DNA of 51,902 bases from Methanobacteriota archaeon (GCA_018623995.1 JAAZUV010000001.1:1-51902); one strand, 5' to 3'; positions 1-51,902 are shown, counted from the first letter of the stretch. Notes: generated from the letters alone by a model not told the origin. Made by a program: numbers and translations.

Positions 1-88
1 ACCGCATCGACGCGTTTCTGCGTAGACACCGCAATGCCTGATGAACGACGGCGAAGTATTCATCATGAATAATCTCGGGGTGAGGTCC

Positions 89-3000
89 ATGCGGAAGGTA
101 TTCTTAGGCAGTGTCCTTGTTATCCTGGGACTCCTTCCGCAAGCTTCAGCCTCGGAGGTTGCACAGCCAACAGAATTTGATATTACCTATCTGTACCCTC
201 TGTTGTCCGCTTTGTTTGTTGCCGGATTGTTGTGGAAATTTTTCGTTCCACGACAACTTTCAGCGCTGCAAGTCGCATTTGAAATTGATGACAATCTCTA
301 CGAAGTACATCGATTGACACGAACCATTGACGATGCTCGGGAGATTCTACAACAAGGCCGTGTAGCCTTTGGTGTTGGACTCTACATGATGGGGATGCTC
401 GGTGTCCTCCTTTTGATTTCCGAGCTTATTTTCCAACCTGAGGTTTATTTCGAGCCGAACTTGTGGATTATTGGTTTGTTTGTCCTTCTTCCAATTCTTA
501 TCTCTCCTTGGGAAACCATGAACGCTCAACTGGCCGGTAAAGGGGATACGAGAATCGGTGCAACCTCGATTGGCGTTGGTGTTCGGCGTATTCTAACGCT
601 TTCCATACTTCTGTTTACTACCCTGATTGCGCTCTTTTATGGTATGAACCAAAACGATGGAAGAATCACTCCTGTCTGGTTAGCAATTACCATGTTGGTC
701 TTCATGGCACCAACGATCCTTGCGTACGGTCGCATCATGGGCGCCTCCTGGAACATGCTCCTCGTGAACAAGTGGAGAACAGCGAACGGTCGAAAGAATC
801 CAATCGATCCTGACAAGCCTTCATTTGTCAACCGATTGTTTTCCTTGCTCCTTGTCTTGTTTTTGATTACCATGCCAATTACGGCATTGAATGGAATTGT
901 GACCGTGTTTCATGTCCTCTACAACAGTCCAGACAACAGTGAAGATATCTTGAATTTTGGTGGAATCATTGGTCACTCCATCTATGTACGGATTGATCTT
1001 ATTTCCGAGTTTTTGTTCCATTGGGAATTCATTAAATCCATGCCTCAATTCCTGTCGTTCTATCTTTCGTTGAACATTGCGATTGTTGGTCTAGCGTTTA
1101 TTTTTGAACTTACAAGAAACTTGATTCTTGGTGGGCAGACATTCGGCGGAATGTTTGGTGTTACGCTTGATACACCGCGTGAAATTCGTACCGAAGAGGC
1201 TGCACAGGGGCGTCAAATTTCATTTGCATTTGCTGGATTTTCTGGTTATACTGTGCTCCTCCTCCTCCTCGTTTGTTACAAGGAATTCGGGGATCTCATG
1301 CCGTTTACTTCCGACTTGGAAAATCGAGGATTTAATGAAGAAATGCGATTGCTTGCTACATGGATGTTTATTGCAGTAGGAAACGCTGTTTTCCTCTTCA
1401 CTTGGTTGCTCTCAATTGCACGATTGTCGCCTCTTCGCCAGATTCGTTTTGATTTGGATCCAGAAGAGCGACGTGAAGGCGCGGTTATGTTGGCTGGTGG
1501 CGATTGGATGCGTGAATACATCGATAACGCTGCTCTGCAGGAGGATCTGGACGCCCTCATTCGTTTCCAAAAACAATCAATCGAAGGCGACCAATCCTTG
1601 GTTCGTCATGAAAAAGCACGAGCAAAGATGTGGTCTTGTGCCATTCGAGGATTGTGGCCAAAAGCCATCGAAGAAGCAAAGAAAGTTCTCGCTCAATCAG
1701 GTGGTGACGATGACGAGGCAAGGATGCTCATCGCTACGGGCTACATCGCGACTCGTCGATTGGATGCAGCTCGAGGTGCATTACGTGGCCTGCAACAACC
1801 TGAAGGATACGATGAGCCTGAACTTCTCGCATTCATCTGTGAATGGATTGATCCATGGCACGGTAGCGTTGATGAGGATGACTTGTGGGATTGGGAGAAC
1901 AACTCGACCATCGATCACCTGAATGAAAAGATGCGAATGCTTCGATATTGGTCCCCAACGTTTTCGAAGGAAGCCACTCAGCACAAGGACCGAATCTCTC
2001 TAGTCTCATCGATATCCAATGTTGCCACCCTACGCATGCAAAGGAAACACGAAGAAGCCTTGGAATTGGCTCTGGAATCTGTCAAGCAGGATCCGCTTGG
2101 TGTTCGACCTCGAATAGCTGCAGCATTGTGTCTGCTGGACCGAGGCGATTGGCATCAAGCCCTCTCAATTTACAAAGAACTGCGTGAAAGTGATGTTAAC
2201 GACCCTCGTGTCAAGGCACTCTCAGTCATACTCGGTCACGAAGCAGATGCGGAAGACATTGAGGTTTCATTGGTTCTTGAAAAAGGAAAGTCTTTGCGAC
2301 GATGGCTCGATGATGCTCCAGTCAACCCAGTAGCAGGTTTAGCAACGAAAGGTGGAATTGATGAAGCCATCAATGCCAATGTTATGATCGTCAACCACGA
2401 AGCCGTTCGTAGAGGGATGACACCACGTTATTCATCATCGCTTATTCATCGAATTGTCCAATTCTTCCTGCTCCCTATGATTTTCATTGTTGCAGGCATT
2501 GGCTTGGATTCTGTTTATGGAGCTGCCGAAGGTGCCGTTGCAACTGTAACGTTGTTCATCCTTCAATTTGGAATGCACCGTTTCAATCGACAGCAACGTA
2601 AACAAATCAAGCACCGGGATCAACGGTCCTTGGTTCAATATGCAAAAATGATGAAACGTTCGAAGGTTAAACCAAGTCGAGACAACATTCCGGTAGGTAC
2701 CCATCTTTTGCTGTCCGGTATCCTTGTTACAGTCAATGGTGTCGTTTTGGACATTGGTCTTCCTGGTTGGTTGACGGAACGATTGCCTAAGGATTCCGAT
2801 AAGACGATTCGATCACGATTGAAGCGCAATGCGCTTTCAATCTCAAAAAACAGACCAGGTAAACTTTCCATTCTTTCATCAGGCTGGTGGCTGAAGAGGC
2901 CAAAAGAAGAAGATTCGGACACGCCTGCTCTTGAACGATTGATCGGTCCCGTTGCCTATCGAGGCCGGCAAGCAATGGTCCAGAAAAAGACCACAGCACT

Positions 3001-3136
3001 CAACCGCTCTACGAGCCTTGGTCCGAGTCGAACGCCTGTTTCAGACCTGAATCTCTCCGACCGTAATGTTCCGACACATACCATCGCAAGCGAACGCTCC
3101 ACATACTCTGGTCCAAGAAGGCCAAGTCAGCGTTGA
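89..3136 (+). CDS. Large polytopic membrane protein with a central TPR-like soluble region; function unknown
   Basis: ORF-track frame 41..3136. I place the start at ATG 89 (MRKVFLGSVLVILGLLPQASA, signal-like, GAGGT just upstream). Many hydrophobic segments in aa ~100-480 and ~800-900, a helical-repeat soluble middle, and a basic Ser/Arg-rich tail. No family recognised. Confidence 0.6.
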   Translation: MRKVFLGSVLVILGLLPQASASEVAQPTEFDITYLYPLLSALFVAGLLWKFFVPRQLSALQVAFEIDDNLYEVHRLTRTIDDAREILQQGRVAFGVGLYMMGMLGVLLLISELIFQPEVYFEPNLWIIGLFVLLPILISPWETMNAQLAGKGDTRIGATSIGVGVRRILTLSILLFTTLIALFYGMNQNDGRITPVWLAITMLVFMAPTILAYGRIMGASWNMLLVNKWRTANGRKNPIDPDKPSFVNRLFSLLLVLFLITMPITALNGIVTVFHVLYNSPDNSEDILNFGGIIGHSIYVRIDLISEFLFHWEFIKSMPQFLSFYLSLNIAIVGLAFIFELTRNLILGGQTFGGMFGVTLDTPREIRTEEAAQGRQISFAFAGFSGYTVLLLLLVCYKEFGDLMPFTSDLENRGFNEEMRLLATWMFIAVGNAVFLFTWLLSIARLSPLRQIRFDLDPEERREGAVMLAGGDWMREYIDNAALQEDLDALIRFQKQSIEGDQSLVRHEKARAKMWSCAIRGLWPKAIEEAKKVLAQSGGDDDEARMLIATGYIATRRLDAARGALRGLQQPEGYDEPELLAFICEWIDPWHGSVDEDDLWDWENNSTIDHLNEKMRMLRYWSPTFSKEATQHKDRISLVSSISNVATLRMQRKHEEALELALESVKQDPLGVRPRIAAALCLLDRGDWHQALSIYKELRESDVNDPRVKALSVILGHEADAEDIEVSLVLEKGKSLRRWLDDAPVNPVAGLATKGGIDEAINANVMIVNHEAVRRGMTPRYSSSLIHRIVQFFLLPMIFIVAGIGLDSVYGAAEGAVATVTLFILQFGMHRFNRQQRKQIKHRDQRSLVQYAKMMKRSKVKPSRDNIPVGTHLLLSGILVTVNGVVLDIGLPGWLTERLPKDSDKTIRSRLKRNALSISKNRPGKLSILSSGWWLKRPKEEDSDTPALERLIGPVAYRGRQAMVQKKTTALNRSTSLGPSRTPVSDLNLSDRNVPTHTIASERSTYSGPRRPSQR

Positions 3137-3189
3137 ACTCTTGTTGGTCGCTTCACAGGATTCATGAACCTCGTTGCCCAGCGTCCTGC

Positions 3190-4482
3190 ATGGGAAATCT
3201 CTCTCCTCGTGATTCGGTGAACGCAGTCCTCGATGCATCTGCGAAAAGTGCACGATTGTACGGCCACGGCCTCGGTATGATTGCCTCTGAAAACATCATT
3301 TCACCCAATGTTAAACGGGCAATTAATTCCGATCTTCACGGGAGATATGCAGAAGGTTTGCCCGGTAAGAGGTATTATCAAGGCTGTGATGATTTCGACA
3401 CAATCGAGGATATTGGAATCAATCTAGCAAAAAAGGTCTTTCAAGCAAACTTTGCTAACATTCAATCAACCTCTGGCACCGTTTCAAACATTGGTGCCCT
3501 GAAAGCTCTTGCAAAACCTGGTGATGCAATCACCGCCGTCTCAACCGCCGATGGGGGACACATTTCCCATGCTCGAATGGGTGCTGTAGGATTGCGTGAT
3601 CTCAATGTTTCCACGTATCCATGGGACGAGGATAGGATGGAACCCGATGTCGATGCTTCTTGTGCTCTCATTCGAGAGGTACAGCCCCGAATTACTCTGG
3701 TAGGACAATCGGTGTTCCTGTTCCCTACACCGTTGAAAGAACTCGCTGATGCAGCGCATGAGGTCGGATCAACAGTGATGTACGATGGTGCGCATGTTCT
3801 CGGACTTATTGCTGGTGGAGTCTTCCAAGATCCGTTGCGTGAAGGTGCTGATATCATGACGGGTTCGTCACACAAAACCTTCCCTGGCCCTCAAGGAGGA
3901 TTTCTGCTATCATCAAGCGAAGACGCGTCGTTCCATCGACGCCTCAACAATGCCATGTTCCCTGGTGTTTGCTCTTCTTACCATTTGCATCACGTTGCAG
4001 GAAAAGTCGTTGCACTTGCTGAATTTGAGGCGTTTGGTCAAGCCTATGCCAGTGATATTGTCCGTAATGCAAAAGCCTTCGCTGAGTCACTCGCTGCAGA
4101 AGGGTTTGATGTTCTCGCCGAGTCAAGAGGCTATACGGCATCGCATCAGGTTCTCACACGCCACGGCGAAACTGATTCAGGTGCAGGTGCGATCGCTGCA
4201 CGTAAACTCGAGGATGCTGGCATAATTACAAACATGAACATGCTCCCTGGAGATACAAAGGCAATGTCCCCATCTGGACTACGCCTCGGCGTTCAAGAAT
4301 TGACACGTGTCGGCATGGGCGTCAATGAAATGGCGGAAGTTGCATCACTCTATGCACGAGTCTTGCTGAAGCAGGAAGCACCTGAGCAGGTCCGTCATGA
4401 TGTTCAGCACTTGAAATCCGATTTCCAACATGTCCAATACTGCTTTGATTCCGAATCGATCCCTGCTTACGAAGGGATGTGA
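3190..4482 (+). CDS. glyA: Serine hydroxymethyltransferase
   Basis: Motifs MIASENIISPNV, GLPGKRYYQGC, and PLP-lysine motif GSSHKTFPGPQGG. The ORF-track start 3133 is a TTG overlapping the upstream stop; the first ATG is 3190. Confidence 0.9.
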   Translation: MGNLSPRDSVNAVLDASAKSARLYGHGLGMIASENIISPNVKRAINSDLHGRYAEGLPGKRYYQGCDDFDTIEDIGINLAKKVFQANFANIQSTSGTVSNIGALKALAKPGDAITAVSTADGGHISHARMGAVGLRDLNVSTYPWDEDRMEPDVDASCALIREVQPRITLVGQSVFLFPTPLKELADAAHEVGSTVMYDGAHVLGLIAGGVFQDPLREGADIMTGSSHKTFPGPQGGFLLSSSEDASFHRRLNNAMFPGVCSSYHLHHVAGKVVALAEFEAFGQAYASDIVRNAKAFAESLAAEGFDVLAESRGYTASHQVLTRHGETDSGAGAIAARKLEDAGIITNMNMLPGDTKAMSPSGLRLGVQELTRVGMGVNEMAEVASLYARVLLKQEAPEQVRHDVQHLKSDFQHVQYCFDSESIPAYEGM

Positions 4483-5498
4483 GGTTCATCGAACCAACCG
4501 TTTCGTTGGGCATCGTTCCAAAACGTGGCCAACTTATCCATCCATTGTTCGGTGAAGTCCTTCTTTGGAGACAACACGAATTCCATTCGTGGTGGAATCA
4601 GTTTGAAGCCATCATCGATCATCCGTTAAGCCGCACATTCATCAACGGCGTTGTTGATTCTTTGGAGTTCAAGAACACGATGCCTAGAATTGGTGGATTG
4701 TTTCGGAAAAAGAAGTTCAAGAAAGAATCCAATCACATTGGGGGCCAACTCGGTTGGGGTGCCTTTCAACTTGAGAACCAAAACGTCGTCCAAAGTGCTC
4801 ATCCATTGCTTTCTGTTGCATTAGGACAGTACCTCCTAGAAGTGTATCATGAACAGCGATTCAAGGTGAGATGGGTTGAGCCAAGGCCACAAACCGTACA
4901 GCTTGAAATCGAAGCATCCCCTGAATTACCTCATCCAAAGCCTGTCGAATCTTTGCCTTGGTCCATCGACGGTGAGGTGAAAATTACAGACTCATCCTTG
5001 ATGCTTGACCAACACTCCATGAATGAATTGAAGTTTGAGGGTGAGCGTGTCGTCTTGATTCCAATCGAATCGATGGAACGGTTTCTTCTTGGGTGTCTTC
5101 CCTATGTCCCACAACAGGATGTGAAATGGTTCGATGTAAACTCCTGCGAATTTGATACGCTCGAAAACCTCCTAAGAGCAATTATTCAATCAATTTCTGA
5201 CATGTTTCTCAAAAGTGAACAACCCGTCTACATTATCGAAGAATCGAGTTGGATCGCATACATCGAGAATTACATCTGCGAGCGTGGATGGGGCGATGCA
5301 CACGTTACGAACTACGACACATCGGACTATACTTTAGAATTAACAATACCCATGCAAAGTCAACTTCCATTCACGATTGGATTGTTGTGTGGAATGTGGG
5401 AACGTGCTCATGGGCGAGCCTATCAATTATTGCTAAGAATGGAAAATGATACTTTTACCGCCAAAATCCAATCTTTGCTTGATTATGAAAATCAGTGA
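4479..5498 (+). CDS. Hypothetical protein; two halves each loosely resembling a V4R-type small-molecule-binding domain
   Basis: GTG start overlaps the glyA stop (GTGA). Two GWG-containing segments (GGQLGWGAFQLEN.., ICERGWGDAHVTNY..GLLCGMWERAHG) resemble the V4R consensus as I recall it. The domain call is weak. Confidence 0.5.
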   Translation: MRFIEPTVSLGIVPKRGQLIHPLFGEVLLWRQHEFHSWWNQFEAIIDHPLSRTFINGVVDSLEFKNTMPRIGGLFRKKKFKKESNHIGGQLGWGAFQLENQNVVQSAHPLLSVALGQYLLEVYHEQRFKVRWVEPRPQTVQLEIEASPELPHPKPVESLPWSIDGEVKITDSSLMLDQHSMNELKFEGERVVLIPIESMERFLLGCLPYVPQQDVKWFDVNSCEFDTLENLLRAIIQSISDMFLKSEQPVYIIEESSWIAYIENYICERGWGDAHVTNYDTSDYTLELTIPMQSQLPFTIGLLCGMWERAHGRAYQLLLRMENDTFTAKIQSLLDYENQ

Positions 5499-5519
5499 TT
5501 GTCTCCGTATTTGCTTTCA

Positions 5520-5526
5520 TTTTTTT
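5520..5526 (+). terminator. Oligo-T tract (T7), candidate archaeal intrinsic terminator
   Basis: T7 run 22 nt after the stop at 5498, in one of the few real intergenic gaps, ahead of the next gene at 5600. Confidence 0.3.
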
Positions 5527-5599
5527 GAGCAAACAAGGTCAAGGTTCATAACCGAACCATGTCGTCGTGAGAGTAGTCAAGAAGCGGAGGCTACATCCT

Positions 5600-8500
5600 A
5601 TGTCACTTAATCACAACCAAATGGCGTACGCAGCAATCATCTCAACCCTCATTTTTGGATCCCTCTTTGTGGGTATCAGTGGGTTCTATCAAACATCATC
5701 GGGCGTTGGTGATTTTGACAGCGCTGCTGAAGAAGAGATTACACCTCAAATCGAAATTTCATCCGGTGATGCAATTGACACCGATGGAGATGGCTTGCCT
5801 GATGTTTTGGAAGAGTCTCAATACGGTACGCTGAAAGACGATCCTGACACCGACAATGACGGTATGAGTGATGGTTGGGAAGTCGCTCATGGCCTTAATC
5901 CACTTGACAGTGGTGAAGCTGAAGAAGCTGAGGAAGAGTCTGGTTCCACAAACCAAGCTGATGGTGCAGAAGTAAGCAACGAAAGCGATTCGTGGCCTGA
6001 CCCAACCCAAGGAAAGTACGGTGACCCTGACAACGATGGTCTCACCAACGAGCAAGAAGCTGAATTGGGAACTGATCCTCAGCGAGCAGACACAGACAAC
6101 GATGGTTTGAACGACCGTTGGGAATCGATTTACACCATGAACGTCTCATCACCAGACGGAACGGTAACATTGTTCAATCCTCTGTCCGGAAACTGGGATT
6201 GTTCACTTCTCAACGGCCCACTCGAGCAAACACTTGCAGACATCCTTGAAGGATTTGAGGGTGCGCCAAGTTGGGAAGAATTGGAAAGCCCACTCGGCCG
6301 TCACTCCTGTGACCAAGTACTTGATTTCGATGACGATGGGCTGTTGAACTTCCAAGAGGAAGCATACGGAACCAACCCTGCTGCAAAGGATTCAGACAAC
6401 GATATGCTCCCTGACATTCTCGAAGTCAACAACGCCAACATGATTCTTGATTTCCAACTTGGTTCGAACTGTGGTGAACCTGTCATTACACCTCCTTCAC
6501 AACGTCTTCCAACCGCTGCTCCATTTGCCGATGAAGTGAGTGCATCGTGGTTTTTGTCGGACATGGATGGAGATGGCTATCTCAACGGGCCAAGTGACTG
6601 GGATACCGATGGTGACGGAATGCCAGACGGATTCGAGTATTGTTTCTCATTCAAGGACAACCATCCATTCGGCGTCTCAAACCCACAGAAAGCCGTTTCA
6701 GAACTGCTCAGCCCGTCCAATGCATCGGACGGATACAACGACTGGGATGAAGACGGTCTCAACAATCTTGAGGAGTATCAAGTTGCCCTCAAATTCGATC
6801 TCGTAAACGGGCTCCCATCCTTCACATCACCTTGGACTGAAGATACAGACCAAGACGGGATGCCTGATGGTTGGGAAGCGAGCCAATACAACCGGACGAC
6901 ACTTGAGTATCCTCTTAACCCACGGAACGCAAGCAACGCAAACGATGACATCGATTTCGATGGATGGGATTCAGATGGTGATGGTGACGTTGTCTTTGAT
7001 GACCTCGAACTAACGACAACTGTTGTCGATGTTTATGTTGAGAAAGGTGATTATGTCACAGCAAACTCAACCGTTGCACGAGGCCAATACACACTCGGCG
7101 GTGGTAACAAGCAAACCGTCTATCTCGTGGCTCCTGTTGATGGATACGTATACCATATCAACGTAGCACCCGGTGATCAGGTAGAATCCCGATTGTTTGT
7201 TTGGATGAACGTTGTGGAAGAATCCGAACGATTCACCAACTTGATGGAATATGAGGCTCGATTTGATGAAAACGGCAATGCTGTTGGTCGCTCAACAGAC
7301 CCAACACATGGAGACACGGATCTCGACGGTCTCCTCGACGGAATCGAAGTCGGTGGCTGGGAGATTCTGGTTGTCAACCGAGGCGTGCAATTGACGTGGG
7401 TTGTTTCGGATCCAGGACTTGCTGATACTGATTCGGATGGCCTTTCGGACTTTGTTGAGTTCTCCTCGGCCTGCGATGGTCAAGGATCCAACGCTTCCAA
7501 CGTTGATACAGATGGTGACGGTGAAAGTGATCAGCAAGAAGCTGTACTCGGCTACATTTTCGAAGGTGAACAATACTTTACCTCGGCTTGTATGTTTGAC
7601 ACCGACAACGATGGACTTGAAGACGGAGAGGAGGTTATCGCTGGTGCAGATAACTTCGTGACGCATGCCAACAACTCGGATACGGATGACGACGGTCTAA
7701 TCGATGGCAATGAAATTCTGTTTGTTCCACGACCGTTCCAATACGAAACCAATCCACTGATCAACGACACGGATGCTGACGGAATGCTTGATGGATGGGA
7801 AATGCAAGTCAAGTCCACAGAAGAGAACACCAATTCCCACTCTCTATGGGTTGCAATCTCAAATTGGGATCGACCCGGATGCACCGAGAGTACATCCAAC
7901 AGTTGTCTAATGGAACCTGGGGGCTATGTTTGGATCAATTGGCTCGGTGGCTTTGAGTTGCAGAAGAAGTACGAGGTTCATGAAATGAATCTCTCAGGAT
8001 TTGACATGCCCGGCAACCCTCTCTGCGATGGATGCAAAGGGCGTTGGGCTCTTGACCCTTCTCTCAATTCGTTGAAGGATGATACATACGATATTGACAA
8101 CGATACGCTGCCGAATGGTGCTGAATCTCCTACAAACTGGAATACAAACCCAGTCGACGATGATACTGATGGTGACAAACTCCCGGATGGTTGGGAAGTG
8201 CAATACTCGTACGAAGCAATCAACAATAATCTCGTTGATAATGCGACCATCAATGCATACGGCGCTCGTGGTGTAATGGACCCTTCAATGGCAGACAGTG
8301 ACCTTGACGGAATCAATGATGGAGAGGAAGACCCAGATCAGGATGGTCTCAACCGTACAGGTCTGATTAGGAAATACTGCCCAGGTTACAATGATTCAAC
8401 CAATGCTGAGTGCAACATTGACCCTGATACACCTGATGGAATGAAGTTCTACAACAACCTCGAGAACTACACCAACTATGAGGAATTGCAAAACGGTACA

Positions 8501-8761
8501 AACCCAGTAAGCAACGACACAGATGGTGACGCTTGGGAAGACGGCCCAGAAGTGTATTACATGGATCACGATGATGATGGAATGGCTACCGGTTGGGAGT
8601 ATCACTTTGAATTTGACCCATTTGATGGGGCAGACCGGCTTGTGGATAGTGATGGCGACGGCCACACAAATTACTGTGAGTTCAAGTGGGATACTAACCC
8701 ACGAAACCCAGTCAGTTTCCCTGGTCAAGGTGAATTGTGCGATCCGTTTGAAGGTCAGTGA
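5600..8761 (+). CDS. Secreted/anchored calcium-binding protein rich in bacterial-type thrombospondin type-3 (TSP3) repeats
   Basis: More than 15 repeats of the DTDxDGxxDGWE..G.NP type (DTDNDGMSDGWEVAHGLNPLD, DTDQDGMPDGWEASQ, DTDADGMLDGWEMQ ...). N-terminal hydrophobic anchor MSLNHNQMAYAAIISTLIFGSLFVGISGF. The ORF-track start 5567 is GTG; the first ATG is 5600. Confidence 0.8.
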   Translation: MSLNHNQMAYAAIISTLIFGSLFVGISGFYQTSSGVGDFDSAAEEEITPQIEISSGDAIDTDGDGLPDVLEESQYGTLKDDPDTDNDGMSDGWEVAHGLNPLDSGEAEEAEEESGSTNQADGAEVSNESDSWPDPTQGKYGDPDNDGLTNEQEAELGTDPQRADTDNDGLNDRWESIYTMNVSSPDGTVTLFNPLSGNWDCSLLNGPLEQTLADILEGFEGAPSWEELESPLGRHSCDQVLDFDDDGLLNFQEEAYGTNPAAKDSDNDMLPDILEVNNANMILDFQLGSNCGEPVITPPSQRLPTAAPFADEVSASWFLSDMDGDGYLNGPSDWDTDGDGMPDGFEYCFSFKDNHPFGVSNPQKAVSELLSPSNASDGYNDWDEDGLNNLEEYQVALKFDLVNGLPSFTSPWTEDTDQDGMPDGWEASQYNRTTLEYPLNPRNASNANDDIDFDGWDSDGDGDVVFDDLELTTTVVDVYVEKGDYVTANSTVARGQYTLGGGNKQTVYLVAPVDGYVYHINVAPGDQVESRLFVWMNVVEESERFTNLMEYEARFDENGNAVGRSTDPTHGDTDLDGLLDGIEVGGWEILVVNRGVQLTWVVSDPGLADTDSDGLSDFVEFSSACDGQGSNASNVDTDGDGESDQQEAVLGYIFEGEQYFTSACMFDTDNDGLEDGEEVIAGADNFVTHANNSDTDDDGLIDGNEILFVPRPFQYETNPLINDTDADGMLDGWEMQVKSTEENTNSHSLWVAISNWDRPGCTESTSNSCLMEPGGYVWINWLGGFELQKKYEVHEMNLSGFDMPGNPLCDGCKGRWALDPSLNSLKDDTYDIDNDTLPNGAESPTNWNTNPVDDDTDGDKLPDGWEVQYSYEAINNNLVDNATINAYGARGVMDPSMADSDLDGINDGEEDPDQDGLNRTGLIRKYCPGYNDSTNAECNIDPDTPDGMKFYNNLENYTNYEELQNGTNPVSNDTDGDAWEDGPEVYYMDHDDDGMATGWEYHFEFDPFDGADRLVDSDGDGHTNYCEFKWDTNPRNPVSFPGQGELCDPFEGQ

Positions 8762-8764
8762 AGT

Positions 8765-10294
8765 ATGTTGAGAAGGACCAAAACAGCTCATTTGCTCGTT
8801 TTGTGTTTGATGTTCAACGTCGTATCCTTCGCAGGGACTGCAACCAATACAGCAACGGAACCAGAGATTTCATTCGACCAAGTCGATGGAATGCATGCTG
8901 CTTCAAACCTGAATCTGTCTGGTGACTCAACTGTTCCTCTTACTTCAGTAGAGATTACTGTTTGGAATATTTCCCAACCTGACCAATGGGATCTCATTGC
9001 TTCAAGCCCTTACCTTGACCGAGTCGTTCCCTATACTGATTCAGTTACTGAACTGACAAGGTGGTCATGGGAACATGCTTTCAGTCTGGACTCAATAGAT
9101 TGCACTTGTTACATCGAAATATCGTTGCTTGAGCAGACAGATTTGATTTCATTTGGTTTGATTGCATACATTGGCGATGAGCACCATCGCCCAGTATTGA
9201 AGCATGCTTTGGACACCAGTAGCAGCCAAATGTATTCAACGAAGATATTCAATGACAATTCACTTGATTTGTCATTCAGTTTTTTGCTGCCTCCGTTCCA
9301 AATTGAGTCGTTCGATGAAAACGAACAGATTCTCTCAAACGTTCGGATTTGTCCTGCACCATTTGGCATCTGTTCGGAATCCTACAAAAGTCTCCACAGC
9401 ACAGATGTAACATTCGACAAGATACTTTCAATCGAGGTTGATGCCGATGCACAATCGATTCAAGATGGGTATTATCTCTTGCAGGTACAGATTCAAGATC
9501 TTTATCTCACATTATCGAACAACATCACACAGTTTGTTGTTGTTGATCAATCCAAACCTGTTGTGAACCTCTCGGCTATCGATGAGGTCATTGAATCTCA
9601 ACCAATCTTGGTTGATATCGATGTAGATGACGGATACGAAGGATCAGCGTATACCATCACGTGGAGCATCACAGAACCAGACGGTACGCCCCGTGCTGTT
9701 TTGGAATCAGAGATCCTTGAGGACAATCGTTTGCACTTCGAACCGACAAAGGCAGGAGTATACCGTGTCAATGCCTTGGTTCGTGATATTGGTGGTCATT
9801 TGGTGACAGTAAATCATAACGTGAGTGTCAGAAATGTCGGTCCGATGATCGAAATCCGATTCGATGGGTTCCTTGTAGAAAACGATTCAATCGTTACAAT
9901 TCCATCTTCTGGCAACTGGACATTTAGTGCGAATGAAACAATGGACACATCCAACGATCAAGATACCCTCGAATACACGTGGTTCGTCGATGGAAAAACA
10001 CTCTTCAGCGGTAAATCCTTCCTCGCATCTGAAGACCTTCAACAAACCAATTATCGGGAAATAAGGGTACAAGTTACGGATGATGATGGACAATCCTCTG
10101 AATTGTTCTTCCAAGTTGTCCAACAAGAGGATCTCGATTCTGAATCGAATTCTGGTTCGATTCTCGCATCGACAGTTTCACTTCTCTTCGTATTCTCTAT
10201 TGCTTTACTTGTTTACATACGTCAACGCAATCAATCCGAATCAAACACGGGCTTTGCAAAATGGACTGAACGGGCCAAAGAGCCAAAGAATTGA
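8765..10294 (+). CDS. Secreted protein with PKD/Ig-like domains and a C-terminal transmembrane anchor
   Basis: Signal peptide MLRRTKTAHLLVLCLMFNVVSFAG. PKD-like segment LEYTWFVDGKTLFSGKSF..IRVQVTDDDGQSSE. C-terminal TM ILASTVSLLFVFSIALLVYI followed by RQRNQ. Starts 4 nt after the previous stop. Confidence 0.75.
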   Translation: MLRRTKTAHLLVLCLMFNVVSFAGTATNTATEPEISFDQVDGMHAASNLNLSGDSTVPLTSVEITVWNISQPDQWDLIASSPYLDRVVPYTDSVTELTRWSWEHAFSLDSIDCTCYIEISLLEQTDLISFGLIAYIGDEHHRPVLKHALDTSSSQMYSTKIFNDNSLDLSFSFLLPPFQIESFDENEQILSNVRICPAPFGICSESYKSLHSTDVTFDKILSIEVDADAQSIQDGYYLLQVQIQDLYLTLSNNITQFVVVDQSKPVVNLSAIDEVIESQPILVDIDVDDGYEGSAYTITWSITEPDGTPRAVLESEILEDNRLHFEPTKAGVYRVNALVRDIGGHLVTVNHNVSVRNVGPMIEIRFDGFLVENDSIVTIPSSGNWTFSANETMDTSNDQDTLEYTWFVDGKTLFSGKSFLASEDLQQTNYREIRVQVTDDDGQSSELFFQVVQQEDLDSESNSGSILASTVSLLFVFSIALLVYIRQRNQSESNTGFAKWTERAKEPKN

Positions 10295-10323
10295 TTAAAG
10301 AACTGTGACGTTTGGATGATATT

Positions 10324-11700
10324 ATGAGCACCATGTTCGATGAGGCATACGGGACGTTGCCAGAGAAACCACCTACTCTATCGAAGGAGGTCTATCGGGA
10401 ACGACAAGCTCGATTGCTCTCGCAACTCGATGTTGACGATCTCATCATTGTCTCCTCTTTACCCGAGGCAACGAGAAGCAACGATGTGCATTATCCGTAC
10501 CGTTCCTCAAGTGACATGATGTACATGTGCGGTTGGACAGATCCAGAAGCTACGTTGATGTTTTACCATGTTGATGGAGAATGGATTTCACATCTTTTTG
10601 TTCAACCAAAAGATACACTGATGGAAATTTGGGAAGGACGACGTCCTGGAACAGAAGGTGCATTGCGAGATTGGCCAATCGACCGTGCTGATTCTTCTCA
10701 TGATATGTGCCTCCATCTTGAGCGTCTCCTCGAGTCGTCAGTGCGAGTACACGTCCGTCCTGGAATTGACCCTCGCATCGATTCAATCGTGATGTCTGCA
10801 GTTGAGAAGCGTGACCGAAAGCGCCAGCACTTTGGTTCCGGTCCAATCAGTGTCGAAGATCCCAGCCGTCGCATCGCAGAGATGCGATTGCGTAAATCCG
10901 ATGAGGAGATTCAACAGATGCGTTATGCTGCAGAAGTTTCGTCGAAAGCACACGAATTGGCAATGGCAGCGAGCAAAGACGGAATACATGAATTCCAAAT
11001 TCAATCCATCATAGAGGGATTCTTTGTTTACGGAGGTACGAGTGGTTGGGCTTATCCATCCATCGTTGGGTGCGGTGAAAATGCAACGATTCTCCATTAC
11101 ACCGTCAATAATTCACCATGTCAATCTGACGAGATTATTTTGATTGATGCTGGTGCGGAGTACCAAGGTTACGCAGCAGATATTACACGTTCCTGGCCTA
11201 TTGGAGGGACTTTTTCAGATGCACAAAAGGAAATTTACGAAATCGTTCTCGATGCTCAAGAGAAAGCCATCGACGCGTGTCGAGTAGGTAACCCATACAA
11301 CATGCCACACGAAGTTGCTCGAAAAGCACTGGCTGAGGGATTGATTCGTCTTGGAGTCATTACGCAAACACTGGATGAAGCACTTGATGTTGAAACTGGT
11401 GAACTACGCAAATGGTACATGCACAACACGGGACATTGGCTTGGTTTGGATGTACATGATGTGGGTACTTACAAGCCAGATGGTTCACCACGTTTGCTTG
11501 AGGAAGGAATGGTTCTAACCGTAGAACCCGGGCTATACTTTGGTGCCTGGCGTCCTGATGTCGATTGCCCGGAGCGATATGCAAACATTGGGATTCGCAT
11601 TGAAGATGATGTCCTTGTAACAAATGGGGATCCTGACGTCTTGACCATTTCCTGTCCAAAAACAATTGATGATATTGAACGAATTGTTGGAAGTCTTTGA
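10324..11700 (+). CDS. pepP: Xaa-Pro aminopeptidase (M24B, PepP-like)
   Basis: M24 metal-ligand blocks ILIDAGAEYQGYAADITRSWP, HNTGHWLGLDVHD, VEPGLYF, GIRIEDDVLVT. The ORF-track start 10312 is TTG; the ATG is at 10324. Confidence 0.9.
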   Translation: MSTMFDEAYGTLPEKPPTLSKEVYRERQARLLSQLDVDDLIIVSSLPEATRSNDVHYPYRSSSDMMYMCGWTDPEATLMFYHVDGEWISHLFVQPKDTLMEIWEGRRPGTEGALRDWPIDRADSSHDMCLHLERLLESSVRVHVRPGIDPRIDSIVMSAVEKRDRKRQHFGSGPISVEDPSRRIAEMRLRKSDEEIQQMRYAAEVSSKAHELAMAASKDGIHEFQIQSIIEGFFVYGGTSGWAYPSIVGCGENATILHYTVNNSPCQSDEIILIDAGAEYQGYAADITRSWPIGGTFSDAQKEIYEIVLDAQEKAIDACRVGNPYNMPHEVARKALAEGLIRLGVITQTLDEALDVETGELRKWYMHNTGHWLGLDVHDVGTYKPDGSPRLLEEGMVLTVEPGLYFGAWRPDVDCPERYANIGIRIEDDVLVTNGDPDVLTISCPKTIDDIERIVGSL

Positions 11701-11709
11701 GGTGGCCGT

Positions 11710-12894
11710 ATGGCTTGGCTAGAGACGCTGCAAAGGATTCTATCTTCGGACGAAACGTTTCGTTTGACTATCGACGAATGCGTTGAACTCTACAATGACG
11801 CTCCTCTACATCAGTTGATGACAGCTGCCCATCATCGAAGATGTCTACATAACCCTTCGAATGAAGTCACCTATCTCGTCGATCGGAACATCAATTACAC
11901 CAATGTCTGCACGATCAACTGCCAATTTTGCTCCTTCTATCGGCCACCTGGTCACGAAGAGACCTATACGCAATCTTACGATGAAATACATGACCGTATT
12001 CACGAACTTGAGGCGATTGGAGGTTCTCGTATTTTGATGCAAGGGGGCGTGAACCCTGATCTTGAATTTAGTTGGTACATCGATCTCATCAAAGCGCTGC
12101 GAGAACGCCATCCAACGATTGATTTGGATTGCTTTTCGCCTATCGAGATTGAAGGAATAGCTGAAGTCACTGAATTGCCAACTCAGACAGTATTGGAACA
12201 CCTCAAGAATGCTGGAATGCATGGCCTACCCGGAGGTGGAGCTGAGATGCTTGTTGAGTCTGTACGAAAGGATGTATCTCCAAAAAAGGGACATCCTGAC
12301 AACTGGTTGCGTGTCATGAAAGAAGCCCAGCTTCTTGGATTGACAACCAGCGCAACCAATGTCATTGGATTTGGTGAATCAAACGCAGACAGAGTTCAAC
12401 ATCTTCATCGAATTCGAGAACAGCAAGAAGAAATCCGTTCGCTTGGGTTGCCTGGCTTCACATCCTTTATTGCATGGCCTGTGCAGTTGGAAACCAACAC
12501 CTTCGGAAAAAGAAATCGTGGTCAAAACAAGTTTGAACGAGGCGCTGGTTCAACGGAATACTTGCGCCATGTTGCGATTGCTCGTTTGTTCTTGGATAAT
12601 GTGGACCACATTCAAGCATCATGGCCGACGATGGGGATGGGAATTGCACAGATGGCCTTGCTCGCAGGTGCTGATGATGCAGGTTCAACCATGATGGAAG
12701 AGAACGTGGTCTCCGCTTCGGGAACGACAAAATTTAGTGCAACGGAATACGAATTACAACTTTCGATTCAACGTGCAGGATTTACCCCGAAGCGACGCAA
12801 CAGTGATTATGAGTTACTTGAAACACCTGACGCTCTCGTCAATGCACCTGAGACGATCAGTCAACCACCACGTCAAGTGGTTGAGTTGGTGTAA
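11710..12894 (+). CDS. Radical SAM enzyme of the MqnC/MqnE/CofH family (probably futalosine-pathway menaquinone biosynthesis)
   Basis: NINYTNVCTINCQFCSFYR (CxxxCxxC cluster in the family-typical context). C-terminal LLAGADDAGSTMMEENVVSASG. SD-like GAGGTGG upstream. I cannot separate MqnC from MqnE by eye. Confidence 0.8.
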   Translation: MAWLETLQRILSSDETFRLTIDECVELYNDAPLHQLMTAAHHRRCLHNPSNEVTYLVDRNINYTNVCTINCQFCSFYRPPGHEETYTQSYDEIHDRIHELEAIGGSRILMQGGVNPDLEFSWYIDLIKALRERHPTIDLDCFSPIEIEGIAEVTELPTQTVLEHLKNAGMHGLPGGGAEMLVESVRKDVSPKKGHPDNWLRVMKEAQLLGLTTSATNVIGFGESNADRVQHLHRIREQQEEIRSLGLPGFTSFIAWPVQLETNTFGKRNRGQNKFERGAGSTEYLRHVAIARLFLDNVDHIQASWPTMGMGIAQMALLAGADDAGSTMMEENVVSASGTTKFSATEYELQLSIQRAGFTPKRRNSDYELLETPDALVNAPETISQPPRQVVELV

Positions 12895-15800
12895 AACACG
12901 ACCCATATCTCAGCGACGATGTTTCGTCCACCTTTGCTTGATTCACCAGTTGGATTGTACTCTTGTCCATTGAAGAGACCTCGATAGGTCAACTCGTTGT
13001 TCTGGCCATTCATGTCAACCCAAGAAGTGATATCGAAACTCCATTGTTTGACATCCTGGCCAGCACACCAACCTGCTCTTCCAAACGGCCATGAACCGAA
13101 TTGATTGGCAACGACTCCATTGTTGACTTCGTTTTCACAGCCAGTGCTCGAATACACGATAGGATGCCACTCATAGGTGTGGTGTGAATCCATGTAGTAG
13201 TGGTGTTGATGGTCACAGAATTCAGCACAATTCGCATCGTCCTTCTGGAAACCATGACCCGTGATGGTTGCAACAATCTCGACTCTGGTCGTTTCACTTG
13301 GAACAGTGAAATTCAAGCTCCGAACATATCGACTTTCATTGTTGTATGTTCCATCGAATTGTCCTCCAGTGAAACCAAACTCAGCATCAAATGCTCGCTC
13401 ACCACTTCCCCAATTTGAAAACAGGAATTTGATGGTAAGGTCTCCTTTGTTTGCACCTTTGTATCTGAATCTTCGCTCTTGATCGTCTTCAAGCATGAAC
13501 AAATACGGGCTAATATCGGTTAACCAACGTCCTTCGCGACCATACGTTGTAATCCAGCGCATAAATTCAGTTCCACAAATCGATGAATTATCTGCATCAC
13601 AGATGTAGAGGTGTGCAAGATAATCCCATTCATGACATCCTCCATAACTTCCATCGCTCTTTTGATACCGGTTTGCTCTTTCATCACAGGCATGTTCATG
13701 GAACACTTCGAGCGTGTCATACGACGATAGATTCTCTGGTAATGTAAAAGTCGTATTCCTGTACGAATTGTGATTTGCTCCCCACCCACCAGCATGTCGA
13801 TCGAAATCGTAGAGGGTGACGACATCAATACCTGAATCCTGCATTCGAATTTCTGGTTCGAATTCGGCGTTCCATTGATGTGGTTCATATGTGTAGTGGA
13901 ATGGATCGTTCGTTTGTGAAACCCATGCATAAATTGAGCCAGTATCGCGTGCACGTTGGAAACGATCGATACCCATGAAGAATGGACTGTTGAAGTTGGA
14001 TATCATTTGGCCTAAGCCGCCTTGAATGTTGCTTGCATCCATATCGATGTAATGTATACGGCCATCCCACTGTTCTTCCTCACTTGGGTTGAGGCGTGCC
14101 TCAACATCGCTCTTTCGCGACAGGACATCGTTGTGGTAGCTTGAGTCAAATGAGCCGTAGAACAGATGGGTGTTATCAGGTAGGTTGCGAATAAATGTGC
14201 CCGGATTTGTAGACCATGTTGCAGAATTCGAGTTTCCACTTCCGTCTGTATACTTGAACATGAACAGATAGACATCATTTCCAGTCCACTTGTTTTGAAA
14301 TGTGAACGTGCCATCGAGCGTTGGTACTGTAAAGGTTGGTACGATGTCCATTGGGCCATTAACAGAAGTGCCTGTTGTCCATTGAACTGGCCTTTGGACA
14401 ATGGCACAACCATCAACATCAATCGTCCAACGTTCAGGACTGTCAGCACAAATGTCGACATTGGCAAACACACCATCACCATCGAGGTCAGCGCATCCTA
14501 CTGTGTTAACCGTTAATCCGCTCGGTGTACCTTCACATGCATCGATCAAATCGTTCACACCATCTCCGTCGGTATCACGTTCGATGGCAGCGCACCCAAA
14601 TTCATCAACATCCGTAGCATTGGCCGGCGTCGTTGGACACAAATCCAATGTTGCCCCAGTTGCATTGACATCGTTGACGTTATCGTTGTCATCATCTACG
14701 TCTTCAGTCGCATCGTAGCAACCATCCATGTCGAAATCCGTGTCCGTTGTTCGCTCTGATTGCCAATTTGAACGACCTTTCGGACATCCATCTGTTGCAT
14801 CAAATTCACCATCGTTATCGTCATCAGAATCTTCGAGGAGATCGTTGCAACCATCCTGATCCCAGTCGTTGTAGAGATTCGCAGGCCAATTGATTTCACC
14901 ATCCAAGCAGGCATCATCGACATCGAGAATACCATCACCATCATCATCGTCATCGTTGGTATCGTCATGACATCCATCTCGATCACGATCGTTCTCAAGC
15001 GTGCTTGTCCACCCCAGACTCGATGTGCAACCATCATTGGCATCCAGAATTCCGTCGTTATCATCGTCTAGGTCCTCGTCGAAATCTCTGCAACCGTCCT
15101 GATCAGCATCACTTTGAGCATTTGATGCCCATCCGTCCGATTCACCATAACCATCTGGACATAAATCAACACTATCTAGGATACCATCTCCATCTGCATC
15201 GTTGTTTTCTTCAACGATGATGGTGATGTTCTTCGAATCCTCAGTAAGCGTGTATTCTCCACATACTGCACTTGTTCGAACAACGAATGTCTCTGTACGT
15301 ACGTCAAGATCGGTCAAAATGTAGGAAAAGCTACCGTCATCCTGTAGAGGTAGTGTGTTCGTTGTCACCGATGAATCTTCTTCATTGATTTCGATCACGG
15401 TTGTGCAGGTTTCCAACGCTTCATGCAGCACTTGACCTTGAAGAATAAGCATTGCAGCCTCAACGACGAGGAATTGTGGTGCAACAATCGATGTCGTTCC
15501 TTCTTCTGGTAGGAGAATTTCGATTGTATTTGTCATTTTAATCTGTTCTCCCATTGTTGGAAAAATCGTTAGATCGACAGTGTAGGTACCTGGTTCCTTT
15601 GGTAGTAATACAATGGAAATACTTGTTGTCTTTTCCGTTATGCTGTAGTCAGATTGGCTGACAGCTACACCTGAGTGGAGTATGCTTGCCTCGACTGAAA
15701 AATCACCGACGCCTGTTGTCTCAAGGAGTACGTTTAGATTTGCAATTTCATCAAGTTCGCCAGTAATTGATTCTCTATCCCATTCTGCTGTTAATGTGAA

Positions 15801-15914
15801 TGGGATAGGTGCAGGCTCTTCCTCAACAATCTCAGAATTCGTGTCACTGTTTCCGAAACAACCGGATAGCATTAACAACGAAAGCAAAACTGCAAGGAAA
15901 GGCTTGTTGGCCAT
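12873..15914 (-). CDS. Secreted lipoprotein: Ig-like N-terminal region, TSP3 calcium-binding repeat array, C-terminal PNGase F-like (peptide N-glycan amidase) double domain
   Basis: Lipobox MANKPFLAVLLSLLMLSGC. DxDxDG repeats (DADGDGILD, DADQDGCRD, DDDNDGILD, DRDRDGCHD ...). The C-terminal ~320 aa are colinear with PNGase F: CHEWDYLAHLY, NCAEFCDHQHH, GCENEV..FGRAGWCAGQD. Confidence 0.8.
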   Translation of the reverse strand: MANKPFLAVLLSLLMLSGCFGNSDTNSEIVEEEPAPIPFTLTAEWDRESITGELDEIANLNVLLETTGVGDFSVEASILHSGVAVSQSDYSITEKTTSISIVLLPKEPGTYTVDLTIFPTMGEQIKMTNTIEILLPEEGTTSIVAPQFLVVEAAMLILQGQVLHEALETCTTVIEINEEDSSVTTNTLPLQDDGSFSYILTDLDVRTETFVVRTSAVCGEYTLTEDSKNITIIVEENNDADGDGILDSVDLCPDGYGESDGWASNAQSDADQDGCRDFDEDLDDDNDGILDANDGCTSSLGWTSTLENDRDRDGCHDDTNDDDDDGDGILDVDDACLDGEINWPANLYNDWDQDGCNDLLEDSDDDNDGEFDATDGCPKGRSNWQSERTTDTDFDMDGCYDATEDVDDDNDNVNDVNATGATLDLCPTTPANATDVDEFGCAAIERDTDGDGVNDLIDACEGTPSGLTVNTVGCADLDGDGVFANVDICADSPERWTIDVDGCAIVQRPVQWTTGTSVNGPMDIVPTFTVPTLDGTFTFQNKWTGNDVYLFMFKYTDGSGNSNSATWSTNPGTFIRNLPDNTHLFYGSFDSSYHNDVLSRKSDVEARLNPSEEEQWDGRIHYIDMDASNIQGGLGQMISNFNSPFFMGIDRFQRARDTGSIYAWVSQTNDPFHYTYEPHQWNAEFEPEIRMQDSGIDVVTLYDFDRHAGGWGANHNSYRNTTFTLPENLSSYDTLEVFHEHACDERANRYQKSDGSYGGCHEWDYLAHLYICDADNSSICGTEFMRWITTYGREGRWLTDISPYLFMLEDDQERRFRYKGANKGDLTIKFLFSNWGSGERAFDAEFGFTGGQFDGTYNNESRYVRSLNFTVPSETTRVEIVATITGHGFQKDDANCAEFCDHQHHYYMDSHHTYEWHPIVYSSTGCENEVNNGVVANQFGSWPFGRAGWCAGQDVKQWSFDITSWVDMNGQNNELTYRGLFNGQEYNPTGESSKGGRNIVAEIWVVFYTNSTT

Positions 15915-15944
15915 GTACCATACATGCCCCTGAAGGACATGAAT

Positions 15945-17078
15945 CTAACGTTCGCCGATGAAGAACTGTTCTGTTCTGGGATCGTTGATCTCTAGATCTT
16001 CCAGGTGAACGATTGAATCCGGAAATTGAACATGAACTGGGCATACCCAAAGCAGAGGCATTTGCTTGTTTCGTTTAATTTTTAGAATAAATTCCCAATG
16101 GATGCGGTGCAGTGGTGAATTGACCGTTCCAGGCCACGATTGGTTAGGGGGACTTATGGAAAATGTTCCATCATCTTCAATTCTCGAGGAACCACCCTCG
16201 GCAGAAAATCGCATGGGCCGTAAAAAGACGCCACCTTGAATATCCTTTCTCTCGATTGGCGAATCTTCACCACCCGCAGTACCATCATCCAGACTTGCCT
16301 CCCAGTGATGGGGTAACGGTGTAGATAGACCCACAGGCGGTTGTGAACCCTCCGTTGTATTGGAAAGTTCAATGAGAGCCTCTCTTGACGGTGGGAGCGT
16401 ACCCACTTGCCAATGACAGGATATCGATTTCCAATCTGGCAACTCACTGGGCAATTTGATATGACCGGACAATGGCTTTCCACTTACGATTGGGTGATCA
16501 AATTCGACAACTGGTTGCTCTATTGGTGCTCGAAAGAAGTCTTGTTGACGTTTGAGATCGACGAAATTAGCAATTAATCGGAGTACAATTGGTAGCATCA
16601 GTATGGGCACAACAATGATGCTTAGAATAGGGTAATCTAGAAGGCCAATCTGTAGGCTTTTCGTTCCAACGCTTGGTATGCCTAAGCTACTTAGCAACGG
16701 TTCCAGGAAGAGGTAGACAAGTGTCGAGAGAAGAAGAATTACCGCAGCATTAACCATTCTTCGAGCAATGCCATGGAGTTTGTTTGGAAGGATGTACCAA
16801 CCTCTTCGTTGTTGTTTTACAAGTTTAACAAATGGTTGGCTATCTGTACGGAATTCAGTCATTCCATCATACGTTTCTCCATCCTTGTTAACAATGGTTC
16901 GTTCAATCAACCATCCTTCTGAACTTTGAATGGTGTAAGGTGGCAGCACGTTGACTACCTCATCATCGCTGAGGTTGGAGGCGATTTCATCTTCAAAGAT
17001 TGGTGCAGCATTCGCATTCAATCGTTTATCATCAAACGGAGGATAGCGAACGCGATGAACAATTGACCATGATGACAT
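15945..17078 (-). CDS. Hypothetical membrane protein (two or three central TM helices, beta-rich C-terminal domain)
   Basis: ATG start 9 nt after the upstream stop. Hydrophobic segments AAVILLLSTLVYLFLEPLL and ILSIIVVPILMLPIVLRLI. No family recognised. Confidence 0.55.
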   Translation of the reverse strand: MSSWSIVHRVRYPPFDDKRLNANAAPIFEDEIASNLSDDEVVNVLPPYTIQSSEGWLIERTIVNKDGETYDGMTEFRTDSQPFVKLVKQQRRGWYILPNKLHGIARRMVNAAVILLLSTLVYLFLEPLLSSLGIPSVGTKSLQIGLLDYPILSIIVVPILMLPIVLRLIANFVDLKRQQDFFRAPIEQPVVEFDHPIVSGKPLSGHIKLPSELPDWKSISCHWQVGTLPPSREALIELSNTTEGSQPPVGLSTPLPHHWEASLDDGTAGGEDSPIERKDIQGGVFLRPMRFSAEGGSSRIEDDGTFSISPPNQSWPGTVNSPLHRIHWEFILKIKRNKQMPLLWVCPVHVQFPDSIVHLEDLEINDPRTEQFFIGER

Positions 17079-17087
17079 ATGCTCTCC

Positions 17088-18305
17088 TCAGGTGAACAGA
17101 AGCTTGACTCCTGCTTGCAAAGCCAATTTACGGAATGCTGGAACTTTCTTCAAAAGTGCGAGACCTAACGGAACTGGCTTTTCAATATCGCCGATTTCAT
17201 TGATGAGAGATATCACCTCAGGCTTCGCAAAATTCGCAAAATGTTCGTCCAACTCTTCATCCGTTCGGGTAGAAACAAGGAGATCTCTTAGCGCTCGTGC
17301 ACGATCTTGTTCCTTCTTCATTTTGGGCCACGAGGATTTTGTGACTGATTTCAAATCCTTTTCAGATAACTGATTCAGGTTGACATGTTTGACAAGTTTG
17401 TCAGCAATTGATGAGATCTGTTTGAAACCAGGTCCGAGCCCTCCGCCAGTCGTCGGTTTCGCCATACCTGCGGCATCACCAATGACGAGTACTCGATCTT
17501 TGAAGGGTCTACGAATCATCCCTGAGGGGACTGGTCCACAGTATCGTGCGGTTTCTGTGATGTTTTCAAATCGGTCTTTCCACAATGGATGCTTGAGGAG
17601 GTCGTTGTAGCAGTCAAGTACTGTACGCCCATCGAGAAGGTCAGCTTTTGACCACAGACCGATTCGATGTGTGCCATTTCCTGATGGAATCACCCACGCA
17701 AAGAATCCAGGAGCTATACTTGAACCACTGTACATTTCAAGCCAACCATCTTGGCCTTCATAGCCAATCACTTCGGTTTGGAACCCAATCATCATTTCTT
17801 TCGGATGGCCCATCTTAAATCGACGACGTACCCATGAATGGGCTCCATCACAACCAATAAGCAATTTTGCTTTCAACGTCGTTGTTTCCTCAGTGCGTTG
17901 GTTGACGATATCGATGACTACACCGTCTTCGACAACATCTGCAGATGTTGGTTGAGATTCAAGAATAAGGTCCGCACCTGCCTCAAGCCCTTGTTGGACA
18001 ACGGTTTGATCGAATCGTTTTCTGCAAACAACATACGTTCTCAATTCGCCTTCACGTCCAACAGGTACAAGTGTGCCAGATGGTCCATGAATAAGCGCCC
18101 CATCGACATCCTCAACGACTGTATCGTATGCTTCGACTGCATCCATTGCACTTGGCGTTACCAAACCTGCGCATTGGAAAGGCCTTCCAACTTCATTGTG
18201 TTCTTCGACCATCAAAACAGAAAGTCCACGTTCACACAACATACGTGCAGTATAACCGCCAACTGGACCAGCACCGATGATGACAACGTCGTAATCATGG
18301 TCCAT
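17088..18305 (-). CDS. Geranylgeranyl reductase family FAD-dependent oxidoreductase (archaeal lipid saturation type)
   Basis: DYDVVIIGAGPVGGYTA dinucleotide fold, CDGAHSWVRR, VLVIGDAAGMAKPTTGGGL. Confidence 0.85.
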   Translation of the reverse strand: MDHDYDVVIIGAGPVGGYTARMLCERGLSVLMVEEHNEVGRPFQCAGLVTPSAMDAVEAYDTVVEDVDGALIHGPSGTLVPVGREGELRTYVVCRKRFDQTVVQQGLEAGADLILESQPTSADVVEDGVVIDIVNQRTEETTTLKAKLLIGCDGAHSWVRRRFKMGHPKEMMIGFQTEVIGYEGQDGWLEMYSGSSIAPGFFAWVIPSGNGTHRIGLWSKADLLDGRTVLDCYNDLLKHPLWKDRFENITETARYCGPVPSGMIRRPFKDRVLVIGDAAGMAKPTTGGGLGPGFKQISSIADKLVKHVNLNQLSEKDLKSVTKSSWPKMKKEQDRARALRDLLVSTRTDEELDEHFANFAKPEVISLINEIGDIEKPVPLGLALLKKVPAFRKLALQAGVKLLFT

Positions 18306-18349
18306 GTGCTGAATACGGCGGACCGAACTTCAAGAAGTTTCTTCTGCGA

Positions 18350-21073
18350 CTACCGTTTTGCAAATCGATATCCAACACGTTCGTTCTTTTTGAGCCAAAG
18401 AATTGCTGTGTAAGGATTTCCTGATTTCTTTGCAATCAAATCATCAAAGGGACCAATTTCTCCTTTTTCGATAAGTTGTTTCGCTTCTTCTCGCGTAATT
18501 TCACGCTTGGAGATTTCACGAGCGATGTCTATTTTACAACCGCTTGCACTTGTTTTAGGTCGGAAATGCGTCTCAGTTTCGTAGATCTCTGCACCATGCT
18601 TTGGACAAATGGCCACAACGCCGGGCACAACGTCAAATCGACGAGCATCTGCCGCGGCTTCTCGTGGAGGGAATTCAAACCCAACTTTGTTGCCTTCAAG
18701 GACAAGATAAGCAGGGAACGGACGACCTCGACGTGAAATAAAATCTTCAATGAGTGGAGATTTACCATCGACCAAAATTGATTTTGCCTCGTCTCTGTTG
18801 ATTTCTCGCTTACAAATGACCTTTCCAACGCCTGAGAATTTGCATGCATCTTGATCGCAAGCATAGTGTGTATCGGTTTCACGAATTGTACCATTGCATT
18901 TCGGACATGGACAAAGCGCCTCATCAGAGGAATTTGCTCGATTACCAGTCGATTTAGAGGATGTTACTTTCCCTTCATTCGAAATGATAACGGAAGTCTC
19001 GTAGGCTTCCCCATTTCGGTTAAAGAATCCATGCAAGTCGGTCAATTCCTTTTGTTCAAGCAGTCGCCTCGCCGTTGAACGATCAAACCACCTTCCGCTG
19101 GTATCCTTCCAGAACACAAACGAGCACCCCTTTTCCTTTCCTTCATTCTTTTCGCAGGTGTAGGAGAGTGCTGTTTCAACAATCGCAGATGCACACTGAG
19201 GGCAGTTGCCAATTGATGAATCTTGAACAAACAACTGACTTCGATCATGGTCTCTGACTCGAGTTACCAAATCGGTGGTCTGCTCGACAATGTTTTCCAT
19301 GTATTTTGAGGCTTCCAATTCTCCTCGTTGCACGGCTGTTAATGCGGATTCCATTTCGCCTGTAAGCTCGGCAGATGTGATCCATTCAACCGGGATTCGA
19401 CGCAGTATTTCGATGATACGAATGCCGTGTGGTGTCGCATTAAGCGCTCCGGATTGCTGGCGTGAAATGTAGCCCCGAGAAAGCAATTTCTCGATCGTAT
19501 CTGCTCGGGTGGCTGGAGTTCCAAGGCCTTTACCTGCCATCGCTTCAGCAAGATCTTCATCTGCGATATCTTTTCCAGCCTTTTCCATGAGTGACAAAAG
19601 TCGTGCTTCCTTGATGCGTGTGGGTGGCTTCGATTTTTCTTCATTCCATTCATGGGATGAAACAGAAGCAAGTGGACTCTCCGCTGAAACCGTGCCCCAG
19701 CCTTCTGGGTGACTGAGATTTTTTGTCACAACCTCTCTCCAGCCTAGTGTGGTATATTGTTGGGCTTCTTTGTTGAATACCTCCCCTCCCAAATTTGCTG
19801 TCCTTTTTTGTTTCTCGATGATTGCTTCACCATACCAGGAGGCAATAAAGTTCCGAACAATCATGTTGTAGAGTCGCTTTTCGTCTTTGGAAAGAGCGGA
19901 AGTAGGCAATTTTCCAGTTGGAATGATGGCGAAGTGATCGCTGACTTTTGCATCATTGAAATTTCGTCCAACATTTTGCATGCCGTTTTTCGTTAAGGTA
20001 TCAATAAAGCCTGACATGTCATCCAATTGTCCAAGGTTGGACAACGTCGTGTCAATGGTTTCTTTCATGTCGGTTGGTAAGAAGCGAGAATCAGTACGTG
20101 GATAGGTCGTTAGTTTATGGCGCTCATACAACGCTTGAGCAACATTGAGCGTTCTCTTCGCCGGCCAAGAAAACATTGAGTTTGCCTGTCGTTGGAGCGT
20201 GGTCAAATCATAGTTCAATGGTGGTCGCTCTTTGCTCGTTGTCACTTTTTGTGTAACTGTGGCTTGTTCACCTGAATCGATGAGCGCTTGGATTCGTTCC
20301 TTATCCTCAGCGGTAAGAATCCAATGCGCTTTGGTATCCTCAGTTGCGGCCCCTCCTTCCCAACGACCGTTCCACGAGCTATCAGTGCCCTCAAACTGGG
20401 CATTAAGGGTCCAAAACGGTGTTGCGATGTGTTTCAGGATTTCAATTTCGTGATCGACAAGCATTGCGAGTGTTGCTGTTTGCACTCGTCCGAGGGAGAT
20501 TCGTTCAGTCCGTTTCTTTGGAAGAAATACCTCGGCAATCCGTGAACCGTTCATCCCGATTAGCCAGTCGGCGTAACTACGACTGTAAGCTGCGTCAGCA
20601 AGATTCTGGTACTCAGATGCCGGTTTGCGTTCATCCCACGCACGCTGAATGGCTTCTTTTGTCATGGATTGGAGCCACATCCGAGATACAGGCGATTTGG
20701 ATTTGGAGTGTCGGTAAATTGTTTGGAAAATGAGTTCTCCTTCACGTGCAGCATCACAAGCGTTGACAATTTCTGTAACTGCTTTATCGCTCATAAGTTT
20801 CTTCACTGCTGTAAGTTGTTTACGTGTCGAACCTGATTTTGGTTTGAATTCAAATTCATCGGGAACGAATGGTAAATCTGCTGCAGTTTTCCTCCAATTT
20901 TTGAACTCAGGATTGTAATCATCCATGTATTTGAGCTCCAGCATGTGACCGACGGCCCATGTTACAACAACGTCGTTTCCAGACCAATGCGTTGTTTCCT
21001 TTTTGTTTATGTTGAGCATCTTTGCAATATCTTCGGCGACACTAGGTTTCTCGGCGAGGACAACGATGCTCAT
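18350..21073 (-). CDS. Type IA DNA topoisomerase (Topo III-like) with C-terminal zinc-finger plus repeat modules
   Basis: N-terminus MSIVVLAEKPSVAEDIAKML (Toprim), WAVGHMLEL, YPRTDSRFLP (catalytic Tyr block). The C-terminus carries CPQC..C..C, CPCPKC..C..C and a degenerate CPKH..C, each followed by a ~45-aa repeat. ATG 21073 is preferred over the ORF-track start 21127. Confidence 0.9.
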   Translation of the reverse strand: MSIVVLAEKPSVAEDIAKMLNINKKETTHWSGNDVVVTWAVGHMLELKYMDDYNPEFKNWRKTAADLPFVPDEFEFKPKSGSTRKQLTAVKKLMSDKAVTEIVNACDAAREGELIFQTIYRHSKSKSPVSRMWLQSMTKEAIQRAWDERKPASEYQNLADAAYSRSYADWLIGMNGSRIAEVFLPKKRTERISLGRVQTATLAMLVDHEIEILKHIATPFWTLNAQFEGTDSSWNGRWEGGAATEDTKAHWILTAEDKERIQALIDSGEQATVTQKVTTSKERPPLNYDLTTLQRQANSMFSWPAKRTLNVAQALYERHKLTTYPRTDSRFLPTDMKETIDTTLSNLGQLDDMSGFIDTLTKNGMQNVGRNFNDAKVSDHFAIIPTGKLPTSALSKDEKRLYNMIVRNFIASWYGEAIIEKQKRTANLGGEVFNKEAQQYTTLGWREVVTKNLSHPEGWGTVSAESPLASVSSHEWNEEKSKPPTRIKEARLLSLMEKAGKDIADEDLAEAMAGKGLGTPATRADTIEKLLSRGYISRQQSGALNATPHGIRIIEILRRIPVEWITSAELTGEMESALTAVQRGELEASKYMENIVEQTTDLVTRVRDHDRSQLFVQDSSIGNCPQCASAIVETALSYTCEKNEGKEKGCSFVFWKDTSGRWFDRSTARRLLEQKELTDLHGFFNRNGEAYETSVIISNEGKVTSSKSTGNRANSSDEALCPCPKCNGTIRETDTHYACDQDACKFSGVGKVICKREINRDEAKSILVDGKSPLIEDFISRRGRPFPAYLVLEGNKVGFEFPPREAAADARRFDVVPGVVAICPKHGAEIYETETHFRPKTSASGCKIDIAREISKREITREEAKQLIEKGEIGPFDDLIAKKSGNPYTAILWLKKNERVGYRFAKR

Positions 21074-21128
21074 GTTTTCAATGCGTTTGTCGACTGTACT
21101 TGAAGGCTCGCCAGTATTGAAATACAAA

Positions 21129-21148
21129 CAGATAACTTATGTTATCTG
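21129..21148. promoter_or_regulatory. Perfect 8-bp inverted repeat CAGATAAC-TTAT-GTTATCTG between two same-strand genes
   Basis: Read directly: CAGATAAC and GTTATCTG are reverse complements. Lies 7 nt downstream of the stop at 21155 and ~55 nt upstream of the topoisomerase ATG. Could be a hairpin terminator or an operator. Confidence 0.25.
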
Positions 21149-21154
21149 ATGAAT

Positions 21155-21568
21155 TTATCGGGAATTTTTGGTGCGATTACGATGCGCTAATTCATTCCAT
21201 TTTTCTTCATCATCACGGTACCCACAACCGCTGCATCCTGGATAACCTGCGAGCAATAATTCAGAGCACATCTGGATGAAATCAGTAATCAATTCTTCTA
21301 CATCAAACGGTAGCCACAAAGCGGTTTCATCACTTGGAACATCCGTTTGAAAATCAAACAGATTTTGGTCGTCTCTTACAACAGAAAATGGTCCAGCAAC
21401 AATCTCAGGAAATTCCAATCGTTGTGGCATTGAATCCGCCATGTTGAGAATCAAACGATGCCATGATGCCACATGCGTTTGAGGGATGTTCAGAATCAAA
21501 CCCTCTTCTGTAAGGATGCGTCTGCACGCTTCACGAACTGCAAGCCATCTTGCTGAATTCTCCTCCAT
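21155..21568 (-). CDS. Hypothetical cytoplasmic protein
   Basis: ATG start, 137 aa, contains GYPGCSGCGY. No family recognised. Confidence 0.5.
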   Translation of the reverse strand: MEENSARWLAVREACRRILTEEGLILNIPQTHVASWHRLILNMADSMPQRLEFPEIVAGPFSVVRDDQNLFDFQTDVPSDETALWLPFDVEELITDFIQMCSELLLAGYPGCSGCGYRDDEEKWNELAHRNRTKNSR

Positions 21569-21619
21569 AACCCACCGAAGAAACGCAAGGATTGAAGGAT
21601 ATCGGTTCGACCATTGCCC

Positions 21620-22726
21620 ATGGGCAGGCTGTTTCGCTGGTTTTCAAAGCCACTTTTGGCCATTCAGGATTCGGAAAAAGCCCACGCACGTTCGCTTCTT
21701 ATGCTACGCATAGCATCATCAAATCCTGTGTTTCGTGCAATGCTTCGCCTCCTCTACAAGCCAAAGAAAAACATTCCAACGCATTGTTTTGGATTGGATT
21801 TTGATCATCCGTTCGGTATAGCAGCCGGTATGGACAAGCGTGCAGAGGCCCTTCGTGGGTGGGAGTCCATCGGGCTTGCATTTTCTGAAATTGGTGGGGT
21901 CACGATGCTCGAACAGGCAGGAAATCCAAAACCGAGAATGTTTCGTCACGGAGCTGATCGCTCCCTTGTCAATCGAATGGGATTCAACAATCCAGGAAGT
22001 GAGAAAGTTGCAAATCAACTTCAACGTTCAGGACCACAAACTAAACCGGTCTGGGCCAATCTTGGGAAATCCAAATTGACGCCTCTTGACGATGCGGCAT
22101 CGGACTATTCCACAACGATGCAGCGTTTGTGGGCCTACATCGACGTGTTCGTCATCAACGTCTCATCCCCGAACACGCCTGGTCTACGTGAACTACAACA
22201 TGGCGACCATCTGAAAGAAATTCTCAATTCATGCAATGACGTGAACCAAAAGAATGCCCTACAACACGATCAGCCAAAGAAACCACTCTTGATCAAGGTC
22301 GCACCAGATCTTTCAACCGACGAACTTGATGCCATTGTGGATACGGCAATGGCCTGTGGGATTGATGGTATTGTAGCAACAAACACGACGCTCAATCGAC
22401 CAAATCAGGAACACAACGTCTACAAGCAACAAGGTGGTTGTTCCGGTTCACCTCTTCGCCAGCAGAGCACGGACATGATTGCTCACGTCTATGCCTATAC
22501 GCAAGGAAAACTTCCCATCGTTGGTGTCGGTGGTATCATGAACGCTGAAGATGCTTGGGAGAAAATCACCGCTGGAGCAACATTACTCCAAGCCTATGCT
22601 GGATTTGTGTTTGAAGGTCCTGGTTTAACGAAGTCAATCGTTCATGGGTTGTATCGAAAGATGCGACAGCACAACATGGACACGCTTTCTGAAGCTGTTG
22701 GATTGAACCATCGACAATCATCATGA
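21620..22726 (+). CDS. pyrD: Dihydroorotate dehydrogenase, class 2 (quinone-dependent)
   Basis: FDHPFGIAAGMDK, NRMGFNNPG, VINVSSPNTPGLRELQ, and an N-terminal extension typical of class 2. The ORF-track start 21614 is TTG; the ATG is at 21620. Confidence 0.9.
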   Translation: MGRLFRWFSKPLLAIQDSEKAHARSLLMLRIASSNPVFRAMLRLLYKPKKNIPTHCFGLDFDHPFGIAAGMDKRAEALRGWESIGLAFSEIGGVTMLEQAGNPKPRMFRHGADRSLVNRMGFNNPGSEKVANQLQRSGPQTKPVWANLGKSKLTPLDDAASDYSTTMQRLWAYIDVFVINVSSPNTPGLRELQHGDHLKEILNSCNDVNQKNALQHDQPKKPLLIKVAPDLSTDELDAIVDTAMACGIDGIVATNTTLNRPNQEHNVYKQQGGCSGSPLRQQSTDMIAHVYAYTQGKLPIVGVGGIMNAEDAWEKITAGATLLQAYAGFVFEGPGLTKSIVHGLYRKMRQHNMDTLSEAVGLNHRQSS

Positions 22727-22769
22727 GCAGATATTGAAATACATCAGTCCAGTCGTGTGAAGTGATACA

Positions 22770-23156
22770 ATGTTGTCGTATCGCAACCGATTGCTGTTGA
22801 TTGGTGGAGTTGTCACGATTGCCGTTCTTGGTACAATTTTTCTCCAAGCTCCTGCGCCGACATTAACCGTAGACCAACTGATGGAAGATAAGGCCGCTCT
22901 TATCGATGGAGAGGTTGCGGTTCGTGGTGAAATTCGTGATGGAAGCATCAATGAGACGACGATGACGTTCGTATTGGAAGGCTCAGAATTTGATTTGCTT
23001 ATCGACTACTCAAACGCTGGTTCAATCTCCAACGGATTGGGTGACAACAGAACTGTGTATGCAGAGGGAATCTTCCAGTACATTGATGGAATGTACGTCG
23101 TTGAAGCAGAGACCATCAAGACCTCCTGCCCATCAAAATACGAAGAAGAAGTCTGA
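22770..23156 (+). CDS. ccmE: Cytochrome c maturation heme chaperone CcmE, archaeal variant with CxxxY instead of HxxxY
   Basis: N-terminal TM RNRLLLIGGVVTIAVLG. OB-fold blocks GEVAVRGEIRDGSI and TVYAEGIF. C-terminal IKTSCPSKYEEE aligns with E. coli LAKHDENYTPPE. Confidence 0.75.
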   Translation: MLSYRNRLLLIGGVVTIAVLGTIFLQAPAPTLTVDQLMEDKAALIDGEVAVRGEIRDGSINETTMTFVLEGSEFDLLIDYSNAGSISNGLGDNRTVYAEGIFQYIDGMYVVEAETIKTSCPSKYEEEV

Positions 23157-23206
23157 ACATCTTCATCGTTTGATTGAAATAGAGTCAGTTGCAGGGTCCT
23201 TTGGGA

Positions 23207-23505
23207 TAGGTGGGGAGCTAGGCGTACCCTGTACCACAAATCGTCTTCATGGTGGGCTGAATGCCTTGGGGCGGCGAAAGCGGCTCATGGGTTCCTGCAT
23301 GCGGACGTAGATGTCTCGCCCCCACATGATCCGGGTGTTGTGAACCGTTTCCGGAGGGAAACGGGAATCAGATAACCGGGGGAACAGGTCAGGCCGGGAA
23401 CGGAGCATCCCTACCTGGGGCCATGGGTGCTGTGGGGATCCGGGACGGAGGAAGTGTGTAGATACGGCCTTTGAGTACGAGCGTCCACCTAGGGATTCCC
23501 ACCTA
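23207..23505 (+). ncRNA. Signal recognition particle RNA (archaeal 7S type, ~300 nt)
   Basis: 5' TAGGTGGGGAGCTAGG pairs with 3' CCTAGGGATTCCCACCTA. Hairpin CCGTTTCC-GGAG-GGAAACGG (GNAR loop, helix-6-like) at 23345..23364. Helix-8-like motif CAGGTCAGGCCG-GGAA-CGGAGCA at 23385..23407. GC-rich island lying between two coding genes. Ends are approximate. Confidence 0.8.
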
Positions 23506-23988
23506 AATGTCAAACACGACGTCGCTGAACCAACCAGGTCCTTCGAACGTCGGAACTTCTGGCCAAGGTGATTCCAGAATTTGGTTTACAGCAACTTCTG
23601 CAACCATCAAATCTTGACGTGTTACTGCCTTAATTTCCACCTCTTTTTCAATTTCATCAGAATTGACCCAACGTACATGCGCTTGCAAGGAATGTTCTCC
23701 TTCGAATTCCTCTATTTTTATCGAACAATCAACAAGCCATTTCTGTTCGACTTCATCCATAAAGAGAACTTCTTCGAGCCACTTGACGAGGAGTAGTCCG
23801 TTGGCATCATCATGCGTGGGAATTCGAACCGTCCAGACAGACGTGTGGTGAATGGCCTCTGAGGGAATCTCTGAGGCGAGGAGGTAATCCTGCATGCCTG
23901 CAGTTGTTTCCTCAAACAATCTCGCCTTCGACGCAGCAAAGGATCGTAGACCAACATCCGCAGTTGTTGGCCTCATCCAAGAACTCAT
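23503..23988 (-). CDS. Archease (RtcB tRNA-ligase activator family)
   Basis: N-terminal PTTADVGLRSFAASKARLFEETTAGMQ (the family's HTADxG..G....LF block) and C-terminal IKAVTRQDLMV. Confidence 0.8.
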   Translation of the reverse strand: MSSWMRPTTADVGLRSFAASKARLFEETTAGMQDYLLASEIPSEAIHHTSVWTVRIPTHDDANGLLLVKWLEEVLFMDEVEQKWLVDCSIKIEEFEGEHSLQAHVRWVNSDEIEKEVEIKAVTRQDLMVAEVAVNQILESPWPEVPTFEGPGWFSDVVFDI

Positions 23989-23997
23989 GCAATGACC

Positions 23998-25059
23998 TCA
24001 ACGTTTGGAAACTTGGAGAGACCAAGCGATTTCACCAATTCTGTCGACCATATCGTCGAGTCGCAACACGAATCGGTCGGTACGATCGGCGATGAGGATG
24101 CACTCACTTGCAGCATTTGCGAGTTGGGCTGTTTCTTCTACGGAGAGGCCGAGCGTGATTGCTGTTGCAACGGCAACAGCAGCAGCATCGATGAGTCCAA
24201 TCATCTGCCGTATTTCTTCGAGCATGCATTGAACATGAACTGTGTCTTCGTTTCTCGAGTGGATGGTAACACCATCCTGTCCCTCAAGAATCAATAGATG
24301 CTCCCAGTTATTTGATTCGAGTAGCATTGATGCTGCTTCGGCACCAGTGGTTGCGCCAAGTCGTCTTCGCATAAGTTCCAACCCTTTCGATTGAAACAAG
24401 ACCCAATCAACGCCTTGGGTACGATGGAGTCCCGTCAATTTAGGATCGGCAATGATGGGAACGTTGTGTTTCTTCGCAGCCGTGATGAGTCGTTCAGCCC
24501 CAGCATCATCGAGAACACCTAATCCATAATCGGACAAGATGAGACAAGATGAGTTGGGAATGGATTCGATTGTACGATCAATGAGGTTTGTCAACGCTGT
24601 AGATGGAATTGCTTCATCGTCTTCAATGTCCCATCGGAGCAGAAGTTGCTCTCCCTTGACCAAGCCTTCGCGTGCCCCCAAAAGCCTTGTTTTCACCGTC
24701 GTTGTACGTTCCTCAAGTACTGCAATTCCCGATGTTTCAACACCTTCTTCTTCAAGCATTTCCAAGACGGCCAGTCCTGAATCATCATCGCCGACGACAC
24801 CATGCAAGTGACTCTTCAATCCGAGGGAATCGAGACCACGAGCAACGTGTGCTGCGGCTCCTACATCAACATCACGTGAAATTTCCTTAAGGACTGGAAC
24901 TGGTGCACGGGAATTAAGATTGTTAGCAAAACCATGGATGTAGCAATCCATCATAATGTCCCCTACGAGGAGAACCTTCGCTGGTCTGATGTTCTTCAAC
25001 CCACGTTCAAGTTTCTTCAAAGCATCGTGAATTTTTACATCGTCATCGCTCATTCCCAT
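23998..25059 (-). CDS. pfkB-family sugar kinase resembling the HldE/RfaE kinase domain (heptose-7-phosphate kinase-like)
   Basis: KVLLVGDIMMDCYIHG..SRAPVPVLKE parallels HldE VMVVGDVMLDRYWYG..SPEAPVPVVK; also LILSDYGLGVL and VPIIADPK. The GAGD motif is GLID here. Confidence 0.8.
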   Translation of the reverse strand: MGMSDDDVKIHDALKKLERGLKNIRPAKVLLVGDIMMDCYIHGFANNLNSRAPVPVLKEISRDVDVGAAAHVARGLDSLGLKSHLHGVVGDDDSGLAVLEMLEEEGVETSGIAVLEERTTTVKTRLLGAREGLVKGEQLLLRWDIEDDEAIPSTALTNLIDRTIESIPNSSCLILSDYGLGVLDDAGAERLITAAKKHNVPIIADPKLTGLHRTQGVDWVLFQSKGLELMRRRLGATTGAEAASMLLESNNWEHLLILEGQDGVTIHSRNEDTVHVQCMLEEIRQMIGLIDAAAVAVATAITLGLSVEETAQLANAASECILIADRTDRFVLRLDDMVDRIGEIAWSLQVSKR

Positions 25060-25061
25060 AA

Positions 25062-26051
25062 TTATCCCTCTACCTTGTCTTGTAATTCTGCTAACAACAT
25101 AGCATGTTCTTGTTCGGAAATACCTGTTTTAAGACGCAATGTTTCGAGCATCGCTGACTCATCGTTTGTGATGATTCCATCGATCATTGCAGTTTTTAGA
25201 ACAGAACGGTATGCTTCGAGTTCAGGTGAAATGTATGGCTTCTCCAATGCTTCTCTGAGCATTCGTTCATGAGTTTCTGAATCGATATCGAATGCAATTT
25301 GAACCGTTCGAAGAAGTGCTTCCTCCTCTTCATGTATCACTCCATCAACCAATGCTTGGCGCAACATCTCGAGGTAGATTTCTTCTGGAGGTGGTGCATT
25401 GATTTCTCGACGTGCTTCATTGGATAAACGTCGTACTCGATCTGGATGCATTCCAAGGAAATCGACGACTTCATTGAGCAAAAGTTGTTCGTCTTTGGTG
25501 ATACGGCCATCTTGCCAAGCCCTTGCAAACATACGGCGAACAAGTGCTTCACCTGCCTGTGCATCCAGTGAAGCAGAGCCTTCTGGGTGGGAAACTGGAG
25601 ACATGACTGGCTCTGAATGGACTTTCATGTGTTCATCAATGTGGGCAAGTGATTCGAGTGTATTCTTTGAGCTCGTGAGCAGAGATTCCAACAACACTGT
25701 TGTTCCATCCGATTGTACTGGTACTGCTTTGATTCTATTGAGAATGGAGAGCGCTCGCTCACGACCTTCAGGTGTCAATGAGTAGACTCGCCGTCGTTGT
25801 CGGGCACCAGGGACATGACGACTCGTTGTGTTGAGGAAGTCCTGCTCCTGCAAACGTTTCAACGTCCTTGGAACGTGTTTTCGTTGCACATGAACAGCTG
25901 CTGAGATGCCTGCTTGGGTGAGTTCCATCGGAGCTTCCCAATTGTTTTCGGGCAATTGGTTGTCGAGGAGATGGAGCAATGTCCGCTCTTCAGTGGTAAG
26001 TGTTCCTAAGAACCCGCTAACCATACCGCTCCCCATTTTGTTTGTCTTCAT
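25062..26051 (-). CDS. Winged-helix DNA-binding domain fused to three TerB-like helical repeats; putative regulator
   Basis: N-terminus ELTQAGISAAVHVQRKHVPRTLKRLQEQDFL..RRVYSLTPEG (wHTH). Three repeats built around DGRITKDEQLLLNEV, DGVIHEEEEALLRTV and DGIITNDESAMLETL. Confidence 0.55.
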   Translation of the reverse strand: MKTNKMGSGMVSGFLGTLTTEERTLLHLLDNQLPENNWEAPMELTQAGISAAVHVQRKHVPRTLKRLQEQDFLNTTSRHVPGARQRRRVYSLTPEGRERALSILNRIKAVPVQSDGTTVLLESLLTSSKNTLESLAHIDEHMKVHSEPVMSPVSHPEGSASLDAQAGEALVRRMFARAWQDGRITKDEQLLLNEVVDFLGMHPDRVRRLSNEARREINAPPPEEIYLEMLRQALVDGVIHEEEEALLRTVQIAFDIDSETHERMLREALEKPYISPELEAYRSVLKTAMIDGIITNDESAMLETLRLKTGISEQEHAMLLAELQDKVEG

Positions 26052-26088
26052 GGTAGTCCTTAGGACAATCGGTCATCGACGCAACAAT

Positions 26089-27222
26089 ATGTGGGTAACA
26101 AGAGGGTCAATCATGGTGCGGCAGCGTCGTAAGTTCAAGCCTCGTGTGAGAACGACTCGCTCACTTGATCTGGACAACGTTGGTTTGGATGAGACACAAA
26201 AAATTCAACCACCTACTGCCTTTGGTGATCTGTGGAAAATCGCACCACCACTTTCAACCCGTTTGTACGAGAAAAGTGCACTTGGTCATCGGCTCGAGGA
26301 TGGCTCAATCGCGTTAACTGCATCAGAAGTCCTTTTTTGTCACTGGCATAGGCACGTTCCACTACCTGAAGCATCATGGCTTGAATCAGAACTTGAGAAG
26401 AATCCACGCCTGATTTATGAAGCCATCATATTGGACGTTGGCCGCAACGGTGGCGAAATGATTGTACCTACCATTCACAGACCAAATATCGAACACTTGT
26501 CTTGGGCTATTCGTTGGCATCGTGACCGGAATCATCTCAAGGATGACTACCAATCCTCCGTTTCAATTGCAACCACTCACGACGCTCTGGATTGGAAAAA
26601 TTTGCTCGCTTGGTGCCGCCAGTCCAAAGAAATGAACATCGATTCAGAGTTATTTGTTATCGATGATGAGTTGGATGTGACGATGTACAAAATCGATTTA
26701 ATCAATCCAAGAGGAGATTTGGTCCCTTGGGCTAATTTGAGTGAATCAGACAAGACGAATTTCCTCAGCCATTGGAACAAACGAACGCTCACGGAATCGG
26801 GAAGTTATGTTGGTTTTGATACACCATGGAATTGGCAGCAGATCGGTGTTGAGCACATGTCTGGAAGAGTTTTAAGGAAGGAAGAGGATTCTTTCATCGA
26901 ACAAATCATCGTAGAAAATGCGGCATCTTCAGAAGAATCTCTTTTGATGAACGATCTCCTGAACCGCGGGTTGTTGCTCCGACCCGGGTTCAAGTATGGA
27001 TGTCGTTGGAGAGTGTACGATGGTGATCTCAACGAATCACATGCTCCTTGGTTGATCCAACCACACAAAGAAGCAGCAACAACATGGGAAGGCGTATGTT
27101 TGAGTGTTCGACTTGCTGAAGGTGTTCACAAACAGTGGGTTTGTGCTATTCCAGAGGGAGATGTATGGAAGTACCTAAGGATTCAAAGATGGTCACCTGG
27201 CAAGAATTCCTCGGCTTCGTGA
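26089..27222 (+). CDS. endA: tRNA-splicing endonuclease, duplicated (alpha2-type) form
   Basis: C-terminal catalytic unit LLRPGFKYGCRWRVYDGDLNESHAPWLIQP..VRLAEGVHKQWV (Tyr/His/Lys positions present). The N-terminal half is a degenerate repeat. The ORF-track start 25906 would overlap the divergent gene; ATG 26089 or 26113 is more plausible. Confidence 0.8.
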   Translation: MWVTRGSIMVRQRRKFKPRVRTTRSLDLDNVGLDETQKIQPPTAFGDLWKIAPPLSTRLYEKSALGHRLEDGSIALTASEVLFCHWHRHVPLPEASWLESELEKNPRLIYEAIILDVGRNGGEMIVPTIHRPNIEHLSWAIRWHRDRNHLKDDYQSSVSIATTHDALDWKNLLAWCRQSKEMNIDSELFVIDDELDVTMYKIDLINPRGDLVPWANLSESDKTNFLSHWNKRTLTESGSYVGFDTPWNWQQIGVEHMSGRVLRKEEDSFIEQIIVENAASSEESLLMNDLLNRGLLLRPGFKYGCRWRVYDGDLNESHAPWLIQPHKEAATTWEGVCLSVRLAEGVHKQWVCAIPEGDVWKYLRIQRWSPGKNSSAS

Positions 27223-29246
27223 TGTTCCCTTTGTTCGGGCTCTTTCTTTGTTGAAGTGCGTGCAAACAGAGAGGTAGCAAACCACACAGAGAAAATGAGG
27301 AAGAAGAGCGTGAGCACGAACGATTGATCACCAATCAAGGGAATCTTATCGTCTTCAACAGCCTTGAGTTCAACATCAATAGTCCAAGATTCTCCATTGA
27401 ACGATTGAAGGTGAACAGTTCCCATAACATACATGTTGTCTTGAAGAAGTCCTTGTGGATCAACATTCAATACAATGGTACCATTGCCATTCTCAATCTC
27501 TACGGTCGGTTCTGCTGTGGCGATGCGTGACAGAGGTCCTTCAATTTCAATCGTGTATTCTGCAGAGCCAATTCCTTCGCCTTTGTACGGGATGATGAGT
27601 GTACTTGAATCAACCACAGGTATTGTTTCCTCTAAACGCATACTTATTGGAAGAGGAATTGAGCCAAGTGTTGTGATGGAAATTTGTACATCAAAGACAT
27701 CATCTCCACATTGTATTGTGCCAGTGAACGTAGCTGTAGAGTCAATCATGCCGACCTCGGTGAATGTCCCATAGTGCTTTGAGCCAATTGCTGAATCGTT
27801 TGTAAATGTGACTTGACGACCATCGCTACCACCGAGGGTACCCCAGCATGGTTCCGTTGAACCACTCGAAATTTGTTCAAACACAAGTGGGTCTTCTTGT
27901 AGGAGTGTTGTCCCAAAATCATCGAAATTGATGTGCGTTGATGGCGAGCAATTTGAGGAATGAAATTCGAGATTCCACTGTCCTTCATCCTCAACAACTC
28001 GAACATGCCACGGAACGAGGATACCATCGTGGTCGCGTATGAGAATACCACGTTCACCAAATTCATCACCTGGTTGAAACAAATCACTTGAGACACCATC
28101 GTTAACACCACGTAACTGTTCTTGATTACCATCTGCCTCAATCGTTTTCAGGTATGGTCTTCGTTGGTCAATGTTCATCGCATTGTGTGCTGAATCACCT
28201 GCTGCAAAGTCTTCGAGGAGGACGAGTACACCTTCGCCTGGTAACGATGCATCATACCCTTGTTGTACTCGCTTCTCAATCCAAATGAATTCATCAATCG
28301 ACACCTGTATTCGAACCCTATCGCCTCCGTTGGTTCGATCGTCTAAAGCGATGACTGGACCAATGCAAGGGCTAGGAGAATTCGATGGCCATTCCAGGGA
28401 AACTTCACGCGTTGCTCCGTGGCCGATTGCAGCCATCGTGGGTCCAGTTGGCAGGGATGGTGTGTCACCTCCTCCATTCCAATTGCCGCTCGCCATGATG
28501 TCCCAGACACCGATGCCTTTCCATGAACCCGAGTACCCCGAATCGTGAACGGGATAAAGGTCGTATGCTCCGAATTGGTGCATCATTTCGTGCAGAATGG
28601 TTCCAAATCCATTGACTCCATGCCTCATTGAGGACATCGTGTAATGTTCAAACGAAACATCTCCACTTTTGATGGGCTCTGAGAACGATGTGAAATGTGA
28701 CCAAATACGATTGGAGGAACCAGAACCTTGTTCTTGCGCAAGTGTTGAATGAAGAATGAGAAATCGATCTACAACTCCATCCTCGTTGAGATCGTACTCT
28801 GGTAATGTTGGATCATCAATGGATTCGACAACATACTTTGCAAGTAGAGCGGGTAAGAATTCAGTACCATCGCCATAATCCCGGCCGTATTGTCCATCGT
28901 CACCGTAGGCTGAAAGCGGCTTTGGTGCTCGTATGATTTCATCGTGCATGGTGATGTTCACAATCACCTCTTGACCGAGCGCCTGGGTAAAATACTCTCC
29001 AGAATAGTCCTGAAATTCAGATTCGATTTGTGCTTTCGCATCATTGTTCAGTTGATTCGATTCGAAATCAACGAGAACTACAAACCACGATTCGTTTGTT
29101 TGCAAACCAACCAAAGGCGCATATGTATCCGTTGGGCTTGACACATCGATTTGGAACAGGTCATTGATCTCGTTTGAGTATATTTGGGAGGCGACGGCAA
29201 GAACCAAGCAGAGGACCATCCCAATGGCTTGTCCCGTTTTGCCCAT
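27183..29246 (-). CDS. M6-family (immune inhibitor A-like) zinc metallopeptidase, membrane anchored
   Basis: ILHEMMHQFGAYDLY (HExxH plus the downstream DLY typical of M6), FLILHSTLAQEQGSGSSNRIWSHF, an N-terminal signal, and C-terminal TM FVLTLFFLIFSVWFATSLF. Confidence 0.8.
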   Translation of the reverse strand: MGKTGQAIGMVLCLVLAVASQIYSNEINDLFQIDVSSPTDTYAPLVGLQTNESWFVVLVDFESNQLNNDAKAQIESEFQDYSGEYFTQALGQEVIVNITMHDEIIRAPKPLSAYGDDGQYGRDYGDGTEFLPALLAKYVVESIDDPTLPEYDLNEDGVVDRFLILHSTLAQEQGSGSSNRIWSHFTSFSEPIKSGDVSFEHYTMSSMRHGVNGFGTILHEMMHQFGAYDLYPVHDSGYSGSWKGIGVWDIMASGNWNGGGDTPSLPTGPTMAAIGHGATREVSLEWPSNSPSPCIGPVIALDDRTNGGDRVRIQVSIDEFIWIEKRVQQGYDASLPGEGVLVLLEDFAAGDSAHNAMNIDQRRPYLKTIEADGNQEQLRGVNDGVSSDLFQPGDEFGERGILIRDHDGILVPWHVRVVEDEGQWNLEFHSSNCSPSTHINFDDFGTTLLQEDPLVFEQISSGSTEPCWGTLGGSDGRQVTFTNDSAIGSKHYGTFTEVGMIDSTATFTGTIQCGDDVFDVQISITTLGSIPLPISMRLEETIPVVDSSTLIIPYKGEGIGSAEYTIEIEGPLSRIATAEPTVEIENGNGTIVLNVDPQGLLQDNMYVMGTVHLQSFNGESWTIDVELKAVEDDKIPLIGDQSFVLTLFFLIFSVWFATSLFARTSTKKEPEQREHHEAEEFLPGDHL

Positions 29247-29296
29247 GCCTAACTGACCTCATCGGTTCGTTTCAATTGTTGGGTTCTGTGTCTGTA

Positions 29297-30586
29297 TTAT
29301 GTTCGAATTGCATCCTTTTCATCATCAGACCAACTTTTTCCAGATACTCGCAATGTGCCTTGTATTAATTCTGGCCATTGCTTTGCATCTACAAACCTCA
29401 GCTTCGTTCTTTCCTCTGGTTCAACATGACGCATGCATGCGTCCAAACGTTGTTTTGAAGACCATGGATCAACTACGTTTTCCAGATGGATATTGACTTC
29501 CTTACGTAACTGAATATTGTCGTTGGGTAACGAGCCTTGAAGACCGAGAAGGTCAAGACCACGCAACGTGCAACGTGCCGAAGAAACAGTGTCCTGAAAC
29601 GCTTCAGGTAATGGTGATGCATCGCATCCTCCAATGATCACGTCGGTTAGTTGATGTTTGGACACCATAGAAATGAGGTGATTTCGCTCACCGATGTTGT
29701 CGCAAAGAGATTCATATCGTAAAAGACCGGTATGTTCTGGTGATGTATCGATTGGATAAGCAACACCTTGGCATGAACAATCAACATACGTTACGTAACG
29801 TCGACGTCCCTCGTGATCAAAAATGGCTGAGGGGTTGTATATTTCGTTCGATACACGTATGCTTTTTCGGATGGAGAATTCGAGATAGATGATCATCAAA
29901 CTTAGGAGGATGATGTTGACACCGTTCCATCGTCCTGGTAGTGAGAGAAAGAGTACGAGACCGCCAATTCCGAGCAAACGAATCCGCCACCAATCCTGAT
30001 TGTTCTCGGTAATGAGTCCAAGTGCTCCAGATGTTGTTGTTGCAAATGCAAGAATGTACGTGATAAGAAGTCCCCAGAAGATGGATAAGGCAAGAACGAA
30101 CAATGAAACGGCATTATACTGAGCGGTTAATCCCATGTCGGAATGAATGGAATCTCCCACATCATACAGTTTCGGAATGAAAACGTAAAACAAGGCAAAC
30201 AATGTGAAGTAGCCCAGTGTCGTAGAAGAAAGCATCCAACGCTTCAACATGGATTGTTCATCTTGGGTTAAACCAGGTGCGGCAAATCGATACATCGATA
30301 CCAGTGCAAACGGAAGGACACACAATATTGCAAGAAATACGGCACTTAACCATCGTACAACACTCCATGAAGCAGGTTCGTAGAGTGTTAAACAGTCCGA
30401 CGTTCCGCACGGATTGAGGTGTGCAAGAACCACGCTCAAGATCTCATCAATGGTTGTCATTATTCCAATCGTTAGCACTGCAATGAGAACAAAACCAAGC
30501 GTTGCTTTTTGCGTCAATGTATCGAAGTGGACTTGGACAGGTAAAGCAAAGTCTCCTTCGAGCTTCAAGCCACTTGGAGCGGACAA
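29297..30586 (-). CDS. Divergent TatC-like six-TM protein fused to a ~190-aa C-terminal domain of unknown function
   Basis: Colinear with E. coli TatC by eye: LYEPASWSVVRWLSAVFLAILCVLPFALVSMYRFAAPGLTQDEQ vs [40 protein letters not shown]. Six hydrophobic segments in TatC order. The C-terminal soluble part contains YVDCSCQG and IIGGCDASPLP. Confidence 0.55.
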   Translation of the reverse strand: MSAPSGLKLEGDFALPVQVHFDTLTQKATLGFVLIAVLTIGIMTTIDEILSVVLAHLNPCGTSDCLTLYEPASWSVVRWLSAVFLAILCVLPFALVSMYRFAAPGLTQDEQSMLKRWMLSSTTLGYFTLFALFYVFIPKLYDVGDSIHSDMGLTAQYNAVSLFVLALSIFWGLLITYILAFATTTSGALGLITENNQDWWRIRLLGIGGLVLFLSLPGRWNGVNIILLSLMIIYLEFSIRKSIRVSNEIYNPSAIFDHEGRRRYVTYVDCSCQGVAYPIDTSPEHTGLLRYESLCDNIGERNHLISMVSKHQLTDVIIGGCDASPLPEAFQDTVSSARCTLRGLDLLGLQGSLPNDNIQLRKEVNIHLENVVDPWSSKQRLDACMRHVEPEERTKLRFVDAKQWPELIQGTLRVSGKSWSDDEKDAIRT

Positions 30587-30595
30587 ATGATTCCC

Positions 30596-31561
30596 TCACA
30601 CCAAATCGTGGTGCTCAGGGTTTGCCCGTGCTTGTACAATGGTTCGGTAAACACCGAACATACCCCAAAGTGTGAGCATTCCAAGAACCAATGCATAGCC
30701 CCATGGTTGACCGTCATCAACTGCCCAGCCAAAGGCAAGGAGCACAGCGAGTGTGAGCAATCCTCGTCGAATTCCTTGCGGAACTGCCAATCGCATGTCA
30801 AGGTGCTTAGGGCCACCACCAAATCGGCGTTCGTAGAATTCACCTTGAACAACTGCACCAACGAGGATGATGGACAAAGTCGTCCAGTAGAACAAATTAC
30901 CGTTGGTAAAGAAATCATCAGCGATCTCTGCTTGTCGCTTTGCTTCAAGTGCTTCAGGGTCCTCTTCGGCAACAAAGAGTGATTCAAAGTCACCAACACT
31001 GATGGTTCGCAGTGCGAGATTCTCTTCATCATCGTTGGTCATCGTATCTGGTGAAGAGATGAAGAACGACAAGAGATTCCAGTTGTCACCCTCGTTTGCT
31101 CCGTTCATACCATCGACTGCGTTACCAGCGAGTGAAAAGGAAACATCCCCAACATCCGTTGATGGTGCAGTCCAGGTGACAACCCAATCGTTGCTTGGAG
31201 CCGTTTGTGATACTGCTCCTGGTTCAGAGCCATCGGTGTCGGTAACAATTTGAGAACCTTCTCCAGCAGTAAACGTCCCTGATCCGTAGTCGCTTAGCAA
31301 GAAACCTCCGTTATCATACGATGCATGTTGTAGGTTGATGGTGAATTCATAGGATTCTCCAAGAGCGTAAGCGCGTGGAACGCCTGAAATTGATACGACG
31401 ACATCGTTGGATGGAACGCCATCACCGTGGCAAGTGCATCCGGTTTCAACAGTCAATCCACCGTTGATTGGATTGATCCATGGAGGGCCGTTTGGGTTGG
31501 CGACAACCGGCGCAAGAAGGCAAATTGAAAGCAACAAAATGAGAAGTGTCCTTGACCTCAT
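30596..31561 (-). CDS. Secreted Reeler-like beta-sandwich domain protein with an acidic linker and three C-terminal TM helices
   Basis: Signal MRSRTLLILLLSICLLAPVVA. ETGCTCHGDGVPS..VVVSISGVP..GESYEFTINL..NGGFLLS resembles the Reeler-domain pattern (Cys/His near the N-terminus, Y.V.l, GFll). The domain assignment is tentative; the CDS itself is well supported. Confidence 0.5.
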   Translation of the reverse strand: MRSRTLLILLLSICLLAPVVANPNGPPWINPINGGLTVETGCTCHGDGVPSNDVVVSISGVPRAYALGESYEFTINLQHASYDNGGFLLSDYGSGTFTAGEGSQIVTDTDGSEPGAVSQTAPSNDWVVTWTAPSTDVGDVSFSLAGNAVDGMNGANEGDNWNLLSFFISSPDTMTNDDEENLALRTISVGDFESLFVAEEDPEALEAKRQAEIADDFFTNGNLFYWTTLSIILVGAVVQGEFYERRFGGGPKHLDMRLAVPQGIRRGLLTLAVLLAFGWAVDDGQPWGYALVLGMLTLWGMFGVYRTIVQARANPEHHDLV

Positions 31562-31623
31562 GATTCCCTCTCCGTTTTGGCCACTTCAATTCATCCTTTC
31601 AACGTTCCTTCAAGTCCATGGAT

Positions 31624-33045
31624 TCAGGACTCTTTGATGGCGTTGTTGAGTCCAGTCATCATGGCTTTTCCATCGCCAAAGAGCATCATGGTTTTGTCCA
31701 TGTAGAACAGATCGTTGTCGACACCCGCATACCCAACAGAGAGCGACCTCTTGACGATGACCACCGTTCGGGCAGCATCTGCATCGATGATTGGCATACC
31801 AGCGAGAGGACCTTCTCCACTGCGTGCAGCAGGGTTGGTTGTATCGTTTGCACCAATCACGAGAGCAACGTCGCAATCAGGGAATTCTGGGTTGATTTCA
31901 TCCATTTCGATGAGTTGTTCGTATGGTACATTTGCTTCTGCCAACAGCACGTTCATGTGACCAGGCATCCGACCAGCTACTGGGTGAATGGCGTACTTGA
32001 CTTCAGTGTCGTATTTCTCAGCAATCAGATCAGCAAATTCCTTGACTTGGTGTTGGCATTGTGATACAGCCATTCCGTAACCAGGTACAATGATGACCTT
32101 CTGTGCTCCGTCAAGCATCATAGCGACTTCGTCAGGGTCAGATCCAACCTTCGTACGAGTCAGGGATTCCTTTTCGCCACTACCTCCAAAGGACTTGAAC
32201 AAAACATCAGGAAGCGTCCGGTTCATCGCCTTGCACATGATGAAGGTGAGAATGAGCCCAGATGCGCCGACCAAAGAACCTGCAACGATAAGCACAGAGT
32301 TTCCGATGATGAAACCTGTAAAGGCAGCTGCAATTCCAGAGAGCGAGTTGAGGAGGGATACGACAACAGGCATATCTGCTCCTCCGATTGGAAGGACGAG
32401 GACAATACCAAGCAGGGACGAAATACCGATGATTCCCCAGAGGTAATTCTCATCGGTTGGTGCATCGATGCTGAGGTAGATGAGGACAGCAACGCCAACG
32501 ACCATCATTACCTTCACTGGGTTCAGCCAAACTGGGCCCCATGTCGGTGTTTTGATCCACTTTCCAAAGATGCTCACACCTCCCTTGAGTTTGAACATTG
32601 CAAGAAGAGAACCGGTGAGTGTCATCCAACCGACGAGAGCTGACAAACCAGCAGCCACCATGATGACGGTTATCTCAAGTTGGTCCGTTGGAACATTCGA
32701 AGGATCTTCCATGTATCTCCAGACTTCCGAGAGAGCAACAAGTGCCGATGCAGCTCCTCCAAAACCGTTGAAGAGAGCGACAAGTTCTGGCATACCCGTC
32801 ATTTCGACTCGGATGGCCATCCAGAGTCCAATGAGCGAACCTATGACAAGACCTGCTCCAATGAGTACCCATTCAATTCCGTCCCCAAGTCCCATTTGGA
32901 GGATGGTTGTTACAACAGCAACAAGCATACCAAGAGCACCGAGTTGATTTCCAAATGGTGCCGTTCGAGGATGTCCAAGTTTCTTCAGACCGAAGATGAA
33001 TAAGGCAGCAGACAAGAGGTAGCCGAGTGAGATCCAATCTTCCAT
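31624..33045 (-). CDS. pntB: NAD(P) transhydrogenase subunit beta
   Basis: GYGMAVSQCQHQVKEF, HPVAGRMPGHMNVLLAEANVPY, many TM helices. ATG 33045 is preceded by GAGGAGGTG; the ORF-track start 33075 is TTG. Confidence 0.9.
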   Translation of the reverse strand: MEDWISLGYLLSAALFIFGLKKLGHPRTAPFGNQLGALGMLVAVVTTILQMGLGDGIEWVLIGAGLVIGSLIGLWMAIRVEMTGMPELVALFNGFGGAASALVALSEVWRYMEDPSNVPTDQLEITVIMVAAGLSALVGWMTLTGSLLAMFKLKGGVSIFGKWIKTPTWGPVWLNPVKVMMVVGVAVLIYLSIDAPTDENYLWGIIGISSLLGIVLVLPIGGADMPVVVSLLNSLSGIAAAFTGFIIGNSVLIVAGSLVGASGLILTFIMCKAMNRTLPDVLFKSFGGSGEKESLTRTKVGSDPDEVAMMLDGAQKVIIVPGYGMAVSQCQHQVKEFADLIAEKYDTEVKYAIHPVAGRMPGHMNVLLAEANVPYEQLIEMDEINPEFPDCDVALVIGANDTTNPAARSGEGPLAGMPIIDADAARTVVIVKRSLSVGYAGVDNDLFYMDKTMMLFGDGKAMMTGLNNAIKES

Positions 33046-33046
33046 T

Positions 33047-33358
33047 TCAGGCACCTCCTCGCTTCTTACCAGCAATCATGTTGAGCATACGATTCGTCAC
33101 AGCGAATCCTCCAACGACGTTGATCATGGCAAGTACAACCGCAACAAACGCAAGGATGCCCGAAACGGCAGTAGCACCACCGTCATACGCTACATTTGCT
33201 CCGATGAGGGCCCCGATGATCGAGATTCCTGAAATGGCGTTTGCACCGCTCATCAATGGTGTGTGGAGGGTTGCTGGAACCTTTGTGATAAGTTCAAATC
33301 CAAGGAAAATAGCAAGTACGAACAGTGTAATATTTCCAATCAAAAATTCAGGGGTCAT
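33047..33358 (-). CDS. pntAB: NAD(P) transhydrogenase subunit alpha, membrane part 2
   Basis: LFVLAIFLGFELITKVPATLHTPLMSGANAISGISIIGAL. ATGA overlap with the upstream gene. Confidence 0.85.
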   Translation of the reverse strand: MTPEFLIGNITLFVLAIFLGFELITKVPATLHTPLMSGANAISGISIIGALIGANVAYDGGATAVSGILAFVAVVLAMINVVGGFAVTNRMLNMIAGKKRGGA

Positions 33359-34518
33359 TCGAGGGCACCTCCCAATCGGGTTTGCTTTGGATGCATTTCT
33401 CCGTTCTGGCAGATGAGAACGCCTCCCATGCCGTTGACATAGAAATCGCTGCCTTCAGGAGCACCGACCAAAATGTCGTCTTCTTCGGAGATGACGATGG
33501 CTCCATCATCGACGAGTGAAGTAATGAACGTGGTGAGGTTGTTGGAATACAGCATGCTTGCGGTTGTGGCAATTGTACCTGGTAGATTTGAGGTTCCAAC
33601 AACGATGACTCCATTGTCAGTCGTGATAACTTCACCTGCAACTGTATCTTCGCAGTTTCCGCCCACATCAGCATTCATGTCGACAACAACTGCTCCAGAT
33701 TTGAATTCTTTAACCGCACTCGATGGAACGGTGATTGGCGCTGGACGGCCAAAAATTCTTGCCGTTGTGACGATAATATCGGCATCCGATGCAACTCCAC
33801 ACACTGTATCGTTCACTTTCTGGATAAACTCAGGAGTGAGGGGCTTCGCATAACCAGCTTCATCCTCGAAATCGTCCATGCCATCAACCTCGATGAATCG
33901 ACCACCAACGGATTCGATTTGTTCTGCTGCTGATTTCCGAACGTCGGACGCATAAACGACAGCACCCAGTCGCTTCGCTGTGGCAATGGCTTGCAAACCA
34001 GCAACACCAGATCCCATAATCACCACTTTTGCAGGACGTACTGTTCCTGCTGAGGTTGTCATCATAGGGATGCCCTTTGGAACGTGGGCCGCACCGAGTA
34101 GAACGGCCTTGTATCCTGCGAGGTTGTCTTGGCTTGAGTTCACGTCCATTGATTGGGCTCGACTCAAACGTCGTGGAATCATGTCCATTGATAGGAGAGT
34201 GATATTGTTTGCAAGGCAGTCTTTGACGAACTGCGGATTACGGAATGGATCCGATACACAGGCAAGATTTGTGCCTTCTTTCATTCCTTCAACACCGGGA
34301 AATCGAATGGTGATAATCGTCTCACATGCGAGTGCATCATCTCGACTGCCTACGGTTGCTCCGGCTGCTTCATACTCAGCATCATGATAGTTTGCAGCCA
34401 CGCCCGCTCCCGATTCGATGACAACCTCAAAACCTGCTTTTTGCAACTTCTTGAGGCTTGTAGGAACGATAGCAACTCGTGTCTCTCCTTCCGGTTCTTT
34501 GAGTACGCCCAACTTCAT
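33355..34518 (-). CDS. pntAA: NAD(P) transhydrogenase subunit alpha, part 1 (alanine dehydrogenase-like dI domain)
   Basis: MKLGVLKEPEGETRVA start block, VVIMGSGVAGLQAIATAKRLGA Rossmann motif. ATG 34518 is preferred over 34566. Confidence 0.9.
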   Translation of the reverse strand: MKLGVLKEPEGETRVAIVPTSLKKLQKAGFEVVIESGAGVAANYHDAEYEAAGATVGSRDDALACETIITIRFPGVEGMKEGTNLACVSDPFRNPQFVKDCLANNITLLSMDMIPRRLSRAQSMDVNSSQDNLAGYKAVLLGAAHVPKGIPMMTTSAGTVRPAKVVIMGSGVAGLQAIATAKRLGAVVYASDVRKSAAEQIESVGGRFIEVDGMDDFEDEAGYAKPLTPEFIQKVNDTVCGVASDADIIVTTARIFGRPAPITVPSSAVKEFKSGAVVVDMNADVGGNCEDTVAGEVITTDNGVIVVGTSNLPGTIATTASMLYSNNLTTFITSLVDDGAIVISEEDDILVGAPEGSDFYVNGMGGVLICQNGEMHPKQTRLGGALE

Positions 34519-34647
34519 GATAACACCGTTGTTTTTTGCCAACATGAGGGGGTTCTTCAATACCACCCATGACTCCTATCAAATGGGACAACAGCCAACC
34601 ATCTTGATTAAAAACATTCGACCATGACCAGCAACTGGCGAGAAATC

Positions 34648-35589
34648 ATGTCAAGAGGAAGTCGAAAAATCGCAGTAATTGGTGCAGGAAACGTTGGCGC
34701 AACATGTGCTTTTGTTCTAGCAAATATGAAGATTGCAGATGTTGTTTTGTTGGATATTTACGAAGGATTTGCGAAAGGGAAAGCACTTGACATGAGTCAA
34801 AATGCGAATGTTTTGAACTACAATGGAACCATCACTGGCACGTCCAATTATGAGGATATTGCTGGTGCTGATGTCGTTGTCGTGACAAGTGGTTTCCCAC
34901 GTCAGCCCGGTATGACTCGGGAAGATTTGATTGGTAAGAACGCAGAGATTGTTGCTCAAGTTGGTGCAGGTATCCGTGATCACGCACCTGATTCAGTTGT
35001 CATTGTCGTTACAAATCCACTGGATTTGATGACCTACCACATGCAGAAAGTGACTGGTTTCCCTGCAAATCGAGTCATTGGACAAGCAGGTGTCCTTGAT
35101 AGCGCTCGAATGGCTCACTTCATTGCGTTGGAACTCAATTGCGCTGAGGAAGATGTGAGTCCAATGGTCCTTGGTGGTCATGGTGATACGATGGTTCCGC
35201 TCCCACGATACACAACTGTTGGAGGTATTCCAATTACGCAACTCATGTCACAAGATCGAATCGATGCAATCTCTGCTCGCACTGCAGGCGGTGGTGGAGA
35301 GATTGTCAAGTTGCTGGAGCGAGGTTCAGCATTCTATGCCCCTGGATCGGCAGCGGCAGTTATGGCAGAATCCGTCCTCAACAACCGACGGCGCCTCTTA
35401 CCTGCTTCATGTCTCATGACAGGACAATACGGTTTGGATGATGTTTACATCGGTGTGCCATGCATTCTGGGTTCGAATGGTGTCGAGAATATTTTTGAGT
35501 TGGAATTGACTGACGACGAACTCAATTCTCTGCAAACGTCTGGAAATTTCTACAAGTCACAACTGGTTGAAATCTTGGGATACAACTGA
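34648..35589 (+). CDS. mdh: Malate dehydrogenase (LDH-like family)
   Basis: KIAVIGAGNVGATCAF, GFPRQPGMTREDL, GQAGVLDSARM, GGHGDTMVP. An alternative ATG lies at 34624. Confidence 0.9.
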   Translation: MSRGSRKIAVIGAGNVGATCAFVLANMKIADVVLLDIYEGFAKGKALDMSQNANVLNYNGTITGTSNYEDIAGADVVVVTSGFPRQPGMTREDLIGKNAEIVAQVGAGIRDHAPDSVVIVVTNPLDLMTYHMQKVTGFPANRVIGQAGVLDSARMAHFIALELNCAEEDVSPMVLGGHGDTMVPLPRYTTVGGIPITQLMSQDRIDAISARTAGGGGEIVKLLERGSAFYAPGSAAAVMAESVLNNRRRLLPASCLMTGQYGLDDVYIGVPCILGSNGVENIFELELTDDELNSLQTSGNFYKSQLVEILGYN

Positions 35590-36870
35590 TTTCATTTGTT
35601 TCGTATTCTTGATCCCAAACAAGTAACGCGTGACAACAGTACGTCGCACTGCTTCAAAGATAATCCAACAACCGGCTGTAACAAAAATGCAGCTGAGTAC
35701 GACTGCAGGAATTCCGGTGAAGCCAAATTCTTTTGCAAGACTCAGTCCAGCAAATGTGAGTGGCATATGGACGATGTAGAATGGGTACACGCCCTGATTG
35801 AGATAAGCAAGGGATGCACTGTTCTTGTTGAGAAGATGGGCTCCCCATGCAAAAACTGTGAGACACCAGAACCATGCGTGAAAACTGTGGATGAAGCAAC
35901 TAAGAATGGTCATCTGATTATGGAGAATATTGTTCTCAATCCAACCACCGTCCATGTAAGGAATTCCATCCTCATGCTGTTGAAGTCGAATGAGGACAAA
36001 TGCAATGGTTAGTACCACGGTGAGAATGGTTATGATATTCCTATTTGAACTCAGGAAATCGTAATACAGTTCTCTCGAAACAATGCATATGTATCCAAAA
36101 ATGAAGAACACAAGATACCATATCCATTCGTAACCAATGCCAATGAAGCCTGGAAACCATGGCTTGAATACCAATTCTGTCAGGGTAAGCAACATTGGGA
36201 ACAAAACGAAGATTCCGAATCCTCCTTTCAGAGTAAATGCTGAGCGAAACAAACGTGCAAGTTTTCCATCAGAATTCTTCTGTACCATGTGGAAGATGGG
36301 AATGCATAATACGGAGTAGAGAAAGAGATTCCAAAGAAACCACAAGTGGCCTAATGCTATAATTTTTCCAAACAATGGTACCCAAAAAAGGAACGAGGTA
36401 AACAGAACATGCACGAAGAAGGCTACGAGCGTATCAACAAATGAATTCCCCTCAAGATCAACACCTCCCGTGATGATTCCGCCAACGAATCCAACTGTCC
36501 ACATTCCAAAGAACATTGGTACGAGCAATCTTTGAAGCCGTTCGAGCAAGAAGGTTTTCCAACTTCTTCGCTTGAATGCGAAGGCAGTACCCATCCCTGA
36601 AATCATGAAGAGAGCGGCTAACCTCCATTGATGCATCCAGTGAAGAAACATGCTGGTTGGATCGACGGAATCGTATGTGTAATCGTTCCCTTCTTTAGCC
36701 ACTTCTATTCGGTCGTCTGGATCATCTGAGACATTCGGATTGATTTCTTCACCATAAGTTGACCAATATACACCAATTGCTACGTGGAACGGGATAAGTA
36801 ACCCAAAGAGAATCACGCGCAACCAATCGATATCGTATCGACGTTCTGGCTTTTCAGCAAGATTCTCCAC
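35557..36870 (-). CDS. Acyltransferase family 3 (OpgC/OafA-like) integral membrane protein
   Basis: RYDIDWLRVILFGLLIPFHV N-terminal block and ~10 TM segments. Apparent GTG start, with no in-frame ATG for ~75 codons. Confidence 0.7.
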   Translation of the reverse strand: MENLAEKPERRYDIDWLRVILFGLLIPFHVAIGVYWSTYGEEINPNVSDDPDDRIEVAKEGNDYTYDSVDPTSMFLHWMHQWRLAALFMISGMGTAFAFKRRSWKTFLLERLQRLLVPMFFGMWTVGFVGGIITGGVDLEGNSFVDTLVAFFVHVLFTSFLFWVPLFGKIIALGHLWFLWNLFLYSVLCIPIFHMVQKNSDGKLARLFRSAFTLKGGFGIFVLFPMLLTLTELVFKPWFPGFIGIGYEWIWYLVFFIFGYICIVSRELYYDFLSSNRNIITILTVVLTIAFVLIRLQQHEDGIPYMDGGWIENNILHNQMTILSCFIHSFHAWFWCLTVFAWGAHLLNKNSASLAYLNQGVYPFYIVHMPLTFAGLSLAKEFGFTGIPAVVLSCIFVTAGCWIIFEAVRRTVVTRYLFGIKNTKQMKSVVSQDFNQL

Positions 36871-36900
36871 GCTGCTTCGAAGGTTGCTGATGTTATATTG

Positions 36901-37557
36901 TTATGGGGGCATTCGGCGAATGGCAAGCGCATATTCAGAACCGACGCTCGTAGCATCTTTAGCGTCGATTGGAACTTGTACAAGCTGCTTACCCATCTTG
37001 CCCCGGCTTCTCATTCGTGTGAGAATTTCCTGTCCAATATAGCAACCTTTGGACTGATGGACAAGATGTTCCAAGCCACAATTGAATGGATGCATATCTT
37101 CAGTGATTTCATGTCCCTGGTATGGAATCATGTTCTTCGATCTGTACTCTGTAAATTGATCGAGAGTCATCGATTCATTCAATGAATTTTTGATCGATGT
37201 GACGAGTATCCAACCCAAGAATGAGCGGGTCACGGTTATACCATGTTCTCCCGGATAGTCTTCAGTACTCAAGTAAGCATTGTTGAGGGTGGTTACATCC
37301 CGAATTGTGACGTTTTGTTGCAGTATTCTAGGTTGGAGGTGGGCGAGAACTTTGTCTTTGTACGGCCCATAGCCGACGACGGCAAGATTGTCTCCAACTT
37401 CTATGACATCAACGACATCAATGATTTTTGCACTCGTTGTCGTAAATACAGTACTACAGGACGAATCAATCTTGTTTGTGGACAGGCCGTCAAGGAATGT
37501 GTATCGATCTTGACCCGAAATGAGCAAAACGTATGCATCAAGTTTGATGATGCCCAT
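36901..37557 (-). CDS. YgfZ/GcvT-like folate-binding protein (Iba57 family, short form)
   Basis: LLISGQDRYTFLDGLSTNKI and the signature KGCYIGQEILTRMRSRGK. Confidence 0.75.
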   Translation of the reverse strand: MGIIKLDAYVLLISGQDRYTFLDGLSTNKIDSSCSTVFTTTSAKIIDVVDVIEVGDNLAVVGYGPYKDKVLAHLQPRILQQNVTIRDVTTLNNAYLSTEDYPGEHGITVTRSFLGWILVTSIKNSLNESMTLDQFTEYRSKNMIPYQGHEITEDMHPFNCGLEHLVHQSKGCYIGQEILTRMRSRGKMGKQLVQVPIDAKDATSVGSEYALAIRRMPP

Positions 37558-37566
37558 GGTTGTTCC

Positions 37567-37947
37567 TCAAGCAAAGGATTCGCCACAACCACATGAACTT
37601 GAGGCGTTCGGGTTGTTGATTTTGAACCCGCCGCCCATGAGTCGGTCGACATAATCAACTTCAATTCCGTCGAGAAGATGCGATGAAGCGTTAGGAACGA
37701 GCACTCTGAACCCTGAGACTTCAAGTTCTTGGCAGTCGATATCGGTTGATTCGACAATCTGTAGGTCGTACATGTAACCTGAGCAGCCACCCGAAAGGAC
37801 ACCGACCAATAAAGCGTGACTTCGATCATCACCAAAGGCGTCGTTAAGCATTTCAATTGCCTTTTCTGTTAATGTCAATGAAACATCAACAACCTTCGGT
37901 TGGATGATTTCAATTGTTGGCGCAGTTTCACACGTTCCACAGTCCAT
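37567..37947 (-). CDS. A-type Fe-S cluster carrier (IscA/HesB/ErpA family)
   Basis: LLVGVLSGGCSGYMYDL and C-terminal NPNASSSCGCGESFA. ATG 37947 (the ORF-track start 37962 is TTG). Confidence 0.85.
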   Translation of the reverse strand: MDCGTCETAPTIEIIQPKVVDVSLTLTEKAIEMLNDAFGDDRSHALLVGVLSGGCSGYMYDLQIVESTDIDCQELEVSGFRVLVPNASSHLLDGIEVDYVDRLMGGGFKINNPNASSSCGCGESFA

Positions 37948-37988
37948 GTTTACCCCAACCAACGGTCCATTATGAATCTGACTTCGTT

Positions 37989-40355
37989 TTATCGACGCAT
38001 GAGTTTCTTCTTGCGTTCTTTCTCAAGAATGGTGCAACGACGGATTTGTTCCTTTGCTCGTTTTACTTCTTCATCCGAAAGACCACGTGGAATCGATTGC
38101 TCGTAACACTTGATCGCATCGGGGAATCGTTCCATTTCAGCGTATGCAGTTCCCATGTTGTAGAGGGTTTGTCCTCTTACGTTGGAAGGATCAATCATCA
38201 TCGCTTTGTGATATGATTCTACACAGGCCGGGTACTCTTCCAAAAAGTAGTAAGCGTTTCCTCGTCCATTGAGAATTCGTATAACCATCTGGTTATCATG
38301 TGCAAATGATGGTAGTGCTCTATCGAACGATGAGAGAGCCTCTCGATATTTTCCATCTTCCATTAGTTGGATGCCTTGGTTGTACCAAGATATATCTTGA
38401 TTGGCTACTGAACTTGAATTGGCCGATACAATTGGATTCATTTGAACCATAGCTGTGGCATCAAGGGCAGCTTTCGCAAGGTCAACCTCAACATTGACCT
38501 CTTCAGCAACTGATCTGCTGACAGGTTCAACGGGAGTGAGAAGAAGATCGTTTGCTGCACTCGTCGCTTGTCCTTCAACAACAGTCGGCTGCTCAATTGG
38601 TTGTGCTTGTATTGGTTCTGCAACCATCGCTGGTGGTTCTGGTGCAAAAGGAGGAGGCGTAGCTGTTGGCGGTGGAGGAGGCGTTTCAAACTGCTGTTGA
38701 GGTATCGTTTCAAACTCTGATTGAGGTGGTGATTCCAAATCACGAGCTTTCGTGTGACAACGCTGAGCTGTTTCTAGATCTCCAGCTGCTTCAAGGGACT
38801 TTGCGAGTCCTCTCCACAGAGATGGATTCTCTTTGTCATGTTGGATGAGCTCTTTCCAGACTGTTACTGCTTCAATGTTTTCTCCCTTGAGGGTAAGTGC
38901 TCGTGCTCGGTCAACAGAAGCGCCTGGGCTGAGTAAATCCAAAGCATACTGCGCAAGTTGGGGCGCCTCAGGCATCGTTGGAGGAATGCCGGTGATGTAT
39001 TCGAGAACCTCGACTTCGGTCTCTCCGCATTGAAGAAGGGCTTGGATGATTTCGTTTCGAAGTTCGGGATCGTCTTGGTGCTCAAGAATTTGCATTCCCT
39101 GTGACAAAACGGTTCCTACATCATTTTCTGCTTTTGCAAAGTCAATCAATTTCCGACGTGCTTTAATGTGACGTACGTCAAGTTCAACGGTCTTTTCGAA
39201 TGCTTCCTTGGCACCGGTTTGATTCTCATTCCGTGCATAGAGGCTACCAAGATTGTACCATCCCGATGCAACTGTTTCATCGAGTTTTGTTGCATGTTCC
39301 AGTGCAGCAATGGCGTGGGTGTCAAGTTCCATTCGAGCCATCGCTCCACCAGCAATACGCCATGCACCAGCGTGTTGCGCCCCAATGGTTTTCAGATGTG
39401 GTTTTAAGAGTGCGAGGGCTTTCTTTGGCTCACCTTGACGAATGAGTTCAGTCGCTTCATCCGTAAGCCTATCCAGATTGATTTCTTCTGCTGCTGGACG
39501 TTCTAGAATCTCTGCTTCGATGGTTTCCTCGATTTGTTCCTCTACAATTTGTGTTGCTGCTACGATTCCAGCGGCGCTCTTGAGCTCCTCTTTGTCGAGA
39601 TGGCCATCACCATCAAGATCGTGATGTGCGGCTTCTGCGAGAATGGCTTCTGCATCTTCAATGCCCGTTTCTTCCATAACAACGTTGAGCGTTGATTCTT
39701 GGTGGGTTGCCTTTGTAACAGTTGTTTCAATTTCATCTGGTACTTCCTCAACAGGTGCGCTTTTTGTCCGATTGAGTACATCGGTAAGGCTTGGATGTCC
39801 AGGGAAGAATTCGAGACCTCGTCTTGCCATTGCTGCTGCACCTGCATCGTCACCGATTCGATCGAGCAATATTGCCAAATTTGCTGTTGCTGGAGCATGG
39901 TCTGGATTGAGGTCGAGACAAATTTGGAATGCCTGCCGTGCACCACGAGCATCCTGTTGTGCTTCGAGAAGGACACCACGGTTGAACCATGCCATATCAC
40001 TTGATGGATCCAAAGCAATTGCTTTATTGAACGCAACAAGTGCTTCTTGCGGTGCATTTGACCGTGATTTGTATTCTCCTTCCTCGATGAGTGACTGAAC
40101 TTGCTCCTCTACCGTTAATTCCTCATCGGAGGGGGTATCTCTTGGCGATTCGTCTTCTGCTTCTGCTTCCATTTCTGCTGGTGTTTCTGGTTCAGGTTCA
40201 GCATCATCAGAATGGACCATAGAACCGAGTCCTGCTGAGCGCAAAGCATCCGCCATGTCGTTCATCAATGCATTTGACATCTCATCGTCCTCAGCACGCA
40301 TAGGCTTGTCCCGTTCTTTGGCAAGACTGTTATGGTATAAGCATAGTTGCTTCAT
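37989..40355 (-). CDS. TPR-repeat protein with an acidic N-terminus, one EF-hand loop and a Pro-rich segment
   Basis: Repeated TPR consensus (AWFNRGVLLEAQQDARGARQAFQICLDLNPDHA etc.), DLDGDGHLDKEE, PPPPPTATPPPFAPEPP. The start is uncertain (ATG 40355 or 40301). Confidence 0.7.
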   Translation of the reverse strand: MKQLCLYHNSLAKERDKPMRAEDDEMSNALMNDMADALRSAGLGSMVHSDDAEPEPETPAEMEAEAEDESPRDTPSDEELTVEEQVQSLIEEGEYKSRSNAPQEALVAFNKAIALDPSSDMAWFNRGVLLEAQQDARGARQAFQICLDLNPDHAPATANLAILLDRIGDDAGAAAMARRGLEFFPGHPSLTDVLNRTKSAPVEEVPDEIETTVTKATHQESTLNVVMEETGIEDAEAILAEAAHHDLDGDGHLDKEELKSAAGIVAATQIVEEQIEETIEAEILERPAAEEINLDRLTDEATELIRQGEPKKALALLKPHLKTIGAQHAGAWRIAGGAMARMELDTHAIAALEHATKLDETVASGWYNLGSLYARNENQTGAKEAFEKTVELDVRHIKARRKLIDFAKAENDVGTVLSQGMQILEHQDDPELRNEIIQALLQCGETEVEVLEYITGIPPTMPEAPQLAQYALDLLSPGASVDRARALTLKGENIEAVTVWKELIQHDKENPSLWRGLAKSLEAAGDLETAQRCHTKARDLESPPQSEFETIPQQQFETPPPPPTATPPPFAPEPPAMVAEPIQAQPIEQPTVVEGQATSAANDLLLTPVEPVSRSVAEEVNVEVDLAKAALDATAMVQMNPIVSANSSSVANQDISWYNQGIQLMEDGKYREALSSFDRALPSFAHDNQMVIRILNGRGNAYYFLEEYPACVESYHKAMMIDPSNVRGQTLYNMGTAYAEMERFPDAIKCYEQSIPRGLSDEEVKRAKEQIRRCTILEKERKKKLMRR

Positions 40356-40404
40356 GGCCAAGAAAAATCAATGGATTCATCTATTGCCTGTACTTCGAAA
40401 AGAC

Positions 40405-40956
40405 ATGGCGGACACCCCTCTCAAAATCATGGGCCTTTCTGGTTCAATTGGACGACACTCAAAGAACGGTATGCTGGTTGACTTAGCCTTGAAAAAAGCT
40501 GCAGAGATGGGAGCAGAAACTCATTTTTGGGATTTGCAGGAGAAACCATTGCCACTGGTAGGCGAAGAGGGATGTTGGTCAAATCCAATCGTCAAGGAAT
40601 TTCAGGAAATGGCTTCTTCATGTGATGCATTCCTTGTCTCCTCGCCAGAATACCACGGAACAATGTCTGGTGTGATGAAGAATACCTTTGACTGGGTTTA
40701 CGACCAACATGTTGGTGGAAAAGTGTTCGGCTTGATGTCAACGCTCGGAGGCATGTCCAATTCAAATACGCTCAACCATATGCGCATCATGCTACGTTGG
40801 CTTCATGCAAATCCTGTCTCTCAACAACTTGCGGTTGGGCATGTGAAAGAAGCATTCGGCGAAGATGGAGCATTGGTTGATTCTGATGTGGATCAAAGGC
40901 TTCAGTCTCTTGTTGAATCGGTCATGAAGACGGCTACAATGTATCGCGATTCGTGA
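40405..40956 (+). CDS. NADPH-dependent FMN reductase family flavoprotein
   Basis: KIMGLSGSIGRHSKN, FLVSSPEYHGTMSGVMKNTFDW. ATG 40405 avoids overlap with the divergent TPR gene. Confidence 0.8.
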   Translation: MADTPLKIMGLSGSIGRHSKNGMLVDLALKKAAEMGAETHFWDLQEKPLPLVGEEGCWSNPIVKEFQEMASSCDAFLVSSPEYHGTMSGVMKNTFDWVYDQHVGGKVFGLMSTLGGMSNSNTLNHMRIMLRWLHANPVSQQLAVGHVKEAFGEDGALVDSDVDQRLQSLVESVMKTATMYRDS

Positions 40957-40960
40957 TGAT

Positions 40961-41707
40961 ATGAACAGCAATCGTCCCTCTTTTGAGGATACGTTCGGAG
41001 GCACGTATCTTCTCGTTGAACCAGGTTCGTTTAACCTCGGTGATGAGGTGGGATCTGGACACCCAAACGAGCAACCGATTGTCTCAGTTGAAGTTTCAGA
41101 ACCATTTTTCTTAGGAGTTCGTCCAGTAACCCAAGCCCACTGGACCGCAGTTATGAACAACAATCCTTCAAAATTTCAAGATGGTTGGAGCGCAGGTCTT
41201 AGGCCTGTTGAAAGGGTCTCATTTGACGATGTCCACGTCTTCCTAAAAAGGCTCAACAATGAACAAGAAGAGTACATTGGGTTCAAAGGATATTGGAGAC
41301 TTCCATCTGAAACCGAGTGGGAATATGTTGCGAAAGCAGGTACCAAATCGCGATGGTCTTTTGGCAACAAAGATTCAGAACTTGACGCCCATGGATGGCA
41401 TGCTGGGAACAGTGGTGCTACAACCAGAGAAGTGGGCTCGAAGAAAGCAAATCCATGGGGCTTCTTCGATATGCATGGTCTTGTCCATGAGATGACGAGC
41501 GATGCATGGCAACCATCGCACGAAGGTCGTCATCAACAGCAAAATCCCGTTGGTTCAGTTAACGAACATTACGTAGCGAAAGGCGGTTCATGGTTCACAG
41601 AATCAGATTCAACCCGATCGTCATCTCGACGTAAAGTTCACCGAAAAGACCGCAAAGATGGCATCGGTCTGCGCCTTGTTTGGGAGCCATCTGAACCTGT
41701 TGCTTAG
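40961..41707 (+). CDS. Formylglycine-generating enzyme (FGE/SUMF1)-family domain protein
   Basis: RPVERVSFDDVHVFLKRLN, WRLPSETEWEYVAKAG, NPWGFFDMHGLVHEMTSD, KGGSW, IGLRLV. Confidence 0.85.
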   Translation: MNSNRPSFEDTFGGTYLLVEPGSFNLGDEVGSGHPNEQPIVSVEVSEPFFLGVRPVTQAHWTAVMNNNPSKFQDGWSAGLRPVERVSFDDVHVFLKRLNNEQEEYIGFKGYWRLPSETEWEYVAKAGTKSRWSFGNKDSELDAHGWHAGNSGATTREVGSKKANPWGFFDMHGLVHEMTSDAWQPSHEGRHQQQNPVGSVNEHYVAKGGSWFTESDSTRSSSRRKVHRKDRKDGIGLRLVWEPSEPVA

Positions 41708-42198
41708 TCCCCGTTCCGGATTACTGTATCCATTTCAAAATCAGGGTCATCCACAAGTGTTTGACCCATTGGAATTTTTCCGGGTCGTGTGTCCCAATCA
41801 ATTTCCTCAATACGATCGACAAATCGCATGACATTCAATCCGATAAAGACCTGAATGCCTGCATGTGTCCTGTGAACAACGGGTGATACGTCTTCATGGA
41901 ATGTTGCATTCATGTGTTCACAAACCTCTGCAAACGTTCGTCGGCCGTTGCACAATTCCCACAACACGCTGTTTTTGTCCAATAGAGGACGTCGAAGTTC
42001 ATGTGGTGCTCTCATGAGTTTAGCAAACACTCGTTCAATGCGACCAAATTTTTTCTCAAAACGAAGGACTATGCGTTTACCTGTACAACCTTCAACATCA
42101 GGATGAGGTCCCGAATCTCCTGTTCGACACCACCAAACTGGAAGCCGAACCGGAATTTTATCTGCCAATGGGTGTTGGTCTAGATCGCTTAATTCCAT
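41704..42198 (-). CDS. PqqD-like (peptide-chaperone/RRE-type fold) protein
   Basis: LLDKNSVLWELCNGRRTFAEVCEHMNATF..VHRTHAGIQVFIGLNVMRFV matches the PqqD-family pattern (LDe.G..iWel.DG.rtv.ei...l...f......fl..L...g.i) as I recall it. ATG 42198 (the ORF-track start 42228 is TTG). Confidence 0.45.
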   Translation of the reverse strand: MELSDLDQHPLADKIPVRLPVWWCRTGDSGPHPDVEGCTGKRIVLRFEKKFGRIERVFAKLMRAPHELRRPLLDKNSVLWELCNGRRTFAEVCEHMNATFHEDVSPVVHRTHAGIQVFIGLNVMRFVDRIEEIDWDTRPGKIPMGQTLVDDPDFEMDTVIRNGD

Positions 42199-42206
42199 AC
42201 AATCCC

Positions 42207-42380
42207 TCAGAAATCTGTCCAGGTCCAAATGACGAGACTGAGCATAGAAACGACACCAATCAAGGCAGAAATCCGAACCAACTCCTGACGTTTACTGAAT
42301 TTGTCAAGGTACCACGTTAACATTCCAAAAAATGCGACAGCAACCCAAAGGAAATACCAGATAGGATTGTCCTTGGCCAT
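42207..42380 (-). CDS. 57-aa two-TM micro-protein (below the ORF-track cutoff)
   Basis: My own translation of the reverse strand: MAKDNPIWYFLWVAVAFFGMLTWYLDKFSKRQELVRISALIGVVSMLSLVIWTWTDF*. ATG lies 21 nt after the upstream stop and the stop lies 8 nt before the next ATG. Two hydrophobic helices. Confidence 0.4.
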   Translation of the reverse strand: MAKDNPIWYFLWVAVAFFGMLTWYLDKFSKRQELVRISALIGVVSMLSLVIWTWTDF

Positions 42381-42401
42381 GTTGTCCCATCTCTAACCCC
42401 A

Positions 42402-45400
42402 TCATGGCTGTTTCCCTAATCGATCAAGGTATTGTTGGCCGTAATGCACCCATTGCTCCATCGACCATCCTGCCGGAAGACCCTCTTCGGGGAGTGGTGG
42501 TCCTGAGTTTACAGGTGAATCTTGACTAACGACTTTTTCATCGACAGGGGCAGATGGTTGAACTAATGGTTGCTGCGATATTGGAGGGCCTGCAACAAAG
42601 ACTTCGTCTTCCTCAACTGGGATTCTTTGTCGACGAATGACAAAGAGAATTGCTGCAAGTACGATGAACCCGAGGACCGATGCAACAAGGGTTGGTCCAT
42701 TGAGATTCTTTGAGAGGAATGATTCCTGTTGTGCGGGCCGTTCGAAGCTGAATGTTCGCGCATCTGTGAATTCTATTACCCCATCCGTTGTTGATGCACG
42801 GATAAGAACATCACCATTGTAGGAACCTCCTAATCTCTGTACTTGGCATCGTATGTCTTTCAGGCTCTCCGTGCTTCTTGAATAAGGCAATGAAACGTTC
42901 GTTTGCTCGTTGGTTGCTACGAGTGTCCCATCGCACGTAACTTGCCAGTTGTCTGGATGGGAAATGGCGTAAGAGACGTCTTCTGATTGCGTCGAATAAC
43001 TCGTCAGGTTTAGCCAAAATTCACCAAAAGTCACATCCGTTTGATTGTCCTGTGATGACAGCTCCATTGCAATCTTTCTCTGCTGATCGACCGTAATCAA
43101 TGTCTGACGCTCAATACGAACGATTTCACCTTCTGCATCCATGCCTCCTTCGACAAACACGGTTACAACAATTCGCGTGTTGAGTGGAACATTATCTCCA
43201 ACAACAACATCAACAAAAATTGTCTTTGTGGAGCCGGCGCTCATCGGAAACGTCAGAATGTTGCCGGATTCGGATGTAGGCCCGCCAACGCCAGCGGTTA
43301 GGAAGGCGACAACATCGCTTGTCGGCGGGGAAGTAGAAAGATCGAAACCAACATCCATACTTGATTCCAGAGCGTTTCCGATGTTTGTAACAGTGCCATT
43401 GAGTGAGACAGTCGTACCAACCATGGCGTGATAATCGAGTGATGACCCATTGTATTCTGGATACTTAACGCTACCAGTGATCATATCGATTGAAACATGA
43501 TTGTCTGAGAACTCAATATCTTGCCCTTCTGGGTGAAGTTCGAGTGTGATGGTGTGGAATTCCCCAGCTGCTTCCGTCATGGGAACCTCCAACAATACGT
43601 CGAATTCAATGGAATTCTCTCCTGAATATACAACTCCTAAGTCGATGCTGTTTGTTTCCTGAATCACTCCATCCACTCGAATTGAGTAGGTCCAGGATTC
43701 AGGTGCATCGACAAGACGTATCGTTGCACTTGTCGGACCATTTCCGTTGTTGATTGCCTCGAGTCCAATAATCGTCGTAGCGCCTGGTTTGAGCACCGAC
43801 TCCGAATCAACCATGAGCAGTTCCACATCGTACAACGTCTCAATCACAATGTTGCTGTATTCTGGCCCGTCGTATTGCATCCCACTTCGTGTTGAAGTGA
43901 GAATTGGATTGAATGTAGGGGCAACGTCGTTTGCCTGAGCGTTCTCAGGTGCCGTCACTGCAATGTAGAACGATGCACTAGACTCGGGATTAATCACGAT
44001 TGACGGACGTTGTTCAGCTTCAATCTTCCATCCAATCGCTTCGATGAAGTCAACAGATAAATCAAAACTATCCTGGCGTGTTGCCTGGTTTGTAATAGTG
44101 TATTGAATTTCAACTCTCTCTCCAGACGATAACATCGTTGTATCCATCGCATCGATATCAAGTTCAATCAAAGCATTGGATATCATCGATGCTTGGATGA
44201 CAATCGATTCAGTGAGGGTTCGTGAGGTGTCATTTTGAGCTGTCATCGTCAACCAAAAGTCGCCTGTTTTTTCAGGCGTCTCTCCAGCTGGTACCGTCAT
44301 GATGAGTTTGACAGATTGTATTTGGTTCGGTATGAGTCGAATGGATGGGGATTGGTCAAACGCAAGATTGACACTCCAACCAGCATCCAACGATTTTGGT
44401 GCTGTTTGTAGATCAAAGACATCGGTTGCTTGACCTACGTTTTCGACATCAATGAAGAAGGCGCACGATGAACCTGGTGCACATTTTGGTTTTGTTTCGG
44501 GAATATGAATGAATGGAATTCGATCTGCTGAAACTTGATACTGCATTGACTCTTCGACGGAGAAACTTGGATTCTGCAAACTACTGGCTGCAAATGTGAG
44601 AGGTACGAAACCAACTGTTGCATTCGGACTTGGTTGTAACTTTACATCGATTTGACGCGATTCACCGGGAAGGAGACGAACACCTGTGTTTGGATTCACA
44701 CCCGCACCACTTGGGAACGAAAACGCAACATTCCAATCATTCGGAAGATTTGGAACTGAGGGCACCAATGAATCACTTATGTTTCCTGTGTTGGTGAGTT
44801 CCAACCGAATTTTGCCCCAAGCGCCTGGTATGGAGCCGTCAGTGAAGATACCTGTGACGTCGACGTTGTATTCTTCAGTTCTCGCAGCTTGGTCATAAAC
44901 AAGAACAAAATCATCAAACCAGTATCCTACATCAGTTCCGGCTGAATCACTCGTAAACGTAAATTTGAATCGAGAATTTGAATGGAAGTGAGAATTCACA
45001 TCGGCTGGAATCAATGGTGTGGTGTGGCCCATGTGGTTGTTTGAAATCGTTTGCCAGTTGGCGAGTGTCGCTCCGACAGTGCCTGCAATGGTTGCCAAAT
45101 CATCCCACGCGCCTTGGTTATTTAGCGCATAGACTTTCATGTTGTCATTGACTTGTGCACTACCCGTGTAAAAGAACGTCAAACCGTTTGTTCTGGTAGG
45201 ATTCGCCACGATATCACTCATGTCCATGATTGGTGTCATGAGATCCGTCAGCAAATTGTTGCCATAATTACCAGACTGCCCTTGTCCTACGTGGCATGCT
45301 TGACCCATGCTCAGAGCTGTGTCTGAGTTTGTACCCCAATACGACCCAGCGTTCCAACCAACGAGAGATGTACAGGTGAAATACATCGTTGCAACCGTAT

Positions 45401-45926
45401 AGTGGCGGTTGAATGCATCGTTGGATGGATTGTCATCTATACCTTGGAACGACGGCGTGATCACAAGCGAATGATTCCCGGAATAGTTGACGAAGACGTT
45501 GTAGAATGTTGCTGTACCTTGGCCGCTTGAAGCAAGACTGTTCATCGTTACTGTCCTGTTTGCAAGTTCAAATCGTTCGTACTCGTTGTGTAGAATCAAC
45601 AGATTGACTGTGATGATCCCGGAAGCAGTGTTTCCGTCATTTCGAACCGTTACCTCGATATCCATTGGTGTAGCATTAACAGAGTCAACGACGTAGAGAT
45701 TCTTTGGCCGATCAAAGCCCAATATCGGATGATTCGAAGAGAACATTTTGTATTGAGATTCATCACTTGGATTTGAATACGAAATTGAGACATCGGTTGC
45801 TGAGAGATCGATGCCGCTGTTTTTCGGGCTGCTAGGCTGTTGTTGAACATCGAGCAATTCAGTGTTTGAGATGGGCTGAAGAACCAGCAGAAGAATCAGC
45901 AGTCCGGCCACACCAAACCTTGGCAT
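42402..45926 (-). CDS. Giant surface protein (~1174 aa) of tandem Ig/CARDB-like beta-sandwich domains, with a C-terminal TM anchor and ~90-aa cytoplasmic tail
   Basis: Signal MPRFGVAGLLILLLVLQPISN at ATG 45926. Repeated segments of the type G.s..f.i.V.N.G....d.f.L (PGSSCAFFIDVENVGQATDVFDL, IRLELTNTGNISDSL, IGLEAINNGNGPTSATI). TM LVASVLGFIVLAAILFVI then RRQR. Confidence 0.75.
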   Translation of the reverse strand: MPRFGVAGLLILLLVLQPISNTELLDVQQQPSSPKNSGIDLSATDVSISYSNPSDESQYKMFSSNHPILGFDRPKNLYVVDSVNATPMDIEVTVRNDGNTASGIITVNLLILHNEYERFELANRTVTMNSLASSGQGTATFYNVFVNYSGNHSLVITPSFQGIDDNPSNDAFNRHYTVATMYFTCTSLVGWNAGSYWGTNSDTALSMGQACHVGQGQSGNYGNNLLTDLMTPIMDMSDIVANPTRTNGLTFFYTGSAQVNDNMKVYALNNQGAWDDLATIAGTVGATLANWQTISNNHMGHTTPLIPADVNSHFHSNSRFKFTFTSDSAGTDVGYWFDDFVLVYDQAARTEEYNVDVTGIFTDGSIPGAWGKIRLELTNTGNISDSLVPSVPNLPNDWNVAFSFPSGAGVNPNTGVRLLPGESRQIDVKLQPSPNATVGFVPLTFAASSLQNPSFSVEESMQYQVSADRIPFIHIPETKPKCAPGSSCAFFIDVENVGQATDVFDLQTAPKSLDAGWSVNLAFDQSPSIRLIPNQIQSVKLIMTVPAGETPEKTGDFWLTMTAQNDTSRTLTESIVIQASMISNALIELDIDAMDTTMLSSGERVEIQYTITNQATRQDSFDLSVDFIEAIGWKIEAEQRPSIVINPESSASFYIAVTAPENAQANDVAPTFNPILTSTRSGMQYDGPEYSNIVIETLYDVELLMVDSESVLKPGATTIIGLEAINNGNGPTSATIRLVDAPESWTYSIRVDGVIQETNSIDLGVVYSGENSIEFDVLLEVPMTEAAGEFHTITLELHPEGQDIEFSDNHVSIDMITGSVKYPEYNGSSLDYHAMVGTTVSLNGTVTNIGNALESSMDVGFDLSTSPPTSDVVAFLTAGVGGPTSESGNILTFPMSAGSTKTIFVDVVVGDNVPLNTRIVVTVFVEGGMDAEGEIVRIERQTLITVDQQRKIAMELSSQDNQTDVTFGEFWLNLTSYSTQSEDVSYAISHPDNWQVTCDGTLVATNEQTNVSLPYSRSTESLKDIRCQVQRLGGSYNGDVLIRASTTDGVIEFTDARTFSFERPAQQESFLSKNLNGPTLVASVLGFIVLAAILFVIRRQRIPVEEDEVFVAGPPISQQPLVQPSAPVDEKVVSQDSPVNSGPPLPEEGLPAGWSMEQWVHYGQQYLDRLGKQP

Positions 45927-45955
45927 GGCGGTTAATCCGCTCCTATGTATTTGAT

Positions 45956-46849
45956 TTATTCGCTCGAGGAGTCTTCGTTGGCGAGTCTCAACTTTTCCTC
46001 GTTTTTCCGTTCCTTTGCACGAGCAGCAAAGTAGACCGTAAAGGATGGAATCAAAACCATTGAAAAACATCCAACGACTGCTGCGAGAGCCCAAAGGAAC
46101 TCAGTAGCCGCATCGATTTCAAACAGTTCTACACTCGCAAAAGCCTCGTTGACAGTGTAAACGTTGACTTGAGGCTGAACCGATTTGTTTCCAGGCTCTG
46201 TAATCTGGATGATGATTTGGGAGGGGGAGTGTGTGTAGTTGATTTCACTGCGTGCTAACGATTCCGCTTCACCAAGTGAATCGGCGAAGACTGTGCCATT
46301 CGATCGCCGTGCGGGATCAGTAGAGGTTAGCGATTGAATGTTTACTTCACTTGATTCAGCTTCAACCTCAATCGATTCTCCGTATACACAGTGTTCGGAA
46401 CATCGGAAATCAACAGTTTTACCATCGACGACAACCTCCGCATCATCAACACCAAGGAATGGGTGGGAATACAATTTACCGTCGTTTGTCATTTTGACAA
46501 CCGCTCCACTTGCCAAATCAGTGACAGTCATGTTGACCCACGTGAGATTTGCACCATCGGCAGACACGGTACCAATCCATGTTGTTTCGTTGTTCTGGAC
46601 GATCTTTGTCAATTCGAGATTCTCAAACGATGAATCCGTTGCTTCGGTTTCGTAGATGTAATAGCTTGGAGAAATTGTGGCTCCATACACTGCATATGAC
46701 AACAAAATGATGAGTGTTAATGATAACCCAATGAGCGTTCTCAAGAGGTTCGGGTTTTGGGCCAACGCCTTCTTCATCAACCAATCCAAAACCCAGCCAT
46801 TCATGAACACTTGCACGTGGCCAAAAACACAATGATGCTCTTCATTCAT
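45956..46849 (-). CDS. Bitopic membrane protein (N- and C-terminal TM helices flanking a ~200-aa extracytoplasmic domain)
   Basis: TM1 LLRTLIGLSLTLIILLSYAVYGA, TM2 FLWALAAVVGCFSMVLIPSFTVYF, and a Lys/Glu-rich tail. The start is uncertain (ATG 46849, 46804 or 46777). Confidence 0.55.
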   Translation of the reverse strand: MNEEHHCVFGHVQVFMNGWVLDWLMKKALAQNPNLLRTLIGLSLTLIILLSYAVYGATISPSYYIYETEATDSSFENLELTKIVQNNETTWIGTVSADGANLTWVNMTVTDLASGAVVKMTNDGKLYSHPFLGVDDAEVVVDGKTVDFRCSEHCVYGESIEVEAESSEVNIQSLTSTDPARRSNGTVFADSLGEAESLARSEINYTHSPSQIIIQITEPGNKSVQPQVNVYTVNEAFASVELFEIDAATEFLWALAAVVGCFSMVLIPSFTVYFAARAKERKNEEKLRLANEDSSSE

Positions 46850-46912
46850 GAGGGTTAATCGCCCGCTTTATTCAAATAGGGGAGATAAGTCGCAGGGTTG
46901 CTTGGTGTAGTT

Positions 46913-47407
46913 ATGACGACGTTTTACGATGTTCCTGCTAATTTCCTGATTCCTGCTCTCGCAGAGCAATTGAAGAGCAATGCTGCGATTTCGATGCCTG
47001 ACTGGGCAGATGTTGTCAAGACTGGTTCCTCCCGTGAGCGCCCTCCGACTCAAACGGACTGGTGGCAGACACGTGCTGCTGCACTTTTGCGCAAGATTGC
47101 ACGTCAAGGTCCTATTGGCGTCACAGCGCTCTCCCAAGAGTACGGTGGCCGCAAGAACAACGGTTCCAAACCAAACACACCTGGGGTTGGATCTCGTAAA
47201 GTCATTCGTGCCATTGTTCAGCAACTCGAAGACGCTGGCCTCGTTTCCACTCAACCTGGTCGCTTGGTTGAACCAGAAGGTCGTGAAGCAACACAACTGT
47301 TCAACGGACGTATCATCACTGCCGCTGGCCACAAACTCCTCAATGAAGTCGCACACAGTGTTCGACCACAAGTTGAAGAAGCCTATCCAGGCCTCGACAA
47401 GTACTGA
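46913..47407 (+). CDS. rps19e: Ribosomal protein eS19
   Basis: MTTFYDVPANFLIPALAEQLK, PDWADVVKTGSSRERPP, DWWQTRAAALLRKI. Confidence 0.9.
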   Translation: MTTFYDVPANFLIPALAEQLKSNAAISMPDWADVVKTGSSRERPPTQTDWWQTRAAALLRKIARQGPIGVTALSQEYGGRKNNGSKPNTPGVGSRKVIRAIVQQLEDAGLVSTQPGRLVEPEGREATQLFNGRIITAAGHKLLNEVAHSVRPQVEEAYPGLDKY

Positions 47408-47445
47408 ATGGATGTGAGAATTTGACGACTGCTGCCGATGATTCG

Positions 47446-47787
47446 ATGGAACTCGAAGCGTTCCGTCAACGTCGACAGATGGAACTCCAGCAACAACTTG
47501 AACAGCAAGCCCAGCAGCAAGCAGCCGCAGAAGCTGAATCGCATGTACAAGCGCAAGAACAGCAAGCACTCGATCAAGCAATGAAGACGATTCTCACGTC
47601 GGAAGCACGTAGCCGTCTCACAAATATTTCATTGGTTGATGCCAACAAAGCAGATCTCATGAAGCGACAACTTGTTTCACTTCATGAGCAACAAAAAATT
47701 TCCATTCCAGTCAACGATGAACAGTTGAAGAGAATCTTAGCAAGCCTATCCAAGAGCCGCAGAGATGCGTCGATCCGTCGAATGTAA
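47446..47787 (+). CDS. PDCD5/TFAR19-like double-stranded DNA-binding protein
   Basis: ILTSEARSRLTNISLVDANKADLMKRQLVSL..ISIPVNDEQLKRILASL. An alternative TTG start lies at 47422. Conserved position after eS19 in archaea. Confidence 0.8.
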   Translation: MELEAFRQRRQMELQQQLEQQAQQQAAAEAESHVQAQEQQALDQAMKTILTSEARSRLTNISLVDANKADLMKRQLVSLHEQQKISIPVNDEQLKRILASLSKSRRDASIRRM

Positions 47788-47802
47788 GAGGGGTGCTCGA
47801 AT

Positions 47803-47958
47803 ATGTCAAAAAATAAACCAGCAGCAAAGAAAATTCGCCTGATGAAGGCAGGAAAGCAGAACCGTCGTGTCCCTGTATGGGTCATGCTAAAAACGAACAG
47901 AAACACAGTGTCGCATCCAAAGCGTCACCACTGGCGACGTAGCAAGTTGCAACGATGA
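47803..47958 (+). CDS. rpl39e: Ribosomal protein eL39 (51 aa, below the ORF-track cutoff)
   Basis: My own translation: [51 protein letters not shown], very close to the archaeal L39e consensus (KK.RL.KA.KQNRRVP.....KT......HP....WRR.KL). Confidence 0.85.
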
Positions 47959-47969
47959 GGTGATTGATT

Positions 47970-48248
47970 ATGGCAAGAGCAGCAACATCTGAATTGGTCG
48001 TACCGCTACGAAAAGCATGGAACATCACCCGTTTCAAGCGAGCACCTCGTGCTATCCAAATTATCCGCGACGAAGTTATTCGTCATCTCAAAGTTCTTCC
48101 AGAAGAGGAGATTTACATCGATCCATCCGTCAACGAGAAAATCTGGGAACGTGGAATCGAGAATCCTCCACGAAAGATTCGCCTGACTGTGATTCGTCAT
48201 GATGAACCAGATATTCCAATCGAAGTCAAATTGTATGAGGAGGCCTGA
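47970..48248 (+). CDS. rpl31e: Ribosomal protein eL31
   Basis: [50 protein letters not shown]. Confidence 0.9.
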
Positions 48249-48250
48249 AT

Positions 48251-48442
48251 ATGGGAAACATTCGTCCTAGTTTTATTAAAATTCGAGCAATTCGTTTGGT
48301 TGAAGAACACGGTGAAAAGTTCACTGATGACTTTGATCACAACAAGAAAATGGTCGAAGAACTCACCGATGTGAGTACCAAAAAGTTGCGAAACTGGATC
48401 GCTGGTTACGTGACTCGATACCGACAACGTCGAACTGATTGA
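48251..48442 (+). CDS. rps17e: Ribosomal protein eS17
   Basis: [57 protein letters not shown]. Confidence 0.85.
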
Positions 48443-48449
48443 TGGGGAT

Positions 48450-48677
48450 TTGAGCGTGCCCATCTGGGTTGACTGGAATCGAACTCCAGTTTCTGTCCAC
48501 GGTCCTGATGAAGCAGCGCTAGAGCAACTCATCATGCATCTACGAAACACGCACAACGTCCGTCGACGGTCGCTGGTTATGCAAGACAGGGAGAACGGCG
48601 GCTATCTGTTCTTCATTTATCAGGCATGCAATCCTCTTTGGATTGCAGAGTATCTTCAGAATTCGGAGGAAGAATGA
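48450..48677 (+). CDS. Small hypothetical protein (75 aa), non-ATG start
   Basis: TTG (48450) or GTG (48456) start. Its stop TGA overlaps the ATG of the next gene (ATGATG context). Globular-looking composition; no family recognised. Confidence 0.4.
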   Translation: MSVPIWVDWNRTPVSVHGPDEAALEQLIMHLRNTHNVRRRSLVMQDRENGGYLFFIYQACNPLWIAEYLQNSEEE

Positions 48678-49513
48678 TGGGCGAACGTAGTGATGTCCCC
48701 CTGCCTCATTCCGAATACACATTGCATGTTGTAATGATCGGTACCGAACATCCTGGCAACCTTGGTGCGGTTTGTCGTTCGTTGCTGAATCACGGATTTG
48801 ACTCGTTACGACTGGTTCAACCAAAGTGTCACCCGGATGATATCGAAGCTCGCAATCGTGCAAAACATGCAGGAAGAGTCCTCGATTCCTGCAAAATTTT
48901 CGATTCATTCGAACAAGCGGTCGCAGATTGTTCCCTTGTCGTTGGAACGTCAGGAAAAAGAGAAATTGGTGAAAAAACCCAGAAGCGTCACTTCATGTAT
49001 CCTTGGGAATTTGCAGAAAGAATCGAATCGACTCAACAATCGGTTGCTTTGATCTTTGGTGAGGAAGGAAAAGGATTGAGTACAGAGGATCTACTTCGCT
49101 GTGACTACCTTGTTACGTTACCTACATGGGAAGGATATCCAATTACAAATCTCAGCCATGCTGTACATACATTGACATACGAACTTCATCGTAATCGTGT
49201 CCTTGCTCTACAGGGTATAGATAATGCATTGCCAGATATCGTTCCTATCGAACGGTCCATCTCACCAGAGCAACGGAAAGTTCTCCGTAAAGCCATTCAA
49301 GATATTGCCCAATTTCTACCAGGCGGTGATGAACGTCGAATCTCCTTCACACATTCACTCACACGAGCATTGCAACGGTCCGGACTTGAAACAGATCAAA
49401 CAAACCGATTGATTGGAGGTTTCGTCGATGCATCAACAGCTCTTGAATTTGCAACGAAAAATAGTGAATGGAAGTCCACTCGACGCCGGCGAGTCATCTT
49501 GGAAGAAGAGTGA
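48674..49513 (+). CDS. SpoU/TrmJ-family RNA 2'-O-methyltransferase with a C-terminal extension
   Basis: LHVVMIGTEHPGNLGAVCRSLLNHGF, ALIFGEEGKGLSTEDL, LVTLPT..YPITNLSHAV (SPOUT knot blocks). Confidence 0.8.
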   Translation: MMGERSDVPLPHSEYTLHVVMIGTEHPGNLGAVCRSLLNHGFDSLRLVQPKCHPDDIEARNRAKHAGRVLDSCKIFDSFEQAVADCSLVVGTSGKREIGEKTQKRHFMYPWEFAERIESTQQSVALIFGEEGKGLSTEDLLRCDYLVTLPTWEGYPITNLSHAVHTLTYELHRNRVLALQGIDNALPDIVPIERSISPEQRKVLRKAIQDIAQFLPGGDERRISFTHSLTRALQRSGLETDQTNRLIGGFVDASTALEFATKNSEWKSTRRRRVILEEE

Positions 49514-49963
49514 TTATGCGTACCATGATGCCCAGCTTTTCGGGGTTTCACGGACGTGCATAGCAACAAGTCGCAGCCGATTTCCATACGCAGTCTGAAT
49601 GTGTGGTTGCACTTGTTCGTACGCCCATTTTGCAAGATTTTCTGCAGTTGGAATGAAGGGAACGACAACAGTTCGATGTTCCGATGATAAACCGGACAAC
49701 ACGTTACGGGCTTCTTCATCGCCTTCGTACACAACGAACGCGTGATCTACGACATCATGAATGTGGACGGTTAGAATGTGACTGACGTCACTGAAATCCA
49801 TCAGCATCCCTTCTTCACTTACACCTGTCGTTTCTACAATATCGCCTTCAATTTCTGCCTCGAAACGATAGCGGTGTCCGTGGAAATGTCTACATTTACT
49901 CTTGTGATTAGGCACGCGGTGACCTGTATCAGTTTCTACATATCGTCGGATTCTTGTTGTCAT
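49514..49963 (-). CDS. queD: 6-carboxy-5,6,7,8-tetrahydropterin synthase
   Basis: [22 protein letters not shown] (Cys plus HGH zinc motif), ETPKSWASW. Confidence 0.85.
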
Positions 49964-50343
49964 TGTTTCACCTCAAATCGCATAGCAGCGCTATTGATGC
50001 AATATCGTTCTCCACCATGTTTGCGTGGGCCATCGTTGAACACATGTCCCAGATGAGCATCACACGAACCACATCGAACCTCAACGCGAGTCATACCATG
50101 TGAAGTATCGATAATTCGAGATATTGCAGCATCATGATGTTCGCTGTGAAAAGCCGGCCACCCACATCCTGAGTCAAATTTCATTTGATCTGTGAATAAT
50201 TTGGTATCGCAAACGATGCAATAGTAATCGCCTGGTCGATATTCTTTGTTTAACGCACCAGTAAAAGGCCTCTCAGTGCCATTTTGCTGCGTCACATAGT
50301 ACGAGATTTCAGATAAGGCAGCAATACGTTCATCAAGATTCAT
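49960..50343 (-). CDS. msrB: Peptide-methionine (R)-S-oxide reductase
   Basis: [57 protein letters not shown]. Start at ATG 50343; the rest of the 290-aa ORF-track entry overlaps queC in another frame. Confidence 0.9.
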
Positions 50344-51127
50344 GTCCAGTCCCTCCCTTGTAATCCATTTCAACTCGGAGTGCGTGTTCCAACACAACAT
50401 CCCACGGTTGTTGATATTCGATTGGGTCAATTCGACCAATCGCATGGAATGCCAGAATTCGTTCCACATCTGATCCGCTTTTTCCTGAGCTTCGGCCCTG
50501 TTCATCAGGGTTGTACGAAGTAATCGTATTGCGAAGAACTGTATCAAAATCAAACCCCAACTGCGGTGTGGTTTCCAATGCATCTTGGAGTATTGACGTC
50601 TTGTCACCGTGCAAATAGGGAAGGTCAAATTCGACCAATTCACTGTCCCAATTTCCAATCTCAAAGGCGGATTGAAGGGCTTGGTAAAATTCTGGTCTGC
50701 AATCTGGATAAATCGCATGATCGCCGCTGTGAACTCCGAGTGCAAGAACGACATTCTGTTCAGTTCTCTTCGCTTCTGAGAGGGCAAAACCATACAAGAT
50801 GGAGGCAAATATCGCATTCCGATTTGGAACAACAGTCTGTTTCATCTGGTTTTCTTCGTAGTGCCCTAACGGAACGTCTTGATCTCCGGACGTTAACGCC
50901 GAATCGAACAGAGACATGGCTGGTGATAGGTCAACAATATGATGTTGAACGTCGAGTCCTCTTCCTTGACACAGAGTAACAGTAGCGGATGCTCTTTCAA
51001 TTTCGATCGAATGCTTTTGGCCATAATGATACGAAATGCATATTGCTCGATAATCTAGAGCTAGATAATGCATTAGGAGACATGTTGAATCCATGCCTCC
51101 ACTTAGTGCCATAACCACTGTTTTCAT
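50333..51127 (-). CDS. queC: 7-cyano-7-deazaguanine synthase (QueC family), lacking the usual zinc-binding cysteines
   Basis: [18 protein letters not shown] (PP-loop SGGxDS), [19 protein letters not shown] 51127 overlaps the queE stop (ATGA). The C-terminal [20 protein letters not shown] replaces the family's CYxG..CGxCxxCxxR. Confidence 0.85.
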
Positions 51128-51786
51128 AGAATTCCCATCCATTTGTGCGTCTGCAATGATAATCTCCAACCACGATGCTCTTTGACAATTTGTTCTGTAT
51201 TCTGAAACATTACACCATTTTCTTCCACAGTGGCTGTATCAATGTAACATGGTTGAATGAAGTGGTGATCAAAGCCTGATTTTAAGTCATCATACATGTC
51301 CATCTCTTGTCCACAATACACGACTTTCAATTCATTTCCACTTCGTTGACGTATGACCGAATTTGGATAGACTTGATCCTTCGGAGAGATGCATACCCAA
51401 TCAATCAATCCGTCAGGTATCTCGATCGTTCCATTGCTTTCGATCGATAGATTGTATCCTCTTCGCTTCAGCAATCGATGGAGAGGCCACAAATCATGCA
51501 ACATCGGTTCACCTCCTGTGAAGATTACTCGGTCACAATCGTATTGCAGAATTTGGATTAATACATCAATTCCGTTCATTGTTTCAAAGGTATCAAAATC
51601 CGTATCGCACCAAGAACAACGTAGGTTGCATGTACCAAATCTCACGAATACATGCGGAATGCCAGCATGAAACCCTTCTCCTTGGACCGAATGAAATATT
51701 TCGACAATTGGATATTCTTTCGAAAGATCTCTAACGTCATCTTTGAAATGCCTCTTGAAGCCAGCGCGTAAAGCCTCACGGTCCAT
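51124..51786 (-). CDS. queE: 7-carboxy-7-deazaguanine synthase (radical SAM)
   Basis: EIFHSVQGEGFHAGIPHVFVRFGTCNLRCSWCDTDF. Confidence 0.85.
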   Translation of the reverse strand: MDREALRAGFKRHFKDDVRDLSKEYPIVEIFHSVQGEGFHAGIPHVFVRFGTCNLRCSWCDTDFDTFETMNGIDVLIQILQYDCDRVIFTGGEPMLHDLWPLHRLLKRRGYNLSIESNGTIEIPDGLIDWVCISPKDQVYPNSVIRQRSGNELKVVYCGQEMDMYDDLKSGFDHHFIQPCYIDTATVEENGVMFQNTEQIVKEHRGWRLSLQTHKWMGIL

Positions 51787-51792
51787 GATGTA

Positions 51793-51902
51793 TCAACTCG
51801 AATTTTCGATGAGTTGCATCAGTTCGTTTCGTGCTTCCTGCTTTTCAAAGAAAACGCCACGCATCGCACTCGTGGTCATAATTGCGTTTTGCTTCTTTAC
51901 GC
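51793..51902 (-). CDS. folE: GTP cyclohydrolase I, 3' end only (truncated by the window edge)
   Basis: My own translation of the reverse strand: ..VKKQNAIMTTSAMRGVFFEKQEARNELMQLIENSS*. Matches the FolE C-terminal pattern (T.S..RGVF......R.E...LI). Lies upstream of queE. Confidence 0.6.
   Translation of the reverse strand, partial: VKKQNAIMTTSAMRGVFFEKQEARNELMQLIENSS

Follow-up and report, generated by a model that had tools for sequence, protein, structure and literature searches.

The closest characterised relative of the archaeal protein described here is zebrafish Ngly2, an acid PNGase that was characterised and structurally solved in 2025 (PDB 9lwg; Honda et al. 2025; PMC12753239). The activity of Ngly2 is abolished by the substitutions D421A and E555A and nearly abolished by W480A (PMC12753239). 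The view taken in a preliminary sequence-only reading of the locus, that the characterised PNGase F-type enzymes are bacterial, is thus outdated. The prototype of the superfamily is PNGase F of Elizabethkingia meningoseptica (1pnf, 1png, 1pgs, 3pms). Among the planktonic archaea of the surface ocean, Marine Group II (MGII) is the most abundant group. Its members have been inferred to be proteolytic heterotrophs that need external amino acids (PMC6461757).

The window, a stretch of 51,902 nucleotides, belongs to a MAG of Ca. Poseidoniaceae (MGIIa, Marine Group II; Thermoplasmatota), in agreement with the archaeal host assumed earlier. [quoted passage not shown] An identical protein is present in NCBI, where its 90% cluster has 423 members, and the layout is common to 69 full-length orthologs of 993–1107 aa. 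Members of the cluster are already labelled "peptide-N-glycosidase F-related protein" by NCBI PGAP, so the novelty is below what the sequence-only reading implied. No literature on any archaeal PNGase was found, including biochemical, transcript or proteome evidence for archaeal members.

The PNGase domain comprises an N-terminal jelly-roll (13395..13835, minus strand; aa ~694–840), which contains C743/C760, W763-D764-Y765, C772/C780 and W797, and a C-terminal jelly-roll (12876..13394, minus strand; aa ~841–1013) with TG-H887-G, C896-A-E898-F-C900 and C926/C950. A phmmer search aligned aa 698–956 with residues 6–258 of PNGase F (E 8e-9 to 2e-8 against 1pnf, 1pgs and 3pms) and matched Ngly2 (9lwg) with E 1.2e-45; with the family profile, the E values were 1e-101 for Ngly2 and 4e-20 for PNGase F. 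The identity of the PNGase domain is about 35% to Ngly2 versus about 21% to PNGase F. One of the two Pfam models named in the sequence-only reading, N-glycanase_C (PF09113), matched aa 857–992 (E 1.8e-20), its 73.6 bits exceeding the 25-bit cutoff. The other, N-glycanase_N (PF09112), had no match in the full protein at E ≤ 1 and, in a scan restricted to aa 689–851, scored 11.3 bits (E 0.3), below its cutoff of 22.4; the N-terminal jelly-roll is supported otherwise, by direct alignment with PNGase F residues 6–137 and Ngly2 residues 373–~520, as well as by the fold match. In the AF2 model of the Tx-like and PNGase region (514 aa; pLDDT 93.3, pTM 0.92), two eight-stranded jelly-rolls lie side by side, and a Foldseek search with the whole 514 aa retrieved 9lwg (E 5e-37, TMq 0.79) and 1png (E 2.3e-16, TMt 0.72). 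In the model, aa 690 is the last residue of the linker helix and the jelly-roll begins with a strand from about aa 697, which agrees with the domain span 12873–13850 (aa ~689–1013) proposed from the primary structure. The match with the PNGase F family is far beyond chance; the PNGase F-like C-terminus recognised initially is borne out by profile, alignment and fold, and the domain is almost certainly a catalytically competent member of the PNGase F superfamily, belonging to its Ngly2-like branch.

The catalytic residues are Asp764 (codon at 13623..13625, minus strand), equivalent to Asp60 of PNGase F and Asp421 of Ngly2, and Glu898 (codon at 13221..13223, minus strand), equivalent to Glu206 and Glu555, respectively. 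Both are aligned in phmmer and in the profile and do not vary among 98 family members and 70 orthologs. The same holds for W763, W797 and H887, which are counterparts of glycan-binding residues of Ngly2/PNGase F (the latter two being the equivalents of Ngly2 W480 and H546), for the cysteines of the domain and for the motifs W-D, TGHG, C[AS]EFC and GRW. The eight invariant cysteines form four conserved pairs, as would be typical for a secreted enzyme. Three of the four motif correspondences with PNGase F that had been put forward in the sequence-only reading were reproduced by phmmer: TFTLPENL...CHEWDYLAHLY with TFTFPADV...CDEWDRYANVY (Asp60 = D764), NCAEFCDHQHH with GCAEWCFRTH (Glu206 = E898), and GCENEV...FGRAGWCAGQD with GCSANP...PDRAGWCPGMA. 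The fourth, in which FSNW replaced TETW and altered specificity was suggested, was built on a mis-alignment and is rejected: in phmmer and in the profile, FSNW (aa 832–835) lies opposite V134-Y-G-T137 of PNGase F, and E118 of PNGase F lies opposite K819, at a position that varies as R/A/Q/K among orthologs and at which Ngly2, a proven PNGase, likewise has Lys. PNGase F R61 is opposite Y765, and thus neither R61 nor E118, which both contact the substrate in PNGase F, is kept here. As both are also missing from active Ngly2, which has His and Lys at the R61 and E118 positions, respectively, they do not define the superfamily. The position of that histidine, Ngly2 H422, is occupied by Y/R/F/M across the family.

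The PNGase domain is preceded by a Tx-like domain without a CxxC motif (13905..14372, minus strand; aa ~515–670), a homolog of the one that zebrafish Ngly2 carries. Positions 74–211 of the family profile align with Ngly2 residues 67–202 (E 9e-9), and Foldseek pointed to the peroxiredoxin Bcp1 (3drn), DsbE (3gl3) and thioredoxin (3hdc); the Pfam scan of this domain gave no match. Cysteine is absent from aa 504 to 742, and by its sequence the domain is redox-dead. A linker helix (13845..13904, minus strand; aa 671–690, residues 172–191 of the AF2 model) connects the two domains, as it does at the equivalent place in Ngly2 (PMC12753239). The module of ~320 aa delimited in the sequence-only reading was therefore right in the bounds of the PNGase domain but missed these two preceding elements, which Ngly2 has as well.

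The N-terminal half of the protein was described correctly beforehand as a lipobox, an Ig-like region and an array of DxDxDG repeats. The signal peptide (15858..15914, minus strand) consists of an n-region (MANK), an h-region (PFLAVLLSLLM) and the lipobox L-S-G-C19 at aa 16–19. The pattern sought, an n-region and an h-region followed by [LVI][ASTVI][GAS]C, is found in this ORF, and the lipobox is the sole one among the 31 large ORFs of the window. Cys19 is kept in 69 of 70 orthologs, with the motif [LFMI][SAT][GA]C, and the flanking residues are just 20–40% identical. We infer from this pattern that the protein is lipidated at Cys19. To our knowledge, lipidation of lipobox proteins has been demonstrated in haloarchaea only. 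In Thermoplasmata, the distribution of AliA/AliB homologs (arCOG02177) shows gaps (PMC12462473). Next come two Ig-like beta-sandwich domains in tandem (15210..15800, minus strand; aa ~39–235). The AF2 model of this region is all-beta with a pLDDT of 84.7, and Foldseek relates it to titin Z1Z2, NCAM Ig5-FN1 and the Sap S-layer protein (E~2e-8). These domains evolve fast, with homologs seen in close relatives only and about 18–24% identity among distant orthologs. The Asp-rich TSP3-like calcium-binding array (14400..15209, minus strand; aa 236–505; 26% Asp) contains ten DxDxD[GN]xx[DN] motifs at aa 239–455 in the motif scan, four of them as double units of ~40 aa, with regularly spaced cysteines. 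The NCBIfam MtsC TSP3 model matched the array partially and far under its cutoff (E 2e-5), and Pfam TSP_3 did not reach its cutoff (17.2 bits against 25). Every ortholog has 7–10 motifs, and the identity of the array among distant orthologs is 61%. The enzyme head is conserved at 64–69% among distant orthologs, compared with about 20% for the Ig-like domains.

The gene lies at a single, conserved syntenic position in the genomes of at least 80 species of Poseidoniales. Its neighbours encode a topoisomerase, a GGR-like reductase, a CofH-family radical SAM protein and an M24 aminopeptidase; this is a housekeeping neighbourhood and no locus of glycan or protein utilisation. The M6 peptidase and other large secreted proteins noted in the window from the start are indeed present, but the M6 peptidase gene (27183–29246) is 13 kb from the PNGase ORF, and with housekeeping neighbours the context therefore lends no functional support. 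The NJ tree placed the archaeal sequences in one clade nested among bacterial homologs labelled as Myxococcota, and the closest homologs outside the archaea carry the label Myxococcota/Deltaproteobacteria. This nesting, together with the order-wide synteny, indicates that the acquisition was ancient, not recent, and the transfer from Bacteroidota suggested earlier is not supported by the phylogeny, in which the relatives are Myxococcota-type proteins composed of Tx-like and PNGase domains.

The best reading of these data is an extracellular, membrane-tethered PNGase (EC 3.5.1.52) of the PNGase F superfamily, Ngly2-like branch. The full scenario, in which the surface-displayed enzyme acts on exogenous glycoproteins for nutrition, is given a probability of about 0.6. 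The protein would be exported by Sec and then anchored by lipid at Cys19. The variable Ig-like pair and the TSP3-like stalk, about 270 aa long and stiffened by Ca2+, would distance the Tx-like and PNGase head from the cell. On N-glycoproteins or glycopeptides with a chitobiose core, met in seawater or on particles, the head would cleave the amide bond between GlcNAc and Asn, freeing the glycan and converting Asn to Asp, and the stripped polypeptides would be open to the numerous peptidases that these protein-scavenging archaea secrete. Because the PA lid of Ngly2 is absent, the active site is probably open, like that of PNGase F, and the Tx-like domain may serve in dimerisation, as that of Ngly2 does. 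An ecology in which deglycosylation would precede proteolysis is plausible. The inferred proteolytic heterotrophy of MGII (PMC6461757) and the M6 peptidase and other exoproteins of the window speak for it, and deglycosylation before proteolysis is likewise proposed by the authors of the Ngly2 study (PMC12753239).

The tether would place the enzyme on the producer's own surface, and the protein itself contains nine N-x-S/T sequons; together with vertical inheritance and a fixed, core-like genome position, which would suit a housekeeping role, this could mean that the enzyme trims or recycles the N-glycosylated envelope of its own cell (S-layer, archaellins or the neighbouring TSP3 giants). Such a function seems unlikely. 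By the domain order, the catalytic head is at the membrane-distal tip of a long stalk, and the GlcNAc-beta-1,4-GlcNAc-Asn core required by PNGase F-type enzymes is absent from many N-glycans of euryarchaea. Besides, the bacterial homologs occur in Myxococcota, which have no general N-glycosylation, and the ancestral role was therefore probably on foreign glycoproteins. The same bacterial relationship is open to another interpretation, as the family is common in predatory Myxococcota: the protein may be an offensive or interaction factor that strips N-glycans off living phytoplankton or archaea with a chitobiose-core S-layer during attachment to a particle or host. For MGIIa, attachment to particles has been inferred (PMC6461757), the Ig-like domains near the membrane show the fast evolution that is often seen at interaction interfaces, and the conserved neighbour TSP1064 partly matches models of the Myxococcus surface proteins CglD/MtsD through its TSP3 repeats. 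However, these matches stem from the repeats and stay far under the cutoffs of the models, inspection of the neighbourhood revealed no genes for toxins, lysis or secretion systems near the PNGase gene, and the case is purely circumstantial; it is judged slightly less likely still than action on the cell's own envelope.

It is very improbable that the PNGase fold serves as a mere glycan-binding head on a non-catalytic adhesin or lectin of the "thrombospondin type". The combination of Ig-like domains with TSP3 repeats is typical for adhesins, and Poseidoniales genes with TSP3 repeats have been read as adhesion genes (PMC6461757), but the catalytic pair and the CAEFC and WD motifs stay invariant through the 98 family members and 70 orthologs at about 50% divergence, which would not be expected if catalysis were dispensable.

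With somewhat less than even odds, we propose that all Poseidoniales have one vertically inherited surface PNGase of the Ngly2 type, acquired in a single event from a bacterium akin to Myxococcota before MGIIa and MGIIb separated, and that this enzyme strips N-glycans of phytoplankton glycoproteins or living cell surfaces before proteolysis. If this is true, the protein is the first PNGase of an archaeon and the first member of the Ngly2 family to work at the pH of seawater, it represents an unrecognised entry step of the turnover of marine dissolved organic nitrogen, and the MGII "thrombospondin adhesion genes" are partly stalk-mounted enzymes. An active enzyme would extend PNGases to the third domain of life and give MGII a defined step of extracellular N-glycoprotein deglycosylation, which would fit their inferred protein-scavenging lifestyle and could be tracked in ocean metatranscriptomes by a single conserved marker gene. 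As prokaryotic relatives of animal Ngly2 without the PA domain, such proteins could reveal the origin of the animal enzyme and the residues behind acid or neutral pH optima (Tyr/Arg/His after the catalytic Asp; the His of TGHG), and a salt-tolerant, seawater-pH PNGase with an open site is a possible glycoanalytical reagent. Caution is also needed before every MGII gene with TSP3 repeats ("thrombospondin" gene) is taken to encode an adhesin.

Compared with the known systems, the archaeal protein shares with PNGase F the double jelly-roll, the catalytic Asp and Glu, the preceding tryptophan (W59) and the disulfides C51-C56, C204-C208 and C231-C252 (C743-C760, C896-C900 and C926-C950). It differs from PNGase F in the presence of a Tx-like domain, in a 12-residue insertion in the C51-C56 loop, in one more disulfide and in the substitutions of R61 by Tyr, W191 by His and W207 by Phe. 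PNGase F-II (4r4z/4r4x), the plant/insect-active PNGase 7zgn and the putative PNGases of Bacteroides (3ks7, 4qhb) have the superfamily fold in common with it (Foldseek E 1e-11 to 1e-9), but at 10–14% identity and TM ~0.4, and with other accessory N-terminal domains. The bacterial "peptide-N-glycosidase F-related proteins" of Myxococcota (e.g., Vulgatibacter, Sandaracinus), none of which is characterised, have the same Tx-like and PNGase combination without a PA insert and share the invariant motifs at 31–38% identity over 93–99% of this region. They are 520–680 aa long with short N-termini, none has the Ig-like domains with a TSP3 stalk, and some have EGF-like modules and lie in glycan-degradation neighbourhoods. 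Ngly2 is not the closest branch to the archaeal proteins in the tree. It has the same order of redox-dead Tx-like domain, linker helix and double jelly-roll, the same catalytic pair, W420 (W763), W480 (W797) and H546 (H887), and the extra disulfide C772-C780 (VCCNDSSPYC vs ICDADNSSIC). Its PA domain (residues 186–318, inserted in the Tx-like domain) is missing from the archaeal protein; the profile alignment skips Ngly2 203–341, and the equivalent segment is 24–34 aa long in all 98 prokaryotic family members. The archaeal protein also has Tyr765 in place of His422. Where Ngly2 has a lysosomal targeting context, the archaeal protein bears a 500-aa N-terminal extension with the lipobox, two Ig-like domains and the TSP3 array, and it belongs to an archaeon living at about pH 8, whereas Ngly2 resides in the lysosome.

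The PNGase domain is carried by a single ORF on the minus strand (window 12873..15914, 1013 aa), the C-terminal third of which, judging by sequence and predicted structure, truly belongs to the PNGase F superfamily. The Pfam model N-glycanase_C matches aa 857-992 with 73.6 bits (E 1.8e-20; cutoff 25), and a phmmer search of the whole PDB sequence set with aa 539-1013 as query found the PNGase F structures 1pnf, 1pgs and 3pms at E-values of 8e-9 to 2e-8. Identity with PNGase F amounts to 21%; the phmmer alignment is colinear (aa 698-956 against PNGase F residues 6-258) and so spans both jelly-rolls. The N-glycanase_N model, which the sequence-only reading had put forward as a check, stayed below its cutoff even when the isolated sub-domain was scanned (11.3 bits vs 22.4). 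Since the first jelly-roll is covered by the direct alignments and by the fold match, this miss was put down to the limited sensitivity of the model. In a Foldseek search with the AlphaFold2 model of aa 500-1013 (pLDDT 93.3, pTM 0.92), the top match was 9lwg (E 5e-37, TM 0.79 when normalised by the full query), followed by PNGase F (E 2e-16, TM 0.72 normalised to the target) and then by PNGF-II, 7zgn and putative PNGases of Bacteroides. The structure 9lwg is that of Ngly2 from zebrafish, the acid PNGase of animals that had been sought for a long time; its characterisation and cryo-EM structure date from late 2025 (PMC12753239). The earlier assignment to the PNGase F family is thus upheld.

Conservation of the active site was judged over 98 aligned family members and 70 Poseidoniales orthologs. 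The pair W763-D764, corresponding to W59-D60 of PNGase F and W420-D421 of Ngly2, is invariant, as is C896-[A/S]-E898-F899-C900, which corresponds to C204-A-E206-W-C208 of PNGase F, with E898 equivalent to Ngly2 E555. H887 of the TGHG motif (Ngly2 H546, PNGase F W191) and W797 (Ngly2 W480) are invariant too. Ngly2 activity is abolished by D421A and E555A, and nearly so by W480A (PMC12753239). Eight cysteines are also invariant, presumably paired as 743-760, 772-780, 896-900 and 926-950, and the disulfides of PNGase F correspond to three of these four pairs. Tyr765, directly after the catalytic Asp, occupies a position filled by Y, R, F or M among the 98 members, by Arg61 in PNGase F and by His422 in Ngly2.

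Three of the four motif pairings with PNGase F proposed from recall (TFTLPENL/CHEWDYLAHLY, NCAEFCDHQHH and GCENEV/FGRAGWCAGQD) were reproduced exactly by phmmer. The fourth, equating FSNW with the TETW block, is ruled out, since both the phmmer and the profile alignments place FSNW (aa 832-835) opposite V134-Y-G-T137 of PNGase F. E118 of PNGase F faces K819, a position that varies in orthologs (R/A/Q/K). The suggestion of an altered glycan specificity therefore has no basis.

The N-terminus carries a textbook lipobox signal (MANK-PFLAVLLSLLM-LSGC19), and no lipobox was found in the other 30 large ORFs of the window. The lipobox Cys is present in all 69 full-length orthologs from genome loci with the motif [LFMI][SAT][GA]C, whereas identity in the flanking residues is no more than 20-40%. 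Lipidation of archaeal lipoboxes has been established experimentally in Haloferax only (AliA/AliB; PMC12462473), and Cys19 is a predicted lipidation site. Two tandem Ig-like sandwiches follow (aa ~39-235, pLDDT 84.7; matches to titin Z1Z2, NCAM and the S-layer protein Sap at E~2e-8), and then an array at aa 236-505 with 26% Asp, ten DxDxD[GN]xx[DN] motifs and regularly spaced cysteines. Pfam TSP_3 remained under its cutoff on this array (17.2 vs 25 bits), and the NCBIfam model MtsC matched it at E 2e-5; the term "TSP3-like" is accurate by motif, not through membership of a curated model. The lipobox, Ig-like region and DxDxDG-type array described previously are all present. Across 62 distant orthologs, conservation is 18-24% for the Ig-like region, 61% for the TSP3 array, 64% for the Tx-like domain and 66-69% for the PNGase domain, and the enzymatic head is under purifying selection.

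The ORF belongs to a 90%-identity cluster of 423 members, and NCBI already names MEC7260873.1, MEC8609556.1, MEC8588818.1 and MDP6865523.1 "peptide-N-glycosidase F-related protein". When each GTDB species was represented by a single genome, the scan yielded at least 499 relatives; the top 80 (55-98% identity) all come from Poseidoniales MAGs or SAGs. The archaeal host is borne out, exact-sequence look-ups having assigned the window to a Ca. Poseidoniaceae / Thermoplasmatota MAG. The gene order topoisomerase / GGR-like reductase / hyp377 / PNGase / CofH / M24 aminopeptidase / hyp509 / TSP3 giant protein is kept essentially everywhere, each neighbour being seen in about 65-75 of 80 loci and the remaining loci being contigs that end early. 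A divergent archaeal subclade (P0017-P0027, 45-47% identity), one entry of which is labelled Thalassarchaeaceae, was considered as a paralog, but P0022 occupies the same syntenic slot, and the subclade is therefore orthologous. Among 1.84 billion representatives, the family comprised 1093, 519 and 234 clusters (50% identity) at E<=1e-3, 1e-10 and 1e-30, respectively, and is modest in size.

The housekeeping context gives no direct functional support. The gene of hyp377, a predicted membrane protein of 377 aa (window 15945-17078, minus strand), shares the strand of the PNGase gene and ends 30 bp before the PNGase start, occupies this place in some 70 of 80 orthologous loci (34-94% identity) and has no match in Pfam, NCBIfam or PDB sequences; the two genes could be co-transcribed. 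On the other side, the CofH-family radical SAM gene (window 11710-12894, plus strand) is convergent with the PNGase ORF and overlaps its 3' end by 22 nt, with a short gap in more distant loci. The TSP3 giant protein (window 5567-8761, plus strand, 1064 aa, TSP3_bac repeats) is conserved at 65-97% across Poseidoniales, more than the PNGase; it has no PDB sequence match, and only Myxococcus CglD/MtsD surface-protein models match it, in a partial, repeat-driven manner far under cutoffs. An M6-family metalloprotease (27183-29246, minus strand) has a plain signal peptide without a lipobox and, in the direction of transcription, comes immediately after a TatC homolog (29297-30586, minus strand). An operon link to the PNGase was rejected, the genes being 13 kb apart with housekeeping genes between. 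A protein of 1230 aa that combines NPCBM_assoc, CARDB and Ig-like modules (42402-46094, minus strand) and an FGE-sulfatase (formylglycine-generating enzyme) family gene (40961-41707, plus strand) are further surface-protein, possibly sulfated-glycan-related, content.

A Kimura-corrected NJ tree of the PNGase domain (307 columns), suited to judging clade membership but not deep branching order or which way transfer to animals went, unites the archaeal sequences in one clade (99/100 bootstrap) that has two subclades at 86 and 95. The clade is embedded in bacterial sequences carrying Myxococcota or Deltaproteobacteria labels; Ngly2 of zebrafish branches off in another part of the tree, and PNGase F forms a long outgroup. 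The sequence-only reading had proposed to test for transfer from Bacteroidota; a recent event of this kind is ruled out by the 21% identity to PNGase F, the 99/100 monophyly among Myxococcota-type sequences and the eight-gene synteny across species genomes. The simplest reading of this crude tree would be that the ancestor of Poseidoniales gained a bacterial Tx-like+PNGase gene once, in the distant past, and that this gene was then fused to a tether specific to the lineage. Mislabelling or mis-binning of archaeal DNA is almost certain for two contigs titled "Deltaproteobacteria bacterium AH-558-G13" (JAOMAZ010000001.1) and "Yoonia sp." (CAXRJJ010000101.1), because both carry the complete eight-gene Poseidoniales synteny at the PNGase gene. 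Homologs of ~740 aa with EGF domains were considered as eukaryotic, and this was rejected, as one of them, P0041 (locus L082, 6001-8226), lies in a dense bacterial context with OmpA, GH1 and PAE. P0041 combines EGF-like modules with the PNGase domain and adjoins GH1, PAE (pectin acetylesterase), laminin-G and IgGFc_binding genes; in contrast to the archaeal housekeeping context, this neighbourhood looks like glycan or glycoprotein degradation.

We suggest that the protein is exported and lipid-anchored via Cys19, and that the Ig-like and Ca2+-loaded TSP3 segments would serve as a stalk. Outside the cell, the distal Tx-like+PNGase head would cleave the bond between GlcNAc and Asn in N-glycoproteins or glycopeptides with a chitobiose core. 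Marine Group II (MGII, Poseidoniales) archaea have been inferred to be proteolytic heterotrophs needing external amino acids (PMC6461757), and deglycosylation would open polypeptides to their peptidases; the Ngly2 authors apply the same deglycosylate-then-digest logic to yolk proteins (PMC12753239). The same head might instead remodel the glycans of the cell's own envelope, or act in interaction with, or attack on, the surfaces of other cells. A lectin without catalysis is disfavoured, as the catalytic residues are invariant.

The literature search found no paper linking PNGase-type enzymes (or glycosidase F, or archaeal PF09113) with Poseidoniales, MGII, Thermoplasmatota or archaea; the Ngly2 paper reports orthologs "even in some bacteria" and does not mention archaea (PMC12753239). 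The protein, already named by automated annotation, is an uncharacterised enzyme of a known type in a lineage-specific display architecture. Its significance lies mainly in its conservation throughout the order, an archaeal group of global abundance, and in the link to Ngly2. "Thrombospondin genes" have been counted as adhesion markers across Poseidoniales (Rinke et al. 2019, PMC6461757); this category may be partly misassigned, because at least one TSP3-repeat protein, the PNGase ORF, bears an enzyme head. Apart from the one misaligned motif, the observation of the sequence-only reading holds. Its enzyme family, tether and archaeal host stand, but its nearest relative, module boundaries, specificity argument and suggested origin are outdated or wrong.

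The nearest characterised relative is not PNGase F of Bacteroidota but Ngly2, by far the best PDB match in phmmer (9lwg, "Si:dkey-256h2.1"; E 1.2e-45 vs ~1e-8). A profile built from the 98 aligned family members matched Ngly2 at E 1e-101. The match falls into two parts, with profile positions 74-211 on Ngly2 67-202 (Tx-like) and 207-569 on Ngly2 342-687, and it skips the PA domain of Ngly2. The N-terminal part of the AlphaFold2 model matches peroxiredoxin Bcp1, DsbE and thioredoxin in Foldseek. Since the profile and fold matches extend through the Tx-like region, the module of ~320 aa delimited earlier is too short, and the functional unit is aa ~515-1013 (minus strand), comprising the Tx-like domain, a linker helix (aa 671-690) and the PNGase double jelly-roll. 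The Tx-like domain is redox-dead, like that of Ngly2, because aa 504-742 contain no cysteine. The Tx-like+PNGase (Ngly2-like) branch escapes Pfam N-glycanase_N. The archaeal protein and Ngly2 have the Tx-like domain, linker helix and PNGase domain in common, whereas the PA lid is present in Ngly2 only; the archaeal active site is therefore probably open, like that of PNGase F. An insert of PA size is absent from all 98 prokaryotic family members. In animal Ngly2 the Tx-like domain is interrupted by the PA domain, which all of the prokaryotic Tx-like+PNGase proteins lack; this suggests that the animal enzyme arose from a two-domain prokaryotic ancestor through insertion of a PA domain.
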